This document shows, piece by piece, positions 1 to 64,000 of a stretch of 64,000 nt of DNA; positions within the stretch are counted from its first letter, which is position 1; each line of letters opens with the position of its first letter. The notes under the pieces were generated by a model, which searched no databases, was not told the DNA's origin, and was given only the letters and a program-made list of their open reading frames with translations. The stretch is from IMG/VR virus record IMGVR_UViG_3300031669_000016, positions 1 through 64,000 of that record, one strand, 5' to 3'. The position numbers and the translations under genes were made by a program. The DNA is from a virus.

Positions 1-176
1 GGGTGGGTCCGAGTTCTACAGCAGTAGCGACCTCCCGTTCTAGCCTGTTTGATCCATTTCGATGGCATCCCACGGCGACGATTGCCGTGGGGTTTGTTGT
101 CAACATCATCCCATTTCCTGCCATATGGCCAACAGTAATCTATACGAGGTGAGTTGTGTCAAGGAGGCTGGCCTAG

Positions 177-2228
177 GTGTTTGAGGATGCCGGCAGCCGC
201 GGTGTTGAACTGTCACCGCGGGGCGTAGCCATTGTCCTCGCGCGCGACGAAGGCGGTTCTGGTATAGGAGAGGTCCGCCTCATCGAACAGCCCGCGATGC
301 TGGAACACTTCTCCGCAGTACTCCAGTCGAATCCCTACGGTATCGGTGGTAGTGAGGGACGGCTCGGTCTGACGATGCAGGATATCAAGGGCTTAGGCGC
401 ACCACTACGTGAACTCGTCACACCCGCCCCGACTGATCGAGCAACCATTCTGCGCCGCATCCACGAAGCGGCACGAGACTTCTGGCTGACGCGCCTATGG
501 GCACGAAGTTGCGCCGACTTTGGATCGGCCGGTTTCGAACTGGCCTGTGCGAACGAGAAGCAGAAGGAGTTCTGCGACCAGCTCGCGGAGCACTTGAATT
601 GGGACCGAATCGACTACATGCTGCACTACCACATGGCACTGACCGAGTCGGTTTATGTGTGGTGGCGCTACTATCCCAGCTTGCAAAACCGCTCGGCCCT
701 GGCCCCGGATGGGCAGTACGTACCGGTTTGGATCGAGACCCTTCCACCCAGTGTCATCGGATTCACCACTACGGGCCGTGTAGGGATCTATGCGGATCGG
801 TTGCAACCACTGGCCAGCATTGCACACAAGCCTACCAATCAGCGAAGTCAAGAAGAGATTGTTTATCTCCAACAGTTTCCTTCCGATCTCATAGCGGCCG
901 CGGCGGGAAGGCGGCGCGGCAATCTGTTGTATCCCCTCGACGAACTTGACACGCGCCAGTTCGGGCACACACGGGTCGAGCACTGGTCAAAGGCGGATTG
1001 GGAACACTGGCCCGTTCCAATGCTGTACACCGTTCTTGCCGACTTGGAGTATCTCTTGATGTGCCAGGACGTCGACTATGCCGGTGCGTTCCAGATGAAA
1101 GCAGGTCTGATGATCTGGTCTGTCGGTCCCACCGAACCCAAGCCCGATGCGCCCGGCCCGAAGCGTCCGCAATTGAAAGCGCTGGAGACGATGGTGCGGA
1201 ACGCGCTCGCGGAGCGCCATACCCACATCTTCGCCGGCAACGACTTCAATGTGCGTTGGGTAGTGCCACCCATAGAGCTGTTCTCACGCGAGAAGTATGC
1301 GTCCGCGCTTCAGCGCGTCATGGATGTACTCGGCATTCCCGCCGTCTTCTATCCTGTCGGTCACGGTGCCGGCGGCCGCTCGGGCATTCCCTACGCATCC
1401 GGCTACATTTCTGTCAAGCCGTGGGCTCAGCGCATTCTGAGCAATCGGCGGATGATTCGACGGCCCACAGAGCGGGTGTTCTGGACGTTGTGCTATCTCA
1501 ATCGTGTCGGCGGCGCGTCCCCCGACCATGTCGAGGTCCACTACGATCCGAACGTATTGGTTGATGATAGGATCCGCCTCTCACAAGTCCAATTCGAGAC
1601 GCAACAGGGCATTGTCTCGAACCGTACCGCGCTGGAATCGTTGGGACGAAACTACGAGGCCGAACTCCAGCAAAAGCGGGATGAGATCGAACTGGCCAAG
1701 AAAGAACCCGCGCTTTTCACTCCCCACTACATACCAACCAAGGGGATTGCGGGCACACAACTGCCGGGTCAGGGCGGTCCCACCAACCCCGGCGCGGGAA
1801 GGCCTCAGACACAAGAAGTGGTCGCTCCCGATGACGCACAACCAAGGCCGAGCACATCAGCTATTGAACAAGCACATATCGAAGATGACATCGTCTCCGA
1901 TGACGACGATCCGCTCGGCGCGCTCGCCTTTGTCGAATGGGATCCCGAAACGTTGGATGGATTCGTAGCCGATGCGGACCCAGTAGTGGAGAGTTTCGCC
2001 GATGATGAGTTCGCAGCCAACATCGAAGTTAGCAATATGTATATACGGATACCAGTCAATACCGGTTCCTACAAGAAGCATCGGTATGGGCCCCTCAACA
2101 GTAAGGGCATCCGGCTGCTTTACGGGATCAAGGCCGATGGGACAAGTGAAGTCGCTACTGTTCTGTTCCGGACGGATCGTTGGGATATGAAGCGGGCGCG
2201 TAGCTGGATCAAGAAACACTCGTTCTGA
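177..2228 (+). CDS. probable portal protein with acidic linker and small C-terminal accessory domain
   Basis: 683 aa, AAGGAGG RBS, first gene of the head module upstream of protease/scaffold and capsid. Has a portal-like C-terminal segment (GIVSNRTALESLGRNYEAELQQKRDE). Call rests mainly on synteny. Confidence 0.65.
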   Translation: MFEDAGSRGVELSPRGVAIVLARDEGGSGIGEVRLIEQPAMLEHFSAVLQSNPYGIGGSEGRLGLTMQDIKGLGAPLRELVTPAPTDRATILRRIHEAARDFWLTRLWARSCADFGSAGFELACANEKQKEFCDQLAEHLNWDRIDYMLHYHMALTESVYVWWRYYPSLQNRSALAPDGQYVPVWIETLPPSVIGFTTTGRVGIYADRLQPLASIAHKPTNQRSQEEIVYLQQFPSDLIAAAAGRRRGNLLYPLDELDTRQFGHTRVEHWSKADWEHWPVPMLYTVLADLEYLLMCQDVDYAGAFQMKAGLMIWSVGPTEPKPDAPGPKRPQLKALETMVRNALAERHTHIFAGNDFNVRWVVPPIELFSREKYASALQRVMDVLGIPAVFYPVGHGAGGRSGIPYASGYISVKPWAQRILSNRRMIRRPTERVFWTLCYLNRVGGASPDHVEVHYDPNVLVDDRIRLSQVQFETQQGIVSNRTALESLGRNYEAELQQKRDEIELAKKEPALFTPHYIPTKGIAGTQLPGQGGPTNPGAGRPQTQEVVAPDDAQPRPSTSAIEQAHIEDDIVSDDDDPLGALAFVEWDPETLDGFVADADPVVESFADDEFAANIEVSNMYIRIPVNTGSYKKHRYGPLNSKGIRLLYGIKADGTSEVATVLFRTDRWDMKRARSWIKKHSF

Positions 2229-2236
2229 CATAGGAG

Positions 2237-4144
2237 GTGGGTTGTGTGCGATTACCAGAGAGGTTTACGGTCTGTGAACAGGTCCCGCTGAGGGCACTTG
2301 CGGCCAGTGAGGTGGCTGATCTTCCCGAGGGGACCCACTCCAGCGTTGGTGCGCAGGTCCACGTTCTGAGCGTTGGGGAACGCTCAAGGAAGGGGTGGGC
2401 ACTGGCCGATGAACGGCTTGGTGACGGCTGGCGTGGTCTACAGGGTGGCCACGTCAACATGGGTCATAATCCCGATGATGTCTACGGTTACATTCCGCGA
2501 GTCATCCGCCGTGGTTCCGATGTCCTCGCCAACCTCGCGATCTCGCGCCGTAAGTTGGAGGCGCGCAATCAGGACCCGACGCGGCTGACGACGGACATGG
2601 CCGTTTCTGTTGAATGGACATGGCTACTCGATGGCAGTGCTGTGACGAAAGGCGATAAGAAGTACACCCTGGCCGAGGCTGCCGAGGCCGGCCTTATTGA
2701 TGTTGTCCAGAATCCGACCGCAAAGCTGCCAGAGGTTATCGCCACCGATCCAGACACCACGATTTGGTGTAGTGGTGTCGAGTTCCACGATTTGGCTCTG
2801 GTTGATCTGCAGGAAGCAAATCCGGCGTTTCCATCGGCGCGGATTCTCTACGCCAGCGCTGCCGAACAGGGTCTGGATCCCTCGAAGAGCATGGAGGCGT
2901 TCCTACGCGTCGTCGAGACCGCGCTTGTCGGCAAGTACAAGACCGGAGACAGTTATCCGTACCGTATCTACACCTTCTCGGATGCTGTGGTCTGGGAGCA
3001 GGATGGGAAGTACTGGAGCGCGTCGGTGAGTACTGAGAAGGGCGGCACCGTTGTGATCGGCGAGAAGGCCGAGCTGGAGCAGCGCTTCGTCGAGGCCGCG
3101 GCGGCGGAGCGTTTGGGACGGAAAGGTGGACCGTACAAGGCCGGGCCTGGTGGTGGATGTGTCTGCCCCAAGTGTGGAGCAACGGCATCACATGATGCTG
3201 GTGAGCCTTGTACCGAAACGAAGTGTCCGAAGTGCGGAGCCATGATGGTGCGTAAGGGTGTGGACAGTAAGGCATCACTGGATCCTTCACCGTTTGTAGA
3301 TATCATCTACGGTATGGGATCGACTCCGGCGGCCAAGAAATCGGGACACAAATCCGCTCCGAAGGGGTATCCGACACAACGTTCACAGTACGCGGATCCA
3401 GCCAACTACAAATATCCACTTGATACGGAGGCTCACGCGAAGAATGCCTCAGCAAGGTTCCACTACGCGGTGAGTAGTGGGGAGTACAGCCGTGCCGAAC
3501 TCGTCTTCATGGCGAAGCGTATCGTGAGTGCGTGTCGCCGTTACGGTGTCGACGTGAGTTCTGATTCGCTTGTCGGGAAATATGCGGGACTGAAGCGTAA
3601 GTCAGGTAGTAATGCTGCCATAAACACTATTGACCCGAAAGGGGGTGAAAGCGTGGCTGAGTTGACAGAGGAGAAAGTCCGGGAAATGTGTGCCCAAGCA
3701 AAAGAGGATGGTCGACAAGAGGCCCTGAACGGGCTGCAGTCGCCCGAGTCCGAGCTCCGCAAGCAGATCGCGGATACCGCTGTCGAGGAGTTCAAGGTAA
3801 AGCAGTTGCCAGCCCTTCTGGAAGAGGCGCAGGGGAAGGGTAGGGAGGAAGTCGCGGCCCAGAACGCGGCTGTCGATGAACTCTCTGCTATCCACCCCCT
3901 GACCGATGATGAGAAGAAGGGTGTGGTTGCCGCAATGGTTGCGGGTGAGTTCAACCTCGCGATGGCTAAACTGGAGCGGGAGAACCGGAAGCTGAAAGGT
4001 GAGTTCAAGACTGATCCTCCGGCTGATCCCGAAGCTGCCAATCGTGCCGCGGCCGCTGCCGCAGTTCTCAACCCAGATGGCTCGGGTACCGGTGCTGGTG
4101 CAGATACGGAAGACCCGCCCGCCGACCCTGTGGTGATTTTTTAG
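2237..4144 (+). CDS. prohead protease/scaffold polyprotein with Zn-finger insert
   Basis: AGGAGG RBS; lies between portal and capsid. N-terminal region has HVNMGH and VSVE, resembling herpes/HK97-type protease His/Ser motifs. Also contains a CPKC...CPKC knuckle, a YADPANYKYPLDT module and an acidic coiled-coil C-terminus. Confidence 0.6.
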   Translation: MGCVRLPERFTVCEQVPLRALAASEVADLPEGTHSSVGAQVHVLSVGERSRKGWALADERLGDGWRGLQGGHVNMGHNPDDVYGYIPRVIRRGSDVLANLAISRRKLEARNQDPTRLTTDMAVSVEWTWLLDGSAVTKGDKKYTLAEAAEAGLIDVVQNPTAKLPEVIATDPDTTIWCSGVEFHDLALVDLQEANPAFPSARILYASAAEQGLDPSKSMEAFLRVVETALVGKYKTGDSYPYRIYTFSDAVVWEQDGKYWSASVSTEKGGTVVIGEKAELEQRFVEAAAAERLGRKGGPYKAGPGGGCVCPKCGATASHDAGEPCTETKCPKCGAMMVRKGVDSKASLDPSPFVDIIYGMGSTPAAKKSGHKSAPKGYPTQRSQYADPANYKYPLDTEAHAKNASARFHYAVSSGEYSRAELVFMAKRIVSACRRYGVDVSSDSLVGKYAGLKRKSGSNAAINTIDPKGGESVAELTEEKVREMCAQAKEDGRQEALNGLQSPESELRKQIADTAVEEFKVKQLPALLEEAQGKGREEVAAQNAAVDELSAIHPLTDDEKKGVVAAMVAGEFNLAMAKLERENRKLKGEFKTDPPADPEAANRAAAAAAVLNPDGSGTGAGADTEDPPADPVVIF

Positions 4145-4150
4145 GTGATG

Positions 4151-4200
4151 GTGGGGCCGCCGCTAGAAGATTGGAAACGCTGTGGTTTTGGCGGCCCCAC
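4151..4200. promoter_or_regulatory. perfect 11-bp inverted repeat (GTGGGGCCGCC...GGCGGCCCCAC) between scaffold and decoration genes
   Basis: Arms at 4151-4161 and 4190-4200 with a 28-nt loop, intergenic. Confidence 0.45.
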
Positions 4201-4229
4201 TCTAAAGTTGCTAATACATGTGAAGGGAG

Positions 4230-4733
4230 GTGTACAACTTGGCGGATCGTGATGTAAGACTGCGCCGACTTCGGGGATTCGACTTTCCAACCGACCAACT
4301 CTCGGTCTACGCGGCCGATGATGAATACTACGAAGGCACGATCTTGCACCGCAATCTCAGCGCGACCAACGAGTTGACAGCGGCCACCAACAATGCCGAG
4401 ATGTTGCTTCTGAAGCGGGTGACCGCTGCTGGTCCGACCGTGTACGAGAAGCTGACACGGACTGATGTCGGCGAGGTTGCGGTGGGCGAGAAGGTCCCTG
4501 CCGTTTTGCTGCGTGTCGGTGCGACTTTCGAGACTAAGGTCTTCGCGTCGACAGGTACGGGTGGAATCTCGGCCGGTACGGCATTGGACAGCGCCCTCGG
4601 CGTCATCGACGGCATAATCGTCCAGCAGCAGCTCGTCAGTGACGGTAGCGTCGAGTTCTTCCGTTTGAAGAACGACCTGATCGCCTCCGAGGGCATCATC
4701 GAAGTGATGGTGAGCAATCTGAGACCGGTTTAG
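4230..4733 (+). CDS. probable capsid decoration/cement protein
   Basis: About 160 aa, beta-rich, directly upstream of the major capsid gene. True start may be TTG at 4239 given the GGGAGG spacing. Confidence 0.5.
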   Translation: MYNLADRDVRLRRLRGFDFPTDQLSVYAADDEYYEGTILHRNLSATNELTAATNNAEMLLLKRVTAAGPTVYEKLTRTDVGEVAVGEKVPAVLLRVGATFETKVFASTGTGGISAGTALDSALGVIDGIIVQQQLVSDGSVEFFRLKNDLIASEGIIEVMVSNLRPV

Positions 4734-4771
4734 ACGGTTTCCATTTTACGAGAAGGAGGTGAACAAGCGAT

Positions 4772-6010
4772 ATGCCAGGTACGGATAAGGAACGCCTAGC
4801 CGCAGAACGGGTTCAGGCCCTCCTCAGCGGGCCGCGGCGTGTTGTCGCCTCGTTCAACGACGACAACTACGCGCGTGCGCGCCAGCGTCTGGAGGCACCG
4901 GCCCGGACTGATCGCGAGAAGCGTATCGAGGCCTTGAAGGTGGCATTTGCGCGTCACAACGCCCATGCCGCGGAGATCTCGGATCGTTCGCCGCTTCCCA
5001 CCGAGGTTCGTCAGCAGTTCGTCTCGCGCCTCGGCGCGCGGATGGAGGCGGATCTGTGGGGAATGCGGGTTGCCGATGTGAACCCGACCCAGTGGGGTTC
5101 GATTCTGTCCTATCGGGTCACGCAGATGAAGCTTCCGAAGGTGTACAAGATCGGAGCGCCTGGTGGGAACTTCCAGGAGATCCATGCCAATCGCGACAGC
5201 GTCTTCAGCCTTGGTGATCCCGTCATCTACACCACCCCGGAGATTCTCGTGCCGCGGTTTGATCCGCGGTTTCTTGACCGCTACATCCAGGATCTCCAGG
5301 TGCTTGCAGATGAGGCCGCTATAGCCATCAACGAGCAGGTCGACAGTGATCTGTTGACCGCGAAGGATAACCAGTTGGTGACTCCGGCGCAGGGCACACT
5401 CGTGACCAACGGGTTCGACTGGGTCTCCAGCAAGGTCAGAGGCCTGCCGACCTACAACGACGTGGACTATTCAGCCGCGTCGGGTGGATACGTAACGAAG
5501 GACATCTACATGGACCTTGCACATCGTTCCATGCTGCTGAAGCGTCGTCTGGAATGGATCGGAATGCACCCCGACACCATTATGACGCTGTGGCAGCAGA
5601 CCGATGCGGGGGCTGGGGCAACCGACTACTTCCCAGAGCTCCCGGATGTTCTTCGTGCCCGCATCTTCGAGGAAGGCGAGCGTGTCTTCACCTACATGTG
5701 GAACACGCGATTCCCGCTGCCGGACCCGACGAACAGCATCGATTGTACCGGTGATGATCGGTACTTCTGGGTCCTGATGTCTCCGTTGGATGACCGTGCG
5801 CCACGCGGGCTCGTCTGGCTCTTCACCTACCCGGAGCCGATCAACTTCGGGCCGAATGGGGCCGCCTACTTCGTGGATCAGATGCAGTACCTGCGGACGG
5901 AGGTTCGTAACGGGCAGATCTATGAGGTCTTCGTAGTGCAGAAGGCCATCCAGATCGCCTACACGGACTATCAGAAGCCGAACGTGATCCGTGCGCAGTA
6001 CGCTACGTAG
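4772..6010 (+). CDS. major capsid protein (HK97 fold, inferred)
   Basis: 412 aa, strong AAGGAGGT RBS, followed by a terminator; head-module position. Confidence 0.65.
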   Translation: MPGTDKERLAAERVQALLSGPRRVVASFNDDNYARARQRLEAPARTDREKRIEALKVAFARHNAHAAEISDRSPLPTEVRQQFVSRLGARMEADLWGMRVADVNPTQWGSILSYRVTQMKLPKVYKIGAPGGNFQEIHANRDSVFSLGDPVIYTTPEILVPRFDPRFLDRYIQDLQVLADEAAIAINEQVDSDLLTAKDNQLVTPAQGTLVTNGFDWVSSKVRGLPTYNDVDYSAASGGYVTKDIYMDLAHRSMLLKRRLEWIGMHPDTIMTLWQQTDAGAGATDYFPELPDVLRARIFEEGERVFTYMWNTRFPLPDPTNSIDCTGDDRYFWVLMSPLDDRAPRGLVWLFTYPEPINFGPNGAAYFVDQMQYLRTEVRNGQIYEVFVVQKAIQIAYTDYQKPNVIRAQYAT

Positions 6011-6033
6011 TGGGTTGGGGTTTGGGATGGTCA

Positions 6034-6068
6034 GGGGCTGGGCTGGCCCGCCAGTCCAGCCCCCTTTG
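6034..6068 (+). terminator. stem-loop terminator after capsid gene
   Basis: GGGGCTGGGCTGG-cccg-CCAGTCCAGCCCC followed by CTTTG. Confidence 0.6.
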
Positions 6069-6202
6069 CTATGAATCTTTCTGTGGGAGTGAACGAGGCC
6101 TAGATGCCATCTTTAGCCTCAAAAGACACCTCCGGCACCTTCCTCGCTGCTGAGGGTGAGACCGAGGTCATAGAGGGGCGTGCCTGGGAAACCAAGGAGC
6201 GG

Positions 6203-6751
6203 TTAGTGTTCGGTTTTGCGAATGGCGTATCGCTTGCGGGCCGTCGCGTTCCTGCATTGTTTGCACTGGGACGTGAGGGCATCGTGGGTCTGGCCGCTCC
6301 TGCCAAATTGATCCCGAGGAAGAATCTGGCGGCATTTGTTGCATTGGGCATCGCTGTCAGAGATGTACCTATCGGACACCCGGTGAGTTCGCATATGCTC
6401 CCCCTGGCTCCGAAGGAGAACGAGGTTACCCAATGTGTTGTTGAGCCTGTTCCCGTCCCTATGGTGGACTGTTTCTCCGGGGGCCAGATCCCTTCCAAGA
6501 TGTTGCGCCATGAGCCACCGGTGTTCCTTCATTTAGATACCATCGACGAAGATACATCGGTAGCCCTGGGCGTTGACATAGCCACCTTTCCACCGGTGGT
6601 TGTTCGGTCCCCTCTCGGAAAGGCCGAAACACCGCTTGCCACAAAAGCGAGAGGTCTTCGCGATGGTGCGGAGCGGATGATATGCAACACCACACTGGGC
6701 ACAGATACGTATCGTGTTGACGAGGCGACGAGTTCTCTTTTCCATAGGCAT
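6203..6751 (-). pseudogene. HNH homing endonuclease interrupted by one in-frame TAA (6533-6535)
   Basis: ORFs 6533..6751 (CAQC, FCGKRC, NHRWKGG) and 6203..6532 (EHR...VHHRDGNRLNNTLGNL, CNKC/CKQC) are contiguous in the same frame. Confidence 0.75.
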
Positions 6752-6780
6752 ATGATACCACAGTCAGAGAGATACGTCAA
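6752..6780 (-). promoter_or_regulatory. sigma70-type promoter for the antisense HNH gene
   Basis: Minus strand reads TTGACG-17 nt-TATCAT with a TG extension. ATG at 6745 would give a leaderless mRNA. Confidence 0.6.
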
Positions 6781-6819
6781 CGGGTGTTGTTCCCATTATA
6801 CCGACCGGGGGAACCATCC

Positions 6820-9708
6820 ATGTCCTCTCTAGCCCAGCGCGATACAAGCGGCACATTCACTCAGAACGTCGTTCTTGGTGAGGGGCCGGAAGCCATAACG
6901 CGGAGGACGCGGGCATTCAAGGTCTTCCCGCTTCCCGACGCCCCCGACGGCCGAAAGAGATTCAGGGTTGGCGGAAGCGTCGGCCCCATCCACTACCGCC
7001 TGAACCCCTTCTCTGCGGTCGAGCAGTACAAGGAGATCGACCTGACTATCGGCGCGGGGCGTGGGTGCGACCTGGAGATGATGGCGAACGGCTACCAGAT
7101 CCAGTGTTGGCACAGCCGGCCGAACGCGGTCAGCGCGGAAGAGCCGCTGTATGTGATGCGGTTCCTGAGGGCGGGGCACTGGGTGGAAGTCTCCCCCATC
7201 GCGCTGTACTACCAGAACGACCTCGGGCAGCGGCAGGCTGTGGGCGCGCTGAAGGGTGGCGTCAAGGCCGCGGTTGACAATGACGCCTACTCGGTGCGAT
7301 ATGCGGACGCGTTCGGGCCGGGCCTGAGCCTGCGCTATCAGCTCGTGCCCGACGAGTTCTACCCCGTCGTGGAGATAGCATCGGCGGCCGCGCTGCCAGC
7401 ACCCACGATAGACCCGCACGGCCTGCGCCTGGTCAAACTCTTCTCCATTCGCTGGGATACGGACACTGACCCCGTGGCGCTCACGCACGCGGACAAGCTG
7501 AATCCGGGCGAGCTCACCCTCGACAAGAGCAAGTTCGACAGTGCGGTGAAGGTCGAGCAGACCACCGCCTTCCCGGCTGAGGCGGTGGTGGATGTCGCCG
7601 CGAGGACAGAGCGCAGGCAGGCCTGGTGGTGGAAGCCGCCTCGGTGCTGGGATTCCTCGGAAGAAGTGCAGGACGTCCCCACCAAGTGGGAGTGGGCGGA
7701 GAATCAGGGACAGTTCGCAGTAGCGGTGAGCGTGGCGGTCGCTGACCTGGACCATGTCATCTACCCGGTATATCTTGATACGACGCCTATTGGCGAGGAG
7801 CAGGTGGGGGCACAAACAGATGATGCGGGGGCGTACGGCTCCACTTATCCGGGCACGAGTACGCTTCTCTCCCTTACCCAGTCGTACCTCTATTTTGGTG
7901 CCGGCACATCCACCTTCTACATGTTTGGGGCCCGGTTTACGACAATACCCATACCCAAGGACGCGACGATAGACTCGGCGTCGCTCTCCTTGCGCTCATA
8001 CACAAACTCCAGCGTGCAACTCGATATTACCATCGCCGCCGAAGCGGCCGACAGCGCCGTGACCTTCGATACCGTGCCAACGCACAGCGTCGTCACCGCG
8101 TACAATGCGAAGGGGGCACAGTCGGCGCAATGGGATGTCGGAACTGCCGCATGGGTTACAGATGGCTGGTATCAAAGCTCAGATATCGCCGCCGTAATAG
8201 AGGAGGTGACGGATCGGGCCGGCTGGAGTTCCGGGAATGATTTGGCGTTGATCGTATACAACACCTCATCGGATCGGCCTGGCTCCTCTGAGTATCGACG
8301 GTGCCACTCCTATGATCAGAGCGGCAACGTCTCCGGCCCTAAGTTCAATGCGAGCTACACGGAGGGGGGAGGGGCTGACGTCACAGTTTTTCCTGCCGCG
8401 CTGACTCTGACTGCCGCGGTACAGGGACCCATCCCGGTTATCACATCCTCGCCCTCGGCACTGGCCTTGACGGCCGCGCTGCCAACCCCCGAGCCGGTCG
8501 TGACCTCCACGCCCGCGGCACTCGCGCTCACCGCCGCTGTCCTGGCACCCACGGAGACCGGCACTGCCGTTGTCGAGCCATCAACGCTGGCCTTGGTGGC
8601 GGCGCTCCTCGCACCCGAGCCGACTGTTATCAGCACTCCTTCTCCGCTCGCTATATCTGCGGCGTTGGGCGCGCCTGAACCGATCATAACCATGATGCCG
8701 TCCGTACTGGCGCTGACGGCGGCGGTAGAAGCACCGGGGGTCATCGCGGGCGCGATAGTGGAACCAGCAGCAGTCCCCTTGACTGCGGCACTCCTCACAC
8801 CCGAACCAGTAGTGACGATGACTCCTGCGGCGCTGGCTCTGTCTATTGCAGTAGAGGCCCCGGAACCAACCATCATAGCCACGCCGGGCGCGCTCAGTTT
8901 GAATGCTGCCCTGGAAGCAGCCGAGCCAGTGGTCGTCACTACACCGGCCGCCCTGGTCCTGACGGGCGCGGTCGAGACACCGACCACGATAGCGGGCGCG
9001 GTTGTGGAACCGTCAGTGGTATCTCTTACCGCCACGGTCCTTGCGCCAGAACCCACCATCATCACGAGCCCAGCCTCCCTGGCCCTGACGCTCGCCCTCC
9101 TCGATCCTGAGGCGACAGTGGTGGTGACGCCTGCTGCCCTCGCGCTTGCACTCGGCATAGAGGCACCAGTACCAGTCATCATCGCCTCTGCCACGGCACT
9201 TGCCCTGACGCTTGGTCTGCCCGTGCCAGTGATCATCGCGACTACCATTGGGGATGTGATTGTGCTACCGGCGGCCCTCGCGATGACCTTGGGCCTTCTC
9301 GTCCCTGATCCACAGGTAAGTGTGCAACCCAATGCGTTGGCACTGACGGCCACACTCGAAGCTCCCGTTCCTACCATCATCATCGCGCCCGACGCGCTCG
9401 CCCTCGTTCTCAACCTGGAGACGCCAGTCGTGACTGCCGGCGCGGTTGTTCTGCCAGCCACTCTGGCGTTGACGCTGGGCCTACAGACGCCGGCATATGC
9501 GGTGATAGTGACTCCGGTGGCACTCTCGCTCACCGCAACCGTGGAGAGTCCTACGGTGACGGCCACCGCCATCGTCCTGCCAGTGGCCTTGGCATTGAGT
9601 CTTGGACTGCCATCGCCTGTCGTAGTTGTCGTCTCATCTGAATTGATGCGCCAACGTAGAACGTTGCGAATTACGGGGTCGAGGATCGGTACGAGGCAGA
9701 TACTATGA
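6820..9708 (+). CDS. large virion structural protein with about 20 hydrophobic Ala/Pro/Thr/Val/Leu repeats
   Basis: ORF 6784..9708; likely start MSSLAQRD at 6820. Central beta-sandwich-like segment (IPKDATIDSASLSL); C-terminal ~20-aa repeats of the form P-x-ALALTAA-xx-PEP. Confidence 0.6.
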   Translation: MSSLAQRDTSGTFTQNVVLGEGPEAITRRTRAFKVFPLPDAPDGRKRFRVGGSVGPIHYRLNPFSAVEQYKEIDLTIGAGRGCDLEMMANGYQIQCWHSRPNAVSAEEPLYVMRFLRAGHWVEVSPIALYYQNDLGQRQAVGALKGGVKAAVDNDAYSVRYADAFGPGLSLRYQLVPDEFYPVVEIASAAALPAPTIDPHGLRLVKLFSIRWDTDTDPVALTHADKLNPGELTLDKSKFDSAVKVEQTTAFPAEAVVDVAARTERRQAWWWKPPRCWDSSEEVQDVPTKWEWAENQGQFAVAVSVAVADLDHVIYPVYLDTTPIGEEQVGAQTDDAGAYGSTYPGTSTLLSLTQSYLYFGAGTSTFYMFGARFTTIPIPKDATIDSASLSLRSYTNSSVQLDITIAAEAADSAVTFDTVPTHSVVTAYNAKGAQSAQWDVGTAAWVTDGWYQSSDIAAVIEEVTDRAGWSSGNDLALIVYNTSSDRPGSSEYRRCHSYDQSGNVSGPKFNASYTEGGGADVTVFPAALTLTAAVQGPIPVITSSPSALALTAALPTPEPVVTSTPAALALTAAVLAPTETGTAVVEPSTLALVAALLAPEPTVISTPSPLAISAALGAPEPIITMMPSVLALTAAVEAPGVIAGAIVEPAAVPLTAALLTPEPVVTMTPAALALSIAVEAPEPTIIATPGALSLNAALEAAEPVVVTTPAALVLTGAVETPTTIAGAVVEPSVVSLTATVLAPEPTIITSPASLALTLALLDPEATVVVTPAALALALGIEAPVPVIIASATALALTLGLPVPVIIATTIGDVIVLPAALAMTLGLLVPDPQVSVQPNALALTATLEAPVPTIIIAPDALALVLNLETPVVTAGAVVLPATLALTLGLQTPAYAVIVTPVALSLTATVESPTVTATAIVLPVALALSLGLPSPVVVVVSSELMRQRRTLRITGSRIGTRQIL

Positions 9709-9905
9709 GGAAGGAACTGGTCGAAAAGGATGGGCAACTCTATCTTATTCTTGGCGACAAGGCCATCCCAGTCGAGATAGTGGATGGAACGCCACAGGTA
9801 AGTGGTGTCTGGTCCGAACAGAGACCAAACGCGCAGGGCGGGACGGACTGCATCGTCCACGTTCCCTGTCTAGATATAGTCGGCGAAGTCAAACGACCGC
9901 ACTAA
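9705..9905 (+). CDS. small hypothetical protein
   Basis: 66 aa, ATGA overlap with the upstream gene. Confidence 0.55.
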   Translation: MRKELVEKDGQLYLILGDKAIPVEIVDGTPQVSGVWSEQRPNAQGGTDCIVHVPCLDIVGEVKRPH

Positions 9906-9921
9906 AGGAGAGTGGTAGAGG

Positions 9922-10332
9922 ATGGCATCTGGAATCTACAATCGCTTCAAGGCCAATCTGATGAACAAGGTGGTGGATCTGGAGGCAGACACCATCATGT
10001 GCGCCCTCATGGACGACTCCCATGCATTCACGGCCACACACAACCTCTGGGGCGAGGTGTCGGCCAATGACATCGGGGACAAGGTCGTCTATACAGTTGG
10101 TGGCATCGCGCTCGGAGGCAAGGCGGTGACGCAGGGAGCGACAACCAAGTTCGCTGCGACCGACTTCGAGGCCGGCCCAGGTGAGACACTTTCTGCCTAT
10201 CATGCCGTGCTGTGGGATGACCTCGCCGCCGATGAGCTGATCTGCTCCATCGATTTCGGTGGGATACAGGCCTGTACCAACGGCACGTTCAAGATCCAGT
10301 GGCACGTCGACGGGATTATCAATCTGACCTAA
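9922..10332 (+). CDS. small virion structural protein
   Basis: 136 aa (MASGIYNRFKANLMNKVVDLEADTIMCALM...LICSIDFG...GTFKIQW), a pattern common in phage structural modules. Confidence 0.6.
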   Translation: MASGIYNRFKANLMNKVVDLEADTIMCALMDDSHAFTATHNLWGEVSANDIGDKVVYTVGGIALGGKAVTQGATTKFAATDFEAGPGETLSAYHAVLWDDLAADELICSIDFGGIQACTNGTFKIQWHVDGIINLT

Positions 10333-10360
10333 CGGGGCGTAGAAGAACGGAGACTGCGCA

Positions 10361-11377
10361 ATGCCGCCGCTGATCCAACAGAATAATACGAGCCATGGCC
10401 AAGAGTTCCTGATGGTGGATGAGGTCGATGGGCACACAAAAAAGACCGGTCTTACACCGACCGTCACGCTCTGGAAACAGGGCGCGTCGGATTGGATCAA
10501 TGCCGCTGGTGAGATCGTCGAACTCGGCAAGGGCCTCTATGAATTACTGTTTGCTCTCTCCGATGTTGACACCCTCGGCAAGTTCATCCTCCATGCCGAG
10601 GCCGAAGGTGCTAACGATACCGATGTTAGCTGCCGTATCGTCACCTACGATCCCTATCTGGGCACCGCGGCCGCGGCCCAGTACGCTATCGTCGCCGAGG
10701 CTGGGGTGGTCGCAGAGGTCCGACAAGCCGCAGGCGATTTGGGATTGTATCGAAGCCATATCGTACCTATCGGGATGGTCAACGGTGTGAACAAGCGGTT
10801 TCAGAGTCCACTTGTACCCTTGGCGGCAGATGCAAAGCTCTACAACGCCGCAACGGGCGACCAGATCAGTACCGGCTTCGCGCTCGATCCCGATACAGGA
10901 ATGCTGGTCTACTCAACAGCTCCGTCTGCGGCGAGTCAACATTACTTGGAGGGGATGCTGTACCGCTACCGCTCAACCCAGGTCGGCATTGCGTTGAAGC
11001 AGGCCGGTCTGTGGCTTTACGGCATGTGGGGAGCGACCGCCTATGTCGTCTCTGAGTCAGGTGGTATCGTGACGTTAGCGCCCCAACCGAGTGGACTCGA
11101 TTGGCCCATTTTGGTGATTGCGGGCGCACGATTCCTGTTGAGTACACGTTGGGCCGATGCGGCCTCGGACGCGGTACGACTGAGTGATGCGGCTGGTCAG
11201 ATTGATACGACATCACGCGCCTCGCGGCTCGGGGAGGTCGTAAAGGCACTCGATACCCAACTCTTTATCTTGGCCCAAGACGCTGGCTATACCTTGCCGG
11301 TGCTACCGGCGAGTACTGACGGTTCACTCTATCAGGGCCAGGCCTGGTCAGTCGAACGGTATGGAGATATTCCATAA
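10361..11377 (+). CDS. putative head-tail adaptor with N-terminal beta-sandwich domain
   Basis: 338 aa; neck-module position. Confidence 0.4.
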   Translation: MPPLIQQNNTSHGQEFLMVDEVDGHTKKTGLTPTVTLWKQGASDWINAAGEIVELGKGLYELLFALSDVDTLGKFILHAEAEGANDTDVSCRIVTYDPYLGTAAAAQYAIVAEAGVVAEVRQAAGDLGLYRSHIVPIGMVNGVNKRFQSPLVPLAADAKLYNAATGDQISTGFALDPDTGMLVYSTAPSAASQHYLEGMLYRYRSTQVGIALKQAGLWLYGMWGATAYVVSESGGIVTLAPQPSGLDWPILVIAGARFLLSTRWADAASDAVRLSDAAGQIDTTSRASRLGEVVKALDTQLFILAQDAGYTLPVLPASTDGSLYQGQAWSVERYGDIP

Positions 11378-11805
11378 TGCTGGGTACTACTACGCGACAA
11401 CATATCTTAGCAGAACGCCAAGGCGAGATCGCGGGAGCCGAGTATGGCTACTTCGAGCTGGAGACCGTGATTGCAACCGGTTCGTACTCGGATGCGGATC
11501 CGGCTGGTCGTGGCATCACAGCTGCTAAGGCATACCAAGCCATTCCGGGACGGGTGGTTTGGCGTGGGACAACTCGCAGAATCTTCGCTGGTGGTGTCTA
11601 CGAGTACCATCGCGCCGATGTCGCAATCATGGGTATAGCCCCTCTCTACGCATCGGTCCTAGAGTCGGGACGACACCTTCGAGTGCCTAAGTCAAGTGCG
11701 GTTGGGGATGCACTCGAAACCTGCCGTATCCTCGAAACTGTCGTTGATCCCACCTCCGGCAGCGTTACCATCTACGCCATTCATGTCAAGTCGTCACAGC
11801 AATAA
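11377..11805 (+). CDS. putative head closure protein
   Basis: 142 aa, TAATG coupling; size and synteny. Confidence 0.4.
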   Translation: MLGTTTRQHILAERQGEIAGAEYGYFELETVIATGSYSDADPAGRGITAAKAYQAIPGRVVWRGTTRRIFAGGVYEYHRADVAIMGIAPLYASVLESGRHLRVPKSSAVGDALETCRILETVVDPTSGSVTIYAIHVKSSQQ

Positions 11806-11807
11806 GG

Positions 11808-12290
11808 GTGAGTCAGATGCCAGAAGCGCGTGTGGAGCAACTTTGCGTCGCTGTAGATCAGCACTTGTCGGATTTCATGCGCAACTACCAAGAGTCGGTT
11901 GAGAATCTGCTCAGTGCGGATCGTTTAGGTGCCATTCTTGTCAACGATCGCTTTATCAACGGACTACAGGCCGACATCGAAGCTTTCTTACGTAAGCATC
12001 CGCGTCTCTCCCGCAAGCTCTCGCCGACTGCTATGAGGGTAGTGGCCTCCGCGCTTACCGAGGGCGAACGCACCGAGCTTTGGAACTATCTGGCCCCCCT
12101 GATCAAGCGGCGGCTGGATCGAGCGGACTGGCGGCGTAGTGCTGATGCCTCCCGCGCCGCGGTAAGAGAACTGATCGAGAAGCATCTTCGAGCCGATCTG
12201 AGACGGCACGTCGCCATGCTGAATGATAGGTTGAAGACGCTGGGCCATCTACTCATACTACTGCAAGAAAGGGATCGTGGTGGGAGTTGA
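11808..12290 (+). CDS. hypothetical helical protein
   Basis: 160 aa in operon. Confidence 0.45.
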   Translation: MSQMPEARVEQLCVAVDQHLSDFMRNYQESVENLLSADRLGAILVNDRFINGLQADIEAFLRKHPRLSRKLSPTAMRVVASALTEGERTELWNYLAPLIKRRLDRADWRRSADASRAAVRELIEKHLRADLRRHVAMLNDRLKTLGHLLILLQERDRGGS

Positions 12291-13008
12291 GATTAGACTA
12301 ACACCGTATGGGTCGAGCCGCACCCGGCGGTTCGTCCAAGCCGTTGACTACGCCTGTCGCGCCACCGCGATGGAGGCGCTGCGGCGTTATCGACTGCGCG
12401 TCCTGGCACGGATGCCTGGGCAGACAACGGCTGGGGCTATCCAGCGCGCGCCGCGTGACGTCTTCGTCGGCCACCCAACCGAGGCGGAGCGTCCACACGT
12501 CTATGATGTTGTCGCACGGCCCGACATGGGCCAGGCCGTGATACTGCAGAACACGCAATCCTGGGCCTATTTCGGCAACCGTCACATCCTTGATGCCGAC
12601 ACCGCACCGATGTACTGGCGCGGTGAGTGGACGGGTGGTGAGCGCGGACAAGGCGAATTGGTCCGTCAGGACGAGCCACCTATTTGGGCCATCATCGAGT
12701 ACGGCGCGGGCGAACACCCTATCTCTCCTCGTGGTGGTCGGACCCTGCTCCGTTTCCGTGATCAGCGTAGTGGTGAGATCGTGTACCGTCCCCGAGTTGA
12801 GCGACATCCCGGCGCATTCCGCAAAGAAGGTGTACGTTTGGGCCACTTCGGCTCATTGGTGAGTTTCCGTCAGCTCCAAGGTGTGGCCCAAGAACTCAAT
12901 GCCGAGCCGTTCGGACGCGCCCCATTCCGTGTGGCGCATTGGCAGACCGTTGCCGAGGTGCAGACAATGTTTCGAGGCGCTTTGATCGCTTATACGAGGG
13001 GGATCTGA
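12277..13008 (+). CDS. putative neck/tail completion protein (HK97 gp10-like)
   Basis: WAIIEYGAGEHPISPRGGRTLLRF...VERHPG pattern. Confidence 0.55.
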   Translation: MVGVEIRLTPYGSSRTRRFVQAVDYACRATAMEALRRYRLRVLARMPGQTTAGAIQRAPRDVFVGHPTEAERPHVYDVVARPDMGQAVILQNTQSWAYFGNRHILDADTAPMYWRGEWTGGERGQGELVRQDEPPIWAIIEYGAGEHPISPRGGRTLLRFRDQRSGEIVYRPRVERHPGAFRKEGVRLGHFGSLVSFRQLQGVAQELNAEPFGRAPFRVAHWQTVAEVQTMFRGALIAYTRGI

Positions 13009-13586
13009 TGACACAACCAGCATACCGCGAAGCCTCGATTACAGAGCATGTGCGACAAAGCCTGGGCTTCCACATCCGCACCGGGACCGTGGAGACCTAT
13101 GACCTAGCGACTGGTGTATATGCCGAGCGGAAACTTACTGACATCGTACCCGGCATCATCATTCGACCTGCCTCACGCACCTACCGCGGCATGCCGACGA
13201 TTGATCTGCGGGACAACGAAGATCTCAAGCCCTATGTCACCTGGACGAAACGCGCCGACGGGCCGATTCAAGACGCGCTCTATGGCGGCGGACACAAAGA
13301 CGTCTCGTACTGGGAGATTGATGTGCGGCTCGGTGAGCAGACCGTGTTTCAACGTGACGCCGTCGAGGACTGGCTGACCGCGTTTTTGGGTGCCAAGGAA
13401 ACCAAGGACGTCTACTTCTACCATTACGATTCCGAGGCGGCACCCTCGGTGAGCCGAGGCGATGTGATCGCGACCATGCTGATTCAAGACGTGGTTAGCC
13501 AAGACCATCTTGACGTCGCCATGGCACGTGGCGAGGATAGCTGGTTGGTTCTCAACTTCACGGTCAAAGTACCAAAACTGGGGTGA
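13008..13586 (+). CDS. putative tail terminator protein
   Basis: TGATG coupling, start MTQPAYRE; follows the neck gene. Confidence 0.45.
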   Translation: MTQPAYREASITEHVRQSLGFHIRTGTVETYDLATGVYAERKLTDIVPGIIIRPASRTYRGMPTIDLRDNEDLKPYVTWTKRADGPIQDALYGGGHKDVSYWEIDVRLGEQTVFQRDAVEDWLTAFLGAKETKDVYFYHYDSEAAPSVSRGDVIATMLIQDVVSQDHLDVAMARGEDSWLVLNFTVKVPKLG

Positions 13587-15097
13587 TTCGGTTGGGCAAA
13601 CCTATTAGGATAGGATGGTTCTCGGATTGGGCCTACGCACCCACCGGATTCGGGACTGTCGCACGTAATGTACTCACACGGCTCAACGCCATGCCCGAGT
13701 TCGAGGTCCGGCAACTTGCCATAGGCTATGATCCGTGGCAGGCCTTAGGAGCAGTCAAAGATCCGGTTCAGTATCGAGAAGCCGTTGATCGTTTCCGAGA
13801 CACGCGCGTCGACGGGTGGTCTCGTGATCTGCCAAGTCCGGTCGGCTTTCCATGCGATTCACCCCTTGATGCCAACGACTACGGACAGTCATCTCTGCAG
13901 CTCTGGATCGACCGCTTCGCCATAGACGTGCTGGTCTGCAACTTCGATCCGTGGATGACGGCGTGGATGCCGTGTCAGGGTACGCAGCAAAACCTTCGTT
14001 GTCCAGTCATCTACTACCAGCCCATTGACGGCGAGGTCTGGGGCCATCATCTCCCGATCCATCTCTTCAAGTTGCCGAAGCGGAGACTCGCCCGTATCGC
14101 CTGGCGTGACTTCATGCTGGCCCAAGAATACACCGTTCTCTACGGTGACTGGGCACGGCAACTATTCCTCGACGAACTCGATGAAGGTGAGCGCGCCAAA
14201 CTCGACGGCCGATTAGATGTCATCCCCCACGGCGTAGACCTCAAGACATTCGTGCCAGGATCGAAGATAGCGGCAAGGCAGACTCTTGGACTTCCAGAGA
14301 ACGCCTACATCATCGGAATGGTGGCGACAAATCAAGCGCGCAAGAACTGGCCCGATTTCCTGAAAGCGGTCGGCGCGTTCCTACACAGCCACCCCAATGC
14401 TTATCTTGTTCCCTGGACCGAATGGTTACCCTCTATGCCGGGTGGATGGGATCTGACACGTCTGATTCCACTGACCTGTCCGACAAAGCGGGTGGTACGG
14501 ATCGATCTCGCAATGGTAGATGAGACACCACCCGTCGAACTCCTCGCCACGCTGTATCAAGCCTTAGATGTCCACGTCTTATGGTCAATGGGTGAAGGCT
14601 GCGGACTTCCACACCTAGAGGCCCAGGCCTGTGGACGACCCAGCCTAGCAGTTGACTACGCCGGTGTCACCGACTACTTCTCTGATGACTACATGCGTGT
14701 GCCCTATACCGAAACGGTTACCGCATCAGGTAACTGCATCGAACGGGCGCGCGGCGATACCGGCATCTTACTGCAAAAACTGGCCCAGCTCTGTCACGAC
14801 CATGACTTGCGGGATCGTTTAGGGACCAATGCTGCGCACTATGCGCGTGCGCATTGGAACTGGGATCATATCGTGTTGCAATGGCGCGAACTGATCATGC
14901 GTGCGTACAAGGAGGGTCGTCGGTCATGCGATTCAGATGCATCGTCTGCGGCCGAATCGAATCCGGACAGTCCGATGGCTACACCTGCCTTGACTGTGAG
15001 CGTGGAGAGCGGAGACGTCTCCACTGCCGACGAGGAGGTGGGAAGAGGTGGAGAAGCCATGGCGCGGATCGGCCCCGTCTCGTCGCGCGCCAATTGA
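13583..15097 (+). CDS. glycosyltransferase family 4 (GT-B)
   Basis: TGFGTVA, IPHGVDL, NQARKN, EGCGLPHLEAQACG (EX7E) motifs. Confidence 0.9.
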   Translation: MIRLGKPIRIGWFSDWAYAPTGFGTVARNVLTRLNAMPEFEVRQLAIGYDPWQALGAVKDPVQYREAVDRFRDTRVDGWSRDLPSPVGFPCDSPLDANDYGQSSLQLWIDRFAIDVLVCNFDPWMTAWMPCQGTQQNLRCPVIYYQPIDGEVWGHHLPIHLFKLPKRRLARIAWRDFMLAQEYTVLYGDWARQLFLDELDEGERAKLDGRLDVIPHGVDLKTFVPGSKIAARQTLGLPENAYIIGMVATNQARKNWPDFLKAVGAFLHSHPNAYLVPWTEWLPSMPGGWDLTRLIPLTCPTKRVVRIDLAMVDETPPVELLATLYQALDVHVLWSMGEGCGLPHLEAQACGRPSLAVDYAGVTDYFSDDYMRVPYTETVTASGNCIERARGDTGILLQKLAQLCHDHDLRDRLGTNAAHYARAHWNWDHIVLQWRELIMRAYKEGRRSCDSDASSAAESNPDSPMATPALTVSVESGDVSTADEEVGRGGEAMARIGPVSSRAN

Positions 15098-15785
15098 AGG
15101 AAGGGTCGTTGTTTTCCCCATCAAGAACGAGCGATACAGCGATGTCATCGCTTATCTCCAATCCTGGGACGGACGGGCGCGAGAGCTAGTCGTCGTCGCC
15201 GACTGCAAGCCTCTCGTCAAGCAGGCCTTGGAGGGGTGCCGGTTTCCCGGTGGGCTTCGTATCTGGTACGTCGAACAGGACCACTTCCGCTACCGCGGCC
15301 TCTCCGGTGCTTATGAGCAAGGCGTTGTATTCGCGTTGACCCTGCCCATGGCAGAATGGGTCATAACCGTGGATTGTGGGACCTGGCAGCCATCCCAGAT
15401 CACTGCCGCACTTGATGCAACCGTATCGGAGCGTGCTTGGTTTGGTGTGCGTCCACTAACCGGTGGACGTTCCCGCCTCAAACTCTTTCTCACCCAATTC
15501 GGTGGCGCGCTGATCCGCCGTCGCACCGGTGTTGGCATAATCGATCCGACCTGCGGCTATCGGGCCTATGCGGCCGAGACACTACGCGAAATCGACTTCG
15601 CCGCCAACGGCGTCCCTAATCGGCTTTACCACGCCAAGCTCGCAGTACAAGTCCAGTGTGTTGTTGCCCTGGCCTACATCGGCGAGTTTCTCTGTACCCA
15701 CCGCCCGACTCCATCGAAGATGCGGCTGCGCGACGCAGTTACCGCGCTCTGGTACGTACTCCGAGGAGGGTTGGGTCATGTTTGA
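15048..15785 (+). CDS. divergent GT2 / polyprenol-phosphate glycosyltransferase-like
   Basis: VVFPIKNE, VVVAD, VITVDC, DPTCGYRAY motifs. Confidence 0.65.
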   Translation: MEKPWRGSAPSRRAPIEGRVVVFPIKNERYSDVIAYLQSWDGRARELVVVADCKPLVKQALEGCRFPGGLRIWYVEQDHFRYRGLSGAYEQGVVFALTLPMAEWVITVDCGTWQPSQITAALDATVSERAWFGVRPLTGGRSRLKLFLTQFGGALIRRRTGVGIIDPTCGYRAYAAETLREIDFAANGVPNRLYHAKLAVQVQCVVALAYIGEFLCTHRPTPSKMRLRDAVTALWYVLRGGLGHV

Positions 15786-16560
15786 TGGACTCGTCAGCGT
15801 TATTGTCACGAGTTGGAACCGTGAAGAGGTGGTTGACTGCCTTGTCTCGATCTCTCGCCACACCGACGAGACTACCTACGAAGTGATTGTGACCGACAAC
15901 GGGTCGGATGAGGGCTTGCAGCGAGAACTCCAAAAATGCCAGCACTGTGGTCTTATCAATAGGTTGCTGTTGCGATCGCCGGGAGACTGCCAGTCCTGGG
16001 CGGCATCAATGAACGAGGCTGTTCTGGCCAGTCAAGGCATGTGGCTGGTCGTTCCGAGCCTTGCCAACGACTTCATCGTCACCCCTAACTGGCTCGGCGC
16101 GATGGGGCAAGTTGCGCGGCGTGACGATGCTAGACGTGTCCACTGGGCATTCGCTGTGACTCAAGATGGACAGCAGATGCAGGCCGAGGGCTTCGGTGGC
16201 TATGTCTTAGAACCGGCGCGCTACGCCCACGATCCAAACGACGATCCCGACTACACCGGACACGCCTTGCTGCACCGCGGTCTGTGGGATGCGGTCGGTC
16301 CCTATGATACCCAGTTCGAGCCGATCTATATGGAGGATGTGGACTGGGGTATTCGACTCCACATGTACTTGTCCAGTGAGATCGATCCTGTAGCGGCCTT
16401 GCAGTACCGGCCCGCCATTCAACTCGTGCCCGACGCTGTTTTGATCCACACCAAGATCCATACCGTTCGAGGTCATGGTGCCGCGATGTGGGGTCGGAAC
16501 CGCGACCGACTCTTAGCGAAGTATCCAGCAATCAAACAAGCACTGGAGGCGCAGCGATGA
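15778..16560 (+). CDS. glycosyltransferase family 2
   Basis: VSVIVTSWN, IVTDNGS, YD..FEPIYMEDVDW motifs. Confidence 0.85.
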   Translation: MFDGLVSVIVTSWNREEVVDCLVSISRHTDETTYEVIVTDNGSDEGLQRELQKCQHCGLINRLLLRSPGDCQSWAASMNEAVLASQGMWLVVPSLANDFIVTPNWLGAMGQVARRDDARRVHWAFAVTQDGQQMQAEGFGGYVLEPARYAHDPNDDPDYTGHALLHRGLWDAVGPYDTQFEPIYMEDVDWGIRLHMYLSSEIDPVAALQYRPAIQLVPDAVLIHTKIHTVRGHGAAMWGRNRDRLLAKYPAIKQALEAQR

Positions 16561-16940
16561 CAGATGTGAAGCTTCGAGTCTGGGTTTCTGGCTTCGAGGA
16601 GACCTCTCTCATAGAGGCGGCGTTGAGTGATGTCGGTTTCATCCCAGTAGTCAATCGACCGCAGCGTGTAGTCGGTGGACACGGCCACGCCGGCGTCGAG
16701 CTCTGGAAAGAGGGGATCCGCCGCGCCGATATCGTTCTGATCAATGCGGAATGCCGCGGCATCGAGACCGGTATGGAGTTGATGTATGCCGTTGTCCTCA
16801 ACAAGATGTGTATCGTCGTCGGCGACACTGCCGCTGCAATGCCATGGCTGACCGTGCACTGCACCGCAACCTTCCCGACATGGCCGAGTGCCGTCGCCTT
16901 TTTGGGTGAGTACCAAAAGATCGGAGTTGAGCCATGCTAG
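16557..16940 (+). CDS. nucleoside 2-deoxyribosyltransferase / nucleotide N-glycosidase-like protein
   Basis: IRRADIVLIN...GIETGMELMYAVVLNKMCIVV matches the NDT-family GT-xE-xG-YA pattern. Confidence 0.6.
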   Translation: MTDVKLRVWVSGFEETSLIEAALSDVGFIPVVNRPQRVVGGHGHAGVELWKEGIRRADIVLINAECRGIETGMELMYAVVLNKMCIVVGDTAAAMPWLTVHCTATFPTWPSAVAFLGEYQKIGVEPC

Positions 16941-17611
16941 TCGGTATGACCATACCGGTTCTCGTCAACTTCTCAGGCCTCATCGAACTGCTCAATACCG
17001 TCCGCACCGCACACAGCATCCGTTACCATATCGTTGATAATTCCACAGCCAATCACTCCGTGGCGGAGTCGTGGAATCTGGGTTGCCGCACCCTCTTCGA
17101 TGCGGGTTGCGATGTTGTCATCGTCGCCAACGACGACATCGTGTTGTGTCCACACAGCATCGACAACCTCGTTGACTGCTGGCGCGAAACCGATGCGTGG
17201 ATAGTGACAGCCGCCAACCTCCGCGGTGGACCCAGCTCAGAGCAGGTCAAGATAATGGTGCCCAAACCTCCCTATCGGGTCCATGCCCACCCTGACTTCA
17301 GCTTCTTTCTGTTGCCGCGCCACACATGGGACAGAGTCGGCGAGTTCGATGAGAACTTTCTACGCGCCTACTTCGAGGACAACGACTACCACGCCCGCGT
17401 CGTCCTCGCCGGTGGCACAGCTGTTTCAACCAGTGCCGCACCGATGTACCACTATGGTGGAGGCACCCAGAACCACGGTGTCACGCCTGTCGTGTCTGGA
17501 AACGAGTTCTCTGCAAACGCGGCCTATTTCCAGCGCAAATGGGGCCATGCCGTCGTCACCGAGGAGAGTTTGATGCGGCAGCATTACTATCCCACCCCGT
17601 TCAAACCATAG
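16934..17611 (+). CDS. glycosyltransferase family 2
   Basis: IVDNS, SVAESWNLG, ANDDI (DXD), FDENF..YFEDNDY motifs. Confidence 0.88.
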   Translation: MLVGMTIPVLVNFSGLIELLNTVRTAHSIRYHIVDNSTANHSVAESWNLGCRTLFDAGCDVVIVANDDIVLCPHSIDNLVDCWRETDAWIVTAANLRGGPSSEQVKIMVPKPPYRVHAHPDFSFFLLPRHTWDRVGEFDENFLRAYFEDNDYHARVVLAGGTAVSTSAAPMYHYGGGTQNHGVTPVVSGNEFSANAAYFQRKWGHAVVTEESLMRQHYYPTPFKP

Positions 17612-17695
17612 TCTGGTACAACCCCAACTCACCATTCAGGGGCAACGACTGCGTTAGGTCGCCATATCTCTATAGAGAGGAGGTGGACTTGAAGG

Positions 17696-18496
17696 ATGCC
17701 TATTGAGAGCAGAATGACTGCTATGGTGATGAAGCGGAAGCGTCTGATCGTTGACGGTATGCCCGTCGGCGCGCTTTCCGGCCTCGACTTCGACCCCAAC
17801 GTCATCGAGGTGAGCCGTGACGTCTACGGCGACGTCGACGGCATTAGCATGGCGACGTATGGTTCGGGTCCGCAAAGCGTGGATATCATCGAAGATCCGA
17901 ACAGCCCGCTCGTCAACGAAATGTTCGCCGGTATCCCTGATCGGGACCCGACGACCCCGGTGCTGGCGCGTGCAGGCAGTGGGGTGACCCCGCGCTTCGC
18001 CATAGTCGAAACGCTGAATGAGGACCACAACGGCTACGCGAACGGCAGCACCTATTTGGGCAGCTGGGCGGCCGTGTTCGGAACTGCCCGGAACGATCCG
18101 GCAGGGGAGGCGGTGCGCACCATTCGCGGCAACGCCGGTGTGCCTCTGGAGTGCCTTGAGGGTGGCCAGTTCCTTTCCCGCCGCGTCACACTGTCGAGTG
18201 GTGGTGGCGGCTGGACCGGTACGTGGACCAGTCCGGTCCCGCTCCTGATCCCGCAGAAGAGTGACCACTACGCGGTTTACTTGGAGATCCAGCACGGCGA
18301 TGGCTACGACCGTGTGGCCCAGGAGATCGCTGTCGACGACACCAATGTCGACGTGGCCAAGACGATCACGATTCCGCATACCGACGTGATCGATGCCGGA
18401 TTTGGCGGTGCGACGGGTACGGAGGTCTCGGCGTGGGTCATCTTCCTCCACAGCGAATCCGCTCTGCAGACCCACGAGTACCGTTGGGGCGCGTAA
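17696..18496 (+). CDS. probable major tail (tube) protein
   Basis: 266 aa, GGAGGTGG RBS, upstream of chaperone and tape measure, followed by a strong hairpin. Confidence 0.55.
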   Translation: MPIESRMTAMVMKRKRLIVDGMPVGALSGLDFDPNVIEVSRDVYGDVDGISMATYGSGPQSVDIIEDPNSPLVNEMFAGIPDRDPTTPVLARAGSGVTPRFAIVETLNEDHNGYANGSTYLGSWAAVFGTARNDPAGEAVRTIRGNAGVPLECLEGGQFLSRRVTLSSGGGGWTGTWTSPVPLLIPQKSDHYAVYLEIQHGDGYDRVAQEIAVDDTNVDVAKTITIPHTDVIDAGFGGATGTEVSAWVIFLHSESALQTHEYRWGA

Positions 18497-18514
18497 CATA
18501 GACCAAGACAATGT

Positions 18515-18549
18515 GGTGGGGGAGAGGGCAAACAACCCTCTCCCCCACC
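18515..18549 (+). terminator. 14-bp perfect hairpin after tail tube gene (terminator or stabiliser, no U-tract)
   Basis: GGTGGGGGAGAGGG-caaacaa-CCCTCTCCCCCACC. Confidence 0.55.
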
Positions 18550-18564
18550 TACTAGGAGGGCGTC

Positions 18565-19764
18565 GTGCAAGACCATGATCCCAAGGAAGTAATCCTCACC
18601 ACGATGGAAGCGTTCGACCCGGCCCGCCAAGATCCCATTGAGCAGATCTCGTTGGGGCGGGACAGTATCGAGATGCGTATCGTCCGCATCTCCGAGATAG
18701 TACGCCAAGCCGTCGAGGCTACACAGCAGCGCTTCGCGCGCGACTTACGAGACCGCTTCATGGGCGAGGTCGAACGCGGCGAACGCTTACTACCCCTAAT
18801 CGAGCGCATCGAAGTCATCAAGGACGAGTTAGGCCTATGGGGCGTTGAAGAGTTGGGCGCGGCGTGGCTATCTGTCTGGACAGCGCGCCAGCCCGAGGAT
18901 GAGGAGCGCAAGCTACCGGAACCGGATCGCTCCGCTTGGGATGAAGCGCAGTACCGCACCGACCTGCTCCGACTCTTCGTCATCGAGACACTCGCCCAGA
19001 TCGAGATGGTGCGCATACCCGCCGTGCTTCCAAAAGCGCTGCTCGATATCGGTCAGCTCAAGTCGTCAGACGAGCTGGACGAGGATGAACAGACCAAGCG
19101 GCTGCTCGAAGTCATAGATCGGGAAACGACGGAGCGGATCCGCCATCTCCGCCAACTGCCCGGCGAACGGGTCTGGAAGCGACTGTATCACGCCGCCGCG
19201 GTCGAACCCGCCTTTGAACAGGCTCAGCAATACACGCGCGTTTTGATGTTGTATGCCTGCGCACGCAAGCTGGATGATCGTAACGCTCCCTTCTTTGATC
19301 TGTCAGCCGTTGGCATCACGTCGATAGCCCAGGCGCTGCGTAGCCCGCAACAGGCATACGACGCCATGCTTGCCGAGTTCAAGGGCGATGAGCGGGTACT
19401 CAACGAAGTGGCCCAACGGGTCGTGATTGTGGGCGGTGCACTCTCACCCGAAATGGCGGCGCGTCTCGAAGAGGCGGCCAAAGAGCCCTTTCGTTCAGGC
19501 CCTTTGCGACATAGCACGGAAACAGGGGCAGGTGCCAGGGTGGGAGGGGACATCGTTGCTGCAAATCCCAGCGAACACGATGTACCTGGCGCGTCGAGCG
19601 TGGTTCTGGGTGGACGCGAAGGAGGCGCTTCGGCAGACCACAAGCCTGGGGCATCCGCGCCCGCCCAAGTGGATCATATCAGATTATCTGACGCAGTTTT
19701 TGGATCTGGTGCAACGGTTGCCTCATCCAGAGGAGGTGGGGGAGTACAAGACGTCGGCGCGTGA
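18565..19764 (+). CDS. tail assembly chaperone (G-like)
   Basis: AGGAGG RBS; lies between tube and tape measure; overlapped by a second protein-like frame. Confidence 0.6.
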   Translation: MQDHDPKEVILTTMEAFDPARQDPIEQISLGRDSIEMRIVRISEIVRQAVEATQQRFARDLRDRFMGEVERGERLLPLIERIEVIKDELGLWGVEELGAAWLSVWTARQPEDEERKLPEPDRSAWDEAQYRTDLLRLFVIETLAQIEMVRIPAVLPKALLDIGQLKSSDELDEDEQTKRLLEVIDRETTERIRHLRQLPGERVWKRLYHAAAVEPAFEQAQQYTRVLMLYACARKLDDRNAPFFDLSAVGITSIAQALRSPQQAYDAMLAEFKGDERVLNEVAQRVVIVGGALSPEMAARLEEAAKEPFRSGPLRHSTETGAGARVGGDIVAANPSEHDVPGASSVVLGGREGGASADHKPGASAPAQVDHIRLSDAVFGSGATVASSRGGGGVQDVGA

Positions 19765-19924
19765 AATAGACTGGGTGTCTTTGTTTGGGGGCCATGTGAT
19801 ACCGCGCTACGATCTCTGGCAGGCTTTGGAGGAAATGGTCTACGGTCATTGCATCGCGGTTGAAGACAACCCAGCAATCGCTGATTATCTGAAGCGACAC
19901 CGCGCCAGACTCCGAGACATTTGA
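19486..19924 (+). CDS. tail assembly chaperone frameshift extension (T-like)
   Basis: The +1-frame ORF 19427..19924 lacks a good RBS; candidate shift site CCC TTT CGT at 19486-19494. Confidence 0.5.
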
Positions 19925-20691
19925 TGACTAAAAGAGATCCGGCCAAAAAGAAAGAGTATGATCAGCAATACTGCCTCCAGAATCAGGAGGCCATCCGTGC
20001 GAGGCATAAGGCATACTATGAAGCAAATCGAGATGCCATCGTCGTGAGACAGAAGGCATACTACGAGACAAACCGGGAGAATCTTCTGATACAAAGTCGG
20101 CAGTATCGTGAAGAGCACCGCGCTGAGTTGGGGATACAAGAGGCCATCTACCGTGAGAAGAATCGAGAAGCACTCCGTATAACAGCAAAAGCTTATCGGA
20201 GGGCGAATCCAGAAAAGGTGAAGGCGAAGAATGCTGCTTATTATCAGAAGAATCGAGATGCCCTTCGCGCGAAGCGGAAGATATATCGGGAGGCGAATCG
20301 GGAGGAACGCTGTATCGCGGCGAAGCGGTGGCAAGAGAACAACCCCGACAAATACGCAGCGATTCACCAAAGAAGCGAGCACCGCCGACGCGCCCGGCTT
20401 GCCAATGTTTCGGGTGAGTACACCCAAGAGCAGTGGTATCAAATACTTACTCGGTATGGTATGGCCTGTGCCAAGTGTGGGCGGTCTCTTACGCGACGCT
20501 CTGCAACTGTAGATCACTTCGTTCCAATTGTTGCTGGTGGTCCGAACTGCGCCGAGAACTTGCAACCGTTATGTAAATCATGTAACAGTCGTAAGCATAC
20601 TCGAATACCCACGTTTGAGGAACAGTTAGCATTCATCGCACGTCGCAAGGCACTAGGCCTTCCAGCCGCCTTGATCGCGGAGGTGCTCTAA
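19921..20691 (+). CDS. HNH endonuclease with N-terminal Y(R/Y)E(A/K)NR(E/D) repeats
   Basis: CAKC...TVDHFVPIVAGG.N..ENLQPLCKSCNSRK. Confidence 0.9.
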   Translation: MMTKRDPAKKKEYDQQYCLQNQEAIRARHKAYYEANRDAIVVRQKAYYETNRENLLIQSRQYREEHRAELGIQEAIYREKNREALRITAKAYRRANPEKVKAKNAAYYQKNRDALRAKRKIYREANREERCIAAKRWQENNPDKYAAIHQRSEHRRRARLANVSGEYTQEQWYQILTRYGMACAKCGRSLTRRSATVDHFVPIVAGGPNCAENLQPLCKSCNSRKHTRIPTFEEQLAFIARRKALGLPAALIAEVL

Positions 20692-20692
20692 G

Positions 20693-21178
20693 ATGCCACT
20701 CAAAGATCCTGTCAAGCGAAAGGAATATCGACGGCAATGGCGCCTCCAGACCCGGGATGCCCGTCACGCGACAGAGAAAGTATGGCGGGAAGCGAACCGG
20801 GATGCCTGTCGCGCGAAAAAGAAAGTGTGGCAGGCAGCGAACCGGGATGCCCGTCGAAGGGGTGCACAGCGGAGGCGCGCTTGTATTACCAATGTTCCGG
20901 GTGAATACACCAAAGATGAATGGCAGGATGTGCTTGTCCGATACGGCATGACTTGTGCTATATGCGGACATCCCTTTACAGCGCGGTCCGCGACAGTAGA
21001 CCACTTTGTTCCTCTGAGTGCGGGTGGTCCTGCCTTTATTAGTAATATTCAACCCCTGTGTAAATCATGCAACAGTCGCAAGGGTAGTCGGATACCTACG
21101 TTTGAGGAACAACTCGCATTCATCGCTCATCGAAAGACGCTAGGCCTTCCAGCCGCTTTGGTCGCGGAGGTGCTCTAA
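20693..21178 (+). CDS. HNH endonuclease, tandem paralog of the previous gene
   Basis: CAIC...TVDHFVPLSAGG...NIQPLCKSCNSRK; C-terminus nearly identical to the upstream HNH. Confidence 0.9.
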   Translation: MPLKDPVKRKEYRRQWRLQTRDARHATEKVWREANRDACRAKKKVWQAANRDARRRGAQRRRACITNVPGEYTKDEWQDVLVRYGMTCAICGHPFTARSATVDHFVPLSAGGPAFISNIQPLCKSCNSRKGSRIPTFEEQLAFIAHRKTLGLPAALVAEVL

Positions 21179-21179
21179 G

Positions 21180-24100
21180 CTGCCAAGCGCTCAATATTCC
21201 TATTTGCTCGGAATAGGCTTGGACCCGGTCACCGTCCAAAGGCTGCAGGCACAGCTAATCCAGCTCGCCCAGCAGGCCTCGAAAGTCGGTACGGCCCAGG
21301 CGCGTACCACTGTGGGTGTCACCCCACAGCAAACCACCGCAACCCAACGCGCCACACGTCAGGCCGCGGCTGGCTTTGCTACTACAAGTAAGCAGGCTAC
21401 GCAGGCAACCCAAGCAGTCAAAGGCTTCGGTGGCGCGATGCAAGAGGCGGGTCGCGGAATCTCTCATGCCGCGGGCAAGGTCCTTCTGTGGAGCGTGGCA
21501 ACAGGTGCGATCTACGGTTCACTGCAAGCCCTCCGCGGTGCTGTCGAGACCATCAACGACGTGGACTTCGCGTTGACTGGTTTGAGGAAGGTATACGCCG
21601 GAAACATCGCTGATCTCGGTCAGATGAAGAGGGCCGCGGTCGATATGGCGATGGCTTATGGTTCTGGAATCTCCGACGTCCTGAATGGTATGCGCGACTG
21701 GGCTCGGCAGGGCTACCGTGCTCGTGATGTAATCGAGTTGACAAGGGTTAGCTTGCTTGCCCAGAACATCGCCGAGATGGATGCTGTACAAGCAACCCGC
21801 TACTTGACGGCGGCCCTGAATCAGTTTGATCTTGAGGCCACTCAAGCAATTACTGTCCTCGACACGTGGAACGAACTAAGCAACCGCTATGCCGCAACGA
21901 CGCAGGACATCGCGGAAGGCACTGCCCGCCTCGGCCGCACCGCCCACGATGCTGGCCTCTCGATCCAAGAAGCCAGCGCGATGGTCGCCGTTCTAGTCGA
22001 GCAGACGAAGCGATCGGGCCAAGAAATCGGAACGGCGATGCGTACCGTTCTGACCTACGCCTATCGCGAGCGCAACGTCAAAGAGCTTGAGAAGATCGGC
22101 ATTTATGTTCGCCGTGAGCGGGGCGAACTGCTGGCTATGATGGACGTTTTGACGCAGCTATCTGTCAAGTGGGAGGTACTTAGCGATACCCAGCGTCAGG
22201 CCATTGCTGAAGCCTTCGGCGTGCGGCGGGTCACCGAGTTCCGGACCCTAATCCAGGGCATGCCCGCCATCCTTGAGGCGACGCGCATCGCGTATGACAG
22301 CCAAGGCTCCGCGTTGCGGGAGAACATCATCTTTCTGGATTCCCTGCAGGTCCGTTATGGGCGGTTGAAGGCCGCGCTTCAAGCACTCGCGGTCGGAACG
22401 GAAACGCAGGATACGTTGAAGAGCATTGTCAGCGTACTCACCAGCCTCGTTACCGTTGTCGATAAGGTTGGCATCAAGACCATCTTCGCTGCGGGCGCTC
22501 TGGTTCTGATCACGCGCTACACCCAAGCCTACTCGGCCGCGCTGATTACGTTCCATACCCAAATGGTTTTGGGCACACAAGCAGTAGCGGCAGGTACGGT
22601 GACAATGGCGGCATGGCAACTCCAGGTCAATGCTGCAACACTTGCCCTGCAGCGATTCTGGGTCACACTTGGTCCTGTTGGTTGGGCCGTGGCCGCTGTT
22701 GGTGTTGCTTTCGGGACTTGGAAGGCCATTGATGCTTATGTTTATCGCCATGAGCGTGCGGCACGTGGACTGGAGCGACAGGCCGAGGACATTGAGCAAA
22801 CAACCCTGGAGGCGCTTCGCCGCGAAGAAGCTGGCTACCGCGCCCAGGTCGACGCGTTGACGCGGCGTGCCGAACTGATCCAATCCTTACGTGATCAGTA
22901 CGAAGCGGTTGGAAAGAGTACTGATAAGGCCGCGGACAAGCAAAAGCAGATGGCGAAGATCCTCGAACTGCTTCAAGCCGCAACGGGTGATGCCAGCTTA
23001 GCTTTACGCGACGGCTTAGCTCCCGCATTTGGCATCGTCGAGCGCGCCGCACAGAGCGCTCTTATCGGCATTACCGATGCGATGGACAAGATGCGGGCCA
23101 GTATTGCCCAAACACTGCGGGGACAAATCCAGGGTATTAGGGGCGATATCGAACTGCGCAGAGATGCCGTCGATAACTTTGCGAAGGCCGCGGAGAGAGA
23201 ACGCAAGACGGTCCTTGGCATGTTCGACACTATTGCTAAGGGGCAGAAGCTGTATGTTGACCCCTTTGCCGGTGTGGATCGAAAAGATGCCGAGGCTGTG
23301 TTGTCTCGGACACATGAGATGAAGGATCTGTCCGGCCTGCAGACCGGTGTTACCAACAGGCTCAGCAATGCGGTGGGTGAGTACAACGTTGCGGCGGGTC
23401 GTCGAATCGAGTTGGAGGGTACACTCAAGACCACTGAACAAGCCCTACTCGAACTCGAAATGGAACGCGCCGATCTTCCCAAAAGGATCGTATCGGATCC
23501 GGATCCGCTCGGCACTAAGAAAGCTGGTAAGAGCCTCCGCAGTTATCAGAATCAGGTCCGATCCGTTATCAATCTGGTACGCGAACTCCAACAGGCGATG
23601 CGGCGTATGGGCGCGGAAGGTCTCGGGCCGTGGTATCAAGAAATCCAACGCTTCGACCAGACTTGGGAGGATATGCAGGACCGCGCGCTGATGGCGTTGG
23701 ACCAGATCAATGAAACCTTGTCCGAAGATATCCCGGCACAGGCGCGCAAAGCCCTGCTTGGGGCACGTGACGAACTGGTCGGCGTGCTCAACACCTTCGC
23801 TACTCAATATCCCCTAGAGTTCCAGCGCGCATGGGAACGTGCACTGCATATCATCCGCGGCGGTGCTGAGGCATTACAGTTCCAGCTCCGTGAGTACCGC
23901 GAAGAGTTGGAGAAGACCCTAGCCGATTGGGTTCGGCGCGGTAAGATCACGCCCGACCAGGCAACGGAGATGCAACGGCTCGCCACGCTGACCAAGCAAT
24001 TCGAGGTCATCTCTAAGAGTGCCGATCTGCTGGAACGGCAGTACCAGTTCGAACGACAAATCACAGAACTCGAAATGGGGAAGGGTTGGGAGTTCTCGCG

Positions 24101-25904
24101 TGAACGCGCCGAGATGTTGCGGCGTGATGTGGAGCAGGCCGCCGGCGCGTTGACCGCGTTACTACTGGCTGCTCGGGCCGAGGGCGCTGTCGGTGAGACC
24201 ATCGGGGAGATTATAACGGAAATGCGCGCAAAGGCGTCTGATCTCGCCGATGCCTTACTTACCGCCGAACAGAAGCTCGTTGGTGCAAATGCAGCGGTGC
24301 TGGACTTCCGAGACGGCATTGTTGGGCTTGGTCAAGACCTCGAACTCTTCCTACTCGACCGACTCGGCGATGTTACCGGGAAGATCAAGTACCTACAAGA
24401 CATCTTCCAGCGCGCCCTAGACCTCAAAGATGTCAACGCTCAGATCGCGGCGTTCCGTAGCTTAGTCGAGCTGCACCAAGAGCTTGTGGAGGTACAGTAC
24501 GACTACTTGAAATTGCAGGCCGACACGGACACGTTCCAGCAGTTCGCGTTGTTACAGCAGCGTTACGGCGCGATGACCGACCCGCGCGAGCGCATCCGGC
24601 TCTGGAAAGAGATGCAGGACATCCAACGCGACTACGCTGACTGGCAACGCGAGGTTGCCGCGGGTATGGAGGACTACGGCCTTGACCCCGTGGCGAGGAC
24701 GACGCGTGAGATCGAGCGGCTGTGGGAGTTACTCGAAGAGTTTCCCCTAACAACAGAAGAGGGGCGGGGGTATTTCGACGAACTCCTCAGCCGCGCCACG
24801 CAGTTTGGTGATGCCTGGCGCGCCGAGGTGAAGCAGCTCAGTAGTAGCTTTAGCGATGCGATGGCCGATGCTATCCAAGGCACTGGCGATCTAACCGAAG
24901 CAATTGCTGGCATTTTCGAGGACATCGGACGGGAATGGCTGAGGACCTACATTAGCCGTCAGATGGAGGGCGTGTTCGAGGAGTTGAACCGCGCCGCTTA
25001 CCGCGCCCGTGGGGAACCTGTTGATAGAGCGACTGACATTATGGGCCGCCTCCGCGAGATCAAACTACCCGAGAAGCCAGAGCTTCCTGCTCTGGAAGGC
25101 CTCGACCTGCAATTGAGTAGCCTTGGTCAGACCTGTTTAGACGCGGCGACAAAAATGGAGCAGTCATTGGTCGCCATAGATGCGGACACTGCCGCTATCA
25201 TCGAGCACACCCGCGCACTGGTCGAGTCGGCGCAGCAGATCGGTGCTACGGGTGGTGGTGGGGCCGACTTCAATAGCTTGCTCCTTCAAGCAGCGGCTGG
25301 AGGCGGGGGTGAGGGTGGAGGCATTCCAGGAGGTGGGGATTACGGAGTGAAGCCGTGGCAAAAGTCGGTGATCGGAGCCGCTGGACTTTACAGTGCATAC
25401 GAAACTGGATCACCAATGGCAGGTATGGTTGGTGGTGCCTTAGCATTTGGCCCCTGGGGCGCTGTGGCCGGCCTTGGTCTTGGAATACTGGGCAAGCGTA
25501 AGAAGAAAAAGGAGGCGGATGCCCAGCAGGCCGCGTTCGCACAGAAATTGATGGCGAAATACGGCGCTTTCTGGTCCCCGCCTGATGTGATGTGGAGTAC
25601 TACTCCATTCCTTTCCGCAATGGACTATCCTGCCTACGCCTCTTACCGCGGCTACGCCGCACCGAAACCGTCCGCGGCATATCCTACCGTATCTGCGGCA
25701 TGGACCGCGCCGACGCGCTACCCCACTGTGACGGCTCCACAATTCGATCTGCGCGAACTGGCACGACGCATCCAGCCAATCACGGTGAACCTACACGGCA
25801 CGGGCTATACGGCGCGTGATGCGCGCCAGATCGCCGTTTCGATCCAACGCGAGCAGGCCCGGCTCTACGAGCGCGAACAAAAAGCCGGGGTTAGGGTGAG
25901 GTGA
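21180..25904 (+). CDS. tape measure protein (TP901-like core)
   Basis: About 1570 aa, helical and Ala-rich, with NELSNRYAATTQDIAEG...SGQEIGTAMRT core. Start is CTG 21180 (RBS-supported) or TTG 21204. Confidence 0.9.
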   Translation: MPSAQYSYLLGIGLDPVTVQRLQAQLIQLAQQASKVGTAQARTTVGVTPQQTTATQRATRQAAAGFATTSKQATQATQAVKGFGGAMQEAGRGISHAAGKVLLWSVATGAIYGSLQALRGAVETINDVDFALTGLRKVYAGNIADLGQMKRAAVDMAMAYGSGISDVLNGMRDWARQGYRARDVIELTRVSLLAQNIAEMDAVQATRYLTAALNQFDLEATQAITVLDTWNELSNRYAATTQDIAEGTARLGRTAHDAGLSIQEASAMVAVLVEQTKRSGQEIGTAMRTVLTYAYRERNVKELEKIGIYVRRERGELLAMMDVLTQLSVKWEVLSDTQRQAIAEAFGVRRVTEFRTLIQGMPAILEATRIAYDSQGSALRENIIFLDSLQVRYGRLKAALQALAVGTETQDTLKSIVSVLTSLVTVVDKVGIKTIFAAGALVLITRYTQAYSAALITFHTQMVLGTQAVAAGTVTMAAWQLQVNAATLALQRFWVTLGPVGWAVAAVGVAFGTWKAIDAYVYRHERAARGLERQAEDIEQTTLEALRREEAGYRAQVDALTRRAELIQSLRDQYEAVGKSTDKAADKQKQMAKILELLQAATGDASLALRDGLAPAFGIVERAAQSALIGITDAMDKMRASIAQTLRGQIQGIRGDIELRRDAVDNFAKAAERERKTVLGMFDTIAKGQKLYVDPFAGVDRKDAEAVLSRTHEMKDLSGLQTGVTNRLSNAVGEYNVAAGRRIELEGTLKTTEQALLELEMERADLPKRIVSDPDPLGTKKAGKSLRSYQNQVRSVINLVRELQQAMRRMGAEGLGPWYQEIQRFDQTWEDMQDRALMALDQINETLSEDIPAQARKALLGARDELVGVLNTFATQYPLEFQRAWERALHIIRGGAEALQFQLREYREELEKTLADWVRRGKITPDQATEMQRLATLTKQFEVISKSADLLERQYQFERQITELEMGKGWEFSRERAEMLRRDVEQAAGALTALLLAARAEGAVGETIGEIITEMRAKASDLADALLTAEQKLVGANAAVLDFRDGIVGLGQDLELFLLDRLGDVTGKIKYLQDIFQRALDLKDVNAQIAAFRSLVELHQELVEVQYDYLKLQADTDTFQQFALLQQRYGAMTDPRERIRLWKEMQDIQRDYADWQREVAAGMEDYGLDPVARTTREIERLWELLEEFPLTTEEGRGYFDELLSRATQFGDAWRAEVKQLSSSFSDAMADAIQGTGDLTEAIAGIFEDIGREWLRTYISRQMEGVFEELNRAAYRARGEPVDRATDIMGRLREIKLPEKPELPALEGLDLQLSSLGQTCLDAATKMEQSLVAIDADTAAIIEHTRALVESAQQIGATGGGGADFNSLLLQAAAGGGGEGGGIPGGGDYGVKPWQKSVIGAAGLYSAYETGSPMAGMVGGALAFGPWGAVAGLGLGILGKRKKKKEADAQQAAFAQKLMAKYGAFWSPPDVMWSTTPFLSAMDYPAYASYRGYAAPKPSAAYPTVSAAWTAPTRYPTVTAPQFDLRELARRIQPITVNLHGTGYTARDARQIAVSIQREQARLYEREQKAGVRVR

Positions 25905-25908
25905 TGAG

Positions 25909-27285
25909 ATGCTGCGGCGATCCAATGTTGGACGTGTGACACATACACCATTTGCCGACTTTCCGGCGTTGACACGAGAACGCTACGTTCTGCCCGCGAA
26001 TCCGACACGCATCACGGCCGCGGAGGAATCGGCTGCGGAACACATGCGCCTCGCCGGTGGGCACGAGAAGGTTGTGACACCGTCTCGACATCTCTATCCG
26101 GGTGCTGGTAGTGCGCGGCGTGTGTGGTGGCCACTCGTCGAGGTTGAGTTCCCTGATGTCATGCCTGCCGAGTTTATCCGTCAGCTCCGCGAAATGCAGC
26201 ATCGCGGTCAGCGCGTCGCGTTCTGGATCCCCGGCCTTGATGAACCTCGGGGTGGGCTTCCCATTCACCGCCGCTTCCTCGACAAGATGTGGACCGAGGA
26301 GGGCACTTACTACTACACAAACGCGCTGCCTTGGAGTGAGAAAGGTCTGCGGCTGTACGACGCCGCTGGCAACCTGATCTATGAGAACACCGGTTCTGGT
26401 AATGATGGAAATGCTTACGGAATTGCATTAGATGGTGGCCATGGACGCATTTCCCGGGGCTCCACAGGTCCGCAGGACTACTACGCCTCCTATGACCGCC
26501 TCGTCTACGGGCACATCGTCTCGATTTCGGTTGACCCCGTACCTGCGGGGCAGTACGCACGGTTCGGACCATCCGTGGCGATACAAGAAATCGACTTCCC
26601 TGTGGTTACGCGCACAAACAAACTGTACTTCACGAAAACGGCGGCTGCAGTTGATGGATTGGCGGCTGAAACAGCGTCGAGTCAGACACCATCGGGCTGG
26701 ATGGGTAGCGTCGGCCTCTACGACATGGATCCGCAGTTTGTGTTAGCACCGCAGTCTGTGGGGCAGTTCAAGGTCGGGAAGGACTTGGATTATCAGTACG
26801 ATCTCTTCGGTGTCTTCGTCAGTCCGCCACTAGCTGATCAGATCATCGCGGCCGGTACGAAGTGTTCACTCGGCCTTTGCTACGCCAATGGCTATCCCGA
26901 AACCGATCACCTCTGGCCACACGGCTTCGTTTATTTGTGGCGGCCCGGCATCGGAATCGTGGCGGTGTTATCGAACACGTCTTATGATCTCAGCATACGT
27001 GGCGGCGCGCCCGGCCGCATCCACCACATCGCGGATTGGTATACAACCGGTGCTGTGATCGGTCCCCCCATTGGTGATTGCGTCGACGTCTTCGATGGCG
27101 ACCGCATCGTCGCCGAGGTCTGGGGCTATTTCAACCTGCCCATGGAGTCGCCCGATAAAAACACGGTCGCATATGGCTTCGGCGGTACCGGTCTGAGCCT
27201 CCCACCAGCTCAAAACGTAGTGCTTGATGATACAGTCGGTTTCGTCGAGTTCTCGAATACGCTGTACGTGTTGGAGCAGGGATAG
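25909..27285 (+). CDS. putative distal tail protein
   Basis: 458 aa directly after tape measure. Confidence 0.5.
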   Translation: MLRRSNVGRVTHTPFADFPALTRERYVLPANPTRITAAEESAAEHMRLAGGHEKVVTPSRHLYPGAGSARRVWWPLVEVEFPDVMPAEFIRQLREMQHRGQRVAFWIPGLDEPRGGLPIHRRFLDKMWTEEGTYYYTNALPWSEKGLRLYDAAGNLIYENTGSGNDGNAYGIALDGGHGRISRGSTGPQDYYASYDRLVYGHIVSISVDPVPAGQYARFGPSVAIQEIDFPVVTRTNKLYFTKTAAAVDGLAAETASSQTPSGWMGSVGLYDMDPQFVLAPQSVGQFKVGKDLDYQYDLFGVFVSPPLADQIIAAGTKCSLGLCYANGYPETDHLWPHGFVYLWRPGIGIVAVLSNTSYDLSIRGGAPGRIHHIADWYTTGAVIGPPIGDCVDVFDGDRIVAEVWGYFNLPMESPDKNTVAYGFGGTGLSLPPAQNVVLDDTVGFVEFSNTLYVLEQG

Positions 27286-30200
27286 TGCCTAGTGCTGTGC
27301 AGCAAAAACTGGGGCGTATCCTCAAGCGCGCATCGGTAGAATATCAAGCCCGGTTCGTCTGGACCGCGTTGACCTGGGATACCGATACGCCCTATGATCC
27401 TGCGTACACACCACCGATTCGTGCCGCGTCCAGCATAGATCTGGCACCTCACGTTGCGTCGTGGGAGGCGACGCGCCGGGTGCGTCAGCTCGCCGCAAAC
27501 CTTACCCTAACTCTCAAAGCCAGCCTCGACGACGCTACGCTTCGTCAGATTGACTACAATGATCTGATCGAGGTCAGTCTGATAGTCAGTGCTGGAGGCG
27601 AGGCAGTAACGGTGAATCTTGGTGCCTACTTCGTAGACCGGATCCCCGAACCAGCAGAAGAGGTGGGGCAGGCCGGTGAATGGGTTATCGAGGCGCGGGA
27701 TGCCGCGAAGTTGTTACAACGCCGTCGCTACTACGGCAGGTTGGAGCCGAGCCGCATTCGCGTACCCGCTTCAGGCTTTGTGGCGCTGTCAAAGCAGGAT
27801 AAGCCTGGACTTGACTACATCGAGTTCTTCCACGACCCCACTGGACTTGACGCGGTCTTGAGCCGCACCATCAATTGGTGCTCATTACCCAAGCCTGTAT
27901 TTCGTGTCCTAGAAACGAGCGAGTCGGTTGTACCTGATGATGAGAACGTACGCGTCCTCTTCGGCGACGGATTAGTGCGGATCGGGAGAGAATGGTTCGC
28001 CGACAATATCGGTACCAACAACACCCTTCAGGTCGCGTACTATCGCTATGCGCAGTGGGAGGATACGTTCGGGGCCGCATATGACTTGAACTCGCCAATG
28101 GACATCGTTCTGGACATGGCGCTGTGGGCCGGTTTCCAGGACACTGATCCTAACGCACTGCTCTACATCGAACGGATCGATGATGTGACCTTCCCCATGC
28201 CGTTCGATAAGGTCTTCGGACACGACGGCACTGACCACACCGATGATGCCGCCACAGGCGGGGACATCGCTGGGGCCAATCTCTATTTAGGGGTGTTGTC
28301 TCGACGCTTCCCAGCCGTGCATTGGTCGCTCAAGACCGCGGCGACGCATTCGGATACGACTCCACAGTTCTGCTACGACTACTGGGATGGTGCTCAATGG
28401 GTCGAGATCACACCAGATCAGGACACGACCGATGATCTGCGGCAATCCGGCTTCGTCTCCTGGTTCGGGCAGGATCTGAGTGCCTGGGTGGTTTGCCAAC
28501 CCCTGGCGGTGATGCCAGAGGGTTACTATATACGTGTACGCCAGCTCAACGGCATTGGTGTCGTCTCAACCCTTATCATGGCGGGGCATCCGATTCAATG
28601 CCAGGACAGTCGTCTCACAACCGATGATGACCTCGTCCCCGAAGATGTATTGGAGCGCCTTGTACGCCCATCCGTTCCGCCGAACTATCGTTGGGAAGGC
28701 ACGCGCACCGGCGGCTTTGCTGCCGTGCTTGACGTAGCCAACATTGCAGATCCCGACTTCGAGTTGGTAGATGAGACACGCGTCAGCATCAGCCCGGAGC
28801 GGCCCCATGAGGACGACCTCAAAACCGTTGTGACCTACCGCGGCCAGGCGCGGGAACGTTTGAACGCGGCGTTGGCCCAGAACGGCGGGGCGTGTTGGAA
28901 CTTAGTGGCTGATCCTGACGAGGCCACGACGTTCTATCGGCTCATAGACGGCAACACACGAATGGCCATCAACTTCGCCGGTGCTCTGGGCACCCTACCT
29001 GCAGCCGAGACCGTGGTATTCCGCATCGATTTGGGGTGCGTTCGCGGCGAGATTGATCTGCGCGAGATTCGGCCCTACACACAAAACGCGGACACACCCA
29101 TTACGATCACGCCCGGAACGGGTGGTGTGACCTGGGCCGACAACGCCTTTGGCACCGCGGTCACGGACGATAGTGATGCGACCTGGAAGTTGCTGATCGT
29201 AAATCTCGGCTGGATCACCTATGCAGACGATCATCAACGCGTCAACTTTGCAACTCCGAAGTCCATCAACCGCGTTGATTTGAGACTGTCGAATACGGAT
29301 ATCCGTAGGTCTGTACGTGTCGAGATCAAGCTTTCGGGTGAGACGAACTGGCGGCTCGTCGCCGCGGTATCGAAGCAGATCGGGGCCGCGCCAGAGACCG
29401 TTAGTCTGACCAATCTACGGCTCCATAATGTTGTGGGTCTGCGGATCAACGGCCCGATAATGAGTTCGATATGGGACGGAATCGGAAAACTATACGAACT
29501 CGATCTGTTTGGCCCGGACAGTTCCGAACTGATCGGTACGTGGTCGGCTATTGGTGGTGTCGGCGATGTCGACGATCTGCACGACGGCAACACCGTTACT
29601 GGTATGGTCTTCGCTGCGCGTGGTGAGGGCTTCCAAGTAGACTTTACGACTCCGGGCCTTCTCGACTACTTAGAGGTCTTTGGTATCATCCACGGCAATA
29701 TGCTGGTGGAGTATCAGGTAGATGGCGGATCTGTCTGGGAACCCGGAATCTTTCTAACACCAATGCCTGAGTGTTTGGCAAGCTACACCGCCCTCGGCTG
29801 GGCCAATGTCGCCAAGGTACGGTTCCGGGTATTAGGAACCACGCCTGTTCAGGAGCTTTCTGCCATCGAGGTGTACACGCCCGCGTATGTGAGCGAGGAG
29901 ACGACATCGGGCCGCATGGTCGTGCCGGCGAAGTGGCGGATCGAGTACCAAGACGCATCTGACTTCTTATGGTACACGCTCTGTTCTGAGGCTGATGGTG
30001 CCGCATTCGAGATTCCGAAAAGCGTAATTGACCGCGGTATGTTCGGACCCGAGATCTTTGCGCGCGCGTTACGGTTCACGATCCTCGCCTGGGGCAAGGA
30101 TGAGAACGGTAATAGCAATGCCTGGATCGGTGAGATCAAGGTCTGGATCGGGGATACGTTGTATGGCAAAGCGGTGTTGGGTCTAACAGCACCATTCGAT

Positions 30201-30515
30201 TCTGCGGCTGATCTCGCGCTACAGGGCCGCCTGGGTTGGAAAACCAAGACATACCCGATTGATGTGACGGCGACAACACAGGAAACGGTGGACTACCGCG
30301 CCCTCCAGCTGCTTCGGGAGCAGTTACGGATGCCCTACACGCTCTACGCAGTAGATCTACGCTACGATGTCGGGCTGGGGCAGACCGCACGGCTGCCCGA
30401 GCATGTACGGCTCGCCTATGATCTTCCCTACGTATTCTATCTGGTCACCGAAGCGGTTATTGGGGCCGAGGGTGCCACAACTGCGCCGCTAGTGGAGTGT
30501 CTACTATTGCCATAA
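27285..30515 (+). CDS. tail tip/hub protein with putative discoidin-like carbohydrate-binding inserts
   Basis: 1076 aa; IEARDAAKLL hub-like motif; LIDGN and LHDGN segments typical of F5/8-type domains. Confidence 0.55.
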   Translation: MPSAVQQKLGRILKRASVEYQARFVWTALTWDTDTPYDPAYTPPIRAASSIDLAPHVASWEATRRVRQLAANLTLTLKASLDDATLRQIDYNDLIEVSLIVSAGGEAVTVNLGAYFVDRIPEPAEEVGQAGEWVIEARDAAKLLQRRRYYGRLEPSRIRVPASGFVALSKQDKPGLDYIEFFHDPTGLDAVLSRTINWCSLPKPVFRVLETSESVVPDDENVRVLFGDGLVRIGREWFADNIGTNNTLQVAYYRYAQWEDTFGAAYDLNSPMDIVLDMALWAGFQDTDPNALLYIERIDDVTFPMPFDKVFGHDGTDHTDDAATGGDIAGANLYLGVLSRRFPAVHWSLKTAATHSDTTPQFCYDYWDGAQWVEITPDQDTTDDLRQSGFVSWFGQDLSAWVVCQPLAVMPEGYYIRVRQLNGIGVVSTLIMAGHPIQCQDSRLTTDDDLVPEDVLERLVRPSVPPNYRWEGTRTGGFAAVLDVANIADPDFELVDETRVSISPERPHEDDLKTVVTYRGQARERLNAALAQNGGACWNLVADPDEATTFYRLIDGNTRMAINFAGALGTLPAAETVVFRIDLGCVRGEIDLREIRPYTQNADTPITITPGTGGVTWADNAFGTAVTDDSDATWKLLIVNLGWITYADDHQRVNFATPKSINRVDLRLSNTDIRRSVRVEIKLSGETNWRLVAAVSKQIGAAPETVSLTNLRLHNVVGLRINGPIMSSIWDGIGKLYELDLFGPDSSELIGTWSAIGGVGDVDDLHDGNTVTGMVFAARGEGFQVDFTTPGLLDYLEVFGIIHGNMLVEYQVDGGSVWEPGIFLTPMPECLASYTALGWANVAKVRFRVLGTTPVQELSAIEVYTPAYVSEETTSGRMVVPAKWRIEYQDASDFLWYTLCSEADGAAFEIPKSVIDRGMFGPEIFARALRFTILAWGKDENGNSNAWIGEIKVWIGDTLYGKAVLGLTAPFDSAADLALQGRLGWKTKTYPIDVTATTQETVDYRALQLLREQLRMPYTLYAVDLRYDVGLGQTARLPEHVRLAYDLPYVFYLVTEAVIGAEGATTAPLVECLLLP

Positions 30516-32071
30516 GGATACGTTCTCTCCAATCGCCTAGTGTCCGCGACCTCTGGCTCCGCGATTTGACGCGTCAGGGCTATGGCGTTCAGGGCATCGG
30601 TGCCTTCGGGCCAATGGTTCCGACCCCGATGAGCGGTAGTGCAATGATCCAGCACAACACCTTGCCGGATCTTCAGGGTGGCAACCCCACAGAAATGGAG
30701 TTCTACCATGTCCCGAAGTTGACCCAAGGCTCTGTTCCTTTTGCCGATGCAAACGGTGTACTCGCCGAGGACAACCCGAATCTGTTCTGGGATGATGCGG
30801 CTAATCGGCTGGGGATCAGGACGGACGCGCCAGGATATCCACTCCATGTGGCGGGCGACATCGCCGCGGGAGTGGACGGTGTGACTGCGGGTACCTTCTA
30901 CGCGTTCTCCGTCACCGCCGGGCAGTTTGCCACTCTCAGCTGGAATATGTTGACCTTCAGGCGGCCTAGCAACAACTACATCCAGGTAATTCCTGCTGCA
31001 GGGCTGGCTGGCAACGTAGAGTTCCGCCTCAAGGACGTGTGGGACGTAGTGCAAAGGGCCTTGCTCTTGACCAGCACGCCGCAGGCACTCTTCGCGGATG
31101 GCGTAGTCGGCGCGCCGGCGGCCTCCTTCATCACCGAAACGACCATGGGCATGTACCGCATCGCCCTGAACCAGCTCGGACTCGCGGCGGGCGGGGTGCT
31201 TGCGCTCACCCTGACGAACACGCCGCAGGCGCTCCTGCGAGATGGAACCGCTGCACTCCCTGGTTTGGCATTCGGGAGCGAGACTGCCCTGGGCATCGGG
31301 CGCGCGGGGGCAGGCACGGGTGGTCTCGCGGTAGGCGGGGCATATGCGGCCTATTGGACGGCTACCGCGTTCCGGCCGGTCCTCGACAATGTGCTGACGC
31401 TCGGCATCGTGGACGTGGGCTTCCAGGCCCTTCACCTCACAAATGCCGCGCATTCACCCGCGGCCGAAGGCGAGGCGCGCATCAATACCGGGAGCAACGC
31501 CTTTGAGCACCGGATCGGGACCGTCGTGCACCGGAACGGTCTCTGCATCTACAGCGGGTCGCCAGTAACCGATACCGTCGTGAGCGCCGTTGACCGCACG
31601 TTGGATTCCTTCACAATTCCCGCAGCCTACTGGAAGGTGGGGAAGCGAATTACGATAGTCGCACCCATCCTACTGGAGAGGGAGACCCCAGCGAACTGGG
31701 TTCAGGCGAAGTTGTACATCGGGACCACGCAGGTTCTCTACAAGAGAATCACGGTGCCGGGCGCTCCGGGCTGGATTTCCGCACACGTTGACTTGGAGAT
31801 GAGCTTCGTGGTCGGCGCGATTGCTGGGGCTGGCATCACACTCTATCCCACCCGCAACATCCGTTCCTATAACTGTCAATCTCACGCCGTCTACGATGAC
31901 ATAAACAATCCTGTGACGCCGATACTGGAGATGATCCCGATGGAGCCGGACACACCGGGCATCGCGATTGCTACGAATGCTGCCAAGGCTATCGTTGTCA
32001 AGTATGCCTGCAATGACGCGACCTCTGTCGTACACGTCTATCTACAGGGGCTCACCATTTATGCGACCTGA
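30497..32071 (+). CDS. tail fibre / receptor-binding protein
   Basis: GSVPFADANG..EDNPNLFWDDAANRLGI fibre motif; duplicated TPQAL..DG...P...F..ET..G..R unit. Confidence 0.65.
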   Translation: MSTIAIRIRSLQSPSVRDLWLRDLTRQGYGVQGIGAFGPMVPTPMSGSAMIQHNTLPDLQGGNPTEMEFYHVPKLTQGSVPFADANGVLAEDNPNLFWDDAANRLGIRTDAPGYPLHVAGDIAAGVDGVTAGTFYAFSVTAGQFATLSWNMLTFRRPSNNYIQVIPAAGLAGNVEFRLKDVWDVVQRALLLTSTPQALFADGVVGAPAASFITETTMGMYRIALNQLGLAAGGVLALTLTNTPQALLRDGTAALPGLAFGSETALGIGRAGAGTGGLAVGGAYAAYWTATAFRPVLDNVLTLGIVDVGFQALHLTNAAHSPAAEGEARINTGSNAFEHRIGTVVHRNGLCIYSGSPVTDTVVSAVDRTLDSFTIPAAYWKVGKRITIVAPILLERETPANWVQAKLYIGTTQVLYKRITVPGAPGWISAHVDLEMSFVVGAIAGAGITLYPTRNIRSYNCQSHAVYDDINNPVTPILEMIPMEPDTPGIAIATNAAKAIVVKYACNDATSVVHVYLQGLTIYAT

Positions 32072-32377
32072 TCGGAGTTCGGCCTGTCTGCGCTCCCAGG
32101 GGATTGTGTCGGGTCCGCCCCGGACGCCGTATGATTTACGGAGGGAGGCCCGCATACCCCTCGGGTCCGCGGCGGGAGGCCCGCCATGCAGGGGTTGTGG
32201 GGGGTCCTGTGGAGGCGCATACATGGCGAAGGTTTCGAGGCCCGCGGCCGTGAGGACCTGTTCAGGTTCGGCCGGCGGGTCGTTCCGGGCGTGCATGTAC
32301 CCCGTGGTGGAAACGACGAGGAAGATCATGCCGACGAGGAAGGTCGCGAGCAGGAGCAAGGCCAGAATGGGTTTCAT
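32042..32377 (-). CDS. small membrane-anchored protein, antisense moron
   Basis: MKPILALLLLATFLVGMIFLVV hydrophobic N-terminus; AGGAGG RBS; extended -10 TGTGATATAAT at 32397-32407. Confidence 0.6.
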   Translation of the reverse strand: MKPILALLLLATFLVGMIFLVVSTTGYMHARNDPPAEPEQVLTAAGLETFAMYAPPQDPPQPLHGGPPAADPRGMRASLRKSYGVRGGPDTIPWERRQAELRSGRINGEPL

Positions 32378-32419
32378 GGTGTCCCCTCCTGAGTTCATTA
32401 TATCACAAAGGAGTCCGAG

Positions 32420-32662
32420 ATGATACTGCCGTACCGTTCAAAACGCGAATTGGTGTATGACTGGCTGAACAATCTACGGGTGCATAAACCCGACGAACTC
32501 GAAGCGGCCTTGAGGCTCGCCATGGGTGTCCGATTCGATGCCTTTGTCACCTGGATCGTCCAGGAGGCTAAGAACTACTACACTGCACAGCGTGATACAG
32601 CACAGGCCGCACACGACGCCATAGACGCGCTCCCAGACAAGCCAACAGAACCGGTCGAGTAG
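32420..32662 (+). CDS. hypothetical protein (fibre-chaperone-like position)
   Basis: 80 aa, AAGGAG RBS. Confidence 0.55.
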   Translation: MILPYRSKRELVYDWLNNLRVHKPDELEAALRLAMGVRFDAFVTWIVQEAKNYYTAQRDTAQAAHDAIDALPDKPTEPVE

Positions 32663-32691
32663 CCATATCACAATGGAAGGAAGTGGGGTAA

Positions 32692-32886
32692 ATGCCGCGG
32701 ACAAAAGAGATGCGGGTCGCCGAAGCGTTGCGCTACATGGAGCAGGAGTGCGGTGTGTCCATGCAGCCCAAACTACGCACCACATCGGATGGTCAGCAAT
32801 CACTAACAACGCTCATCATCGACTGGGTAGATCTGGGTGACCCGATCCCTGATGCCGAGCCGACAGATGGTGCCGAAGGTGGCTAG
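32692..32886 (+). CDS. hypothetical protein
   Basis: 64 aa in operon. Confidence 0.45.
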   Translation: MPRTKEMRVAEALRYMEQECGVSMQPKLRTTSDGQQSLTTLIIDWVDLGDPIPDAEPTDGAEGG

Positions 32887-33373
32887 ATGGACTCCGCAGG
32901 ATATCCTCGACGTACTTGGCAAGCTCTTCCATTGGACGAGTTGGCGGTGGGGAATAGCCGCGGTAATTGCGTGTCTAGCCAACTTCGTGGCAGAAGCACC
33001 GACAGTCTGGCGCGGACTACTCGTCATGTTCATCGTCTTCTTCGTACTCGACATCGTGACCGGTATAGTAGCGTCAGTACGGGTCCGGCAGATCAAGGTG
33101 TCGAGCCGCCTCTTCGGGCGCTCACTCGTCAAGATGCTGTGCTACTCGACCGTACTGCTTATCGCCACTATGCTTGATTACTACGCCAACTGCCGCTATG
33201 CCGTTTCGCTGTTCGTGCTGGCCCTGGCCGCGAGCGTGGAGGGGCTGTCCGTGCTAGAGAACACACGCGCGCTATGGGAAGGGCTGGGCCTGAAATGGCC
33301 CTTCAAGTTCCTGTCCGACAAGATCGAGCGGTTGGCGCAAGTCCCAGAGCAGGATGGGGACGAGCCGCGCTAG
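32837..33373 (+). CDS. phage holin (TcdE / holin-4-like)
   Basis: LDIVTGI..S...SS...G...K and EGLSVLEN motifs with about 3 TM segments. Start may be GTG near 32879. Confidence 0.85.
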   Translation: MTRSLMPSRQMVPKVARWTPQDILDVLGKLFHWTSWRWGIAAVIACLANFVAEAPTVWRGLLVMFIVFFVLDIVTGIVASVRVRQIKVSSRLFGRSLVKMLCYSTVLLIATMLDYYANCRYAVSLFVLALAASVEGLSVLENTRALWEGLGLKWPFKFLSDKIERLAQVPEQDGDEPR

Positions 33374-33433
33374 GGACTCGTCCTGATATCTCCTCGTCCA
33401 TCTCCCGCCCCAGACATGCCCGCGCCATAACGC

Positions 33434-33862
33434 TCAGTTGTGGGCGGCCTCGTCGCCTCCTGGCCACGGGGTCGCGGTGGATGCGAGGGACCTCTTGCAG
33501 ATAGGACACCTCCCGCCCAGGTGACCCTCGACGAGCGGGGTGCTACAGGCACTACACATATAGGGGGCTCCGGCGTGCTCCGGCCTCTCCCACACAGCAA
33601 CCCACTTCGGGGAGTCGGGGAGGCGGTCAACGACATAGTGCCCCGCCCTCGTCACTCCCATTAGCGCGGCGAGTTCGCCTGGCGTCTCGGGGTCATGGGG
33701 GAAGAATGTCATGCCCCACTCCTCCGCACCGCATTGCCGTATCTGCAACGCTGGACGGTGGCTAGCGCGTACCTCCCTCACCTCCACCTCTGACACCCGC
33801 AGGCCCTCCTCGGGCGGATACTTACTCTCTTCACACAACATATCAGTCTTGTCATCCATCAC
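33434..33862 (-). CDS. hypothetical Zn-ribbon protein
   Basis: CSAC...CPIC. Confidence 0.4.
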   Translation of the reverse strand: MMDDKTDMLCEESKYPPEEGLRVSEVEVREVRASHRPALQIRQCGAEEWGMTFFPHDPETPGELAALMGVTRAGHYVVDRLPDSPKWVAVWERPEHAGAPYMCSACSTPLVEGHLGGRCPICKRSLASTATPWPGGDEAAHN

Positions 33863-34203
33863 TTCACCTCCGATCCCAAGAATCGCAGCGCATTCACCAC
33901 TCGCCAGTGAACGAGGCTCTGCATCTCCTTCGCCAGCAAGTCAGGATGCTCTCGTGCTAGACGCTCCCAGTCCATGCCATTCAGTGCGGTTTCGAGAATC
34001 AGGAGTTCTCCCTTTGCTTGTTCGACATCAACGAGCTTCGCTTCCCGTAACACCTCAACGTCTATGAGTGCGAGTGCGGTCTCACATCCCAGCATCTCGC
34101 CGCAGTCCTCGCAGTTCATCTCCCGCTTGCTTTCACAGTCTGCTCGGTCGATGATCAGGACGCGATGTACACGATCCAATCGGTCATACACCACTTCACC
34201 CAT
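33859..34203 (-). CDS. hypothetical protein
   Basis: 114 aa, coupled to the downstream ORF. Confidence 0.5.
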   Translation of the reverse strand: MGEVVYDRLDRVHRVLIIDRADCESKREMNCEDCGEMLGCETALALIDVEVLREAKLVDVEQAKGELLILETALNGMDWERLAREHPDLLAKEMQSLVHWRVVNALRFLGSEVK

Positions 34204-34245
34204 TCCATCACCATCCTATATGATGTGATAACGCGTGTCCGTAGA

Positions 34246-35580
34246 CTACTTCTCCACCCGCAACGCTTCGGGCAAGGTTTGCTGGATGAGCTGGTCGAAG
34301 GTTTCTGTCACCGGTGTGTGTACCGTGAACTCGCGCACATCTACACGATCATACTTCGGTTTTGGTGAGAGGTAGAGGGGCCACCTGGATGTGAAGCCAA
34401 TCTTCGGGTTGTGGAAGAGTAGGCCTTGTGTGGCCTGACTAGCCGCACGCATCTTCCCAATCGAGTACTTCGAACCGGGTACCCAAGTCCCGTTCATAAT
34501 CCATCCCGGTGTTTCGGCATAGCGGTGGTGGTGCCCCACGATCACTGAGTCGTACACCAATCCGGTAAGATCGATCCATTCGGCACGCGCCCTATCCAAT
34601 CCGTAGTAAGGGATGCGGTTCCATGCTCGAATGTCTTGGCCATGGCTGACCAGATAGTTCCACGGCTCGTCGCGATCTACAGAGGGTTCGGAGAAGGCCA
34701 CGAATGGGGACCGGCTGAGATGCAAGCGGATGTGGGGTTGATCACGTAGCAGGAGCTGTACCATCATGTAGACCATACGATCCGCATTGAACGTGGTCGT
34801 CTGTGTTCGGCCATGGTTGCCATCGCAGGCAATGATCTCGATCTCCTCGAACAAGGTCCCGCAATGCAGCGCCATGTCGGCAAGAATGTAGGCGGCGAGG
34901 GAGATCTGCTCCATGAAGAGATCGTCGAGTTCGGCGAACTGCTTGGGATAGATATCTTCACCTGTCGGGAAGTCACCGATCCACGGCATGATGCAGCGCC
35001 GAACGTCCACCGCGCTACGTACTACGGCGAGGCAGTCGGCAAGATTGGTCTTCCAACGTCTGATCTCGTCGAATAGGATGCTTTTGTTGAACGCGGTGAG
35101 TCCTGCTGTTTCCTCTCGGGTATGGAACGCGCCGACATGCATGTCCGAAACGATGGGCATGGCAAACTCGGGCAGGCGTTGCTTCGCGTCTTTGACCGGT
35201 TTGATGTGGGGGATCTTGATCGGCTCGAAGCTTTGCAGGCAGGACTGTATGGTATCGACGAAGATCTCTTCCCATGCCGCGGCGCGCCGCGCCTTACGCT
35301 CCGCAGCCACTAACTTGCCTTTGAGTTCTTGTATCGATGGCGGTACGGGAGCTGGTGGCGGTACCGAATCGGCACTCACCAACTCAATTGATGCATCGAT
35401 CTCCCCAGCCTCGATCATTCGGGCAAGACGGAACCGTAATGCCGAAACGGTCTTGCATCCCAACACTTTGTAGTAGCGGCGTGCCCACTCCTCGCGTGTG
35501 ATGTCCTCAGCTACCGGAGGATTGGCTTTGTAGGCGCGCCGGATGATCTCGTTCAGAACGGCGTTTGGCTTACCTGACAC
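34246..35580 (-). CDS. calcineurin-like metallophosphoesterase with N-terminal extension
   Basis: SDMH, GD, GNHG, SHG, GHHH motifs in canonical order. Confidence 0.85.
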   Translation of the reverse strand: MSGKPNAVLNEIIRRAYKANPPVAEDITREEWARRYYKVLGCKTVSALRFRLARMIEAGEIDASIELVSADSVPPPAPVPPSIQELKGKLVAAERKARRAAAWEEIFVDTIQSCLQSFEPIKIPHIKPVKDAKQRLPEFAMPIVSDMHVGAFHTREETAGLTAFNKSILFDEIRRWKTNLADCLAVVRSAVDVRRCIMPWIGDFPTGEDIYPKQFAELDDLFMEQISLAAYILADMALHCGTLFEEIEIIACDGNHGRTQTTTFNADRMVYMMVQLLLRDQPHIRLHLSRSPFVAFSEPSVDRDEPWNYLVSHGQDIRAWNRIPYYGLDRARAEWIDLTGLVYDSVIVGHHHRYAETPGWIMNGTWVPGSKYSIGKMRAASQATQGLLFHNPKIGFTSRWPLYLSPKPKYDRVDVREFTVHTPVTETFDQLIQQTLPEALRVEK

Positions 35581-35594
35581 ATCTCACCACTCCT

Positions 35595-36581
35595 TCATAA
35601 CGCTTTCTGATAGGCATCGTACAGCAGTTTCCCGGCTCGCTTCCATGTAAAGTTATCTCGGATATGCCGCGCCAGCGACTCGTTGCGACGGGGCCATCGC
35701 GACATCGCCACTTCCCAAGCTGTGCGCGTCGCAACTACATGAGTCTCGGGGTAACCGGCACGTCCGTAGTGGGCGTAGTCGCCGAGGTATTCTTGTATCG
35801 CTGGAATGTCTGTGGTCACGACCTCACAACCAGTGATGCCAGCTTCGAGGTTGGTCAGACCGGGATTATCGTAGTGTGTGGGTAGGACGCTTACTGCCGC
35901 ACCGGCGAACCAGTGCATTATCTCGCTGTGAGGACGCGCGCCCATAAGATGGATCCAGGGTCGCCCCTCCGCGATCTGTTCACAACGCGCATAGACCGGA
36001 TGGCGGCAATCGCCGATGCAGTAGATTGGGAACTTCAGATCTGCGTCAACCATGGCCTGAAGGAACTTATCCTGTGCCTTCCTGTCCTCGTAGCGCGCGG
36101 CGAGGATGACATAGGGTTCGTGTGGTACGACCCCATAGTCGGGTTGTGCTAAGTACCAATCCGCGGGCGCGCCTGTCGGAATCCAGATGCTCTTCGCCTC
36201 TAACACATCGGCAGGCAGGCCGAGATCATAGGCGAGTTCGAATGGTTCGCGATGGATGTTGATGAAGAGGAAACGGGCCTGCAACGCGATCTCGGCACAG
36301 CGTTCACGTGAAATGAAAAAGATGCCAGGACTGTGGATGGTCTGGATGACCAGCGGTACACCGCGTTCCTTAGCGATCTGAGCGGCTTGATCCGCTTCTT
36401 GTAGGATGATGTTGAAGGCGTGAACCAACTGGAACTGTTCTCGCCGCCAATCGACGTCGTGACAATGGATCACTTCAACATCGGGTGGGAGATGTTGCCG
36501 TAACATCTTCCGCTGCGTCTCATCGCCGCCCTGATGCGCCCCCTTCTCGTATGGAGTGCGGTTGACGGTCAGTACCCTCAT
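35595..36581 (-). CDS. glycosyltransferase family 4
   Basis: GGDETQ, ARYEDRKAQ, DNPGLTNLEAG motifs. Confidence 0.85.
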   Translation of the reverse strand: MRVLTVNRTPYEKGAHQGGDETQRKMLRQHLPPDVEVIHCHDVDWRREQFQLVHAFNIILQEADQAAQIAKERGVPLVIQTIHSPGIFFISRERCAEIALQARFLFINIHREPFELAYDLGLPADVLEAKSIWIPTGAPADWYLAQPDYGVVPHEPYVILAARYEDRKAQDKFLQAMVDADLKFPIYCIGDCRHPVYARCEQIAEGRPWIHLMGARPHSEIMHWFAGAAVSVLPTHYDNPGLTNLEAGITGCEVVTTDIPAIQEYLGDYAHYGRAGYPETHVVATRTAWEVAMSRWPRRNESLARHIRDNFTWKRAGKLLYDAYQKAL

Positions 36582-37372
36582 ACCATTTCATCTGGCTGAT
36601 CAAAGAATAGCTCAACAGTGCCCGTTCTTGGGTTCCTACATCCAACAGTCATACCGCGCCTATCCCCAGTCGCCAGAACTACGCGCTGATACTCCATTGG
36701 ATCATTGGGTTGTCCGAATTGGCTCCGCCAATCCCAATATCGGAAGGCCACTTTTCCCGCGTCATTCAGATTTGCGTAGCTATAATCCGCTGGGACATTG
36801 CCCTCGTATAGTAGGTAGCGACTACTTTCTTTGGCCGAACACCCCGAATCGTTCATCCAGGAGGCTTTTAGACAGCCCCCCAACTTCCGACAATAACGGC
36901 GACGGGGTACCAGTACACCGCTGAGATACGCATCGATTGAACATGTGTAGCAACGCGGAAGTTTGTCCTTGCCGATGGTGGCGGCAATCTGATATTCAAT
37001 GCCCTTCCCATAGCCAAGACACCGCAGCACAGCATATGCAAGGGATGGTGAACGTGCCCTACCAGCCATGCAATGAATCAGCAGTTTGTGTGTCTGTCCG
37101 CTCAGGGCACCCAATGCAAAGTCCAATGCCGACTCTAAGAGTTGGGGGGTCCATGGCATTCTATCATCTTCCAAGTTGATACGATGCAATCGAACGTTGT
37201 GTGTCCGCGCCCAAGAGACTTCGGCGTCTGGCCCATTCTCGTGGCATCTGTCATTGTCATGGAAGAACGCGATGATATAGGTGAATCCTTCATGGACGAG
37301 GCGTTCCATATCGCTTTGGTGGCCGATACAGCCAGAGATCGCAAGTTGCTTTGTGAGTCGGATGATGTTCAT
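36578..37372 (-). CDS. dual-specificity/tyrosine phosphatase-like protein with extra C-terminal domain
   Basis: LIHCMAGRARS (HCX5RS) P-loop. Confidence 0.8.
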   Translation of the reverse strand: MNIIRLTKQLAISGCIGHQSDMERLVHEGFTYIIAFFHDNDRCHENGPDAEVSWARTHNVRLHRINLEDDRMPWTPQLLESALDFALGALSGQTHKLLIHCMAGRARSPSLAYAVLRCLGYGKGIEYQIAATIGKDKLPRCYTCSIDAYLSGVLVPRRRYCRKLGGCLKASWMNDSGCSAKESSRYLLYEGNVPADYSYANLNDAGKVAFRYWDWRSQFGQPNDPMEYQRVVLATGDRRGMTVGCRNPRTGTVELFFDQPDEMV

Positions 37373-37425
37373 CTAGCCTCGGTGCGCGCCTTTCTCGAAT
37401 GGTGGACGATTGATAGTCAGGACTT

Positions 37426-38010
37426 TCATGGCTGAAGACGCTCCCTTACACGTTGGAGTCGACGCCGCGTCTTACGCAGCACACGGTACAAGGCGGGATC
37501 CTTGGTTATTTCCTCGCCTGCCAACAAGCGCCCCAACGCATCCAATTCGATGTCTGTGAGATGTGCCTTGATGAAGATCTCCTCCAAAGCTATCCTGTCC
37601 AGAACTACCCGTTCTGGATCTGCCGAGCCATCAACACACAAGGTTTCGCGCTGGTTCTCATCAAAGTCTTCTAGCGCCACGATCTGCGGGATGCGATCGG
37701 TGCGGCTGTCTCGAAAAACTGAGCTGGGTATTCGTATCAGGAAGGAGTGGCGGAGCCGCCATTTCTGTATCGCTCGTGTTGCAGTCTTTTTCAGATAGGC
37801 CCCTTGCTGTGCCATCGGTCGTGTTGTGTCCAGTCGGTTGCGCACCGCATCCATAATTGCTACGCGGCCCACCTGCGCGAGGTCTTCCTGTTTGTCCCGA
37901 TCAGTTGTGAGTCTGCGTGCCTCGCGCTGCAATACCTTGTCGAAGCATGCCAGCCAGTAGTCCAGTACGGCGGGATCGTTGGTGCCGCGCTGTTTCGACT
38001 GACCAGCCAA
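37426..38010 (-). CDS. sigma70-family-like factor
   Basis: EDLAQVGRVAIMDAV resembles region 2; C-terminal helical region-4-like segment. Confidence 0.7.
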   Translation of the reverse strand: MAGQSKQRGTNDPAVLDYWLACFDKVLQREARRLTTDRDKQEDLAQVGRVAIMDAVRNRLDTTRPMAQQGAYLKKTATRAIQKWRLRHSFLIRIPSSVFRDSRTDRIPQIVALEDFDENQRETLCVDGSADPERVVLDRIALEEIFIKAHLTDIELDALGRLLAGEEITKDPALYRVLRKTRRRLQRVRERLQP

Positions 38011-38901
38011 TCAGAACTCACCGCCATCCTTCCACTTCGTGGTGTAGTCAGCACCTACGGTAACTGGCAGTCGGGCCTGCCAACGCCCCCGCCAACGGTT
38101 GTAGTTGAGCGTATACATCAACTGATCGTAGTTCAGAAGGCCGGCCGGGAGCTCTCTGATGCCCAACCCTTCGGCGACTGCACGCGCCTGATCACCATAG
38201 GCAGGTTGGGAACCGGCCGCACCTCCACCATGGTCGGCTCGAATCGGTAAGGTGCGGATGTGCCATCCCGCTGCCAACCACGCACAGCAGACCTCGCGGT
38301 CGTACCAGTGATGGAGGCCGGGATAGTCCTGATCGAGAAGAGTTGGGATTGTGTCGGTACGATAGAAGATGCCGCAGCCGTCAAGAGTAGCCGAAGCCAT
38401 TCCGTCATCAGGTGTCCACGCGCCATGGATGCGCCATATCTCACCGGTTCCGTTGCCCCCCCATTGCTTACCAATCAGACGGGAGTGGGTACCGATACGC
38501 CCCCCATCCGGTGCCAGTCCGAACGCACCGACTAAACCGGCAAGGCCCAGCTTCGCATCTTCCTCGAAGGCGTGTGCGATACAAAGATCCCATCCGACAT
38601 CCCAGATCAAGACATCGTAATGGATGAAGGCGAGGATGTCGGCATCGGTGTAGTCGGCGGCGTATCGGATCGACTCGAAAACGCCCAAGCTTTGATCCGG
38701 CACGAAGTAGCGGGTGTGTCCCCGGTCTTTCGTGATGGTGCCGCAAAGTCCGGCATGCGTTGTAATCACGTCGAGATCAGGGGTGTTGTCGACAACAATG
38801 ATCTCGGTGCCCGAATCGGAAACTGTCCGCACGACCTGAGCAAGACATGCCTCAAGTAGGTCTGTTCGACCAAGTACTGGAATCGCGACTGCGACCCTCA
38901 T
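38011..38901 (-). CDS. glycosyltransferase family 2
   Basis: VAIPV, IIVVDN, FIHYDV, LDG and HWYD motifs. Confidence 0.85.
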   Translation of the reverse strand: MRVAVAIPVLGRTDLLEACLAQVVRTVSDSGTEIIVVDNTPDLDVITTHAGLCGTITKDRGHTRYFVPDQSLGVFESIRYAADYTDADILAFIHYDVLIWDVGWDLCIAHAFEEDAKLGLAGLVGAFGLAPDGGRIGTHSRLIGKQWGGNGTGEIWRIHGAWTPDDGMASATLDGCGIFYRTDTIPTLLDQDYPGLHHWYDREVCCAWLAAGWHIRTLPIRADHGGGAAGSQPAYGDQARAVAEGLGIRELPAGLLNYDQLMYTLNYNRWRGRWQARLPVTVGADYTTKWKDGGEF

Positions 38902-38940
38902 CTAGTCTCACCCCGATGTATCCCACCAACAATCTACTAT

Positions 38941-38969
38941 AGTATACCACAGTACCTACGGGTTGTCAT
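38941..38969 (-). promoter_or_regulatory. sigma70-type promoter of the GT2-sigma-phosphatase operon
   Basis: Minus strand reads ATGACA (38969-38964), 17 nt, TATACT (38946-38941), with a TG extension. Confidence 0.7.
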
Positions 38970-39022
38970 CTTTGCATGCCTAGATCCTACCCATAATCGA
39001 AGATTTGAGGCGAAAGCTTCGA

Positions 39023-39400
39023 CCAGCATCCTCGCGCGCGTAGGAGTGACTGTGTGGTATACCATAGTAATCGTGCCCTCGCGCGCGTGGAAGTAACCAA
39101 CAGTAAGGCGGCAACGGAACCGGCGAGGTCGTCGTGCCCTCGCGCGCGTGGAGGTAACGTGTGGCGCGTTGGGTTTCTGTGGTTTGCTGGTCGTGCCCTC
39201 GCGCGCGTGGGAGTAACGGCCAATATCCTACCCATCTTAGGCAACACATCGTCGTGCCCTCGCGTGCGTGGAAATAACCGCCCTTGTTTCGTCACTGAAG
39301 GCGGTCCAACCGTCGTGCCCTCGCGCGCGAGGGAGTAACCCGGAGGCCGCCAGGAAGAGGGGGAATCCAGAGGTCGTGCCCTCGCGCGCGAGGGAGTAAC
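39023..39400 (-). CRISPR. CRISPR array, 7 repeats of 28 bp (GTTACTCCCWCGCGCGCGAGGGCACGAC), 6 spacers
   Basis: Repeats at 39373, 39312, 39251, 39190, 39131, 39070 and a degenerate copy at 39023. Spacers are 33, 33, 33, 31, 33 and 19 nt. Palindromic core CCCTCGC-GC-GCGAGGG. The two cas-proximal repeats are identical and the most distal one is the most degenerate. Confidence 0.95.
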
Positions 39401-39535
39401 ACTGCCATACCTATCGTCCAAACATGTTTCATCACAATCTCTACCCTCCCTGCGCGCGCCCCGGCGAGGCCGGGGATTAGGATTTGATCCGCGACCAGCC
39501 TTCTCCGGGCTGGTGGCAGGTCGGGGACCCACGAC
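39401..39535 (-). ncRNA. candidate tracrRNA/scaffold plus leader
   Basis: Two anti-repeat segments (39530-39535 and 39442-39459) and hairpins (39494-39514, 39459-39475) between the cas stop codon and the first repeat. Confidence 0.55.
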
Positions 39536-40899
39536 TATTTAGCCCCCACTCTCAACGCTCCAAAGGAGCGGTGGAACCCTCGATAGCCTCCTGATGTATT
39601 CCACTCCGCCTTGCGATAAAACGCCCGCCGAGCGATGTTCACAGCAGCTGCCTCGTCGGCGTCGAAATTGACATCACAAGCCGGACAGTAGAGATCTTCA
39701 CCTTCCCGTTTGGCATCCTCCCCACACCGAGGACAAATCAACGATGAGTAAGCAGCGAAGACCTCGCGTGGTGGTAACATACCAGCCATCCGCAACTTGT
39801 AGCTGAGGATATGACCCATCTTGGCATACTGGGAACGTATAAATGCGCCGCTTGTCTGTAGGTTGAGATCTTCCATCACTACCAACGAGTGGTGCTCAAC
39901 GGCCAACGCAACCAACGCATTGGCGATTGTGTGGAGCATCTGCTCTTGGTGTCGACGCTGCCAGGCTTGACGACGCACATGCCGACCACGCCTCTGTGCG
40001 GCCTGGCGCTTCCGTCCCAATAGGATCTGTAGAGGACGCACGTCCCGACCAAGGCTCCCAACTCTGAGTGGTCGACCCTCTTTGTCTATGATTGCGTATG
40101 CCGCCTGTTTGATGATGCCGCGATCAACTCCAAGATAGGTTTCCTCTTCACCCCGCTCCATACTCTCGACTTGGAACTCGAAGCTTATATGTAGGAAGTA
40201 CTCGCCATCGCGCCGACAAAGGCAGGCACAGCGCGCCTTCCCTTTCGTGAGATATTCCTCTTCGTGCCATATCCCAAACGCGAGTGGGAAACGCAACCTT
40301 GTAGGCTTCTGTGGCTTCGGCTGCACCGGTAGTGATACCACCCACTTCTCGTTGTCGAGTCGTTCGAGAGCAAAATCTCGGGCGCGTACATAGAGAAGCG
40401 GCCTGACAATCTCGCGCTCCTCACGTAGCAGACGGGATTGCCACGCTTGGTGGTCGAATGGATCACCAACCCACTCAGCGGCCTCTGCAAGGGCCTTCTG
40501 GTACCCATCAGACTGATATCCGTACAGTGGTGAGGGGTACTGGGGTTCATCAGTTGCGTCCTCATGGTTCTTCCTATCTTCCCAGGCCTGTCGTAGTTTG
40601 CAGTACGAAACAAGGTTCGTTAGGATATCTGATACTAAGCCGTCATATAGAGCGCTTGGCAAATCCGTTGCTGATAGCAAAGGACGGATTTCCTTCATTG
40701 CATTGAAGGGGCTGGGGAGTCTCTTACCATCGTGGAGATCACGAATCCACAGATCAGCCATGGGGCGGCAGCGCTCCAATGTATCTATATAGGCCTTGCT
40801 GTAACGGGCGAATACCTGGTCTAGGAGGGCACGTTTTCCAGTACCGGGATTGTATAGTTTGAGGATGGCTGTTTTCTGTACGATGACTGTGCACCTCAT
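39535..40899 (-). CDS. compact type V effector, TnpB/Cas12f-like RuvC nuclease
   Basis: 454 aa; RuvC-I LGVDRG, RuvC-II VVMEDL, Zn finger CPRC...CPAC, RuvC-III DADEAAAVNIA; adjacent to the CRISPR array. Confidence 0.9.
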   Translation of the reverse strand: MRCTVIVQKTAILKLYNPGTGKRALLDQVFARYSKAYIDTLERCRPMADLWIRDLHDGKRLPSPFNAMKEIRPLLSATDLPSALYDGLVSDILTNLVSYCKLRQAWEDRKNHEDATDEPQYPSPLYGYQSDGYQKALAEAAEWVGDPFDHQAWQSRLLREEREIVRPLLYVRARDFALERLDNEKWVVSLPVQPKPQKPTRLRFPLAFGIWHEEEYLTKGKARCACLCRRDGEYFLHISFEFQVESMERGEEETYLGVDRGIIKQAAYAIIDKEGRPLRVGSLGRDVRPLQILLGRKRQAAQRRGRHVRRQAWQRRHQEQMLHTIANALVALAVEHHSLVVMEDLNLQTSGAFIRSQYAKMGHILSYKLRMAGMLPPREVFAAYSSLICPRCGEDAKREGEDLYCPACDVNFDADEAAAVNIARRAFYRKAEWNTSGGYRGFHRSFGALRVGAK

Positions 40900-41211
40900 C
40901 TATTTCTTCATCAACCCTCGCTCTTCAAACAGTTTCTTGAGCTGGGTCCGCCACCAGCCCAACAGGCCATCCCGCAACAGCAGGGTGATGAGGCGGGCGA
41001 CAACATAGGGGTGATGCGCCGCGATCCAGATCTGGTGCTGTAAGATCGGATAGGGTTCGGTGTCGTTGCTATGGGTTGCATCGACCTGGGCGGGGATGCA
41101 AACGCAGGCGTTGCAGACCATCGATTGCTTCGACCCATCAGGCCACGTTATCATAACGGTTACATAGCCTTCTTCTTCGAGTTGAACCGCTTTGAACTGG
41201 GACTCTGTCAT
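40900..41211 (-). CDS. hypothetical protein immediately upstream of the cas gene
   Basis: 103 aa; its stop abuts the cas ATG. Confidence 0.55.
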   Translation of the reverse strand: MTESQFKAVQLEEEGYVTVMITWPDGSKQSMVCNACVCIPAQVDATHSNDTEPYPILQHQIWIAAHHPYVVARLITLLLRDGLLGWWRTQLKKLFEERGLMKK

Positions 41212-41867
41212 GCCTCATCTCCCACTACACATCGGCTCGCACCATCCACCTTACTAACCCCGATGATCTGAGCGCTTGACGGTGCGGAGTGATCCTCGTT
41301 TCCGGTGACGACAACGACCTGCATGCCGAGGTCTCTGGAGACACCTTCCAAGAAGTCTTCGATGACGGCGAGCGCACGCGCGCCGTGCACGTTGCGATAG
41401 GGTTCATCCAAGATGAGGACGCGGGGCAGGCGCAGGCGCAACACGAAGACGAGGCGCAACAGCACGGATTCGACATCGAGGACACCACCGCCATGGACCT
41501 CGGTGCCCCTACCCTCGATCCCATCGGCATCGACCGTTTCTAGATGGGCCTGGACCATGTTTCTGGATTGGTCGTACCGAAGTCGGAACTGCGCACCGGG
41601 ACCGAGCAGGATACATAGTGCCTGGGTCAGGAGCGGCTCGATAATGTTCTTCAACCTATCCTGACTCAACGCGGCGGCTTGTTGAAGCAATGTTTGCGCC
41701 TTCAAGTACCAATCTGCTAGTGCTGTTTGCTCTGTGCGTGCGATTTGGTGCTGGCTTTCGGTCTGCTCAAGTAAGGCGCGGCGGCCTCGTGCCTGCTCGA
41801 CCTGGCTGCGGCACCGACTCGCCCGTTGGATCAGGGTATTGAGGTCAACGACCGACAACGGTTTCAA
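41208..41867 (-). CDS. SbcC/Rad50-like ATPase, C-terminal half
   Basis: Coiled coil, then HGGG signature and LILDEP Walker B. Confidence 0.8.
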   Translation of the reverse strand: MKPLSVVDLNTLIQRASRCRSQVEQARGRRALLEQTESQHQIARTEQTALADWYLKAQTLLQQAAALSQDRLKNIIEPLLTQALCILLGPGAQFRLRYDQSRNMVQAHLETVDADGIEGRGTEVHGGGVLDVESVLLRLVFVLRLRLPRVLILDEPYRNVHGARALAVIEDFLEGVSRDLGMQVVVVTGNEDHSAPSSAQIIGVSKVDGASRCVVGDEA

Positions 41868-42097
41868 CCTCCAAGAGTTGGCGTTGGAGTTCGGCCATTT
41901 GCGTGTCGAGCACGTTCTGGGCTTGGTCGCGATGCTCTGGCAACTTGTCGAGTGCGATACCGAGGCTCTGCTGACACTCCGCGGCCTTGACGTGGTATTC
42001 AGCGTCGAGTCCTTGGATTTGAGCGGCGTACTGCGTCTGCTGAGTCTTCGCCCGCTCCAGAGCGGCTTTCTTTGCGCGATACGTGTCTACGTCCACG
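41845..42097 (-). CDS. small coiled-coil protein
   Basis: Likely GTG start (VDVDTYRAKK) after a GGGGTGA RBS, inside ORF 41845..42294. Confidence 0.5.
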
Positions 42098-42139
42098 GAA
42101 TCACCCCGTTTGCAGCGCTTGTAATGTGAGATTCTTGAC

Positions 42140-42367
42140 CTAGAACCCAAACCAGAGGGTAACAATCCTGTAGGCTCTGATTGGATCAACAGGAGAACAT
42201 AGAACCAAACAATCATCTTTCCAGTTGATCCGAACACTGTTGAAACACCCAACCCAACCGCGTCCTTCAACTTTGATTGGGTGGTCCAAATCATCTTCTG
42301 ACTTGGAGAACCTCAGATGCTCCGGATTACCATCCATATCCTGTACTTCTGCTGCTGTAAGGATCAT
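42140..42367 (-). CDS. hypothetical protein
   Basis: 75 aa, GGGGTGA RBS, lower GC. Confidence 0.45.
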   Translation of the reverse strand: MILTAAEVQDMDGNPEHLRFSKSEDDLDHPIKVEGRGWVGCFNSVRINWKDDCLVLCSPVDPIRAYRIVTLWFGF

Positions 42368-42371
42368 CTTT

Positions 42372-43310
42372 TCACCCCATTTGTAGTGTCTGCAATGCGA
42401 GATCGACGACTTCGCGTTCGACTTTGGCCTGCGCGGCCACGGTCTCTACGACTTGGACCACATCCATAGCAATGGTCTCGTCGGCCTCGATGGCTGCGAA
42501 ATGATGGAGTAAGTCGCTGAACTGATCTGCTGTATAGCCAAGTGCTTCTGTTTCGTCGACCCAAACATCCGTTTTGAACGGGGGACACATCCACTCAACC
42601 GCAAGCGTTTCTAGATCAACGACGAGAAAAGTCGGTTTCCGCGTCATATCGCTTGGCGTGCGCGTCAGCCGTGCCAACGCACCGGGATTGATCGCCTGTC
42701 CCGTTTCGGTACGCTTATAAACGCCAGGATGGTAGTCGCCCAGCAGGAGGAGGGGAATATCGGGGAGATCCTGAACGAGAACGTGGCCAAACGGTTTCGG
42801 CTTATCCACCACCATTTGGTGCGCGATCACGATGTCGGCCCGTCGTTGCCAGCCCTGAAGGGCTTCGGCGAGCTGTTCCTCGCCGCGATGACGGTAGTGC
42901 AGCGCGATAACACTACGACCCTCCAAATCGGTACGGTCCCTACCATTCCAACCGTTAGGAAGGACCCGGAAGAGGTCTCCCATCGCCTCGGCCAGAAGTC
43001 CGAGCATGCCTTCCCGGTATGTAGCGGCATTATGCCCGATGATGTCGTGTTGGCCCGGAATGACCCACCATGGAATCGCGTACTTACGGATCAAAGCGGC
43101 GAGGCGCGTCCCCACGAGCGGTGGGGTTCGGCGTGGCGTATGGGTCAGATCACCACCACAGATCACAAGCCCAATTCCATTCTGTTGACCCCAGGTTAGA
43201 ATAGCTTCGACCTTGCGGAGCACTGCGTATAAGAAGCTGTCGTTACGGCCCACAGGCGATTCGGCCTGGAGGTGGAGGTCGGTGAGGTAGATGAAGCGCT
43301 GGATGCTCAT
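42372..43310 (-). CDS. SbcD/Mre11-like nuclease
   Basis: TDLH, GGDLTH, PGQHD, AHQ, GDYH, NPGAL motifs. Confidence 0.85.
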   Translation of the reverse strand: MSIQRFIYLTDLHLQAESPVGRNDSFLYAVLRKVEAILTWGQQNGIGLVICGGDLTHTPRRTPPLVGTRLAALIRKYAIPWWVIPGQHDIIGHNAATYREGMLGLLAEAMGDLFRVLPNGWNGRDRTDLEGRSVIALHYRHRGEEQLAEALQGWQRRADIVIAHQMVVDKPKPFGHVLVQDLPDIPLLLLGDYHPGVYKRTETGQAINPGALARLTRTPSDMTRKPTFLVVDLETLAVEWMCPPFKTDVWVDETEALGYTADQFSDLLHHFAAIEADETIAMDVVQVVETVAAQAKVEREVVDLALQTLQMG

Positions 43311-44287
43311 TGTAAGGCCTCAAATGGGCGGCCACAGAGCGGACAGGCATCTACCGCGGCAAGTTCCTGGTCTAGTGCTTGAACCTCTGCCTCAGCGCTT
43401 TGTAGCGCGTGGTGGAGCCTTGTACGACGTTGCTGCCAGCCCAGATACCATTGCAGTGTCGTTCCCATCGCTTCGAGCCGCTGCGCAGTTATTCTGACAC
43501 CCTCTAACCGTTGCGTAGTATCGTCTAGATCCAGGGCCAGTAGACGCTGGCCCACAGCCATGATTTGCTGTTTCCGCCGAGACCAGTCTGTGTACCAGTT
43601 CGTGAACTGCTCTACGGCTTGGAGCTGGCGTGTCGTATGGTTGATGAGCTGGAGCACGGCGTCAATAGACCCCATGGTGTTATCAGCGAACGAGAGCCAG
43701 TTCAGCGCTGTAAGCTGCTCTCTGGTCGCTAAGAGTTGCTTATCCAACTCCTCGACTTGATGGCGTGCCCGTAACGATTCGGTGTGGCATGTCCTGCCAG
43801 CCGCTTCCAAACGTTCCGCCTGGGTCAATATGCCGAGCTTGCGTTGGACCGCGGAGGGTGCATCGGCGAGTAGGAAGAGGGGGTCGTGCTGGAGCAGTAG
43901 GTTCACCGATTCGGGTTTGCCATCAAGTTCGACTTTGCGGAAACCGGTGGCGAGTTGGATCTCGTCAGGTACGTCCTTACCTATAGAGTCGAAGATGACG
44001 GGTTCACCTTCGGGACGTGTCAGTGTGTACCGATTCGTCTTGGTATCGCGCTCGCGGCAGACTGTGATGCCGTCTGCAAATGTGATGGTGACGGCGACAT
44101 GACTAGTGCCGTTGCGGCAGAGAGATTGCCAGTTACCATCGCCGTAGAGACACCAACGTATGGCGCGGACAACAGCAGTCTTCCCACAGTTGGTCGGACC
44201 CCTCACGATGTTGAGGCCGGGCGCGAGTGTTAGGGCCGTGTCGGCGTGGGACTGGAAGTTCTTTAGTTCGATGCTGTGGATGGGTAT
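43307..44287 (-). CDS. SbcC/Rad50-like ATPase, N-terminal half with CPLC hook
   Basis: The frame extends upstream of the called ORF to (I/M)PIHSIELKNFQSH...GPTNCGKT Walker A; terminal CPLC zinc hook. Confidence 0.85.
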   Translation of the reverse strand: MPIHSIELKNFQSHADTALTLAPGLNIVRGPTNCGKTAVVRAIRWCLYGDGNWQSLCRNGTSHVAVTITFADGITVCRERDTKTNRYTLTRPEGEPVIFDSIGKDVPDEIQLATGFRKVELDGKPESVNLLLQHDPLFLLADAPSAVQRKLGILTQAERLEAAGRTCHTESLRARHQVEELDKQLLATREQLTALNWLSFADNTMGSIDAVLQLINHTTRQLQAVEQFTNWYTDWSRRKQQIMAVGQRLLALDLDDTTQRLEGVRITAQRLEAMGTTLQWYLGWQQRRTRLHHALQSAEAEVQALDQELAAVDACPLCGRPFEALQ

Positions 44288-44878
44288 CTACTTCACCACC
44301 TGGATCAGACCTAATCCTCTCGATATTGGACCATGCGGAGTCGGCCCACAACCGCCGAGAAGTCGAACGGCATGGGGGAAGTGCAATGCTAACCACTCAC
44401 TCTCTGCACAGACCGGAGAGTAGTTGGTGTCGTGAAGGCACATCAAACCTTTGTCACGCGTCCGCAACCACGCCGCACGGAAGATGCGCTCCAATCCGTC
44501 ATAGCTGTGGTCCGCGTCGAGATAGGTGAAGTCGAAACGCTCCTTGCGCTGCTGGAACGCAGCGACAGCATCGCCCTGAACCAATTCGACACTGCCCAAA
44601 AGGCCAGCCGCTTCTAGGCGCGCACGTGTCTTATCGAGATAATCAGCGTTGTGGTCGATAGCGACGAGAACCCCACCAGTCTGCTGGGCCGCCAGGGCAA
44701 GCCAGATCGTGGTGTGACCCAAATAGACACCGACTGCACAGATATGCCTGCTTTCCGTGGCGCGGGCCAACGCATAGAGGGCTTGACCCATCCACGGCTC
44801 GGTGGCACTGAAACCGGTCAGCGCCTCCTCCGCGGCTTGTTTGAAGTGATTACTCGGATAGTTGAGTTCGGGGATCAT
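44288..44878 (-). CDS. class I SAM-dependent methyltransferase
   Basis: VGVYLGHT, AID, QGDA, YLDADHSY, LHDT motifs; likely start MIPELNY at 44878. Confidence 0.8.
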   Translation of the reverse strand: MIPELNYPSNHFKQAAEEALTGFSATEPWMGQALYALARATESRHICAVGVYLGHTTIWLALAAQQTGGVLVAIDHNADYLDKTRARLEAAGLLGSVELVQGDAVAAFQQRKERFDFTYLDADHSYDGLERIFRAAWLRTRDKGLMCLHDTNYSPVCAESEWLALHFPHAVRLLGGCGPTPHGPISRGLGLIQVVK

Positions 44879-45729
44879 GTCTTTCTCCCCAACTGCGATT
44901 CCAGTAGCTGTGCCGGCGAGTACTCGAACCGCGCCGATGTGATCTGTTGCGTCAACCACCGCACCGATACGTCGCGTTCGGCAGCGTAGTAGTCGGCGAA
45001 GTCTTTGTATGCTGGACAAGCCACATAGCTCGCCGCGATACCCACCGCTTCGAGCGGGTCGACAACCTTCCGCACCGAATCGATATCGAGCTTGTCGTTA
45101 TGCGCGATGTAAACAACCCGATCGGCGTAACGGACCAGTAGTGCGGCCTGCTCTTTGTGCAGTACTGATCCCATCATGGCCACACCAAAGGGTGCACCCG
45201 CATCGGCGAGGGCGAGTACGTCGAAGTAGCTTTCGACAAGGATGATCGGACAGCGCCCGAAAGTGTGTGGCCGGTGCAGATTGTTGAGCAGGGCATTCCC
45301 ATTCTCGCATAGCCCCCACAACACGAAGCGCTTGTCGAAGGGGAGATGCCAGAACTTCGGTTCTGATTCATCAAGCGCCCTGCCGGCCAATCCGACGAGT
45401 TGCCCTGATACATCGCGAATCGGGATGATCAACCGTTCAGCCAGCATGCGCCCCTCGGAGTGAAGGTTGGGTGGCATGGTTTGGGGACCAAGGCCGAACC
45501 CCCACTGCTGCCACGTCTCAAGCTGGAGTCCGCGACGGTCCAAGAACTGTCGTAGCTTAGAAGAACCGGCCGCTAGGTATGTGCAGAAGCGGCTACGGGA
45601 CTGGTGCCAGAAGTCTTGCCACGGTTCAGACAGCGGCATCATAGCTTTACACCCTCCTCTGCAGCGGCGGCATACATCGCCGTGGAAGGATCGCTTTTGA
45701 CACGCCCCATTACCTCGTTGCGTATCCAA
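44875..45729 (-). CDS. DnaG-type primase catalytic/TOPRIM part lacking the zinc-binding domain
   Basis: RLIIPIRD..G..VG.AGR, EPKF, LVESYFDV, AMMGS motifs; real start probably near 45643. Confidence 0.85.
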   Translation of the reverse strand: MDTQRGNGACQKRSFHGDVCRRCRGGCKAMMPLSEPWQDFWHQSRSRFCTYLAAGSSKLRQFLDRRGLQLETWQQWGFGLGPQTMPPNLHSEGRMLAERLIIPIRDVSGQLVGLAGRALDESEPKFWHLPFDKRFVLWGLCENGNALLNNLHRPHTFGRCPIILVESYFDVLALADAGAPFGVAMMGSVLHKEQAALLVRYADRVVYIAHNDKLDIDSVRKVVDPLEAVGIAASYVACPAYKDFADYYAAERDVSVRWLTQQITSARFEYSPAQLLESQLGRKT

Positions 45730-46739
45730 TCAAGGAATGCTGGCTCGGCATCGCATCGGTCGTGGAGTGCCTGCTTCCCAACCGCTAACAACTGATCACC
45801 GCAGTAGTAGCGACCACCCGGTTTCATCTCGACGAAGTGATGCGACAGCGCCCAGTCGAATAGACTCGAACTCTCGTCCTGAATCCTGCCGTCAAAGTAG
45901 AATCGGATCTCGGGCGCGTCCTCACCGGTGCGGCGTAACGGTGGTGAAACCTTGCTCTTTACCAGTAACGCTTCAGCAACGGTACCGACGAGTATGTCGT
46001 TTTCTTGTATAGCGTCGACGCGTTGGAACATGAGTCGGACGCTTACGGCATGCCGCCATGCCCGCCCACCCGGAGTCCGTTCCAGGCCCTGTGCGGCACG
46101 CTTCAACTTTCCTGTGCGGGCTATCAATGGATTCGTATCGATCAGCTCGCGGACCTGATTGGTGACGATAACAGTCGCATTCGAGTAGTACGCCGCTTCT
46201 TGTAACGCCGGGATCTGGCGGGTCAGCACACCGGCAAGGCCGGCCACAATGCCGATATGACCCGGCAACTTGTCCGCGGTCGCATCCTCGAACTGGTGGC
46301 GCGGCTGTAAGAAGGCGAGGCTATCGATGGCGACGACATCGTACTTCTCAGCATTGAGGTCCTTCGTGATGGCCCAGAGCACATCCTCGGCTGGTCCGTT
46401 GGTCGGCCAGAGATCAAGCGCGGCACGATCCACACCGATACGGTCCATCCAGGCCTTTCCGAACTTGTCCATCAACGTGTATTCCGTGTCGATATAGGCG
46501 CAGCGCAGACCGGCGTGCTGCGCGTTCGCCACGGTATGGAGCACAACCGCGCTCTTCCCACTTGACTCGCGCCCGAAGATCTCGGTGATGCGGCCGCGGC
46601 AGATACCTCCAACCGTCAGGATGCGGTAGTCCAAGTCGAAGTTGCCGGTCGGAATGACGGCCGGTCCCTTCAACGGCTTCGGCTCGCGTTGGCGGGCGGG
46701 TGGGCCAAACGTCGTCGCTAGTTGTCCCGATTTGGTCAT
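45639..46739 (-). CDS. recA: RecA-like recombinase
   Basis: GRITEIFGRESSGKS, YIDTE, IDSLA, TNQVR, TPGGRA, KSKVSPP motifs. Confidence 0.9.
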   Translation of the reverse strand: MTKSGQLATTFGPPARQREPKPLKGPAVIPTGNFDLDYRILTVGGICRGRITEIFGRESSGKSAVVLHTVANAQHAGLRCAYIDTEYTLMDKFGKAWMDRIGVDRAALDLWPTNGPAEDVLWAITKDLNAEKYDVVAIDSLAFLQPRHQFEDATADKLPGHIGIVAGLAGVLTRQIPALQEAAYYSNATVIVTNQVRELIDTNPLIARTGKLKRAAQGLERTPGGRAWRHAVSVRLMFQRVDAIQENDILVGTVAEALLVKSKVSPPLRRTGEDAPEIRFYFDGRIQDESSSLFDWALSHHFVEMKPGGRYYCGDQLLAVGKQALHDRCDAEPAFLDWIRNEVMGRVKSDPSTAMYAAAAEEGVKL

Positions 46740-46751
46740 ATGACCCCTAGA

Positions 46752-47715
46752 CTACTGGTCGCCCCATATTGCAGCTGGCGGCGGGGGCGGGATCGGCGCG
46801 CCTGTGGGTTGCGGTACCGCTGCCTGACCCGGCACGGGTGGTATCGGCGGTGTTGGCAACGGATTTGTTGGGGCCGCGCCTGGAGCCTCCATGGTGGGTA
46901 CAACCTGTGGTGTCGCAACAGGCGGTGCCGACACCACGGGCTGTGCTAGAGGCGGTGTCGCAGTATTCGGTACATCCACAGGTGGTGCAAACGTGGTCGG
47001 CAGGGTTGTGGGTGGTGCAAACGTTGCTGGGATCTGTTCTCCTACCGGAGGAAACAGACTGGTGGGAGGTGCAGATGTGGTCGGATAGGCCGCCTCTGGC
47101 ACGATCTCACCACCCAAATATTCGGCGACATCATCTGGACTAACCTGGGGCCAGAGATGTGCCGTAACCTCGGCCCACTGGCGCGTGATGATTTGTTGAA
47201 GCTCGGCGGGCAGTTGCGGATTCGGTACGGTTAGCGGTGTCAACTGCCGCTCGACCGGGAACTGCGCATTGGAGCCCTCAACCGCGCTGAGCAGGTAGTT
47301 GTAGCCGCGAGGATCACCTAGTTGAGGCGTCGCCATGTGCTGCAGTATCTGCTTGCACATACGGTCGTTGAGGTCGAAGATCATCAGCTCGTGGCGGTCG
47401 AAACACCACACAGCAACCACGCCGGTGATACCTCGATTCTTGCTGTGCAAGCTCTCACCATCGGGCAGGCGGACGCGGCTGCACATACCGGGATAGTGCA
47501 CCTCCAAGCAGGGCACGCGGTCGCCGCGCTTGCGTTCCCCCATCGGCGCGATGTAGTGGACCTCATAGGCCGGAATGCCTTGTGTTGGCCCACCCGGCGT
47601 GCAATCGGATAGGATGCGGAGTTGAAGCCGTTCACCAAGCTGGAGACGCGGTATACGGAACTGGCCGGTGGGCCGCCGCATCCGCGGTTTCCATCCCTTC
47701 AGAGGCATTGTCATC
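46752..47715 (-). CDS. putative single-stranded DNA-binding protein with Pro-rich tail
   Basis: Start MTMPLKGW after an AGGAGG RBS; gp32-like features (H...C...C, LGDPRGYN); adjacent to recA and polymerase. Confidence 0.5.
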
Positions 47716-47725
47716 TTACTTCCTC

Positions 47726-48334
47726 CTACTCTGAATTGAGTGTGATTGATATGTCGCCGATGCGCAGCTCCATATCCATGAAGGTGCCGCACCGCGACAC
47801 CGTTTCCCACTGCCCCACGAGGCGTTCGAATCTACTCCGAACCAGGCGCTTGAACATCTCGGCGCGATCCCGCGCTTCGACAAGATCGGGATGGAGTGCT
47901 AAGGCTTCGGCCTTGGCCTGCCATTCCGTTGCCGTCATCGCTCGGCATTGCCAATCCACGACGATACGATTGCACACACTATCTAAGACACGGTGGTGAC
48001 GTATGGCAATATCGGCGAACTGCCCTAACCAATCCTTCCAGGCCTGAACGTGCCACAGCGTTTTGCGCAGAATGGATAGAGGTGCGTGGCCCGCGGGCAA
48101 TCTAATGCTGCATTGCTGGATTTCGATTAGTGCTTGCTTGTAGTTGTAGCCTAAGGCCTGGTCCACGTCCGGGTCGGCGAGGGTCTTGGCGACGAAGGCA
48201 TCGTGGGCCTCGTGCTCCTCGACCAAGTACTGGACCTGGAGTTGCAGCAGCTCGTCAACGGCGTTTGCATCGTCGAGCTGCTTCGGTGTGAGGCGTCGCA
48301 GGTATTGGAGCCTGGTTTTGTGTTCAGGAGTCAT
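47726..48334 (-). CDS. hypothetical helical protein
   Basis: 202 aa in the replication/recombination operon. Confidence 0.5.
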   Translation of the reverse strand: MTPEHKTRLQYLRRLTPKQLDDANAVDELLQLQVQYLVEEHEAHDAFVAKTLADPDVDQALGYNYKQALIEIQQCSIRLPAGHAPLSILRKTLWHVQAWKDWLGQFADIAIRHHRVLDSVCNRIVVDWQCRAMTATEWQAKAEALALHPDLVEARDRAEMFKRLVRSRFERLVGQWETVSRCGTFMDMELRIGDISITLNSE

Positions 48335-48344
48335 GTTGTATGTC

Positions 48345-48563
48345 TTACGCCTCTACTGTCGGCGGTACGAATATGCCAGCCTCTTCGACCTCGACGTAGG
48401 ACTCACCATCTGGATCGCAGAGACGGACAACAACCCCTATGGTTGGGAACATAACGACGTCTAGATGCTCCTTCTTCACCGCGTCGATAAGGGCGCGTTC
48501 GGCGAGATAGAACTCTGCCTGCGCCTTCAGATAACAGTCAACCAGTTCATCCATGCTTCTCAC
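48345..48563 (-). CDS. hypothetical protein
   Basis: About 70 aa, GAGGTG RBS. Confidence 0.45.
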   Translation of the reverse strand: MRSMDELVDCYLKAQAEFYLAERALIDAVKKEHLDVVMFPTIGVVVRLCDPDGESYVEVEEAGIFVPPTVEA

Positions 48564-48566
48564 CTC

Positions 48567-51116
48567 TCAATTCAGTGCCGTTTCTTTGGCCAAATACTCA
48601 CCCAGCGCTTTCAAATCCGGTTCGCCCTTCCAACGCTTCGAAACCTTGATCTCGGCAGGGAAGGGAACGCTGCGGCCGCTTGCGGTTGCATAGTCCTGGT
48701 GGAGTATAGCGGGCAGCTCCGCGGCGATGCCCTCGGCGTGCTCTTCGGCAACCTCTAGCAAAATCGAATCGTGAACGGTGTTTACGATGAAGACTTTGCC
48801 ACCCAACGTGAGCTGTCGGTCAGCCAACCAATCCGCTAACTGAAGCATACCGGTGTAGCAGACGTCGGCTCCGCCAGCTTGAACCGGTGCGTTGACACCT
48901 TGCCGTTCCGCTTCTTGTCGTATCCCCGCCACGGCATGTTTGATGGCGGGGAGTCGTCGTCGCCGACCGGTATAGCTACGCACATAACCATGCTTCCGAC
49001 AGAACTCGACGGTGCCGTGGATCCACTTCATACCAACAACGAAACGGCCCTCTATGGCTTGAATGAACTCGATCGCTGCCTGCTCCGAGACACCTAGCCG
49101 CGCCGCAACCGTTGCTGGACTCGCCCTATAGATCGCGGCAAACGTAGAGTGCTTCGCCTTTGTCCGTTCATTTGGATAGTCCGCCTTGATCTGCTCATCA
49201 CTAAGCGATGCCAGATCAGGGCGAGTCTCCCGCAGCATCATGCAATGCACATCATCGGCCTGGACCACACGCACCAGCACGTCATCATCACTTAGGAGCG
49301 CCCACATCCGCACCTCGGTCTGGGAGAAATCGGCTTCGATGAAAACAAAGCCTGGTCTAGCAATGAAGATGGGGCACATTATGGCGGGTATGTTCTGTAG
49401 GGCGGGCCGTGTGCTCGACAATCTACCCGTAACGGTACCGCCCTCTTCTTTCTCCATCTCATCAATCGCGGGACACTGCAAGAAGTGGGTATGGACCGTG
49501 TTCTCCGCGTCCATCTCGCTTAGGGTGCCGTCGATGTTGGTACCGCGGAACTTGCGCACTTTGCGGACGTAAAGAATGGCCTGCAACCAGCCCACCAGAG
49601 CGGTATCACTGGTTTGGCTCGCGATGACACGAAGGTTGGGTTCACCCACAGAAACCTTACCTGTCGGGGTCGTGTCCAATCCGTGATAGGCCGGAATCGC
49701 CCATGTCTCAAATAGGAGTTCTCGAATCTGGGCCGTTGAGTGCGGATTGAAGTCGGCACCGAACCGCTCACGAAACGTGTCGACATAACGGTCTTCGGCC
49801 CGGACCAGTGCGGCACGGTACTCATTGGCGAGGACTACATCAATCAGCATGCCGCGCATCTCGGCCGCGGCCAGATGCGGAATGAGTCGAATGCTGATGT
49901 CTCGATACACCGACTCTAAGCCTTGCTCTACAAGTTCGGGGGTGAAACGCTCATGGAGCCGTAAGGTGGCCTCGGCGTCGTGCGCGGCGTACTGGGCCAG
50001 ATCAGTTGTTGGGATCCAGCGCAGTGCCTTATCGACTGGAATCGGAGACCAATGCTTCGTTTCCAATTCACCACGCGGTACCTTTTCGAACGCTTTGGCC
50101 TGCATCTCCGCTTCCCAATCAGGCGCGTTCAAGTACTGACCCGCTAATGGTTTGAGGCCATGACCACTATTCTCATCCAGTAGGTAGTGCTGGATCATGG
50201 TATCGTCGGACCATGTCAGCACTTCGTCGCGGCGGAAGGTGGTGTAGAGGAACTCGGCATCGAACTTGGCGTTGTGCCCGATCATACCGGCGCGACTGAA
50301 CAGTCGGGCCAACGCATCACCCATCTGATCCAGACAGGCCTGTGCTTCTCCTCGCTCCCAATAGGCTCGATAGATACGTGCCCAATCGATGATGACGGGA
50401 TGATGCTTAGAGTTGACCGCGATGAGCGTGATCTGGTTCTGGCGCGGATCCAAACCCGTGGTTTCGACGTCGAGTACACAGGGACCGGCCCCGATGTTAT
50501 CAAGTGCGGCAACAGCCCCTTCTAAGCTGTCAAGCAACTCGAAGTCGGTATCCATTGTGGGTACGTTGCCATCAAGCAAAGCGCGGAAGCGTCGGAACGC
50601 CGCCTTCATCGGCTCTAACGTGTTGATGTCGTGCAGGGTCGCCGCGGGATGGTAGGTAACGCCAGCCCAGCAATCAAGATCGGGGTGGCGTAGAACAGCG
50701 CCGTTGAGTGATTTGATGCCCCGCGACTTCTGTGTCGTCTGGGCCAACGGTCGGATCGCCGCCCAGGCCACGTTACCTAATGCTACGACCAGCTTTCGTG
50801 GATGCTGGTGGAGCAGGGGTATGAGCCGTAGCGACGAACAGGTTCCTGCCTCGGCACGGCTCGGCGCGCGGTTGTTGGGTGGGCGGCAGCACACCACGTT
50901 GCAGTATAAGATGTCGGGCCGGTCAGTGCCGAACACTTCTTGGACTACATGCTCTAACTGCGCGCCGGCTGGTCCTACAAAGGGGATGCCGCTCTTATCC
51001 TCTTCCCCGCCCGGTGCCATACCGACCAGAACGAGGGGGGCGGCGGGGTTACCCTTCGAGCCGACGATGCAGCTGGCGTCTTCGTGGAGAGAACATGCGG
51101 TACATTCCGTCTGCAT
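48567..51116 (-). CDS. polA: family A DNA polymerase with N-terminal family-4 uracil-DNA-glycosylase-like domain
   Basis: UDG motifs CTAC, PFVGPAG, CRPPNNR, YHPAA; exonuclease motifs DVETTG, HNAKFD, YAAHD; polymerase motifs ADFSQTE, R..AK...F...Y, VHDSI. Confidence 0.92.
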   Translation of the reverse strand: MQTECTACSLHEDASCIVGSKGNPAAPLVLVGMAPGGEEDKSGIPFVGPAGAQLEHVVQEVFGTDRPDILYCNVVCCRPPNNRAPSRAEAGTCSSLRLIPLLHQHPRKLVVALGNVAWAAIRPLAQTTQKSRGIKSLNGAVLRHPDLDCWAGVTYHPAATLHDINTLEPMKAAFRRFRALLDGNVPTMDTDFELLDSLEGAVAALDNIGAGPCVLDVETTGLDPRQNQITLIAVNSKHHPVIIDWARIYRAYWERGEAQACLDQMGDALARLFSRAGMIGHNAKFDAEFLYTTFRRDEVLTWSDDTMIQHYLLDENSGHGLKPLAGQYLNAPDWEAEMQAKAFEKVPRGELETKHWSPIPVDKALRWIPTTDLAQYAAHDAEATLRLHERFTPELVEQGLESVYRDISIRLIPHLAAAEMRGMLIDVVLANEYRAALVRAEDRYVDTFRERFGADFNPHSTAQIRELLFETWAIPAYHGLDTTPTGKVSVGEPNLRVIASQTSDTALVGWLQAILYVRKVRKFRGTNIDGTLSEMDAENTVHTHFLQCPAIDEMEKEEGGTVTGRLSSTRPALQNIPAIMCPIFIARPGFVFIEADFSQTEVRMWALLSDDDVLVRVVQADDVHCMMLRETRPDLASLSDEQIKADYPNERTKAKHSTFAAIYRASPATVAARLGVSEQAAIEFIQAIEGRFVVGMKWIHGTVEFCRKHGYVRSYTGRRRRLPAIKHAVAGIRQEAERQGVNAPVQAGGADVCYTGMLQLADWLADRQLTLGGKVFIVNTVHDSILLEVAEEHAEGIAAELPAILHQDYATASGRSVPFPAEIKVSKRWKGEPDLKALGEYLAKETALN

Positions 51117-51196
51117 TATGATACGGGGTCGGGCCTTAGCGAGTCAGTCCATGCCTCTATTGAGGCGTCGCCGCGGCTATGCCCGACCCCGCGTGT

Positions 51197-53791
51197 TCAA
51201 CCCTCCCCGACCAACGATTCGATACGGGATATGCGTTCGTGCAGTTCGGCCAGGATCTGTCCGAATCCGCTGCTGATTTCGAGACAGTTCACCTCCCGCT
51301 CCGTACCAGTAATGTCATGGACCGCGGCGGTGTAGCCGGTTGTACCGGCCCGAGCGGCCTGTCCGTCATCAGGCGAGGGGGGTATCGCCTGAGATGTGGC
51401 CGCTGGCGGCGGTGTCACAGGAGCTGGCGGGAGCGGCTCCACTGCCTCTGGGGCTGACACTGCCTCTGGCACTACCGACTGAGCTGCTGACGCAGCCTCC
51501 GGGTCCACCGACTCTGGTGTAGGAATCGGAGCGGGAGGTGGCGGTTGCGACGCGCCGGGAGGCGCTTGTGACACGCAGGGATGCGCTTGCGACGCGCCGG
51601 GAGGCGCTTGCGGCTCGATAGGAGCAGACGGCGGCGCTTCCGATGCAACAACGGTTGGAGCTGGGGCAGCAGGCTTCTCGATCCCACTTACTACGCGATA
51701 GAGATCCCAGCAGCCCTTGCAGTCCCTGCGTGGCTTGCGCAAGCCGCGATAGCGCGGATGCTTCTCACACTTAGCGGGTCCGGCAGGCACCGCTTCTTCT
51801 GGTTCAGATGCCTCAACCACAGGTCCCGCTGTCGGTGCGAGCGGTGCGTCCGGTGCGTCATCACGCACGATGAGTTCGCTGTGCGGATCCTTGGCAGGAT
51901 CGAACCAGGCGGGTGGATCCAGTAGCGTGATCTGGTACTCGCCTCCGTCCCGCGACTGGCGCGGGATCGAAGTGATAAAGTGGATCTTACCCACATCCCC
52001 CTCGGTCGGGTCCGAATCGTAGACCGCGATCTTGGGCTGCCACCTGTCAACATCGGGCGCGGTCTTGGGAACGCTGGGATTGAGGACATATTCGAGCATG
52101 CGGCAAATCATCCCGGTGGGCAGTTCGAACCAGACACCCGGCGGGCAGTCCCTGCGAGTCCACGTCCTTACAATCTTCATCTCGGAATCACCCCGTTCTA
52201 TGAGTAGTTTACCACAACCTACGGTAGGTGTCAAGACCTTGTGGTTAGCGATGTAGAGTCCTACGGTTGTGCCGAGCCGTTCCTCGATCATGCCGACATA
52301 CTTCTCTGACAGTTCGATGCCTATAAACGAGCGGTGGAGGTTGCGTGCCGTCTGCATCGTCGTACCCGAACCGGCGAAGGGATCGAGAACCACACCTGGG
52401 ATCGTCTCAGCATTGCAGTGGCAGGTCGGCCGCATCGGAAGGGAACGGTACAGATTCTGCAAGCTCTGCTGAGTATTGTACGGCGAGCCGTCAGCGTTGG
52501 TTTTGGACCAACGCCGCTGGAACCGCCCGACGAGTTCGCGTTGTCGAAGCCAGGGCGCGCCGCATTGAGCACACACCTTCTCGGACGAACCGGCGAGGAT
52601 TGGGGGTGTGATAAGCTCGGGGGGAAATACTGCGAAATGAGCGCCTTTATAAGGCCTCGTTGCGATGTGCCAGACCGAACGTTTGTTGCGACCACCAGGG
52701 GCCGACCTAGCAAAGTTCTCCAGGGCCTTCCGCGCCGAACGGTTTGGATTCGTGCCGTGAGCGTAATCCTTGGGGCCGCCGGTCTGCTGATCAAAGGTTG
52801 GCTGTTGGATACATCCGATGCTTGACTCTGCAAGTGGCTCTTTGATCGCGTCGTAATCGTAGTAGTAGTCATGCGCTTGATACAGGTTCTTTCGACGCCA
52901 CAACTTCTTTGCTAAGGTCTCCGATACGGGACAGTACGAGCAGACCTCACCGGTCAAGCGGTGGACCCAGACATAGTCTGGTTCGGGGCGGGTTCGAGAG
53001 CCGCGCTTACGTGGATGGCTCCAAAACGTCGTCGATCCCGACTTCGCGAGCTGAAAAACGAACTCGTGAGATCGGGTAGTGCGATCAGTGGTGCTGTCGG
53101 GCATCGGATTTTTTTTGTCCCACACATTGTCTTGGCGCAGCCACCAACCATCGTCGCGTAGTGCAAACGCAACCATGTGGGGCAGACCGATCAGATCCTT
53201 GGGTTTGTAGCGAGTAGTACTGGTCGGCTGCATAGCTGGCACACCATTCCGCGCCGCCGACTTCGAGAGTCCGGGGTTGCGGTGATGCGGCTTATGTGCA
53301 CCGCCGCTTGCCCAGTAAGCATCGCCCATGTTGATCCAAACCGTGCCGTCGGGCCGTAGCACCCGCCAGACTTCACGGAAGATCTCGACGAGATGGGCAA
53401 CATACAACTCTGGTGTGGGTTCCAATCCCAACGACCCCAGCCAGGCTCCGCAGTTGGCACAGAACGCGCTTCCAGTCTGGCGGTCGTGGTAGTCCACACT
53501 GAACGAGCCGGGGTGTGTCAACTGCTTCGCCGAGGGTCCTCCTGACTGGTTGGGTCGTGCCGTCCGTTCCGTTATCCATTGATGATCGCACAGTTCTCCG
53601 TCGTGCTGGGATGGATCATCCTCATCCCACACAATGGGTGGCAAGCCGTAGTCGCGGTGGGGCCAGTACGGTGGTGAGGTCATAACCATATGGACCGATT
53701 CGGGCGGCATGAGCCACAGCGCGTCGATGACGTGTCCACAGCAAACCTTGTCAACCCACAAACGAATCAGTTCGGCATACATCGAGAACAC
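51197..53791 (-). CDS. beta-class N4-C/N6-A DNA methyltransferase in frame with a Pro-rich protein
   Basis: TSPPY, HFAVFP, LDPFAGSGT and GIEL motifs; internal RBS and ATG at 52180 start an unrelated second domain. Confidence 0.85.
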   Translation of the reverse strand: MFSMYAELIRLWVDKVCCGHVIDALWLMPPESVHMVMTSPPYWPHRDYGLPPIVWDEDDPSQHDGELCDHQWITERTARPNQSGGPSAKQLTHPGSFSVDYHDRQTGSAFCANCGAWLGSLGLEPTPELYVAHLVEIFREVWRVLRPDGTVWINMGDAYWASGGAHKPHHRNPGLSKSAARNGVPAMQPTSTTRYKPKDLIGLPHMVAFALRDDGWWLRQDNVWDKKNPMPDSTTDRTTRSHEFVFQLAKSGSTTFWSHPRKRGSRTRPEPDYVWVHRLTGEVCSYCPVSETLAKKLWRRKNLYQAHDYYYDYDAIKEPLAESSIGCIQQPTFDQQTGGPKDYAHGTNPNRSARKALENFARSAPGGRNKRSVWHIATRPYKGAHFAVFPPELITPPILAGSSEKVCAQCGAPWLRQRELVGRFQRRWSKTNADGSPYNTQQSLQNLYRSLPMRPTCHCNAETIPGVVLDPFAGSGTTMQTARNLHRSFIGIELSEKYVGMIEERLGTTVGLYIANHKVLTPTVGCGKLLIERGDSEMKIVRTWTRRDCPPGVWFELPTGMICRMLEYVLNPSVPKTAPDVDRWQPKIAVYDSDPTEGDVGKIHFITSIPRQSRDGGEYQITLLDPPAWFDPAKDPHSELIVRDDAPDAPLAPTAGPVVEASEPEEAVPAGPAKCEKHPRYRGLRKPRRDCKGCWDLYRVVSGIEKPAAPAPTVVASEAPPSAPIEPQAPPGASQAHPCVSQAPPGASQPPPPAPIPTPESVDPEAASAAQSVVPEAVSAPEAVEPLPPAPVTPPPAATSQAIPPSPDDGQAARAGTTGYTAAVHDITGTEREVNCLEISSGFGQILAELHERISRIESLVGEG
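51545..51610. repeat. 24-bp direct repeat (QAPPGASQ twice)
   Basis: TTGCGACGCGCCGGGAGGCGCTTG at 51545-51568 and 51587-51610. Confidence 0.8.
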
Positions 53792-54303
53792 AAGGCTTCG
53801 AAGAGCCCTGCCAACCCTCCTATGTCGCCACGATGCAAGCAGTCATCGGCACGTGCACCCATATCCCGCCATGTCTCCCACACCATCGATGTGCCTACCC
53901 GACGCAACTGCGCGTTGACTCGACCGTAGAGCAGTAAGAGCTTATCGCTATCACTCTCCGTCGTTCTGGGATCACCCAGACGCGCCAACGCAACCTCGGT
54001 TGCGGAGCGCCCATCAAGCAATGCGATCTCGGCCTCTAATAGCGGAATGCTCCGTGCCTTCGAGAGCAGATAGGCCGCGCTTCCGCCCTCGTTGCATCCG
54101 TAACAGTAGAAGCCGCGCTCGACGCCGTTGCGCACAAAGACGAAGAAGCTGGGGTGGGTATCGACGTGAAGGGGACACAGACCGCACCAGCCTTGTGGAA
54201 CGCGATCTAGGTCTATCCCCAACCAGCGCGCAACCGAGTAGGTTGGATAGCGTTGATCCAACGGCTGGACCCGAATCGTCGAAGTCGTCGCGATCCCTCT
54301 CAT
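53767..54303 (-). CDS. stand-alone CHC2 primase zinc-finger protein
   Basis: CPLHVDTHPSF...FYCYGC..GG. Confidence 0.85.
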   Translation of the reverse strand: MRGIATTSTIRVQPLDQRYPTYSVARWLGIDLDRVPQGWCGLCPLHVDTHPSFFVFVRNGVERGFYCYGCNEGGSAAYLLSKARSIPLLEAEIALLDGRSATEVALARLGDPRTTESDSDKLLLLYGRVNAQLRRVGTSMVWETWRDMGARADDCLHRGDIGGLAGLFEALCSRCMPN

Positions 54304-55694
54304 TGCCCCACATCTCCCCGCTTGCGTTGGCTCCCCTCGAAGTGGTTATCCCAGACCCCACCAAGCAAGGGAATGGTCCAATCGCATTCCGTACTAAAGC
54401 TCCAGCCCGACTCACCCGCGTTACGGTTCTTCATCACATCAAAGACAAGCCGCCGCCGATTGGTCTTGTCTCGACGGATCCGCAGAAAGACATCACACAC
54501 ATTGGCGATCCCCTCGGACTGTGCCGACAACTCACCGGCGTCGGCATCGTCGCCGCGCTGCAATCCGTAGCGGCTCATTTGTGTGGCCGAAACAACGGGA
54601 CACTCCAGCTCTTGGCCGAGCCGTTGCATCTCTAACACAACTTCGTGTTTGTCGATCCAGGTCTCGCGCCGCCCCGCCGTGATCTCGTTGATATAATCCA
54701 CAACGATGAGTCCGACCTGCCCACGCTGCGCCAAGGTCCGGCACTCGCTTTTCAGACGCGCCACCGTTTCGCACCGCATCGGTGGGATAACATAGAGATT
54801 GCCTGGTAACTGGGAGAAGTAGTCGAACCATAAGCGAAGATTCTGTAAGTGCCGCGGATCGAAGTCGCCCCACCGGAGTTGGGAGGCTTTATAGAAACCG
54901 GTAAGCATCGCCTCCATTCGATCCATGATTGGATTGAAGTCGGCGGACCAGCCCATCTCAGCACTGGCATAGATCACATTGCAGCCGCGCACAAACGCGG
55001 TCTTGGCAACATGTTGCATCGCCACGCTCTTGCCCACCGAGGTTCGACCGGCAAAGACCAGCAACTCGCCGGGCAGGAGTCCACGGGTCTGCTGATCAAG
55101 AGGTACCAGGCCGGTGTAGTGACCCGTTATGCTCGAACCTAGCGCGGTGAAGCGTTCGTGTCTGCGAAGCCGTTCGCTGGCCTGCGCGCGGAAGTCCCAG
55201 ACCGCCTGGGCCGACTGGGTCTGTTCGGCCAGATCGGTGAGTTCCATCGCGATTTTACGTACCGCTTCGCGCGGCTCACGCTCGATCTCGTCGCGCCGTC
55301 GCAGAATCGAATCGATGGAACGCCACGTCAACTGGAAGTCGCGGAGCTGCTCGATAAGATAGCGGAGGTGGGCTTCACTGCGAGGACTGACCGAACGGGC
55401 ACGGTCGGAGGCTTGGAGATACTGGATTTGTTGCTGGCCCGTTACCCCGCGCTTCGCCAGTTCAGAGGCGAGGATGTCGGGGGTGGCGTAGCGTCCGGTG
55501 CGGATGAAGTGGTTGAGGCAGATGTCGAAGACGAGGCCCACCCAAGTCGCGGTGAACCCGGTGCTGTGGTCATAATCTTCGAGCAGGCGCGGCGTCACCC
55601 GTTCCGTGACCAGCACGGAGGCGAATGAGGGTAAGAGCGCGCCGTCGAAGTCTAGGATGTAGGCAAGGACCTGCCAACGTGCCGCCAGCTCCAC
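54300..55694 (-). CDS. dnaB: DnaB-like replicative helicase
   Basis: AGRTSVGKS Walker A, SAEM, IVVDYI, ATQMSR, KNRN motifs. Confidence 0.9.
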   Translation of the reverse strand: MELAARWQVLAYILDFDGALLPSFASVLVTERVTPRLLEDYDHSTGFTATWVGLVFDICLNHFIRTGRYATPDILASELAKRGVTGQQQIQYLQASDRARSVSPRSEAHLRYLIEQLRDFQLTWRSIDSILRRRDEIEREPREAVRKIAMELTDLAEQTQSAQAVWDFRAQASERLRRHERFTALGSSITGHYTGLVPLDQQTRGLLPGELLVFAGRTSVGKSVAMQHVAKTAFVRGCNVIYASAEMGWSADFNPIMDRMEAMLTGFYKASQLRWGDFDPRHLQNLRLWFDYFSQLPGNLYVIPPMRCETVARLKSECRTLAQRGQVGLIVVDYINEITAGRRETWIDKHEVVLEMQRLGQELECPVVSATQMSRYGLQRGDDADAGELSAQSEGIANVCDVFLRIRRDKTNRRRLVFDVMKNRNAGESGWSFSTECDWTIPLLGGVWDNHFEGSQRKRGDVGQ

Positions 55695-55757
55695 CTAGAT
55701 AATACACCACCCCTGATGAGATCACGGAAACAAGATGTTGTAGACCTTATCCACCAA

Positions 55758-56321
55758 TTACTGCGGTGCAGCCGACCAGTCATAACCCCGGACCTGATGC
55801 CTCCGCTGCTCCGCCGCGGGTCCGAGGAATGCTTTGACTTTGGCGAGATCATCCAGGCCCTTTCGAGGGGACAGTACACCCGTATACGTCGGAGGACTGG
55901 TCTCTTCGTTGATACGCACGAGGAAGTATTCCATTGATTCCACCAAATCCCACGCCACCCTCCGCAGTTCGCTGTAGTCTTCCGCAAGGGAACTGGCATC
56001 ATCGAGGGTAGCGGGGACCCCACTATCCCCACTATCAGCCGTCTCTCGGGGCGTAGCGGTGGGATAGGCCTTCTCGGTGTAGTAGACCTTGCCATCCGCA
56101 CCGATGTGGGCGTCGTAGTGCTCCAGCATGGGGTCACTACAAGCTTCCGCTATGCCGCTACCAGCTTTGTGGGCCTGCAAGCACCAGAAGTCACGACAGA
56201 GGCGGAGAGTCGAATCCAACCACTCATTGTATGGCATGTCGGGCGGACGTTTTCCGACATCATGTTCGTGGCAGTGTGGGCATTGCATCAGAACACCATC
56301 CTTTGCAAGGTCTATACCCAT
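55758..56321 (-). CDS. hypothetical protein with CxxC
   Basis: 187 aa ORF; true start may be the downstream ATG (MQCPHC). Confidence 0.45.
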   Translation of the reverse strand: MGIDLAKDGVLMQCPHCHEHDVGKRPPDMPYNEWLDSTLRLCRDFWCLQAHKAGSGIAEACSDPMLEHYDAHIGADGKVYYTEKAYPTATPRETADSGDSGVPATLDDASSLAEDYSELRRVAWDLVESMEYFLVRINEETSPPTYTGVLSPRKGLDDLAKVKAFLGPAAEQRRHQVRGYDWSAAPQ

Positions 56322-56348
56322 TCTACACCAAAGCTACGGTTGTGTCCA
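56320..56348 (-). promoter_or_regulatory. sigma70-type promoter
   Basis: Minus strand reads TGGACA-17 nt-TAGAAT. Confidence 0.5.
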
Positions 56349-57416
56349 GCCCGTTTCGTAGCGTAGGTGGTAGCGCGGCACGGACAGGACGGCGTGGAGT
56401 ATGGTCCGCTCCATGGGATCACGCACCAAGTACTCGCCCTGATCGGGATCGAAGTCGAGCAAAAACCAGGGGATGCCACCCTCGGCCAGGAACTGCTCGA
56501 TGGCGGCGAGTACCATCCGCAAGGTGACCACACTTTTCACATCGGTACCGTAGTGCGGTAGGACGAGGGCGTGAACCGCGTCGATGTGTTCGAGTGCTGT
56601 TGCCAGTGGTGAGTCGTCCCAGTCCTGGTGGGGCCGGCCGACAAGAGCCGGCATGTTCACCATCCCAACCGAGAAGCCTGATGCCCGAATCAAGATGCCC
56701 AGCCAGTGTGCCAATTCGATCGGGTTGATGATTGAGGTAGTGATCTCGTTACCGTCTAACCTCCAGCACCAGGCCTCGCGTGCGCGCGCGTGCGCGCTAG
56801 GTTCCTCCTCCCCAGTAATACTATCTAGATAAGAATCAGTGATGGACCCCCGTAGGGGGTCCAGCGTTGTCGGGTCCAAAACAGGGTCTAAAGAGGGGGT
56901 TTCGTCAAGGCCAGTCTTGACATTCACGGCCACGTTAGCGATAAGGCACCCTCCACTAACGCGTTGCGGTGCGGGTAGTACTATGGCTCCACCCTGTCTT
57001 ATCCTATCCGCATCGAACCCCGCGTCGAGGATACTTGACAAATCTCTGGATCGTACTCCTGTCGTTATCTGCTCGTAATACGGGCCGGACAGGAGGCGGT
57101 CAACAATAGTGTGCGAGAAACCCGTATTTGTCAAGTCGAGCAGTTGGCTTTCGAGTGTCTGGGCCTGTGGACATACCTCAGTACCGAGAGTGATGTTACC
57201 GTATGTTAGTGATGCGTATTTGTCAAGTACCATACGGACACCGTTACAGTCCTTAGTGTCCCCCTTTTCTGTCTCACACCGCTGGCATCGCAGTGCTTGG
57301 GCCTGTAACTGCTCGACCAGTATCTCACCCCTGCCGTAAACGGCGGGACTGGTCAGTGCTGTGTCCTGCAAGTCCGGGTATTGCGCGTAGAACCATGCGT
57401 AGAGCGACTCCTGCAT
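56334..57416 (-). CDS. degenerate DnaC/helicase-loader-like replication protein
   Basis: N-terminal CQRC...C...C; C-terminal VNMPALV...HALVLPHYG...ERT resembles an AAA+ loader without Walker A; lies between the two helicases. Confidence 0.4.
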   Translation of the reverse strand: MQESLYAWFYAQYPDLQDTALTSPAVYGRGEILVEQLQAQALRCQRCETEKGDTKDCNGVRMVLDKYASLTYGNITLGTEVCPQAQTLESQLLDLTNTGFSHTIVDRLLSGPYYEQITTGVRSRDLSSILDAGFDADRIRQGGAIVLPAPQRVSGGCLIANVAVNVKTGLDETPSLDPVLDPTTLDPLRGSITDSYLDSITGEEEPSAHARAREAWCWRLDGNEITTSIINPIELAHWLGILIRASGFSVGMVNMPALVGRPHQDWDDSPLATALEHIDAVHALVLPHYGTDVKSVVTLRMVLAAIEQFLAEGGIPWFLLDFDPDQGEYLVRDPMERTILHAVLSVPRYHLRYETGWTQP

Positions 57417-57431
57417 TACCTTTCGCCTCTT

Positions 57432-57848
57432 TCATTCCGCTTCCCATGGTGCGGGGAAGCTGCTGGTGTGTGGATGGAACTGTGCAGAGATCTCGACGAT
57501 ACTGGCGTGTCCTAGGACATAACTGAAGCGTTGCCGCCAACCCAAATACTGCGGCACTGCCCGATGCAACACGGCGAGGTGGACGGTTTCCTGTTCTGTT
57601 ACCTCCCATGAGTACCAGGACCAGAACCACTCGATGTAGCCGCGTACCCAGTCATTGTCGACTCGATGGGCGTCGCGCAGGCGCTGAACCGCTCGTGCCG
57701 CCGCGATGAACCAGGCACGCTCGCCCTGCGCCTTCTTCGCCGTTGGGTGCTGTGTGGGATGGAGTCGTTGCCAGCGCCAGCCGTAGCAACGTCGCCAGTA
57801 CCCGGCGAGGCTGGACTGACCGCGGCGTTGTGGTCGGTAGGTAAGCAC
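57432..57848 (-). CDS. hypothetical Trp/Arg-rich protein
   Basis: 3' part of ORF 57432..58133; likely GTG start after GGAG. Confidence 0.4.
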   Translation of the reverse strand: MLTYRPQRRGQSSLAGYWRRCYGWRWQRLHPTQHPTAKKAQGERAWFIAAARAVQRLRDAHRVDNDWVRGYIEWFWSWYSWEVTEQETVHLAVLHRAVPQYLGWRQRFSYVLGHASIVEISAQFHPHTSSFPAPWEAE

Positions 57849-57850
57849 AT

Positions 57851-59473
57851 CTATCCACTCCTTGTACTCAGCGCTGCGATATGCAAACCGGGCTGTTGAA
57901 GCTCTTCGCGCAACCGCTCCTTGGACCGGAGCCATTTGACCAGCTCGGGATCGGTGGTTGTGACTTCGGATGTGACGTGGTGGATGTGGAAGACTCCGGC
58001 GGGGTGGGACGTATACATGGCAAGCCGTGCCGCGGCATGTTCGGTGAAATAGCGGCCGCGATCCGCAAAGTCGAGGATGAGGCAGTGCGCCTTGCCGGGC
58101 CAGGCCGTCATCGCCCGGAATCGCTGCATGCATTTCACTGAACTCTTCCCACCCGCCGCGATGACGACGGCGTCGAGACTTGGGATATCGAGTCCTTCCT
58201 GGCCCAGGGTTGTGACCAAACAGAGGATCCGCTTCTCCTGCAAATCATCCCATACGGTCTGACGTAGACGCGGCTCCACGGAATAGTTGCCCGACGCGGT
58301 CATGCAGCGGTGTGGGACCTCGGCTGTTTTCAACCAGTTGTCTAAGATGCGGAGCTGGCTGATCTGGTCAGTCATTACCATAACGCTGAGGTTGCGGTTG
58401 ACACAGTAGGAGCAGAAGCGTGTGATCGCGGCGTTACGCACCGGATTGCGTAAGATGTAGTCGACTTCACGCTCCTTGTAACTCGTGGTGCGCCGATAGC
58501 TCTTAGTCGGCATGTGGACCCAATAGATGTGAGCCGGAACGAGCCGGTGCTGTGTGATCATGGCGTGGTAGCTGATCTCGTAGATCACGGGGCCGACCGC
58601 GCCTTCCATTACGAGATCGCGCTCGTCATCTCGCCAGGGTGTGCCAGAGAGCGCGATTGTCCAGACCCGCGATTTGCACTGTTTGAGCACTTCGAGGTAG
58701 CTCGGTGCCGCGGCGTGGTGTGCCTCGTCCACTACAACAACCTTTGTGGTGCGGAGCAGTTCGGCGACGCGTTCGCGTTGCTCTGTTGGCAGCTCGCCTT
58801 CTACGATGTCATCGGCTGGGGGTTTGTAGTCCTGGCCCAGCGCAGCACACGCGGTCTGAATCGTCATCACAACGATGTTGCCGGGCTCGAACTCGCCATC
58901 ATAGGCGTGGCCGATAGGGAAATCTGTGCCGAAGTACTGCTCGAACTTCGTTACCGTACCGCGCGGCGGCTGTGCGATATCGAGTCGGTCGTTGAGGAAT
59001 ACAACAGGCCAGACATTGATCTGGCGGATTGCCTCGGCCGCGATAATGGTCTTCCCCGATCGAGGCGGCGCGCTGATCATGCCGCGGGGCAGTTGTGGAC
59101 GTTGCTCTCGCAACGCGAGGATGTGCTGCACAGCCTCGACCTGTTCGGGGATAAGAGGATGTGGGAAGTAGGATTGTGGGGGTGTAGCCGCAACGATGAG
59201 TGTGGGCAACTTGCTGATGAGTTCGACGATGTAGCCGCGTTCTTCTAGGATGTGTCGGACCCGTGCGGTCAGTCCGGTTGGGTAGGTGCCGCGTTCGGTG
59301 AGGAGACGGGCACGGCCATCCCAACGGCCTTCCGAGGCGGCATGGGTATAGAACGCGCCGGGTACATCGTAGGACAGCGCCTCGATCAGTTGGGTTTGTG
59401 TATCCGAATCGAGCGATCCGAAGTTCTCGATTTTGGAGCGGACCGCGTCAGTTGTGATCTGGGCAGTGGCCAC
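57851..59473 (-). CDS. superfamily 2 DEAH helicase (UvsW/XPB-like)
   Basis: APPRSGKT, VVVDEAHH, LSGTP, EGLDIP, QRFRAM motifs. Confidence 0.9.
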   Translation of the reverse strand: MATAQITTDAVRSKIENFGSLDSDTQTQLIEALSYDVPGAFYTHAASEGRWDGRARLLTERGTYPTGLTARVRHILEERGYIVELISKLPTLIVAATPPQSYFPHPLIPEQVEAVQHILALREQRPQLPRGMISAPPRSGKTIIAAEAIRQINVWPVVFLNDRLDIAQPPRGTVTKFEQYFGTDFPIGHAYDGEFEPGNIVVMTIQTACAALGQDYKPPADDIVEGELPTEQRERVAELLRTTKVVVVDEAHHAAAPSYLEVLKQCKSRVWTIALSGTPWRDDERDLVMEGAVGPVIYEISYHAMITQHRLVPAHIYWVHMPTKSYRRTTSYKEREVDYILRNPVRNAAITRFCSYCVNRNLSVMVMTDQISQLRILDNWLKTAEVPHRCMTASGNYSVEPRLRQTVWDDLQEKRILCLVTTLGQEGLDIPSLDAVVIAAGGKSSVKCMQRFRAMTAWPGKAHCLILDFADRGRYFTEHAAARLAMYTSHPAGVFHIHHVTSEVTTTDPELVKWLRSKERLREELQQPGLHIAALSTRSG

Positions 59474-60203
59474 TGTTACCCCGAACTCGCTTCAGGTCTC
59501 CACACAGACCATTGCGGTTGTGTATGCAGCCATAATAGGTACATCTATCGGGTGATGTGTCAGTTGGATCACCTACGAGGATTGGGGCGTCTTTTACACC
59601 GCTCGTGAAGCATGTGGGGGCACCTAGTATGGTATTGAGACTGTCCCCATCGGCGTTGTGACCTTCCAGCTTCTTTCGTAGCTCCGCGTGCCTGTCGAGG
59701 ATTTCGCGTTGGGCCTTTACTGCATCCGCAAACGGACAGATCCAATCGCGCTCACAGTCTGGGCAATTCTGTGATTGGGATTGCGTCTGACACCTAAGTC
59801 GATTCTGATCTATCTCATAGGCAAGTTGGCCCTTCACAAAACCCGCCAATCTCTCCGCGTTTTCCCATGTCAGCGTCGCCTGCTCCTCCGCCGCCTCGGC
59901 CTTCTCGACTTGCTTCTCCCACAGGCCAATCCAAACGCGTAGAACATAATGGGGCACCATCGCCGCGGCCGCAGATCGTACCCGCTGGAGTTCAGCCTCT
60001 GCCGCCTCGGCGCGCGCTGCCAGTTCGAGTAGGTCTGGGAGGGGCATGGCCCCGAGTGACTGCATATATTTGGGGAATCTGTTTTCCCTCTGAGCGCGGA
60101 ATCCATCTTGAGCGTTATATAACGCTGTTGGGGGCAGTACCCATACACCGTATCCGTCGATATACAAAGACGACCAATCCTTTGAGATCGGACACTTACT
60201 CAC
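59448..60203 (-). CDS. hypothetical coiled-coil/Cys-rich protein
   Basis: 251 aa with RAEAAEAEL coil; GGAGGT RBS. Confidence 0.5.
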   Translation of the reverse strand: MSKCPISKDWSSLYIDGYGVWVLPPTALYNAQDGFRAQRENRFPKYMQSLGAMPLPDLLELAARAEAAEAELQRVRSAAAAMVPHYVLRVWIGLWEKQVEKAEAAEEQATLTWENAERLAGFVKGQLAYEIDQNRLRCQTQSQSQNCPDCERDWICPFADAVKAQREILDRHAELRKKLEGHNADGDSLNTILGAPTCFTSGVKDAPILVGDPTDTSPDRCTYYGCIHNRNGLCGDLKRVRGNSGHCPDHN

Positions 60204-60660
60204 TACCCACCTCCTGTCTTAGGACTTCAAGGCCTTTGGATGCAAAGGTGAGTGATGCCACAGCCTCACCATATGAACACCAAGCGCAAGGTCTGCCGAC
60301 TAGATGATCAAGCGCGTAACTGACATGCCTCGCCAACTCGAACTGGCGATCCTCCTGGCGTCCGTGCCAGTTGCGTTGCGTCACATACCAGGCGTGTGCG
60401 AGATGGTCCACCACCTTCCCCACATCCACCCCACGCTCCGCCGCGTCGACGCGGGCGCGTAAAGCTTGCAGGTTACGGCTACGGCGCGCTCGGTTGCGCT
60501 GTCGGTTCTTCTCGGCGTGTATAGCGACATGACACCTTCGGCAAAGGCAAACCCCGTTTTCCGCCCTATTATCCTGAGCATTTCCATTCCGGTGGTGGTA
60601 CTCCAGTTCGCGCCGTCGCCCGCAGACCACACAAGCCCGCATGTCAACCTCACTCATCAC
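60196..60660 (-). CDS. HNH-domain protein
   Basis: CVVC...LEYHHRNGN..DNRAEN...LCRRCH. Confidence 0.75.
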   Translation of the reverse strand: MMSEVDMRACVVCGRRRELEYHHRNGNAQDNRAENGVCLCRRCHVAIHAEKNRQRNRARRSRNLQALRARVDAAERGVDVGKVVDHLAHAWYVTQRNWHGRQEDRQFELARHVSYALDHLVGRPCAWCSYGEAVASLTFASKGLEVLRQEVGSE

Positions 60661-61157
60661 TCGCTCCTCCCCGCCACGGGCACCAGCTCGGCATAGGCGT
60701 AGTCCAGTAGGAGTAGGGCATCGGCGTGATCATGGTTGATGATCTCGATTTCGGGGTGTCGGCGCTGCGCCTCAGCCACCATCTCGGGTTTGCCTGCATT
60801 ACCCCGCCCAGTCGCCCACTTCTTTAGCGTAGCGATCGGTACGGGCACGCACTCACCGCCGTACTCGGCGACAAACTCCTGGACCTTACCTGACAAATTG
60901 AACGCGATGTTGGCGGCATCCGATGATCGCTGCTGGCCCACAATGGGCTGTTCGTAGACGATTATATCGAAGCAGTTACCTTGCCCGAGCAGTCGGTCCT
61001 GACACAGCTCTTGGATCCACTTGCGGAATCGTATCCAGCGCATGCCGGGCGACTCGCCGTGTCTCAGCTCGAACTTCTGGACCCCTGACTCGCTCCCCCA
61101 CGGGGCCTTACAGGCATATCCCGTAGTGATTGCTAGATCAAGTGCGAGGATGTACAT
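60657..61157 (-). CDS. RuvC-like Holliday junction resolvase
   Basis: MYILALDLAITTGYA, IVYEQP, LKKWATGRGNAGK, DHADA motifs. Confidence 0.85.
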   Translation of the reverse strand: MYILALDLAITTGYACKAPWGSESGVQKFELRHGESPGMRWIRFRKWIQELCQDRLLGQGNCFDIIVYEQPIVGQQRSSDAANIAFNLSGKVQEFVAEYGGECVPVPIATLKKWATGRGNAGKPEMVAEAQRRHPEIEIINHDHADALLLLDYAYAELVPVAGRSE

Positions 61158-61161
61158 ATCT

Positions 61162-61383
61162 CTAGCCACCGCCCACCTCGGGCTTGTCACAATGGTAGAC
61201 GATGTGCCTTGACACCTCGAACTCCTTCTCGCATTCCCCACACTCATGTGTCTGTGGCTCCTCGGTCAGGTCCACCGGGTAGTCGCAGGTGTCCATGTTC
61301 ACATACCCGCAGTGCGGGCAGGTGATGTAGTCCAGCCCGAGCGTCTTACCATCCAGTAGCTTCACCAGATCATCAAAGGTCAT
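61162..61383 (-). CDS. small Zn-ribbon protein
   Basis: CPHC...CGEC; GAGGTG RBS. Confidence 0.6.
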   Translation of the reverse strand: MTFDDLVKLLDGKTLGLDYITCPHCGYVNMDTCDYPVDLTEEPQTHECGECEKEFEVSRHIVYHCDKPEVGGG

Positions 61384-61386
61384 TAC

Positions 61387-61641
61387 TCACCTCTTCACGG
61401 CCCGGAATCCACGCTTGAGCCGGGCGTTCTCTCGTTTGAGGTCTTGAATCTTGAGCTGGGCGTTCTCTTGTTTGAGGTCTTGAATCTTGAGCTGATCGCG
61501 GATCTGGCAGGCTCGTAGGCGCTCACACTCCTCGCGCCAGTATGTGGTGTATCGCCACGGAGCCATCTTCCAACCCCACCAACAGACGATTTTACGTCCC
61601 CATCTGAAGCCGAGTAGGAATCGTTCAATCCGTCGGGCCAT
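61387..61641 (-). CDS. hypothetical protein with 36-bp tandem duplication
   Basis: QLKIQDLK(Q/R)ENA twice (61423-61494). Confidence 0.55.
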   Translation of the reverse strand: MARRIERFLLGFRWGRKIVCWWGWKMAPWRYTTYWREECERLRACQIRDQLKIQDLKQENAQLKIQDLKRENARLKRGFRAVKR

Positions 61642-61644
61642 TGC

Positions 61645-61956
61645 TCACCCTTCTCGCTCGGACTTGAACCGTGGGCATGTGTGCGGGCACTGTTCGTAGG
61701 ACCAAGCAACACATGTCCATTGCGCATCATCGCAGTTCTCGATGACTACTGGCTCGATCACATCGTTTGGGACTGCAACACAGCGCTCAAGCTGGACCCA
61801 ACACTTCAGATATTCAGGTATGTCGGCTGGATTCGTGTACCGCAACACAGGCCACCCCAACCGTTTAGCTTCCTTCGCGCTGTGTGCCACGACGAGAATC
61901 TGCCAGTCCGCGTTTTGGTGGGGCAGCATCCGATAGAGGTGCAAGCTGTTACTCAT
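61645..61956 (-). CDS. hypothetical protein
   Basis: 103 aa, coupled. Confidence 0.5.
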   Translation of the reverse strand: MSNSLHLYRMLPHQNADWQILVVAHSAKEAKRLGWPVLRYTNPADIPEYLKCWVQLERCVAVPNDVIEPVVIENCDDAQWTCVAWSYEQCPHTCPRFKSEREG

Positions 61957-62302
61957 CGCTCACCCCTCGCTCCGTCTGGTATGGATGGCCCGCCCAATCT
62001 CGCCTACCACTCCACTTCGGGTTGAAGCTCCCGTCCGGCATCCGTATCAAGACCTGGGCGAACCTAGACCAGGAATGCCAGTAGAACTGAATCTCACAAG
62101 CATTTTCGTCGTCGTAGAACTCCATGCAGACAGACCAGAGCAAGTCTAGATCCTTGGCATCGCAGGCGATCTGCACCAACATTTCGTGTTCGCATGAACA
62201 GGTCGTGTTGAATCCGCGGTTGCGTAGGTGGCGCACAAAGCCACGAACCCCAGGCTCAATCTGCTCGTACCAAGTATTTTCTGCCGCAGTCAACTTACCC
62301 AT
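61949..62302 (-). CDS. hypothetical protein
   Basis: 117 aa with GFNTTCSCEH motif. Confidence 0.55.
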   Translation of the reverse strand: MGKLTAAENTWYEQIEPGVRGFVRHLRNRGFNTTCSCEHEMLVQIACDAKDLDLLWSVCMEFYDDENACEIQFYWHSWSRFAQVLIRMPDGSFNPKWSGRRDWAGHPYQTERGVSDE

Positions 62303-62303
62303 A

Positions 62304-62972
62304 TCACACCTGCTGCTCTAAGCGTCGGAACGCACGCCACGCCCACTCATCGCTTTGTTCCGGGCCTTGGTGTCCGAGCTTGACCATCTGGATCGGAACT
62401 GGGGTTACGCGCTGCCGCCACCACTGGTAGCGGATGTTGTAGAGCTGCCGGATGCGACCCTGGAACTCTTCGGTGTCGTAACGGTTGCGTTTCTCTTCCC
62501 GACCAGGCAGGCAGAAGTCGCGCGTAACGATCAGTACGCAGTCGGGAACGACGAACCAGCGATTGTGCTGGAGTAAGAAGTCTAGGGGCAGTCCGATGGC
62601 TTCGCCGTAGACAATAGGACTGAGCCACCACCGATCAACCACGATGTCTTGGCCGCTTTGCAGCGTGTCGACCAGCCGTTGCTGTGTTTCTCGATACGCA
62701 ATAGCCATGGCGTACTGTATGATTGCGGGTTCGCGTAGGCACGTGTCAGATCGGAGCAGGGCATCAATGAACGTCTTTGTCTCGTCGCGTGCACCCTGAT
62801 CGTAGCGCCAGTATGGTATGCCGAGGCGTGTGGCGAGGTGTGATGCAATTGTGGACTTACCGACGCGATCCGGTCCCTCAATGGCGAAGAGGCGACCAGG
62901 ACCGGGCGCGCGCTCGAACGGAATACCCTCGATCCCGATGATGTTCTCGATGCCTTGGCGTATCGGTTTCAT
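62304..62972 (-). CDS. tmk: thymidylate (dTMP) kinase
   Basis: IEGPDRVGKST P-loop, VVDRW..S..VY, PD motifs. Confidence 0.85.
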   Translation of the reverse strand: MKPIRQGIENIIGIEGIPFERAPGPGRLFAIEGPDRVGKSTIASHLATRLGIPYWRYDQGARDETKTFIDALLRSDTCLREPAIIQYAMAIAYRETQQRLVDTLQSGQDIVVDRWWLSPIVYGEAIGLPLDFLLQHNRWFVVPDCVLIVTRDFCLPGREEKRNRYDTEEFQGRIRQLYNIRYQWWRQRVTPVPIQMVKLGHQGPEQSDEWAWRAFRRLEQQV

Positions 62973-62974
62973 CG

Positions 62975-63193
62975 TTACCTCTTGGAGTCGGCCATGGCTG
63001 CTTCGGCCTGTTCCAATACAATCAGGGCAGAGTCCAGCTTGCCCCGGACGTATGCCAAGCGCCGCCGTGCCTTGGCATGGTTTCCGACAGCTAGTGTGTG
63101 GTCGGTAAGGATAGTTGAGAGGGTACTCGACGCGCTCTCAACGACTGTTCTTGTTGCCGATATCAACGGCCATGCTTCCTTGGTTAGGGACAT
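62975..63193 (-). CDS. hypothetical protein
   Basis: 72 aa, GGAGG RBS. Confidence 0.45.
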   Translation of the reverse strand: MSLTKEAWPLISATRTVVESASSTLSTILTDHTLAVGNHAKARRRLAYVRGKLDSALIVLEQAEAAMADSKR

Positions 63194-63446
63194 CTTGTCC
63201 TCCAGTGTTTATGATAGCGGCTCCGGGATGGCCCAACACCTCTTGCGCCAGTGCCGAGGCTTCTGCACTGTCACCTCTTTGCCACGCCGCCGCGATTGCA
63301 CGCTTCAGTTTGAGGAAGCGCTCGTCATAGGCCACGGCAACGCCCGGCCCGAGATACACCGTTTCGCCGGCATCCAGCTTCTGCCAAGCCTGCGCGCCGA
63401 TCCTATAGATCTTGCCCATCATCCATCCCCGGTACTTGTGTTTCAC
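63138..63446 (-). CDS. hypothetical protein
   Basis: About 95 aa, overlapping the integrase end. Confidence 0.4.
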   Translation of the reverse strand: MKHKYRGWMMGKIYRIGAQAWQKLDAGETVYLGPGVAVAYDERFLKLKRAIAAAWQRGDSAEASALAQEVLGHPGAAIINTGGQDVPNQGSMAVDIGNKNSR

Positions 63447-64000
63447 CCAACCTGTTCAGCTCTTCATCGTCGGGGGCGTAGTAGTGCAGCGTTGTCGTCG
63501 CGCTGCTGTGCCCCAGCCCTTTCTGAACCGTGCCCAACGGGATGCCGTTACTGATCTGCTGCGTCGCCCAGTAGCGGCGGAACATATGGGGCGTGAGCAC
63601 GTCCATGCCGAGACTGTCGCGCAGCCGCTCAATGGCGCGGCGCACATAGCCGGGGGTCAGGGCATGGAGGCGGGGCTTGTATCGTATCGTTTCCGGCGCG
63701 ATGTGTGCCCGACTTAGCGCGTGGTAGTAGCCGAGCAGGGGTGCTTCGCGCTCCGAATCCCAGCGCTTCTCTAAGTAGCGCAGCAGTGCATCGGCTAAGC
63801 CCTGCGGCACGGGAACATGCCGCTCCTTATCACCCTTACCGATGATGCTTAGATACCAACGCGCATCCTCGGCCTGATAGAAGTCGCGGCGTTCCAGCTT
63901 ACAGACCTCGTCGATACGCGGCCCACAGCCAGCGAGTACACCTATTACTAAGGGCCAGGGATCGCCGAGGTGGTAGGCGGCTTGTAAGATGGCTTGGACT
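63403..64000 (-). CDS. tyrosine recombinase/integrase (5' end outside window)
   Basis: GCGPRIDEV (R), GKGDKER (K), HMFRR (HxxR), LGH, TTLHY (Y). The frame continues to the window edge. Confidence 0.9.
   Translation of the reverse strand, partial: VQAILQAAYHLGDPWPLVIGVLAGCGPRIDEVCKLERRDFYQAEDARWYLSIIGKGDKERHVPVPQGLADALLRYLEKRWDSEREAPLLGYYHALSRAHIAPETIRYKPRLHALTPGYVRRAIERLRDSLGMDVLTPHMFRRYWATQQISNGIPLGTVQKGLGHSSATTTLHYYAPDDEELNRLGETQVPGMDDGQDL

Follow-up and report, generated by a model that had tools for sequence, protein, structure and literature searches.

A soil phage with its own Cas12f-like CRISPR cassette carries a spacer that nearly matches its own tape-measure gene

The window, the stretch of 64,000 nucleotides analysed here, makes up the first 64 kb of an IMG/VR virus record that is 75,174 bp long and has a completeness rating of about 81%. 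The viral nature of the genome is supported by its place in IMG/VR, the tape-measure gene, replication genes and two integrases, and it probably belongs to a temperate phage of about 75-90 kb. The window holds a compact type V CRISPR cassette on its minus strand, one spacer of which closely resembles a site in the tail gene of the same genome. The features that concern us are the following.

21219..25904, plus strand: tail length tape-measure gene, 1561 aa (PHROG E 2e-76; Pfam PF10145)
21324..21326, plus strand: candidate PAM, the inferred 5' flank CCA (full flank CCCCA at 21322-21326)
21327..21357, plus strand: near-self protospacer, matching spacer 4 at 29/31, within the tape-measure gene
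38011-38901, minus strand: GT2 glycosyltransferase gene neighbouring the array, its spacer-5-like site lying about 650 nt from the array
38437..38469, plus strand: spacer-5-like site in the GT2 gene, 24/33, with the 5' flank CCA at 38434-38436
38941..38969, minus strand: promoter-like ATGACA-17-TATACT at the exact left cassette edge, retained in cassette-less siblings
38969..40905, minus strand: whole cas12-tracr-array cassette, an indel, sibling phages having 31 nt at this place
39023..39400, minus strand: CRISPR array, six 28-nt repeats and a degenerate terminal repeat
39098..39130, minus strand: spacer 5, resembling the neighbouring glycosyltransferase gene
39159..39189, minus strand: spacer 4, 31 nt, the near-match guide, fourth from the cas gene side
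39401..39537, minus strand: candidate tracrRNA/leader with anti-repeats and a conserved hairpin, with covariation
39535..40899, minus strand: Cas12f-like type V effector P0001, 454 aa, with RuvC residues D259/E343/D415 and a C4 zinc ribbon

The effector matches the Pfam families Cas12f1-like_TNB (PF07282) and RuvC_1, and its residues D259, E343 and D415, together with the four zinc-ribbon cysteines, are invariant across 24 homologues; judged on these features it looks like an active nuclease. The top Foldseek matches to its AlphaFold model (pLDDT 81), extending over the whole length, are AsCas12f, CnCas12f1 and OsCas12f (E about 1e-18), with only 13-17% identity in the structural alignments to known Cas12f; by sequence the best Cas12f in the PDB is CnCas12f1. 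The best PADLOC models are those of Cas12f, covering only residues ~204-430 in the C-terminal half, and the N-terminal 200 aa have no profile match. With the NCBIfam Cas12f2 model, whose cut-off is 450, the protein scores 68 bits; it is also under the cut-offs of the TnpB and Cas12e models. Because every one of these curated models (Cas12e, TnpB, Cas12f2) lies far below its cut-off, we label the protein Cas12f-like and do not make it a member of a curated family; on profile comparison its lineage lies outside such families. As in type V-F, there is a single effector within the 400-700 aa range with a C-terminal split RuvC and zinc ribbon and, at the level of sequence, an adjoining array with a tracrRNA-like anti-repeat. 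A TnpB of the IS200/IS605 or IS607 kind was also considered and does not fit, given the presence of a CRISPR array, the lack of TnpA among the neighbours and the sub-threshold NCBIfam TnpB score.

The array lies 134 nt downstream of the effector gene, with the tracrRNA-like region between them, and contains five full spacers (33, 33, 33, 31 and 33 nt) followed by a 19-nt terminal spacer before the degenerate repeat. The repeats are identical near the cas gene and decayed far from it, their 3' 16 nt being invariant in repeats 1-5. Spacer 4, at 31 nt the only full spacer that departs from 33 nt, is situated amid decayed repeats on the cas-distal, older side of the array. The repeat upstream of it has its 3' 16 nt intact and bears a T-to-A change, on account of which it would be weaker in both hairpin and anti-repeat pairing. 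The truncated terminal spacer matches the neighbouring promoter at 16/19. Neither Cas1 nor Cas2 is encoded anywhere in the 75-kb record. A search with the invariant 21 nt of the repeat against one genome per species (185,579 species) returned 16 scattered single matches and no array, and therefore gave no clue to the host and no sign that the array was borrowed from a host array.

Right after the stop codon of the effector gene, GTCGTG is complementary to the 3' end of the repeat, CACGAC. The region also holds a conserved hairpin, CCCCGG-CCTCG-CCGGGG, past which lies a second anti-repeat, GCGCGCGCAGGGAGGG, complementary to the 5' half of the repeat with one bulge; the anti-repeat/repeat duplex has an energy of -34.9 against a shuffled mean of -27.1. 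Homologues of the effector at 55-64% identity come from metagenomes. In all eight relatives, these being the homologues with enough flanking DNA to show an array, the array lies directly downstream, co-oriented, with a decayed repeat at its far end. In 8/8 aligned loci the cas stop codon is followed by six bases (GTCGTG, GTCACA or GTCGTA) that exactly complement the final six of the locus's own repeat, and the stem of the hairpin with the CCTCG loop is kept across loci through compensatory changes. Over both helices and eight loci 96 of 96 cells are paired and six pairs have changed on both sides, a result equalled by none of 500 shuffles. The repeats of close relatives, read in the sense of the gene, end in GTGAC, ACGAC or ATGAC and are 28 or 36 nt long, with the anti-repeat changed to match; in more distant relatives (about 30-35% identity) the repeats are 37 nt long, GTTGCA...CTGTGAC, and resemble those of Cas12f systems. 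Rfam gave no match on 38900-39600. The covariation between tracrRNA and repeat, along with the polarity of the array in the relatives, assigns the guides to the minus strand, and there is good evidence from these comparisons that the putative tracrRNA is read on the strand of the gene and the guides on the minus strand. A host type I-E system reading the array on the plus strand is ruled out, as the flanks that it would see (GAC and GGT) disagree and the strand set by the tracrRNA covariation is the other one.

The plus-strand segment 21327-21357 is the reverse complement of spacer 4 at 29 of 31 positions, the sole match of this kind in the window. The number expected by chance was 0.00 (100 dinucleotide-preserving shuffles), and an analytic estimate for five spacers against 128 kb is about 6e-10. 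The two mismatches fall at guide positions 12 and 14 (genome 21338 and 21340), the spacer having A and the genome C in each case. In the frame of the gene the first is synonymous (ACC/ACA) and the second is Ala/Glu, the peptide being QQTTATQRAT in the carrier and QQTTETQRAT in the spacer allele. With the guides read on the minus strand, the number of the spacer (counted from the cas gene side), the mismatch positions and the 5' CCCCA flank are rightly assigned, and both mismatches at the self site would be rA:dG. An earlier note, made from the letters of this DNA alone, had reported the match, its two mismatches and their coding consequences, the CCCCA flank and the number of the spacer; sequence comparison and in-frame translation uphold each of these, and the near-self match is confirmed as real, non-random and in frame. 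The same note had named the target as the tape-measure gene, which the PHROG and Pfam matches bear out, and the site is indeed near the start of that gene. The start codon is likely the TTG at 21219, counted from which the site occupies nucleotides 108-138 of the gene, or codons 37-47. Pairing of the guide would be with the template strand, within the first 140 nt of the gene, and would run without interruption for only 11 nt at the self site.

The best match of spacer 5 in the genome, 24/33 at 38437-38469, lies in the GT2 gene; a score of 24 was reached in 1 of 300 shuffles. Six of its nine mismatches are at third codon positions. At a K145Q site the window reads KQW, spacer 5 reads QQ and two sibling alleles in the protein collection (P0198 and P0199, at 93-94% identity) read QQW. 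Read in the GT2 frame, the spacer contains a stop codon. Either spacer 5 has drifted or its resemblance to GT2 is partly fortuitous; on the evidence of the stop codon, drift may have affected old spacers and could likewise account for the mismatches of spacer 4. The GT2 site and the near-self site share the 5' flank CCA, which makes up 2.0% of trinucleotides, giving a chance of about 2% that the same trinucleotide would stand at the second site. From these two flanks, one at a near-self site and the other at a homologous site of 24/33, we infer CCA as the candidate PAM. Cas12f enzymes are known to use T- or C-rich PAMs (PMC12216341). Spacers 1-3 have no target among the sequences searched.

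The tape-measure region is present in six soil metagenome runs (X1-X6). Low-depth contigs of X4 and X5, diverged by 2-8% from the window, join 38968 straight to 40906 via a 31-nt filler that differs by one base between the two, the sides of the joint measuring 35 and 45 nt; cas12, tracrRNA and array are therefore missing there as one module. The ORF upstream runs on for a few more codons in these siblings. Related strains with and without the cassette share a type of habitat, the cassette-less ones having been found in two other soil metagenomes. X4 and X5 also show indel joints within the first 700 nt of the tape-measure gene, and X1 and X3 contain a contig that diverges at 21185, just upstream of that gene, and further branch points around the cassette. 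The 5' region of the tape-measure gene and the region of the cassette are therefore both variable among kin.

In X1, possibly the source sample, and X3 contigs tile 21-41 kb evenly at 170-200x with 0-1 differences, and in X3, an independent sample, one contig covers the whole array with 0 differences. Identical tape-measure and Cas12 proteins were found on several contigs from JGI, ENA and Logan, those with the tape-measure protein including JGI and ENA ones. The equal depth, the unchanged array in X3 and the recurrence of identical proteins make a chimera of strains, a concern of the earlier note, unlikely. Spacer 4 and its 29/31 site coexist stably at a depth of about 180x. As the carrier population is abundant and recurrent, the near-self site is evidently tolerated beside an intact nuclease gene.

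A perfect protospacer in a sibling phage, which the earlier note had proposed to look for in viral metagenomes, was found neither in the accessible records of IMG/VR nor in the GenBank phages or the protein collection. An exact search of IMG/VR for the spacer 4 allele with N at both mismatch positions returned nothing, and the ACA GAA spacer allele was absent from the searches of IMG/VR, the GenBank phages and the protein collection. IMG/VR likewise gave no match to the PAM-proximal 24 nt of spacers 1 and 2, the 31-nt sibling junction, the first 500 aa of the tape-measure protein, the sibling GT2 protein or the Cas12 protein alone. No similarity to 20-44 kb or to the tape-measure gene was detected among the GenBank phages, where the array gave chance-level matches only (E = 1), and in the protein collection the N-terminus of the tape-measure protein recovered only the phage's own protein. 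The spacers of the effector's relatives had no match to this phage or to the other relatives' loci compared, and the two spacers of a related provirus had no near-self site in its own whole record.

Several known systems bear on the interpretation of this locus. The portogloboviruses SPV1 and SPV2 carry mini-arrays that target their kin, the carrier's orthologous sites having point mutations or deletions and the targets often lying near the array (PMC6858448). As in these viruses of the Sulfolobales (Medvedeva et al., 2019; PMC6858448), in the phage described here the array sits in a viral genome, strains coexist, the carrier's own site differs from the spacer by point mutation and the targets partly adjoin the array. 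Unlike theirs, which are without cas genes and borrow a type I effector of the host, its array is accompanied by the phage's own type V nuclease and putative tracrRNA. Moreover, reciprocal perfect targets were demonstrated for SPV1 and SPV2, whereas here there are near-matches to the phage's own genome only. Mini-arrays of phages are the subject of a comparative genomic study cited as reference 58 of that paper (PMC6858448).

In architecture the closest comparison is with the Cas12r-CRISPR of the Thermus Lalka phages (bioRxiv 10.64898/2026.04.20.719267), also a compact phage type V effector with a co-oriented downstream array. Both have short degenerate repeats (28-29 bp) and 31-33-nt spacers with a type I-E-like period of about 61, both are without adaptation genes, new spacers lie beside the cas gene, and the role proposed for Cas12r is in conflict between mobile elements. 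Only the first 18 nt of its 31-33-nt spacers are used by Cas12r (bioRxiv 10.64898/2026.04.20.719267). The two differ, as compared by description and not by sequence, in that Cas12r has 564 aa, no tracrRNA, an ARG PAM and mostly integrative-element targets, whereas this phage has a 454-aa protein, a co-varying tracrRNA, a C-rich flank and near-matches to kin. With the type V-F enzymes AsCas12f, CnCas12f1 and Un1Cas12f1 the effector shares its size, split RuvC and zinc ribbon, predicted fold and dual-RNA architecture; the 37-nt GTTGCA...GTGAC repeats of its more distant relatives are typical of V-F arrays, and the PAM of CnCas12f1 is C-rich. It departs from them in the 28-nt repeat, the phage setting without cas1, cas2 and cas4, and the 13-17% identity of the structural alignments. 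The phage mini-array study listed as reference 58 of the SPV paper is reportedly that of Faure et al. in 2019. Cas12j/CasPhi of huge phages is likewise a phage-borne single-effector type V system without adaptation genes (Al-Shayeb et al., 2020; PMC7162821), and its spacers were proposed to hit competing phages (PMC7162821). CasPhi, however, has 700-800 aa, no tracrRNA and genomes of more than 200 kb, whereas here a far smaller Cas12f-like enzyme is found in a phage of about 75-90 kb. The phenomenon is already known, and what we describe is a new instance of it, in an ordinary-sized soil phage with its own miniature nuclease.

The SPV1/SPV2-like pattern, the Cas12r-like architecture and the position that the mismatches would have within the working part of the guide together lead us to favour the view that spacer 4 comes from a sibling allele and is aimed at kin, the carrier being spared by its two mismatches, and we give this view somewhat better than an even chance of being right. 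According to this model the phage-borne system consists of a Cas12f-like effector, a tracrRNA and an array, without adaptation genes, and spacer 4 would be a genuine guide, most likely derived from a closely related phage and its allele of the tape-measure gene. The guide would direct the cutting of co-infecting or superinfecting kin that have the spacer allele. In the carrier, the rA:dG mismatches at positions 12 and 14 would lie within the stretch of the spacer read by small Cas12 enzymes, its first ~18-20 nt, and may block completion of the R-loop so that self-cleavage is avoided. For Cas12a it is known that pairs of nearby mismatches can abolish protection; this does not hold for every pair, a 14+15 pair having little effect (PMC10132644). 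The earlier note had likewise proposed that the spacer was acquired from a close relative in a conflict between phages. Its proposal gains from the strand of the guide, the intact effector, the existence of siblings, the resemblance of spacer 5 and the precedent of SPV1 and SPV2, and stands in part, no relative with the spacer allele having been found.

An alternative that we consider unlikely, though far from negligible, is that spacer 4 is the relic of a past attack on this lineage by a host, a prophage or a cassette-bearing sibling and now has no role. The lineage would have escaped by two nearby mutations, or the spacer would have drifted, and the cassette would have entered later by recombination. 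The location of spacer 4 among decayed, older, cas-distal repeats, its shortfall of 2 nt relative to the other spacers and the T-to-A change that weakens the pairing of its repeat are all consistent with this, as is the in-frame stop codon of spacer 5, which suggests drift. In addition, the slot that the cassette occupies is variable, the read graphs showing several alternative branch points, and the cassette itself is a module that can be replaced. Under pressure from Cas12a, second escape mutations tend to arise near the first mismatch (PMC10132644), a pattern that positions 12 and 14 resemble. However, the repeat that precedes spacer 4 keeps its 3' 16 nt intact, and the other 29 nt of the spacer are unchanged, where a long-neutral spacer would be expected to look like spacer 5, at 24/33. 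It should be noted that a relic would still imply conflict among kin and differs from the preferred reading mainly in history and present activity.

The preferred reading can also be carried considerably further. The near-self spacers may be working parts of a kin-discrimination device by which the nuclease removes siblings with alternative tape-measure or glycosyltransferase alleles, the nuclease itself may drive the hypervariability of the tape-measure 5' region, and the arrays, with their type I-E-like 61-nt period, may be filled by the adaptation machine of the host; in a bolder variant, the partial matches of spacer 4 and of the truncated terminal spacer would be non-cutting regulators of the phage's own genes. 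Taken as one package, these propositions are doubtful.

That self is spared for another reason, namely a missing functional PAM or harmless timing of expression, with the mismatches not protective and CCA a coincidence, seems to us improbable. The candidate PAM is drawn from two flanks, one of which stands beside a site of only 24/33, and no protospacer has been found for any spacer of the effector family. Set against this are the chance of about 2% that a second site would show the same trinucleotide and the occurrence of C-rich PAMs in Cas12f, CnCas12f1 being the closest Cas12f in the PDB by sequence.

It is formally conceivable, and in our view highly improbable, that the match serves RNA-guided self-regulation, in which non-cutting binding to the template strand would damp late gene expression. 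RNA-guided regulators are known in phages, TldR being an example, the predicted pairing with the template strand lies no more than 140 nt into the gene, and the truncated terminal spacer for its part resembles the neighbouring promoter at 16/19. An intact RuvC triad that is invariant in the family and an uninterrupted pairing of only 11 nt speak against such a role, as do the related provirus, neither of whose two spacers has a near-self match in the whole record searched, and the spacers of other relatives, which show no conserved self-target. The non-cutting binding near the start of the tape-measure gene that the earlier note had offered as an alternative has thus gained no specific support. 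Least credible by far is an artefact, either a chimera of two strains, as the origin in a metagenome assembly and the branching of the read graphs at 21185 and around the cassette might suggest, or a chance match: depth is equal at both loci in two runs (about 170-200x), the array recurs without change in an independent sample, several independent contigs encode the same tape-measure and Cas12 proteins, and chance alone would give such a match with a probability of about 6e-10.

If the sibling-allele reading is confirmed, a soil phage, probably temperate, would be turning its own hypercompact RNA-guided nuclease on close relatives, with a two-base difference in an essential tail gene as the mark of self and non-self. 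CRISPR-based conflict between viruses would then reach beyond archaeal mini-arrays and huge phages to soil phages of ordinary size, and would be linked to the diversification of a structural gene. A confirmed tracrRNA-dependent nuclease of 454 aa, possibly with a C-rich PAM, would also be a candidate tool. With 28-nt and 36-nt repeats and anti-repeats that match them, the effector family offers a natural case for the study of co-evolution between guide RNA and protein.

Two array formats occur downstream of the cas12 homologues at metagenome loci, with L022, L023, L025 and L028 carrying one and L026, L027, L029 and L042 the other. The first has repeats of 28 nt and spacers of 33 nt, giving a type I-E-like period of 61 nt, whereas the second combines 36-nt repeats with 30-nt spacers for a period of 66 nt. 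The effectors that accompany either format each share 55-64% identity with the window's own Cas12f-like protein, and in both formats the anti-repeats of the tracrRNA are altered in step with the repeat. This looks like a switch of repeat class inside a single effector clade.

The position occupied by the cassette also appears to be variable. Contigs from several runs are common to the window at the ends of the cas12 gene and then run on into unrelated sequence (at 39556, 40795 and 40828), and it therefore seems that the slot between 38968 and 40906 holds alternative cargo in different siblings. The 19-nt truncated terminal spacer of the array (39051-39069) is identical to window positions 38935-38953 at 16 of 19 positions, and at 16 of the first 17. 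The matched site covers the -10 region of the promoter-like ATGACA-17-TATACT at the left edge of the cassette, and the site's 5' flank is ATC rather than CCA, the candidate PAM at the near-self match of spacer 4 in the tape-measure gene. The terminal spacer may serve as a regulatory guide; alternatively, it may be an inverted duplication that arose when the cassette inserted.

The position just upstream of a tape-measure gene is usually occupied by tail chaperones. Here two other genes lie directly upstream of it:

19921-20691, HNH/endonuclease VII-like gene
20693-21178, HNH/endonuclease VII-like gene

The read graph branches at 21185 in the soil metagenome runs X1 and X3, which is the exact point where variants differ, and homing by such endonucleases may be one source of the variation at the tape-measure 5' end.

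Coverage of the phage lineage itself is poor in the collections that were searched. No PHROG match was obtained at E 1e-5 for six large ORFs (177-11377 and 18565-19764) where the head and tail-tube genes presumably lie, no GenBank phage was similar at the DNA level across 20-44 kb of the window, and an IMG/VR search with the tape-measure N-terminus found no relatives. Elsewhere in the window, the gene content hints at modification of DNA or of the virion:

48567-51116, family A DNA polymerase with a uracil-DNA-glycosylase-like N-terminal domain
51197-53791, N6/N4 DNA methylase of 864 aa
35595-36581 and 38011-38901, two of several glycosyltransferases

The full-length 75-kb record (G000) further encodes two tyrosine recombinases/integrases:

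63463-64014, minus strand, tyrosine recombinase/integrase
65659-66243, plus strand, tyrosine recombinase/integrase

Because of these two genes the phage is probably temperate, a lifestyle that would fit with the cassette excluding superinfecting kin from lysogens.

Follow-up and report, generated by a model that had tools for sequence, protein, structure and literature searches.

The locus considered here raises the question of where the second oldest spacer of a small phage-borne CRISPR array was taken from, and which motif would license its target. The window, that is, the whole stretch of DNA that was analysed, comprises the first 64 kb of a single contig of 75,174 bp. In the explanation that we consider probable, spacer 5 (S5) is a spacer from a homologue of the neighbouring GT2 glycosyltransferase gene, situated in the old part of an array that is read from the minus strand and goes with a nuclease-competent Cas12f-like effector, its licensing motif being probably CCA or CCN. 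The match, its statistics, the codon pattern, the homologue residues, the flank, the cassette-free siblings, and the intact RuvC residues come directly from the data; a source phage, a PAM, drift after acquisition, and any present-day activity are what we infer.

The phage, its array, and its effector

The contig is that of a tailed phage, as identified by its tail tape-measure gene (21204-25904; PHROG, 2e-76), and the presence of a repeat-spacer array on the same 75,174 bp places the array on a viral genome. Read along the minus strand, the locus consists of an effector gene, an intergenic stretch of 134 nt, the CRISPR array, a GT2-like gene, and a gene for a protein with sigma-70 region 2:

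38969-40905, minus strand: whole cassette (effector gene, intergenic RNA region, and array), 1,937 nt
39535-40899, minus strand: Cas12f/TnpB-like effector gene, 454 aa (Pfam Cas12f1-like_TNB, 3.7e-10, with a RuvC match; PDB alignments; phrog_506 transposase)
39023-39400, minus strand: CRISPR array of six 28-nt repeats (starting at 39373, 39312, 39251, 39190, 39131, and 39070) and a degenerate terminal one (at 39023)
39159-39189, minus strand: spacer 4 (S4), 31 nt, whose near-match is the second site in the PAM argument
39098-39130, minus strand: spacer 5, 33 nt, second oldest array unit, flanked by repeats 39070-39097 and 39131-39158
38011-38901, minus strand: GT2-like glycosyltransferase gene, 296 aa, the gene that follows the CRISPR cassette downstream (Pfam Glyco_tranf_2_5 and Glycos_transf_2, each slightly under its gathering score)
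37426-38010, minus strand: weak sigma-70 region 2 protein (E = 8e-4, under the Pfam cut-off)

The effector encoded beside the array is a miniature protein that possesses RuvC and TNB domains (PF07282) and an intact catalytic triad. Its RuvC residues D, E, and D are contained in the segments GVDRG, MEDLN, and DADE, which were aligned to CnCas12f1 (8HR5) and ISDra2 TnpB, and the nuclease-dead RuvC that is a feature of dCas12f-sigmaE systems is therefore not found here. CnCas12f1 is the only Cas12f among solved structures that is reached by sequence at E<1e-3 (E = 1.2e-4); the similarity is weak and limited to residues 229-428, which represent the RuvC/TNB part, and hence says nothing on PAM reading. 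Relatives of the effector were not found in IMG/VR. Two genes downstream of the Cas12f-like gene is the one for the weak sigma-70 region 2 protein, an arrangement reminiscent of dCas12f-sigmaE systems (PMC13472631), except that in the present case RuvC keeps its catalytic residues.

The two repeats closest to the cas gene have the consensus sequence and the four older ones carry between one and four changes each, a pattern of decay away from the cas gene that fits a leader on the cas side and transcription from the minus strand; the minus-strand orientation of the guides assumed in the preliminary description is coherent. Together the four older repeats have accumulated 11 changes in 112 nt, five of which are G>A on the plus strand; in the sense of the guide these are C>U and would keep G-U pairing with a partner RNA. 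The array, small as it is, holds two repeat subtypes: the two newest repeats contain a perfect 8-bp palindrome, which in all four older ones (39070-39278) is disrupted by an A>T change at repeat position 19. In another soil run, a contig of 939 nt could be aligned over 39373-39556, from the first repeat through the intergenic RNA region into the effector gene at its 3' end, with gaps at 22 positions; the other 600 nt of this contig do not match the array and may belong to a related cassette with different spacers.

The likeness of spacer 5 to the GT2 gene

The sites at which the guides of spacers 5 and 4 resemble the phage that carries them are as follows:

38437-38469, plus strand: protospacer-like site within the resident GT2 gene, at the codons for KQWGGNGTGEI
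38434-38436, plus strand: CCA, 5' flank of the GT2 protospacer-like site and candidate PAM
21324-21357, plus strand: CCA flank (21324-21326, a Pro codon) and near-match of guide 4, inside the tape-measure gene

The reverse complement of 39098-39130 aligns to 38437-38469 without gaps at 24 of 33 positions. Mismatches fall at guide positions 1, 3, 7, 22, 25, 26, 28, 31, and 33, and positions 8-21 make up a perfect core of 14 nt. When the plus strand of the spacer is read in the sense and frame of the GT2 gene it gives QQ*GGNGTGEV, compared with KQWGGNGTGEI in the gene itself. Every figure of the preliminary description on this point (the 24/33 match, the 14-nt core, the coordinates, the frame reading, and the CCA flank) was reproduced. 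Six of the nine mismatches to the resident gene occupy third codon positions (binomial p = 0.042), as do six of the eight (p = 0.020) to the corresponding allele of L002 (Ga0307377_10020659), a sibling phage fragment of 6,044 bp with 89-94% DNA identity by blastn.

When compared with all 75,174 bp of the genome, 11 of 2000 shuffled versions of the spacer and 6 of 2000 33-mers from a second-order Markov model had a match of 24/33 or better. That a spacer of other origin should resemble the neighbouring gene by pure chance is hardly credible. The score is admittedly modest, since 0.3-0.55% of random 33-mers attain it and the family-wise figure over six spacers is about 2-3%, but the reading frame, the wobble bias, the residues shared with homologues, the uniqueness of the peptide, and the adjacency of the gene to the array are all independent of the raw score. 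The uniqueness is strict within this genome, where a six-frame translation contains the hexapeptide GGNGTG only twice, namely in the GT2 gene and in spacer 5. Beyond it, the coding pattern [W/*]GGNGTGE[I/V] is absent from IMG/VR and has two matches in 596 Gb of GTDB genomes, neither of which is a GT2 relative by tblastn. These two lie on contigs of metagenome-assembled genomes (L003, 7103-7132; L004, 3556-3582), where they encode WGGNGTGEI in otherwise unrelated contexts and look like chance.

The other spacers score at best 19-20/33 against the genome that carries them, with the exception of S4 (29/31), which matches 21327-21357 in the tape-measure gene, and S6 (16/19), which matches 38935-38953 in a promoter region. 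Judged by these resemblances to the carrier genome, spacers derived from kin would seem to be a habit of the array. The promoter-like site in question (38941-38969, minus strand), upstream of the GT2 gene, consists of ATGACA and TG-TATACT separated by 17 nt (10/12); the S6-like match covers its -10 element, and its -35 element directly borders the junction of the cassette.

Close relatives of the GT2 protein are few. A search of 5.8 billion clusters returned only four at E<=1e-3, with identities of 94% (P0001), 50% (P0002), 44% (P0003), and 40% (P0004), and a profile search of 1.84 billion representatives added 1992 remote relatives. Among the best 151 of these 1992 profile hits, only the window protein, L002, P0001, and P0002, which make up the nearest clade, have WGGNGTGE[IV]W; P0003 and P0005 have degenerate versions of the motif, and more distant members have other sequences. 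The residues by which the spacer departs from the resident protein are found in this company, QQ in P0001 and L002 and V in P0002 and P0003. Agreement between spacer 5 and the siblings at third codon positions is just 5/11, which points to a distant relative rather than a 93-94% sibling as the source. The GT2 allele of L002 matches the spacer at 25/33 (carrier 24/33) and likewise mismatches it at positions 1, 3, and 7.

Database searches returned no closer candidate for the source. A perfect or near-perfect S5 protospacer was not found in IMG/VR, JGI metagenomes, GTDB genomes, or GenBank phages, and the degenerate pattern QQ[W/*]GGNGTGE[IV] retrieved nothing from IMG/VR and the sibling L002 alone from the JGI metagenomes. 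At the DNA level, GT2 relatives were detected neither in IMG/VR, with a single protein or an alignment as query, nor in GTDB genomes, and tblastn of GT2 against GenBank phages returned none. With regard to the remaining spacers, IMG/VR contained no match to the PAM-proximal 22-mer of either S1 or S2, and the array as query against GenBank phages, through which S3 was solely covered, gave only noise at E>=1.

The reading of spacer 5 in the GT2 frame is interrupted by TAA at the position of a Trp (TGG in close homologues), which corresponds to PAM-distal guide positions 25-27. The open reading frame is consequently not kept, and spacer 5 as it stands is no copy of any functional gene; either a change after acquisition or a non-functional source is required. 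The stop most likely arose after acquisition, by two transitions that would be of the C-to-U type in the sense of the guide, as in the older repeats; the putative changes are at positions 25-26, at the PAM-distal end. Given the five G>A among the changes of the older repeats, two G>A in spacer guanines are unsurprising and match the decay of their surroundings. The residue at the stop position is not invariant in homologues, being Met in P0003 and Leu in P0006, and a single change from a homologue with another residue there would be an alternative route to TAA. A source with another genetic code was considered and rejected, as TAA does not specify Trp in any code and there is no other sign of recoding.

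A better match in an unrelated gene, which the preliminary description had named as a point against its own proposal, was half found. The sole exact match of a 22-nt core in IMG/VR belongs to L001, where a 114-aa phrog_4105 protein (7397-7741, minus strand) contains LLGGNGTGEE and aligns to the spacer at 25/33. The spacer could then have come from an unrelated gene with GGNGTGE, for instance a GC-rich phrog_4105 member beside holins, the GT2 likeness being a coincidence of a glycine-rich peptide and codon bias. Such convergence has some appeal in that [AL]LGGNGTGE is conserved in phrog_4105 next to holin genes, in ORF16 of Lactobacillus phage A2, a gut phage, and partly two Streptomyces phages (L005-L008), and in that TAA would be a single change away from TTA, a Leu codon, at the stop position; by nucleotide identity alone the GT2 alleles have no advantage over the unrelated gene, which weakens the argument from such identity, though not the overall case. 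We nevertheless regard it as improbable. One codon-identical member of a large motif family is expected in about 1e11 bases, the L001 site mismatches guide positions 1-2 and is flanked by AAG, and the family has KLL..E and KAL..A where the spacer has QQ and V, which fit the GT2 clade only. The carrier genome, moreover, is without a phrog_4105 homologue, whereas its GT2 site is unique and situated in the gene adjoining the array, and a GGNGTGE-coding site would arise by chance in the carrier with a probability of roughly 1e-4 to 1e-3 for 150,000 positions. The size of the collection, the unique and adjacent site, the fit of QQ and V, and the lack of phrog_4105 in the carrier are the reasons for which a GT2 origin is preferred. 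As an observation in its own right, phrog_4105, a family of unknown function, has the same heptapeptide as the motif of the GT2 clade, and one of its members is codon-identical over 22 nt.

The proposal of the preliminary description that spacer 5 derives from a GT2 homologue is hence upheld by the null statistics, the wobble-biased mismatches, and the homologue residues QQ and V, and its capture from a diverged GT2 homologue of a related phage is well supported and likely. The allele would have belonged to a more distant relative than those sampled as siblings, and would have entered the phage-borne array near what is now its old end. A crRNA made from the spacer would pair with the stretch coding for GGNGTGE-V in such a homologue; the resident allele and those of the 93-94% siblings, which have three PAM-proximal differences (positions 1, 3, and 7) and a further five or six distal ones, would not be targets. 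Spacer 5 would then be the record of, and perhaps still a weapon in, a conflict with an unsampled cousin phage.

The CCA flank as a candidate PAM

Read on the opposite strand, the CCA at 38434-38436 is the Trp codon of the GE[IV]W motif, and this Trp is kept in 10 of 11 aligned homologues. Since tryptophan is encoded by TGG alone, CCA would also be expected beside a protospacer in a homologue, on the non-target strand and directly 5' of the stretch coding for GGNGTGE-V; the PAM guess accordingly does not depend on finding the target, which makes it more robust. The near-self site of spacer 4 has CCA at its 5' side as well, in a genome where CCA accounts for 0.020 of trinucleotides. If the sites of S5 and S4 are read in the opposite orientation their flanks are GGT and GAC, which have no motif in common. 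The third self-like site, that of S6, is flanked by ATC in the window and by CAC in the sibling L002.

On this pattern of flanks, 5'-CCA or CCN is plausible as the licensing motif, with the case standing roughly in balance: it would be derived from two imperfect self-like sites, beside a third with ATC or CAC. The CCA/CCN PAM of the preliminary description has thus gained from the conserved Trp codon and from the CCA beside the S4 site, but the argument is still one of two sites, and S6 does not follow it. Much the same applies to the protospacers through which that description would have the PAM read, in that self-like sites with CCA are present for S4 and S5, but no true protospacer was found for S1, S2, or S5 in the collections searched.

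The preliminary description had also set a C-rich PAM against the T-rich motifs of most Cas12 nucleases, a contrast that is overstated within Cas12f (PMC7229846; PMC10090079). Among type V-F nucleases, a 5' C-rich PAM was shown in 2020 for a V-U3-derived Cas12f (Karvelis et al.; PMC7229846), RhCas12f1 recognizes 5'-CCD, with CCA the best (Kong et al., 2023; PMC10090079), and the C-rich PAM specificity of CnCas12f1 (PDB 8HR5) is the subject of a structural paper (PMC13186708). A C-rich PAM in Cas12f is therefore already established and not novel. The present system is like these in having an effector of 454 aa with RuvC and TNB beside an array, and the candidate CCA is the best PAM of enRhCas12f1; it is unlike them in that its PAM is deduced from two imperfect self-like sites.

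Cassette-free siblings and the cassette junction

In L002 the 1,937-nt cassette is replaced by 31 bases (L002 1904-1934). The joint from 38968 to 40906 with the same 31 unrelated bases also occurs in contigs from four soil metagenome runs, and in the probable source run (X1) the cassette-free form has a depth of 7.25 compared with about 85 for the cassette-bearing one, or about 8%. Cassette-free siblings consequently live alongside the carrier, and related viruses co-occur with it in the four soil runs. Among the differences listed from the Logan contigs, beyond which there were 187 further ones, none was a variant inside 38437-38469 or in the array.

These siblings bear on the suggestion of the preliminary description that mismatches at seed positions 1, 3, and 7 protect the phage from its own guide. 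The mismatches would indeed spare the carrier, but they are present in the cassette-free L002 too and are therefore ancestral rather than a carrier-specific adaptation to the cassette; S5 cannot hit L002 either. An acquisition from the phage's own gene followed by escape was rejected on similar grounds, in that the nine changes are mostly synonymous and common to the cassette-free sibling, which is unlike escape.

The possibility that guide 5 binds its own GT2 gene, or guide 6 the promoter of that gene, and so tunes a GT2/sigma-like operon in the manner of CRISPRi or of a dCas12f with a sigma factor, is very unlikely. RNA-guided transcription systems of the dCas12f-sigmaE kind exist (PMC13472631), the operon immediately downstream begins with the gene that contains the match, and a weak sigma-70 region 2 protein follows at 37426-38010, but nine mismatches that include positions 1, 3, and 7 make a stable R-loop unlikely, the RuvC D/E/D is kept, unlike in dCas12f, and a cassette-free sibling shows the same mismatches.

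Two of the three self-like matches are located no more than 0.53 kb from the junction at 38968/38969, the S6-like one at 15 nt and the S5-like one at 499 nt. By our own arithmetic, over about 73 kb, random placement would produce such clustering with a probability of about 6e-4. It may reflect homing or linkage, or a locally biased capture of spacers. The first of these would make the cassette an RNA-guided selfish or homing module, in which S6 and S5, the oldest spacers, were selected and retained for their match to alleles flanking the insertion point, empty in cassette-free kin; this would refine the explanation of spacer 5 as a capture from a GT2 homologue and would not exclude it. We consider such a module unlikely, though not negligibly so. 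The nearness of 38935-38953 and 38437-38469 to the junction and the co-occurrence of cassette-free forms in the same soils speak for it; against it, the flank of S6 is not CCA, and L002, the only cassette-free sibling read, has the same S5 and S6 mismatches as the carrier, so that the guides would not distinguish the two.

The omega-RNA guides of IS200/IS605 TnpB proteins reportedly equal the DNA that flanks the element (Meers et al., 2023, Nature). The present cassette resembles those elements in that its nuclease is related to TnpB and its oldest guides resemble DNA just outside it, but it differs from them in having a true repeat-spacer array and matches that are imperfect (16/19 and 24/33) and set back by 15 and 499 nt from the junction, rather than a guide identical to the abutting DNA. 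No transposon ends were identified for the cassette.

Other parallels are provided by the mini-arrays that the Sulfolobales viruses SPV1 and SPV2 direct against related viruses (Medvedeva et al., 2019; PMC6858448) and by the compact arrays of huge phages (Al-Shayeb et al., 2020; PMC7162821). Common to all are a short viral array, spacers that resemble genes of relatives, and missing adaptation genes, and, as with other virus-borne arrays, the samples contain relatives that have the element together with relatives that lack it. The present array differs from those of SPV1/SPV2 and the huge phages in having a miniature effector of its own and a host genome that is a 75-kb siphovirus-like phage, and from kin-targeting virus arrays in that no relative that matches S5 perfectly was found and the siblings are no better targets than the carrier (25/33 vs. 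24/33).

That viruses target their kin by CRISPR and that Cas12f includes C-rich PAMs is already known. If spacer 5 was indeed captured from a GT2 homologue, it documents a conflict, past or still ongoing, of this soil phage lineage with a more distant cousin that shares a rare GT2 gene, and the locus offers a cheap and testable PAM guess, 5'-CCA, for an uncharacterised Cas12f-like nuclease of 454 aa. Of the features described, only the clustering of old-spacer matches at the cassette junction could point to something new: if homing were true, rivals in a co-infected cell would be cut beside the site and would either die or be repaired from the carrier, copying the 1.9-kb Cas12f cassette, and the module would be the CRISPR-array counterpart, acting between phages, of transposon retention by TnpB.

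Follow-up and report, generated by a model that had tools for sequence, protein, structure and literature searches.

Does a phage gene for a small RuvC nuclease that lies beside a short repeat array constitute a CRISPR-Cas system of its own, and, if so, from where could such a system obtain its spacers when no adaptation genes accompany it? The locus lies in a 64,000-nucleotide stretch of viral DNA (positions 1 to 64,000 of IMG/VR record IMGVR_UViG_3300031669_000016), here called the window, in which a preliminary description had proposed a phage-encoded miniature type V system. The source record (75,174 bp) is a tailed-phage contig encoding a tape-measure protein, a DNA polymerase, and a DnaB helicase. 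The protein-coding and array parts of the locus are as follows.

39535..40899, minus strand: effector gene P0001 for a 454-aa Cas12-type RuvC nuclease (ORF, profiles, and fold), with a WED/REC-like N-terminal half, then a split RuvC domain and a C4 zinc finger
39401..39440, minus strand: leader-like stretch between anti-repeat 2 (see below) and the first repeat
39418-39430, minus strand: small hairpin within the leader-like stretch
39070..39400, minus strand: CRISPR array of six 28-nt palindrome-containing repeats (repeat scan)
39340-39372, minus strand: spacer S1, 33 nt
39279-39311, minus strand: spacer S2, 33 nt
39218-39250, minus strand: spacer S3, 33 nt
39159-39189, minus strand: spacer S4, 31 nt
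39098-39130, minus strand: spacer S5, 33 nt
39051-39069, minus strand: terminal spacer S6, shortened to 19 nt
39023-39050, minus strand: degenerate seventh, terminal repeat

The three acidic RuvC residues (D259, E343, and D415) and the zinc-finger cysteines (C389, C392, C405, and C408) recognized in the preliminary description proved to be invariant in an alignment of 18 family members. The protein matches Pfam PF07282 (Cas12f1-like TNB domain) with a score of 40.3 (cut-off, 26.3; E value, 3.7e-10), and its RuvC half is matched by the NCBIfam models for Cas12e (E, 2.6e-25), the TnpB subfamily guided_TnpB (E, 1.2e-19), and Cas12f2 (E, 6.7e-19), as well as by the PADLOC Cas12f and Cas14b profiles. 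None of the curated NCBIfam cut-offs for Cas12e, Cas12f2, or TnpB was reached: the Cas12e match scored 88.9 bits against 200 and covered only residues 230 to 395, the TnpB models scored 70.8 against 100 (guided_TnpB), 31.9 against 350 (IS607_TnpB), and 30.6 against 425 (IS200_TnpB), and Cas12f2 scored 68 bits against 450, which places the protein outside Cas12f by sequence (the best match of any family member to the Cas12f2 model had an E value of 8.5e-29). The earlier suggestion of an independent origin of the effector from TnpB fits with its falling short of every curated family cut-off. In a sequence search of the PDB, the RuvC-I/II region matched Cas12e (8y2i/8xyc; E, 4e-9). With the AF2 model of the effector (pLDDT, 84), the top 10 Foldseek matches were AsCas12f, CnCas12f1, and OsCas12f (E values down to 2e-17; TM scores, 0.54 to 0.59), and Cas12e and TnpB ranked below them. 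Over its full length, the predicted fold is nearest to that of Cas12f. The proposed assignment to the Cas12/TnpB-type effectors was thus borne out by profiles and fold, and the protein, as read from its sequence, has the general mark of type V, a single effector with a split RuvC domain and a zinc-finger/TNB insert.

The first repeat starts 134 bp from the effector stop codon, as described earlier, and the repeats follow each other with start-to-start spacings of 61, 61, 61, 59, and 61. The copies vary in their 5' part; the spacer-side 14 nt at the 3' end do not vary among the five full repeats nearest the leader, in agreement with the initial reading that the 3' half is the invariant part, and the sixth repeat differs in the last base. 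The shortened S6 and the degenerate repeat (39023..39069) mark the leader-distal end of the array. The repeat contains a perfect 7-bp GC palindrome and can fold alone as a hairpin. In the homologues, a hairpin similar to the one in the leader-like stretch immediately precedes repeat 1. A 181-aa ORF (38987-39532, minus strand) was rejected as a spurious reading of the array.

The start codon of the effector gene (ATG) follows immediately on the stop of the preceding ORF, at 40900. Its same-strand neighbors on both sides encode an ATPase, SbcD/SbcC-like nucleases, glycosyltransferases, and an exonuclease, the setting in which the preliminary description saw a coupling of the effector into a replication/recombination operon. 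The reported absence of adaptation genes and, for the Y1 type, of tnpA extends to the whole 75,174-bp record, in which no Pfam match was found for Cas1, Cas2, Cas4, or Y1 TnpA. A search through the flanking ATPase for related phages without the module found none.

Between the gene and the array, an alignment of 12 loci revealed a structured RNA that begins inside the effector gene.

39441..39570, minus strand: tracrRNA candidate, overlapping the 3' end of the effector gene
39556-39570, minus strand: P0 hairpin, inside the codons of the conserved C-terminal FHRSF motif
39523-39547, minus strand: P1 hairpin, whose loop carries anti-repeat 1
39530-39535, minus strand: anti-repeat 1, sharing one base with the stop codon
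39486-39522, minus strand: P2 hairpin
39459-39475, minus strand: P3 hairpin
39441-39459, minus strand: anti-repeat 2

The four helices comprise 34 pairs, 94.8% of which are paired in the 12-locus alignment (A2), versus 31 to 44% when the helices are slid; compensatory changes occur in 15 of the 34 pairs, and the observed values were reached by 0/500 shuffles. In all 13 loci compared (13/13), which carry five different hexamers, anti-repeat 1 complements the final 6 nt of the repeat found at that locus, and anti-repeat 2 tracks the 5' part of the repeat of each locus. Because two anti-repeats change with the repeat of each locus, this conserved RNA is most readily understood as a tracrRNA, with predicted repeat:anti-repeat duplexes of the Cas12f kind, so the scaffold RNA postulated beside the gene has gained four covarying helices and a defined relation to the repeat. 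The repeat's own 7-bp hairpin would compete with the pairing to anti-repeat 2. Rfam gave no match at an E value of ≤1 within positions 38000-42000.

We identified about 40 homologues of the 454-aa effector. An absence of arrays beside homologues had been named beforehand as evidence against a CRISPR role; instead, an array was present downstream of nearly every homologue with enough downstream DNA, 95 to 300 bp past the stop and on the same strand, at identities from 61% to about 30%. Such a conserved effector-array linkage is what is generally expected of a type V system. A distant relative with an unannotated array is also found in 182 genomes of cultured Salinibacter ruber phages. Close homologues also lie among cellular-looking genes, and the family is therefore not phage specific: the idea of a phage-encoded system holds for the tailed phage studied here and does not extend to the family as a whole. 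The effector lineage is a rare, uncharacterized branch of a well-known kind of system.

We consider it highly likely that the locus forms a complete module for interference and that a tailed phage here carries, as cargo, a compact type V CRISPR-Cas system that depends on a tracrRNA. The type V system is real and probably functional. It could instead operate with crRNA only, as Cas12r does, the repeat hairpin serving as the handle and the gene-array RNA being a leader, a terminator, or a translational element. The perfect palindrome of the window repeat would suit such a handle, the Cas12r repeat is similar and small-RNA sequencing showed no tracrRNA there (10.64898/2026.04.20.719267), and in four distant members (L066, L071, L072, and L008) the stretch between gene and array is short and no anti-repeat could be detected in it. 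However, a leader or terminator would have no reason to change in step with the repeat, as the two intergenic segments do over 13 loci and five hexamer variants; the helices of this RNA covary, and its architecture is retained in close and distant relatives whose repeats, of 36 and 37 nt, lack a strong hairpin. We therefore regard a crRNA-only system as improbable. Still further from the evidence is an ordinary IS200/IS605-type TnpB with its omega-RNA, a transposon gene rather than a CRISPR effector, beside an unrelated array. Some homologues do carry the source annotation "IS605 OrfB transposase," a TnpB subfamily model matches as noted above, and the scaffold overlaps the 3' end of the gene in the manner of omega-RNA; in addition, two relatives may be omega-like forms, L064, which lacks an array, and L079, in which a solitary repeat-like end is all that is present. 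Yet the best TnpB score is below its cut-off, Y1 TnpA is missing from the record, nearly all homologues have an array that lies where it does here and points the same way, the scaffold is a split one that pairs with the repeat, and the family is rare, its clusters being single-contig and single-copy with no multi-copy spread. Taken together, these points make the transposon reading very improbable.

The class 1-like look of the repeat that the preliminary description had remarked on also found support. The window repeat shares 20/28 identities with the Thermus thermophilus type I-E repeat, a value equalled by 0.002 of shuffles, and 21 identities with the Cas12r repeat of the Lalka phages (0/2000 shuffles); the 28-nt repeats of the clade match the genuine Thermus I-E repeat at 20 to 22 of 28 positions (≤0.002 of shuffles), in a test whose shuffles preserve base composition only. 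The 28-nt repeats and the Thermus I-E repeat also have a 61-nt period in common, whereas the 37-nt repeats of distant members bear no resemblance to the latter. Within the clade of the window effector, the repeats switch between two classes: this I-E-like one of 28 nt, whose spacers measure 33 nt, and one of 36 nt, whose spacers measure 30 nt. Over the family, spacer lengths by repeat class are 33, 30, and 35 to 38 nt, following the repeat class and not the effector phylogeny. Relatives with identical repeats have no spacers in common, a sign of active spacer turnover: L056, L061, and L074 have wholly different spacer sets, in which all spacers are 33 nt. Different sets of such tightly fixed length indicate that a ruler-type integrase has acted repeatedly. 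A scan of IMG/VR found no further exact copy of the repeat core, and comparing the array by blastn with plasmids and with GenBank phages gave nothing useful.

The repeat-class switch fits with adaptation in trans without proving it. We tentatively suggest, as a possibility somewhat short of even, that miniature Cas12 systems without adaptation genes repeatedly retune their repeats and both anti-repeats to the class 1 adaptation module of the host, here type I-E. Such retuning would produce one tight effector clade with at least two repeat and spacer-length classes and would cause unrelated phage Cas12 lineages, such as those of the window and of Cas12r, to converge on similar I-E-like repeats. 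The array could, on the other hand, be static or decaying, with spacers gained rarely (for example, by array recombination), no host I-E adaptation, and a type I-E look that is coincidental or came by descent from the 36-nt class. It is short, its repeats degenerate toward the far end, the last spacer is shortened, and its repeat core stands alone in IMG/VR. In a by-eye alignment, ~16 of the final 25 nt in the 36-nt repeat of L076 agree with the 28-nt class, and the 28-nt repeat may therefore be inherited and not captured from an I-E array; moreover, this 36-nt repeat itself resembles the I-E repeat (P, 0.006). Against a relic array stand the different spacers of fixed length beside identical repeats, the shift of spacer length between repeat classes that share one tight effector clade, and the convergence of an unrelated phage Cas12 on a similar repeat where the host genus commonly has I-E. 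A static array is a real but lesser possibility.

The spacers offered few leads to a target, and the two with matching flanks lie in the phage's own genes.

21327..21357, plus strand: protospacer-like match of S4 in the phage's own tape-measure gene, 29/31 (blastn-short E, 2.6e-7)
38437..38469, plus strand: weak match of S5 in the adjacent GT2 glycosyltransferase gene, 24/33, with the 5' flank ...GCGCCA

Guide positions 12 and 14 are the two mismatched ones in the S4 match, whose 5' flank is ...CCCCA; from these two imperfect matches (29/31 and 24/33), we would guess at a PAM of ...CCA. For spacers other than S4 and S5, no protospacer was found in the window or in the fetched homologue loci, and the first 24 nt of S3, S4, and S5 had no match in IMG/VR. 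The 29/31 match of S4 to the phage's own tape-measure gene suggests competition between phages. The imperfect self-matches could also be read as sites that are bound uncut by a system that mainly regulates phage genes, with S6 directing it to a downstream promoter-like site. S6 matches positions 38935-38953 at 16/19, overlapping the -10 box of a 10/12 sigma-70-like promoter (38941-38969, minus strand) upstream of the glycosyltransferase gene, and there is documented precedent for repeat-like RNAs with a regulatory role in cas loci (10.1101/2023.03.03.530964). However, the catalytic residues are all intact and invariant, the S6 site lacks the ...CCA flank of the other two, promoter-like matches are no commoner than in shuffles, and the S6 inverted repeat could simply be the end hairpin of the array transcript. 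A primarily regulatory role thus seems unlikely to us.

For the tracrRNA-dependent interference module that we favor, the following mechanism can be envisaged. The module would be transcribed from the minus strand together with the phage replication and recombination genes, giving rise to the 454-aa RuvC nuclease and to a tracrRNA of ~130 nt that begins in the last codons, as TnpB omega-RNA does. The array would yield a pre-crRNA, to be processed into crRNAs that each have the repeat on their 5' side. The last 6 nt of the repeat would pair with the P1 loop of the tracrRNA, forming a pseudoknot-like contact beside the guide, and the 5' two-thirds of the repeat would pair with the 3' tail of the tracrRNA. 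The ribonucleoprotein could then locate PAM-flanked DNA complementary to the ~33-nt spacer, which the single RuvC site would cut. The phage would most likely use the system against related coinfecting phages or other mobile elements. New spacers would have to come from an adaptation module acting in trans, most likely a host type I-E Cas1-Cas2 for the lineages with 28-nt repeats.

With a 454-aa effector and a computationally defined tracrRNA, the system would be among the smallest candidate CRISPR nucleases, and mapping of the guide architecture by natural covariation should make single-guide design straightforward. The family also forms a series, from possibly omega-like single-guide relatives through arrays with 37-nt repeats to a clade that switches repeat class and spacer length and in which both anti-repeats compensate; this series bears on the ways in which effectors derived from TnpB gain and retain arrays and on the spacer source for systems without Cas1-Cas2. 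If the retuning is true, repeat identity is a readout of "adaptation parasitism" and not of effector ancestry. The Salinibacter ruber phages with the distant relative, among them M8 phages such as OR896349.1, offer a culturable phage-host pair for a phage-borne miniature Cas12.

The concept itself is already in the literature: about 50 TnpB-to-Cas12 origins have been published (PMC10691335), as have 40 V-U groups without adaptation genes, V-U6 to V-U45 (Altae-Tran et al. 2023, PMC10691335), and Cas12r, encoded by Thermus Lalka phages, has I-E-like repeats for which host I-E adaptation was proposed in a 2026 preprint (10.64898/2026.04.20.719267). The structural elements of the very compact RNA-guided system put forward in the preliminary description have held, and the system is less new than was first claimed (PMC10691335; 10.64898/2026.04.20.719267). 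Like V-U6 to V-U45, which are CRISPR-linked TnpB-like effectors without other cas genes, mostly metagenomic and with the array downstream, the window family appears as a TnpB-like clade in which two or more clusters are linked to CRISPR arrays and the neighborhood holds no cas genes of other types, the features by which V-U groups are defined, and it may be one of these groups. We know of no group among V-U6 to V-U45 with a described tracrRNA showing repeat-class switching.

Cas12r resembles the window system as a small phage Cas12 without adaptation genes, with a 29-nt repeat similar to that of the window and spacers of 31 to 33 nt, and a role in conflict between mobile elements was proposed for it in a host genus in which type I-E is common (10.64898/2026.04.20.719267). 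It differs in having 564 aa, a 15-bp gene-array gap, and no need for a tracrRNA, and the two proteins are unrelated beyond a generic RuvC domain (LalCas12r: BLASTP E, 1.3; hhalign probability, 5%). Cas12j/CasPhi, Cas-lambda, and Cas12p ("hacker") are likewise compact type V effectors that phages carry together with arrays and without an adaptation module; however, they are larger (about 530 to 800 aa) and mostly crRNA-only, were absent from the PDB phmmer matches, and took lower Foldseek ranks. Identity with Cas12p, which is larger and not among the sequence matches to solved structures, was rejected, as was identity with Cas-delta, which is larger than the 454-aa effector.

Cas12e (CasX; type V-E) provides the best sequence match of the RuvC-I/II region and is tracrRNA dependent, but it has about 900 to 980 aa with large REC, NTSB, and TSL inserts, is stably linked to the cas1, cas2, and cas4 genes that the window record lacks, and can be aligned with the window protein over only ~165 residues. 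TnpB with its omega-RNA and the "split" transposon-to-CRISPR intermediates share the size and core fold of the effector, a scaffold beginning inside the 3' end of the ORF, and a pseudoknot-like contact beside the guide, and among the relatives in the family, L079 has a single guide and L064 no array; here, in contrast, the scaffold is split into a tracrRNA and array-encoded crRNAs, and Y1 TnpA and multi-copy spread are missing. Cas12f (type V-F; Cas14; AsCas12f, Un1Cas12f1, and Cas12f2) differs in that the sequence similarity of the window protein to it is confined to residues ~220 to 427, in that the window locus is without cas1, cas2, and cas4, and in the 36- to 37-nt repeats that contrast with the 28-nt I-E-like repeats of the window clade. 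Nevertheless, Cas12f shares with the window effector its miniature size (about 400 to 550 aa), the order WED, REC, RuvC, and zinc finger, the best full-length fold matches, and a dependence on tracrRNA with two repeat:anti-repeat contacts, for which the evidence in the window system is comparative.

The full virus record comprises 75,174 bp, with an estimated completeness of ~81% (IMG/VR), and the window is part of it. Its genes for a tape-measure protein, a family-A-type DNA polymerase, a DnaB-like helicase, and a methyltransferase identify the source of the window as a tailed phage. The locus consists of the following features.

39535-40899, minus strand: ORF of the effector, P0001 (454 aa)
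39530-39535, minus strand: hexamer complementary to the repeat end (anti-repeat 1), with one base in common with the effector stop codon
39400 down to 39070, minus strand: CRISPR array of six 28-nt repeats, the first 134 bp past the effector stop
39050-39023, minus strand: degenerate seventh repeat at the far end of the array

The start codon of P0001 directly adjoins the stop codon at 40900 that ends the ORF before it, and its same-strand neighbours encode an ATPase, SbcD-like and SbcC-like nucleases, two glycosyltransferases, a sigma-like protein, a phosphatase, and an exonuclease, in agreement with the preliminary description, which had placed the effector in the phage replication/recombination operon. 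Profiles for Cas1, Cas2, Cas4, and the Y1 transposase, each of which matched in control genomes, had no match across the 75,174-bp record, in line with the earlier claim that adaptation genes and TnpA are absent from the window. An 18-nt direct repeat (15/18), with copies 1998 bp apart in front of a glycosyltransferase gene (38887-38904) and at the stop/start junction preceding the effector gene (40885-40902), flanks the entire effector-tracrRNA-array module and could have been left by an insertion or a recombination event.

Residues D259, E343, and D415 and four zinc-finger cysteines were invariant in the 18-member family alignment. A Cas12f1-like TNB domain was identified in P0001 above the Pfam cut-off. 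The NCBIfam matches to Cas12e (2.6e-25), a TnpB subfamily (1.2e-19), and Cas12f2 (6.7e-19) were partial, restricted to the C-terminal half, and far under the cut-offs; all 18 aligned members likewise gave partial matches under the cut-offs. The PADLOC profiles Cas12f, Cas14b, and Cas12u3 matched the same half. Among solved structures, two Cas12e orthologues were closest in sequence (4e-9), followed by CnCas12f1 and ISDra2 TnpB. The AlphaFold2 model built from the family alignment (pLDDT 84) best matched AsCas12f, CnCas12f1, and OsCas12f over its full length (E values to 2e-17; TM, 0.54 to 0.59), and then Cas12e and TnpB. Based on the sub-cut-off matches and the invariant catalytic and cysteine residues, P0001 is predicted to be a miniature Cas12/TnpB-type nuclease that is catalytically intact and lies outside every curated family. 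The RuvC protein with three acidic motifs and a C4 zinc finger was thus correctly recognized at the outset; its designation as TnpB/Cas12f-like is supported, with Cas12f as the best full-length fold match; the NCBIfam cut-offs for Cas12f2, TnpB, and Cas12e were all missed.

The spacer between gene and array is conserved and begins inside the effector ORF. In a 12-locus alignment, RNAalifold predicted four helices, in which 94.8% of cells formed pairs by an independent count, compared with 31% to 44% when the partners were slid. Compensatory changes occurred in 15 of 34 pairs, and none of 500 shuffles reached the observed values. The first helix (39556-39570 and homologous positions) falls in the stretch that encodes the invariant C-terminal FHRSF motif, and its closing pair covaries (C-G, G-C, G-U), so that these bases are constrained at the protein and the RNA level alike. 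In the second helix, the loop carries a hexamer whose reverse complement ends the repeat of its own locus in all 13 loci compared (one relying on a G-U pair), in five variants: GTCGTG in the window and GTCACA, GTCGTA, GTTACA, and GCCTCA elsewhere. Past the fourth helix, a second segment complements the repeat of its own locus over the 5' two-thirds and varies with the repeat class. This architecture is kept in members that are only ~30% to 35% identical. The covarying helices and the hexamer that tracks the repeat substantiate the proposed scaffold RNA, which we interpret as a putative tracrRNA. A minor alternative is that the window locus operates with crRNA only: its repeat is able to fold on itself, and no anti-repeat was detected in a few distant members with short gene-array spacers. 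The tracrRNA reading is the one favoured here. Cas12f guide RNAs and TnpB omega-RNAs make two anti-repeat contacts, one of them beside the guide, and the window scaffold appears to be alike in this respect.

The array, with six full repeats and one degenerate repeat, contains spacers of 33, 33, 33, 31, 33, and 19 nt (1 to 6 from the gene side). The repeat copies differ from each other in their 5' part; the 14 nt at the 3' end, beside the spacer, are constant in the five full repeats nearest the gene, largely as had been noted, and the sixth deviates at its last base. Degeneration of the copies increases with distance from the gene, which places the leader on the gene side. Beyond the degenerate repeat, a 17-nt stretch (38978-38994) resembles part of spacer 3 (39219-39235; 88% identity) and may be a leftover of an older array unit. 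The truncated 19-nt terminal spacer is an inverted-orientation complement (16/19) of 38935-38953, which overlaps the -10 box of a 10/12 sigma-70-like promoter (38941-38969, minus strand) upstream of the GT2 gene; this pairing could be a regulatory pseudo-target or a mere hairpin at the array end.

Spacer 4 matches the tape-measure gene of the phage itself (21327-21357; 29/31), with guide positions 12 and 14 mismatched and a 5' target flank ending in CCA. For spacer 5, a match (24/33) lies in the adjacent glycosyltransferase gene, again preceded by a CCA flank. No target was found for the remaining spacers in the window or the fetched loci, and the leading 24 nt of spacers 3, 4, and 5 had no hit in IMG/VR. 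The simplest reading is that spacers 4 and 5 were acquired from related phages and that the mismatches now protect the carrier. Such an origin points to a role in inter-phage competition, as also proposed for other virus-borne arrays.

A word-indexed search found 44 relatives of P0001, most of 450 to 470 aa, with 55% to 61% identity and nearly all metagenomic. The family is rare, since only 35 members (E ≤ 1e-30) emerged when 1.8 billion cluster representatives were searched exhaustively. In homologue loci drawn from virus, genome, and metagenome collections, almost all full-length homologues for which ~200 bp or more of downstream sequence was available have an array 95 to 300 bp past the stop, on the same strand; homologues lacking arrays are thus few. 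Of these, L064 has the scaffold RNA and no array found within 7 kb, and L079 has only one repeat-like end. Both regions (L064:9326-9560 and L079:1858-2200) belong to 35% to 36%-identical relatives and keep the P1 hairpin with its TAACTAG loop; they look like candidate omega-RNA-like single-guide forms beside the CRISPR-linked clade. The window system is phage encoded, as described, but the family is not phage restricted, since the close homologues L059 and L076 are surrounded by cellular-looking genes. A full-length 27%-identical relative (~500 aa), annotated as hypothetical, occurs in 182 records of cultured Salinibacter ruber M8 phages (Salinibacter phage B2_17, OR896349.1, L138:2839-5311, and 181 sister records). 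An unannotated array (6 to 7 repeats of ~30 nt; period, 61 to 67) lies ~560 nt downstream, and complements (CTTTCA) of the last repeat hexamer occur within the gene-array spacer. A literature search found no paper tying these phages to Cas12.

Three repeat classes were identified.

28-nt repeats: window, L055, L056, L058, L061, and L074; spacers of 33 nt (range, 32 to 36)
36-nt repeats: L059, L060, L062, and L076; spacers of 29 to 31 nt
37- to 39-nt repeats: more distant members; spacers of ~35 to 38 nt

One fully supported clade of nine in the maximum-likelihood effector tree contains both 28- and 36-nt repeats, intermixed, whereas its outgroups have 37-nt repeats. The repeat class must therefore have switched repeatedly or switched back, and both anti-repeats followed with compensating changes. 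Loci with identical repeats have no spacers in common, which indicates that spacer acquisition is ongoing. The 28-nt repeats share 20 to 22 positions with the type I-E repeat of Thermus thermophilus HB8 (29 nt; period, 61 to 62 nt), taken from the pTT27 array adjacent to cas1e-cas2e, a value reached by ≤0.002 of composition-preserving shuffles, which upholds their description as class-1-like; the 37-nt repeats show no likeness to it (p ~0.7 to 0.8). The 3' part of the 36-nt repeat of L076 is largely common to the 28-nt class, so that an origin of the 28-nt repeat by descent is allowed. The window array may be fed in trans by a host I-E adaptation module, a hypothesis consistent with these data. 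The same was proposed for the array of Cas12r, the small Cas12 of Thermus Lalka phages (10.64898/2026.04.20.719267), and experimental precedent for cross-type adaptation in trans is indicated in 10.1101/2024.10.25.620265.

Taken together, the initial reading of a miniature type V system is supported, and the locus is real and probably functional. About 50 independent TnpB-to-Cas12 transitions and forty V-U groups, most with arrays and without other cas genes, have been described (PMC10691335). With its TnpB-like effector, array, and lack of other cas genes, the P0001 family fits the same kind and may be one of the numbered groups. Phage-borne miniature Cas12 proteins include Cas12p (10.1101/2025.01.20.633832) and Cas12r (10.64898/2026.04.20.719267). 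P0001 and Cas12r are unrelated proteins, whereas their repeats are alike (21 identities to the Lalka27a repeat, L140:3525-3614; 0/2000 shuffles). New here are the P0001 lineage itself and its small size, a tracrRNA defined through covariation, repeat-class switching within a single effector clade, and the convergence of the repeats on those of I-E systems and of a phage Cas12 to which P0001 is unrelated.

Follow-up and report, generated by a model that had tools for sequence, protein, structure and literature searches.

The closest described systems are those of Cas12f nucleases and TnpB proteins. In the Un1Cas12f single guide RNA, the first anti-repeat:repeat duplex (AR:R1) lies in the loop of Stem 3, a long Stem 4 follows, and the second duplex (AR:R2) forms the 3' end (PMC8053092). 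[quoted passage not shown] An earlier note on the DNA analysed here had pointed to two anti-repeat:repeat duplexes in Cas12f and an omegaRNA at the 3' end of its gene, in agreement with both papers. After the splitting hypothesis, TranC systems were put forward as transposon-CRISPR intermediates (Jin et al. 2025 Cell, via PMC13565253, bioRxiv 10.64898/2026.03.27.714800); these sources describe some clades as phage-borne, such as CauTranC9, with a tracrRNA thought to be derived from a split reRNA. Cas12r, from Thermus Lalka phages, is a 564-aa effector whose array begins 15 bp after its ORF, with short 29-bp hairpin repeats and 32-33-bp spacers; it is reported to be tracrRNA-independent, and adaptation by a host I-E system has been proposed (bioRxiv 10.64898/2026.04.20.719267).

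We analysed a window of 64,000 nucleotides, positions 1 to 64,000 of the 75-kb IMG/VR virus record IMGVR_UViG_3300031669_000016, which carries genes for a UvsX-like recombinase, an exonuclease, a DNA polymerase and a tape-measure protein. A compact nuclease gene and a CRISPR array lie on its minus strand in the same orientation, and a co-oriented candidate tracrRNA lies in the end of the gene and in the 134-nt gap that separates its stop codon from the array. The features, listed 5' to 3', are:

39535..40899, minus strand: effector gene, 454 aa, a compact RuvC and zinc-ribbon nuclease, remotely Cas12f-like
39570-39566 / 39560-39556, minus strand: P1 hairpin, CGCUC / GAGCG, entirely within the 3' end of the ORF (RNAalifold)
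39547-39541 / 39529-39523, minus strand: P2 hairpin, GGGGGCU / GGUCCCC (RNAalifold, covariation)
39535-39530, minus strand: putative anti-repeat 1 (AR1), GUCGUG, in the P2 loop, complementary to the spacer-adjacent end of the repeat (nt 23-28, CACGAC)
39522-39508 / 39500-39486, minus strand: P3, a long stem of 15 nt, a 7-nt loop and 15 nt (RNAalifold, covariation)
39476..39485, minus strand: unpaired linker (AAAUCCUAAU) in which a RAAMCY-like motif is conserved (alignment A3)
39475-39469 / 39465-39459, minus strand: P4 hairpin, CCCCGGC-CUC-GCCGGGG (RNAalifold, covariation)
39459-39442, minus strand: putative anti-repeat 2 (AR2), GCGCGCGCAGGGAGGGUA, pairing with repeat nt 2-17 as 13 bp plus 3 bp, with two bulges
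39401..39441, minus strand: leader-like, A/T-richer spacer of 41 nt between AR2 and repeat 1 (sequence)
39024..39400, minus strand: CRISPR array of six intact 28-nt repeats (period 59-61 nt), followed by a degenerate copy at its far end

The stop codon (TAG, 39537-39535) shares its final base with the first G of AR1, and AR2 starts on the last base of P4. Repeat 1 occupies 39400-39373, directly after the last leader base (39401). The two repeat copies nearest the gap are identical and those at the far end have decayed; the leader therefore lies on the gap side. A sigma-70-like consensus, which may not be that of the host, matched no promoter-like site in the gap or the end of the ORF, and its sole match in 38900-39900 lies at 38969-38941 (minus strand), just past the far end of the array and directed away. 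One terminator-like site was found within the ORF, a frequency within chance expectation. Just upstream of repeat 1 the leader holds a small palindrome, AAAC-N(2-4)-GUUU (39429-39420), which reads AAACAUGUUU in the window and GCAAACGGCCGUUUU at the leader ends of relatives L002-L009 and L020. The 28-nt palindromic repeat and 33-nt spacers between 39070 and 39400 have the geometry of a type I-E array, a likeness that has also been noted for Cas12r of Thermus phages. Close relatives of the effector have 36-nt repeats, and their anti-repeats follow whichever repeat is there.

The effector carries the Cas12f hallmarks, a RuvC triad and a C-terminal zinc ribbon (TNB); Pfam reports Cas12f1-like_TNB and a weak RuvC_1. 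Among 24 homologs, the RuvC acids D259, E343 and D413/D415 are invariant, as are the zinc-ribbon cysteines C389/C392/C405/C408 and the C-terminal residues Y439, F442, H443, S445 and F446, whose codons overlap the RNA. Matches to curated effector models, including the Cas12f models of PADLOC, are confined to the C-terminal half, and the scores fall under every curated family cut-off (in NCBIfam: Cas12e, 88.9 vs 200 bits; guided_TnpB, 70.8 vs 100; Cas12f2, 68 vs 450). An AF2 model (pLDDT 81) gave AsCas12f, OsCas12f, CnCas12f1 and SpCas12f1 as the top Foldseek matches, at TM ~0.5 and 13-17% identity; Cas12e, Cas12k and TnpB ranked after the Cas12f structures, although for TnpB 8h1j the TM by target length is similar. 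Searched against the PDB, the family profile aligned residues 56-437 with CnCas12f1 (8hr5) at E 2e-15. It matched only weakly the Cas12n structure 9j09, Cas12p (E 9e-4) and LaTranC (E 1e-4, part of RuvC only), the last belonging to TranC clade 11 and being the sole TranC in the PDB. The effector is therefore remotely Cas12f-like and belongs to none of the curated families; TranC clades entered this comparison through LaTranC and published descriptions. CnCas12f1 and AsCas12f (8j12), the best structural and profile matches, share its RuvC triad, zinc ribbon and approximate size (422-497 aa), but they are only 13-17% identical to it, and the window effector is encoded by a phage, with no cas1, cas2 or cas4 close by. 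A scan of the neighbouring ORFs found none of these genes and no tnpA. Two other effector identities were considered and rejected: Cas12p ('hacker'), on size, PAM or tracrRNA properties and a weak match, and Cas12r, on the same kinds of property and a weak or absent match, there being no sequence match to Cas12r among the phage records.

Protein searches identified a family of about 25 proteins with 44-61% identity, together with more distant members, and loci with flanking DNA were obtained from one metagenome scan and one viral scan. P1 to P4 were predicted by RNAalifold from a plain MAFFT alignment of 12 homologous loci, to which no structure was supplied. Standard pairs fill 94.8% of the alignment cells in these helices, against 31-44% in slid controls. 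Double changes occur at 15 of the 34 pairs, compared with 6.7 +/- 1.5 in shuffled alignments, none of 500 of which reached that number. The frequent G-U pairs in the helices are compatible with an RNA from the minus strand only. A family-wide alignment raised the count to 29/34 pairs, but was fitted to the model and is therefore biased towards the structure. A search of 38000-42000 against Rfam gave no match at E <= 10.

Each helix contributes to this signal. P2, whose 5' arm is inside the ORF and whose 11-nt loop contains the stop codon and AR1, is paired in 98.8% of cells, with compensatory changes, and distant loci have an equivalent with AGUCACA in the loop. A long P3 stem is found in every locus despite differing sequence and length, with compensatory changes at 9 of 14 pairs. 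In the close clade every P4 cell is paired (100%) and three pairs covary; similar hairpins in distant loci have UUU, UUG, UUC or GCU loops. P1 shows a single compensatory column (CG/GC/GU) in the close clade, where the other pairs are fixed by coding; a Ser-synonymous change is offset there by a Gly-to-Ala change, and the model-fitted family-wide alignment has double changes at all six pairs. We found no further covarying helix upstream of P1. Synonymous sites in the final ~50 codons are more conserved (identity about 0.6 vs 0.35-0.5), which is no more than suggestive because similar short peaks occur elsewhere. Between P3 and P4, three loci (L004, L006 and L009) have an extra hairpin, GGCCUG...CAGGCC (A3 columns about 139-160), which shows that insertions can be accommodated in the linker.

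These helices refine the structure drawn in the earlier note, every motif of which was found on the minus strand where it had been placed. ACCAGCC/GGCUGGU is present at 39514-39508 / 39500-39494, and the hairpin CCCCGGC/GCCGGGG (39475-39459) is P4. GGAU and AUCC also exist (39490-39487 / 39483-39480), but comparison does not support the hairpin that had been assigned to them, the GGAU arm belonging to the covarying base of P3. Nor can the RNA start at GUCGUG, as had been suggested, because the 5' arm of P2 (39547-39541) and all of P1 (39570-39556) lie upstream of it, inside the ORF.

The two anti-repeats were examined in an alignment holding the scaffold and the first repeat of each locus. AR1 and its repeat partner are paired in 97% of cells across 10 loci and change together at 3 of 7 pairs, giving four types of partnership (GUCGUG:CACGAC, GUCACA:UGUGAC, GUCGUAG:CUACGAC and GUCGUA:UAUGAC); the complementarity of GUCGUG to the repeat end CACGAC, noticed earlier in the window, thus covaries with the repeat. 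The segment at 39459-39442, also recognized earlier as complementary to the 5' part of the repeat, behaves similarly: AR2 is 80% paired, with compensatory changes at 9 of 17 aligned pairs. Together, 12 of the 24 intermolecular pairs show double changes, a number as high in 0 of 500 shuffles.

Energies lead in the same direction. The AR2:repeat duplex of the window has about -28.4 kcal/mol (RNAduplex), whereas AR2 segments of other loci on the window repeat give -10 to -20, and the matrix of cognate and non-cognate energies is block-diagonal over the four repeat types. Dinucleotide shuffles of the window locus averaged -19.6 +/- 2.9, and 4 of 1000 were as good as the real duplex, at -28.3 kcal/mol in this test; the exact AR1 6-mer arose in 48/1000, and AR1 and AR2 together in 1/1000. 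Co-folding with the repeat (RNAcofold), a check proposed in the earlier note, placed the AR2 duplex in the minimum-energy structure. The scaffold pairs with 22 of the 28 bases in the window repeat. RNAduplex applied to the whole scaffold did not separate cognate from non-cognate repeats, the RNA being G+C-rich, and the AR1 and AR2 tests were anchored on landmarks in its place.

We conclude, with a probability of roughly 85%, that 39570-39442 holds the tracrRNA gene of a miniature, Cas12f-like type V CRISPR system carried by a phage. The earlier note's candidate, a tracrRNA that has two anti-repeat segments and lies between the cas stop codon and the array, is supported by a conserved structure and by covariation of both anti-repeats with the repeat; on this comparative evidence, the region very probably specifies an RNA that grips each repeat at two places. 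The predicted RNA would cover at least 39570-39442 and fold as P1, P2, P3 and P4. The P2 loop would offer AR1 to the last six bases of the repeat, which immediately precede each spacer, in a pseudoknot-type contact, and AR2 at the 3' end would bind the 5' two-thirds of the 28-nt repeat, in competition with the palindromic hairpin of the repeat itself. The resulting tracrRNA:crRNA duplex would be the scaffold bound by the 454-aa nuclease, whose RuvC site would cut DNA matching the spacer. Because its 5' helices are inside the ORF and the gap has no promoter-like site, the RNA probably comes from read-through of the effector transcript and is then processed, as an omegaRNA is. It would act in trans on every repeat, and on repeat 1 a cis fold may also form.

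We compared the arrangement of scaffold and array across the family. All close loci with enough downstream DNA have the gene, then the conserved block, then a co-oriented array. A covariance model built from homologous loci, another check proposed beforehand, was trained on the close clade and recovered the scaffold beside effectors only 29-35% identical, with E-values of 3e-10 (L025), 1e-9 (L024), 6e-6 (L012), 5e-5 (L013) and 3e-4 (L017); it also detected the scaffold at L026 and L082. Scans of IMG/VR with DNA patterns (the P4 palindrome; the P2/AR1 motif) gave chance matches only.

Three further arrangements were found among these relatives. In L013 and L081, which are one contig, a 4-nt loop, UGGG, connects AR2 (CACUGCAAC) with the first repeat, GUUGCAGUG (L013:4540-4575), and the first unit of that array is therefore a ready-made single guide. 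In L026 (443-479) and L084 (411-447), the scaffold is followed by a single repeat, with no second copy anywhere in either locus at up to 14 mismatches; L025 looks the same (about 2040-2075), with only ~200 nt beyond the repeat. Scaffold plus solo repeat, as in L026, L084 and apparently L025, is an omegaRNA-like single-guide arrangement. The would-be guide of L084 overlaps the start of the next ORF. In the clade of L017, L018 and L082, the array begins 66-67 nt past the ORF, and the scaffold module, with the P2/AR1 hairpin, P4 and a GCAAC anti-repeat, lies 3' of the array (L017:4760-4901; L018, about 2350; L082:4626-4772). A module in that position is hard to read as a leader or terminator and speaks for action in trans.

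These arrangements bear on what else the region might be. It could be a guide scaffold that works in cis only, the 5' part of one transcript that folds onto repeat 1 as an omegaRNA or natural sgRNA does, so that the leader-proximal spacer alone would be used efficiently. Scaffold and array are co-oriented and AR2 is just 41 nt from repeat 1, the 4-nt loop of L013/L081 and the solo repeats of L026, L084 and perhaps L025 fit such a reading, and the omegaRNA itself has been described as a natural sgRNA (PMC10097598). We nevertheless consider it unlikely, as the six intact repeats of the window all retain the bases targeted by AR1 and AR2, and the modules of L017, L018 and L082 come after the array and cannot fold on the first repeat as a 5' extension.

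A tracrRNA is also to be preferred over two readings in which the complementarity has no function as an anti-repeat. One takes the region as a CRISPR leader joined to terminator hairpins of the effector gene, its match to the repeat having arisen by chance in G+C-rich DNA. In its favour, the region sits where a leader would, its hairpins are rich in G+C and the whole-scaffold energies fail to distinguish repeats; but neither P3 nor P4 is followed by a U-tract in the window sequence, AR1 and AR2 each covary with the repeat, their joint occurrence has a chance of about 1/1000 at the window locus alone, and other loci carry the module downstream of the array. We regard this reading as highly improbable. 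Slightly more improbable still is that AR2 is a decayed partial extra repeat at the leader end. The idea arises from the palindromic core of the window repeat, through which AR2 (GCGCGCGCAGGG...) also resembles the 3' arm of the repeat, and the distinction between an anti-repeat and a repeat copy rests on loci with non-palindromic repeats. In these (L006, L007, L009 and L022), the segment is complementary to the repeat and not similar to it, and compensatory changes follow the repeat; in the window itself, AR2 pairing extends across the non-palindromic 5' flank of the repeat (UAC:GUA).

The design of the predicted tracrRNA matches those of known Cas12f and TnpB guide RNAs. Like the RNA of Un1Cas12f1 (Cas14a), it is encoded between effector and array and has its parts in the order P2(AR1)-P3-AR2, and AR:R1 contacts the guide-adjacent repeat bases in both. 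It differs in having no sequence similarity, an extra P4 before AR2, 5' helices that overlap the ORF, and a repeat of only 28 nt that is almost wholly paired (22/28); the effectors are about 15% identical. As in the TnpB omegaRNA (reRNA), the 5' part lies in the ORF, here P1 and the 5' arm of P2 with the stop codon in the P2 loop, a pseudoknot is formed from bases just 5' of the guide, and the last stem is the equivalent of R:AR2. The relatives with a scaffold and single repeat (L026, L084 and apparently L025) resemble this system further. The window locus, in contrast, has a multi-spacer array (six repeats and a degenerate copy) behind a 41-nt leader in place of a single contiguous guide, its effector scores 70.8 bits against the guided_TnpB cut-off of 100, and no tnpA lies among the ORFs scanned.

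Other compact systems share single traits with the locus. TranC systems also combine a compact TnpB-like effector with a short array and no adaptation genes. Cas12n, too, has a tracrRNA encoded in the 3' coding region of the effector; the overlapped codons specify a dispensable, unstructured tail in Cas12n but a conserved C-terminal motif here. Cas12r is likewise a phage-encoded compact type V effector in a replication module with no adaptation genes, and its short hairpin repeats have a counterpart in the window.

The earlier note had suggested an intermediate between omegaRNA and tracrRNA. The arrangements of the relatives fit that suggestion, although the concept of RNA splitting was already published. 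We propose tentatively, as a possibility we would not favour over its negation, that the living loci of one phage-associated effector family preserve successive stages in the splitting of an omegaRNA into tracrRNA and array, and that the window anti-repeats were retuned. Under this proposal, a scaffold with a solo repeat (L026, L084, apparently L025) would represent the first stage. In the second, a 4-nt loop would link the scaffold to an array (L013/L081); in the third, that of the window, a leader would separate the two; and in the fourth, the tracrRNA would have moved to a position 3' of the array (L017, L018, L082). On the window branch, the anti-repeats would have been retuned to a repeat that is short (28 nt), palindromic and similar to those of type I-E; if true, such retuning could let the phage borrow the adaptation machinery of its host.

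Comparison alone has here defined the probable guide RNA of a 454-aa RNA-guided nuclease, in enough detail for the design of a single guide, a scaffold of about 110-135 nt plus repeat, with which to test the enzyme. The locus would represent an additional lineage carried by phages, one whose tracrRNA, in the manner of an omegaRNA, has kept its overlap with the nuclease gene. The several scaffold and array arrangements of its relatives are relevant to the published model in which type V CRISPR arose through RNA splitting.

A distant homolog is also present in cultured phages. Full-length effector homologs at 27% identity occur in 182 records of phages of Salinibacter ruber M8, whose isolation paper is without mention of a phage-borne CRISPR system (PMC11631230). 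Having both the homolog and an array of their own, these phages offer a laboratory system. In Salinibacter phage 2_14 (L161, OR896240.1), the homolog spans 1339-2841 and the array 3394-3811; the 30-nt repeats of the array end in GCUGAAAG and begin about 550 nt downstream of the homolog.
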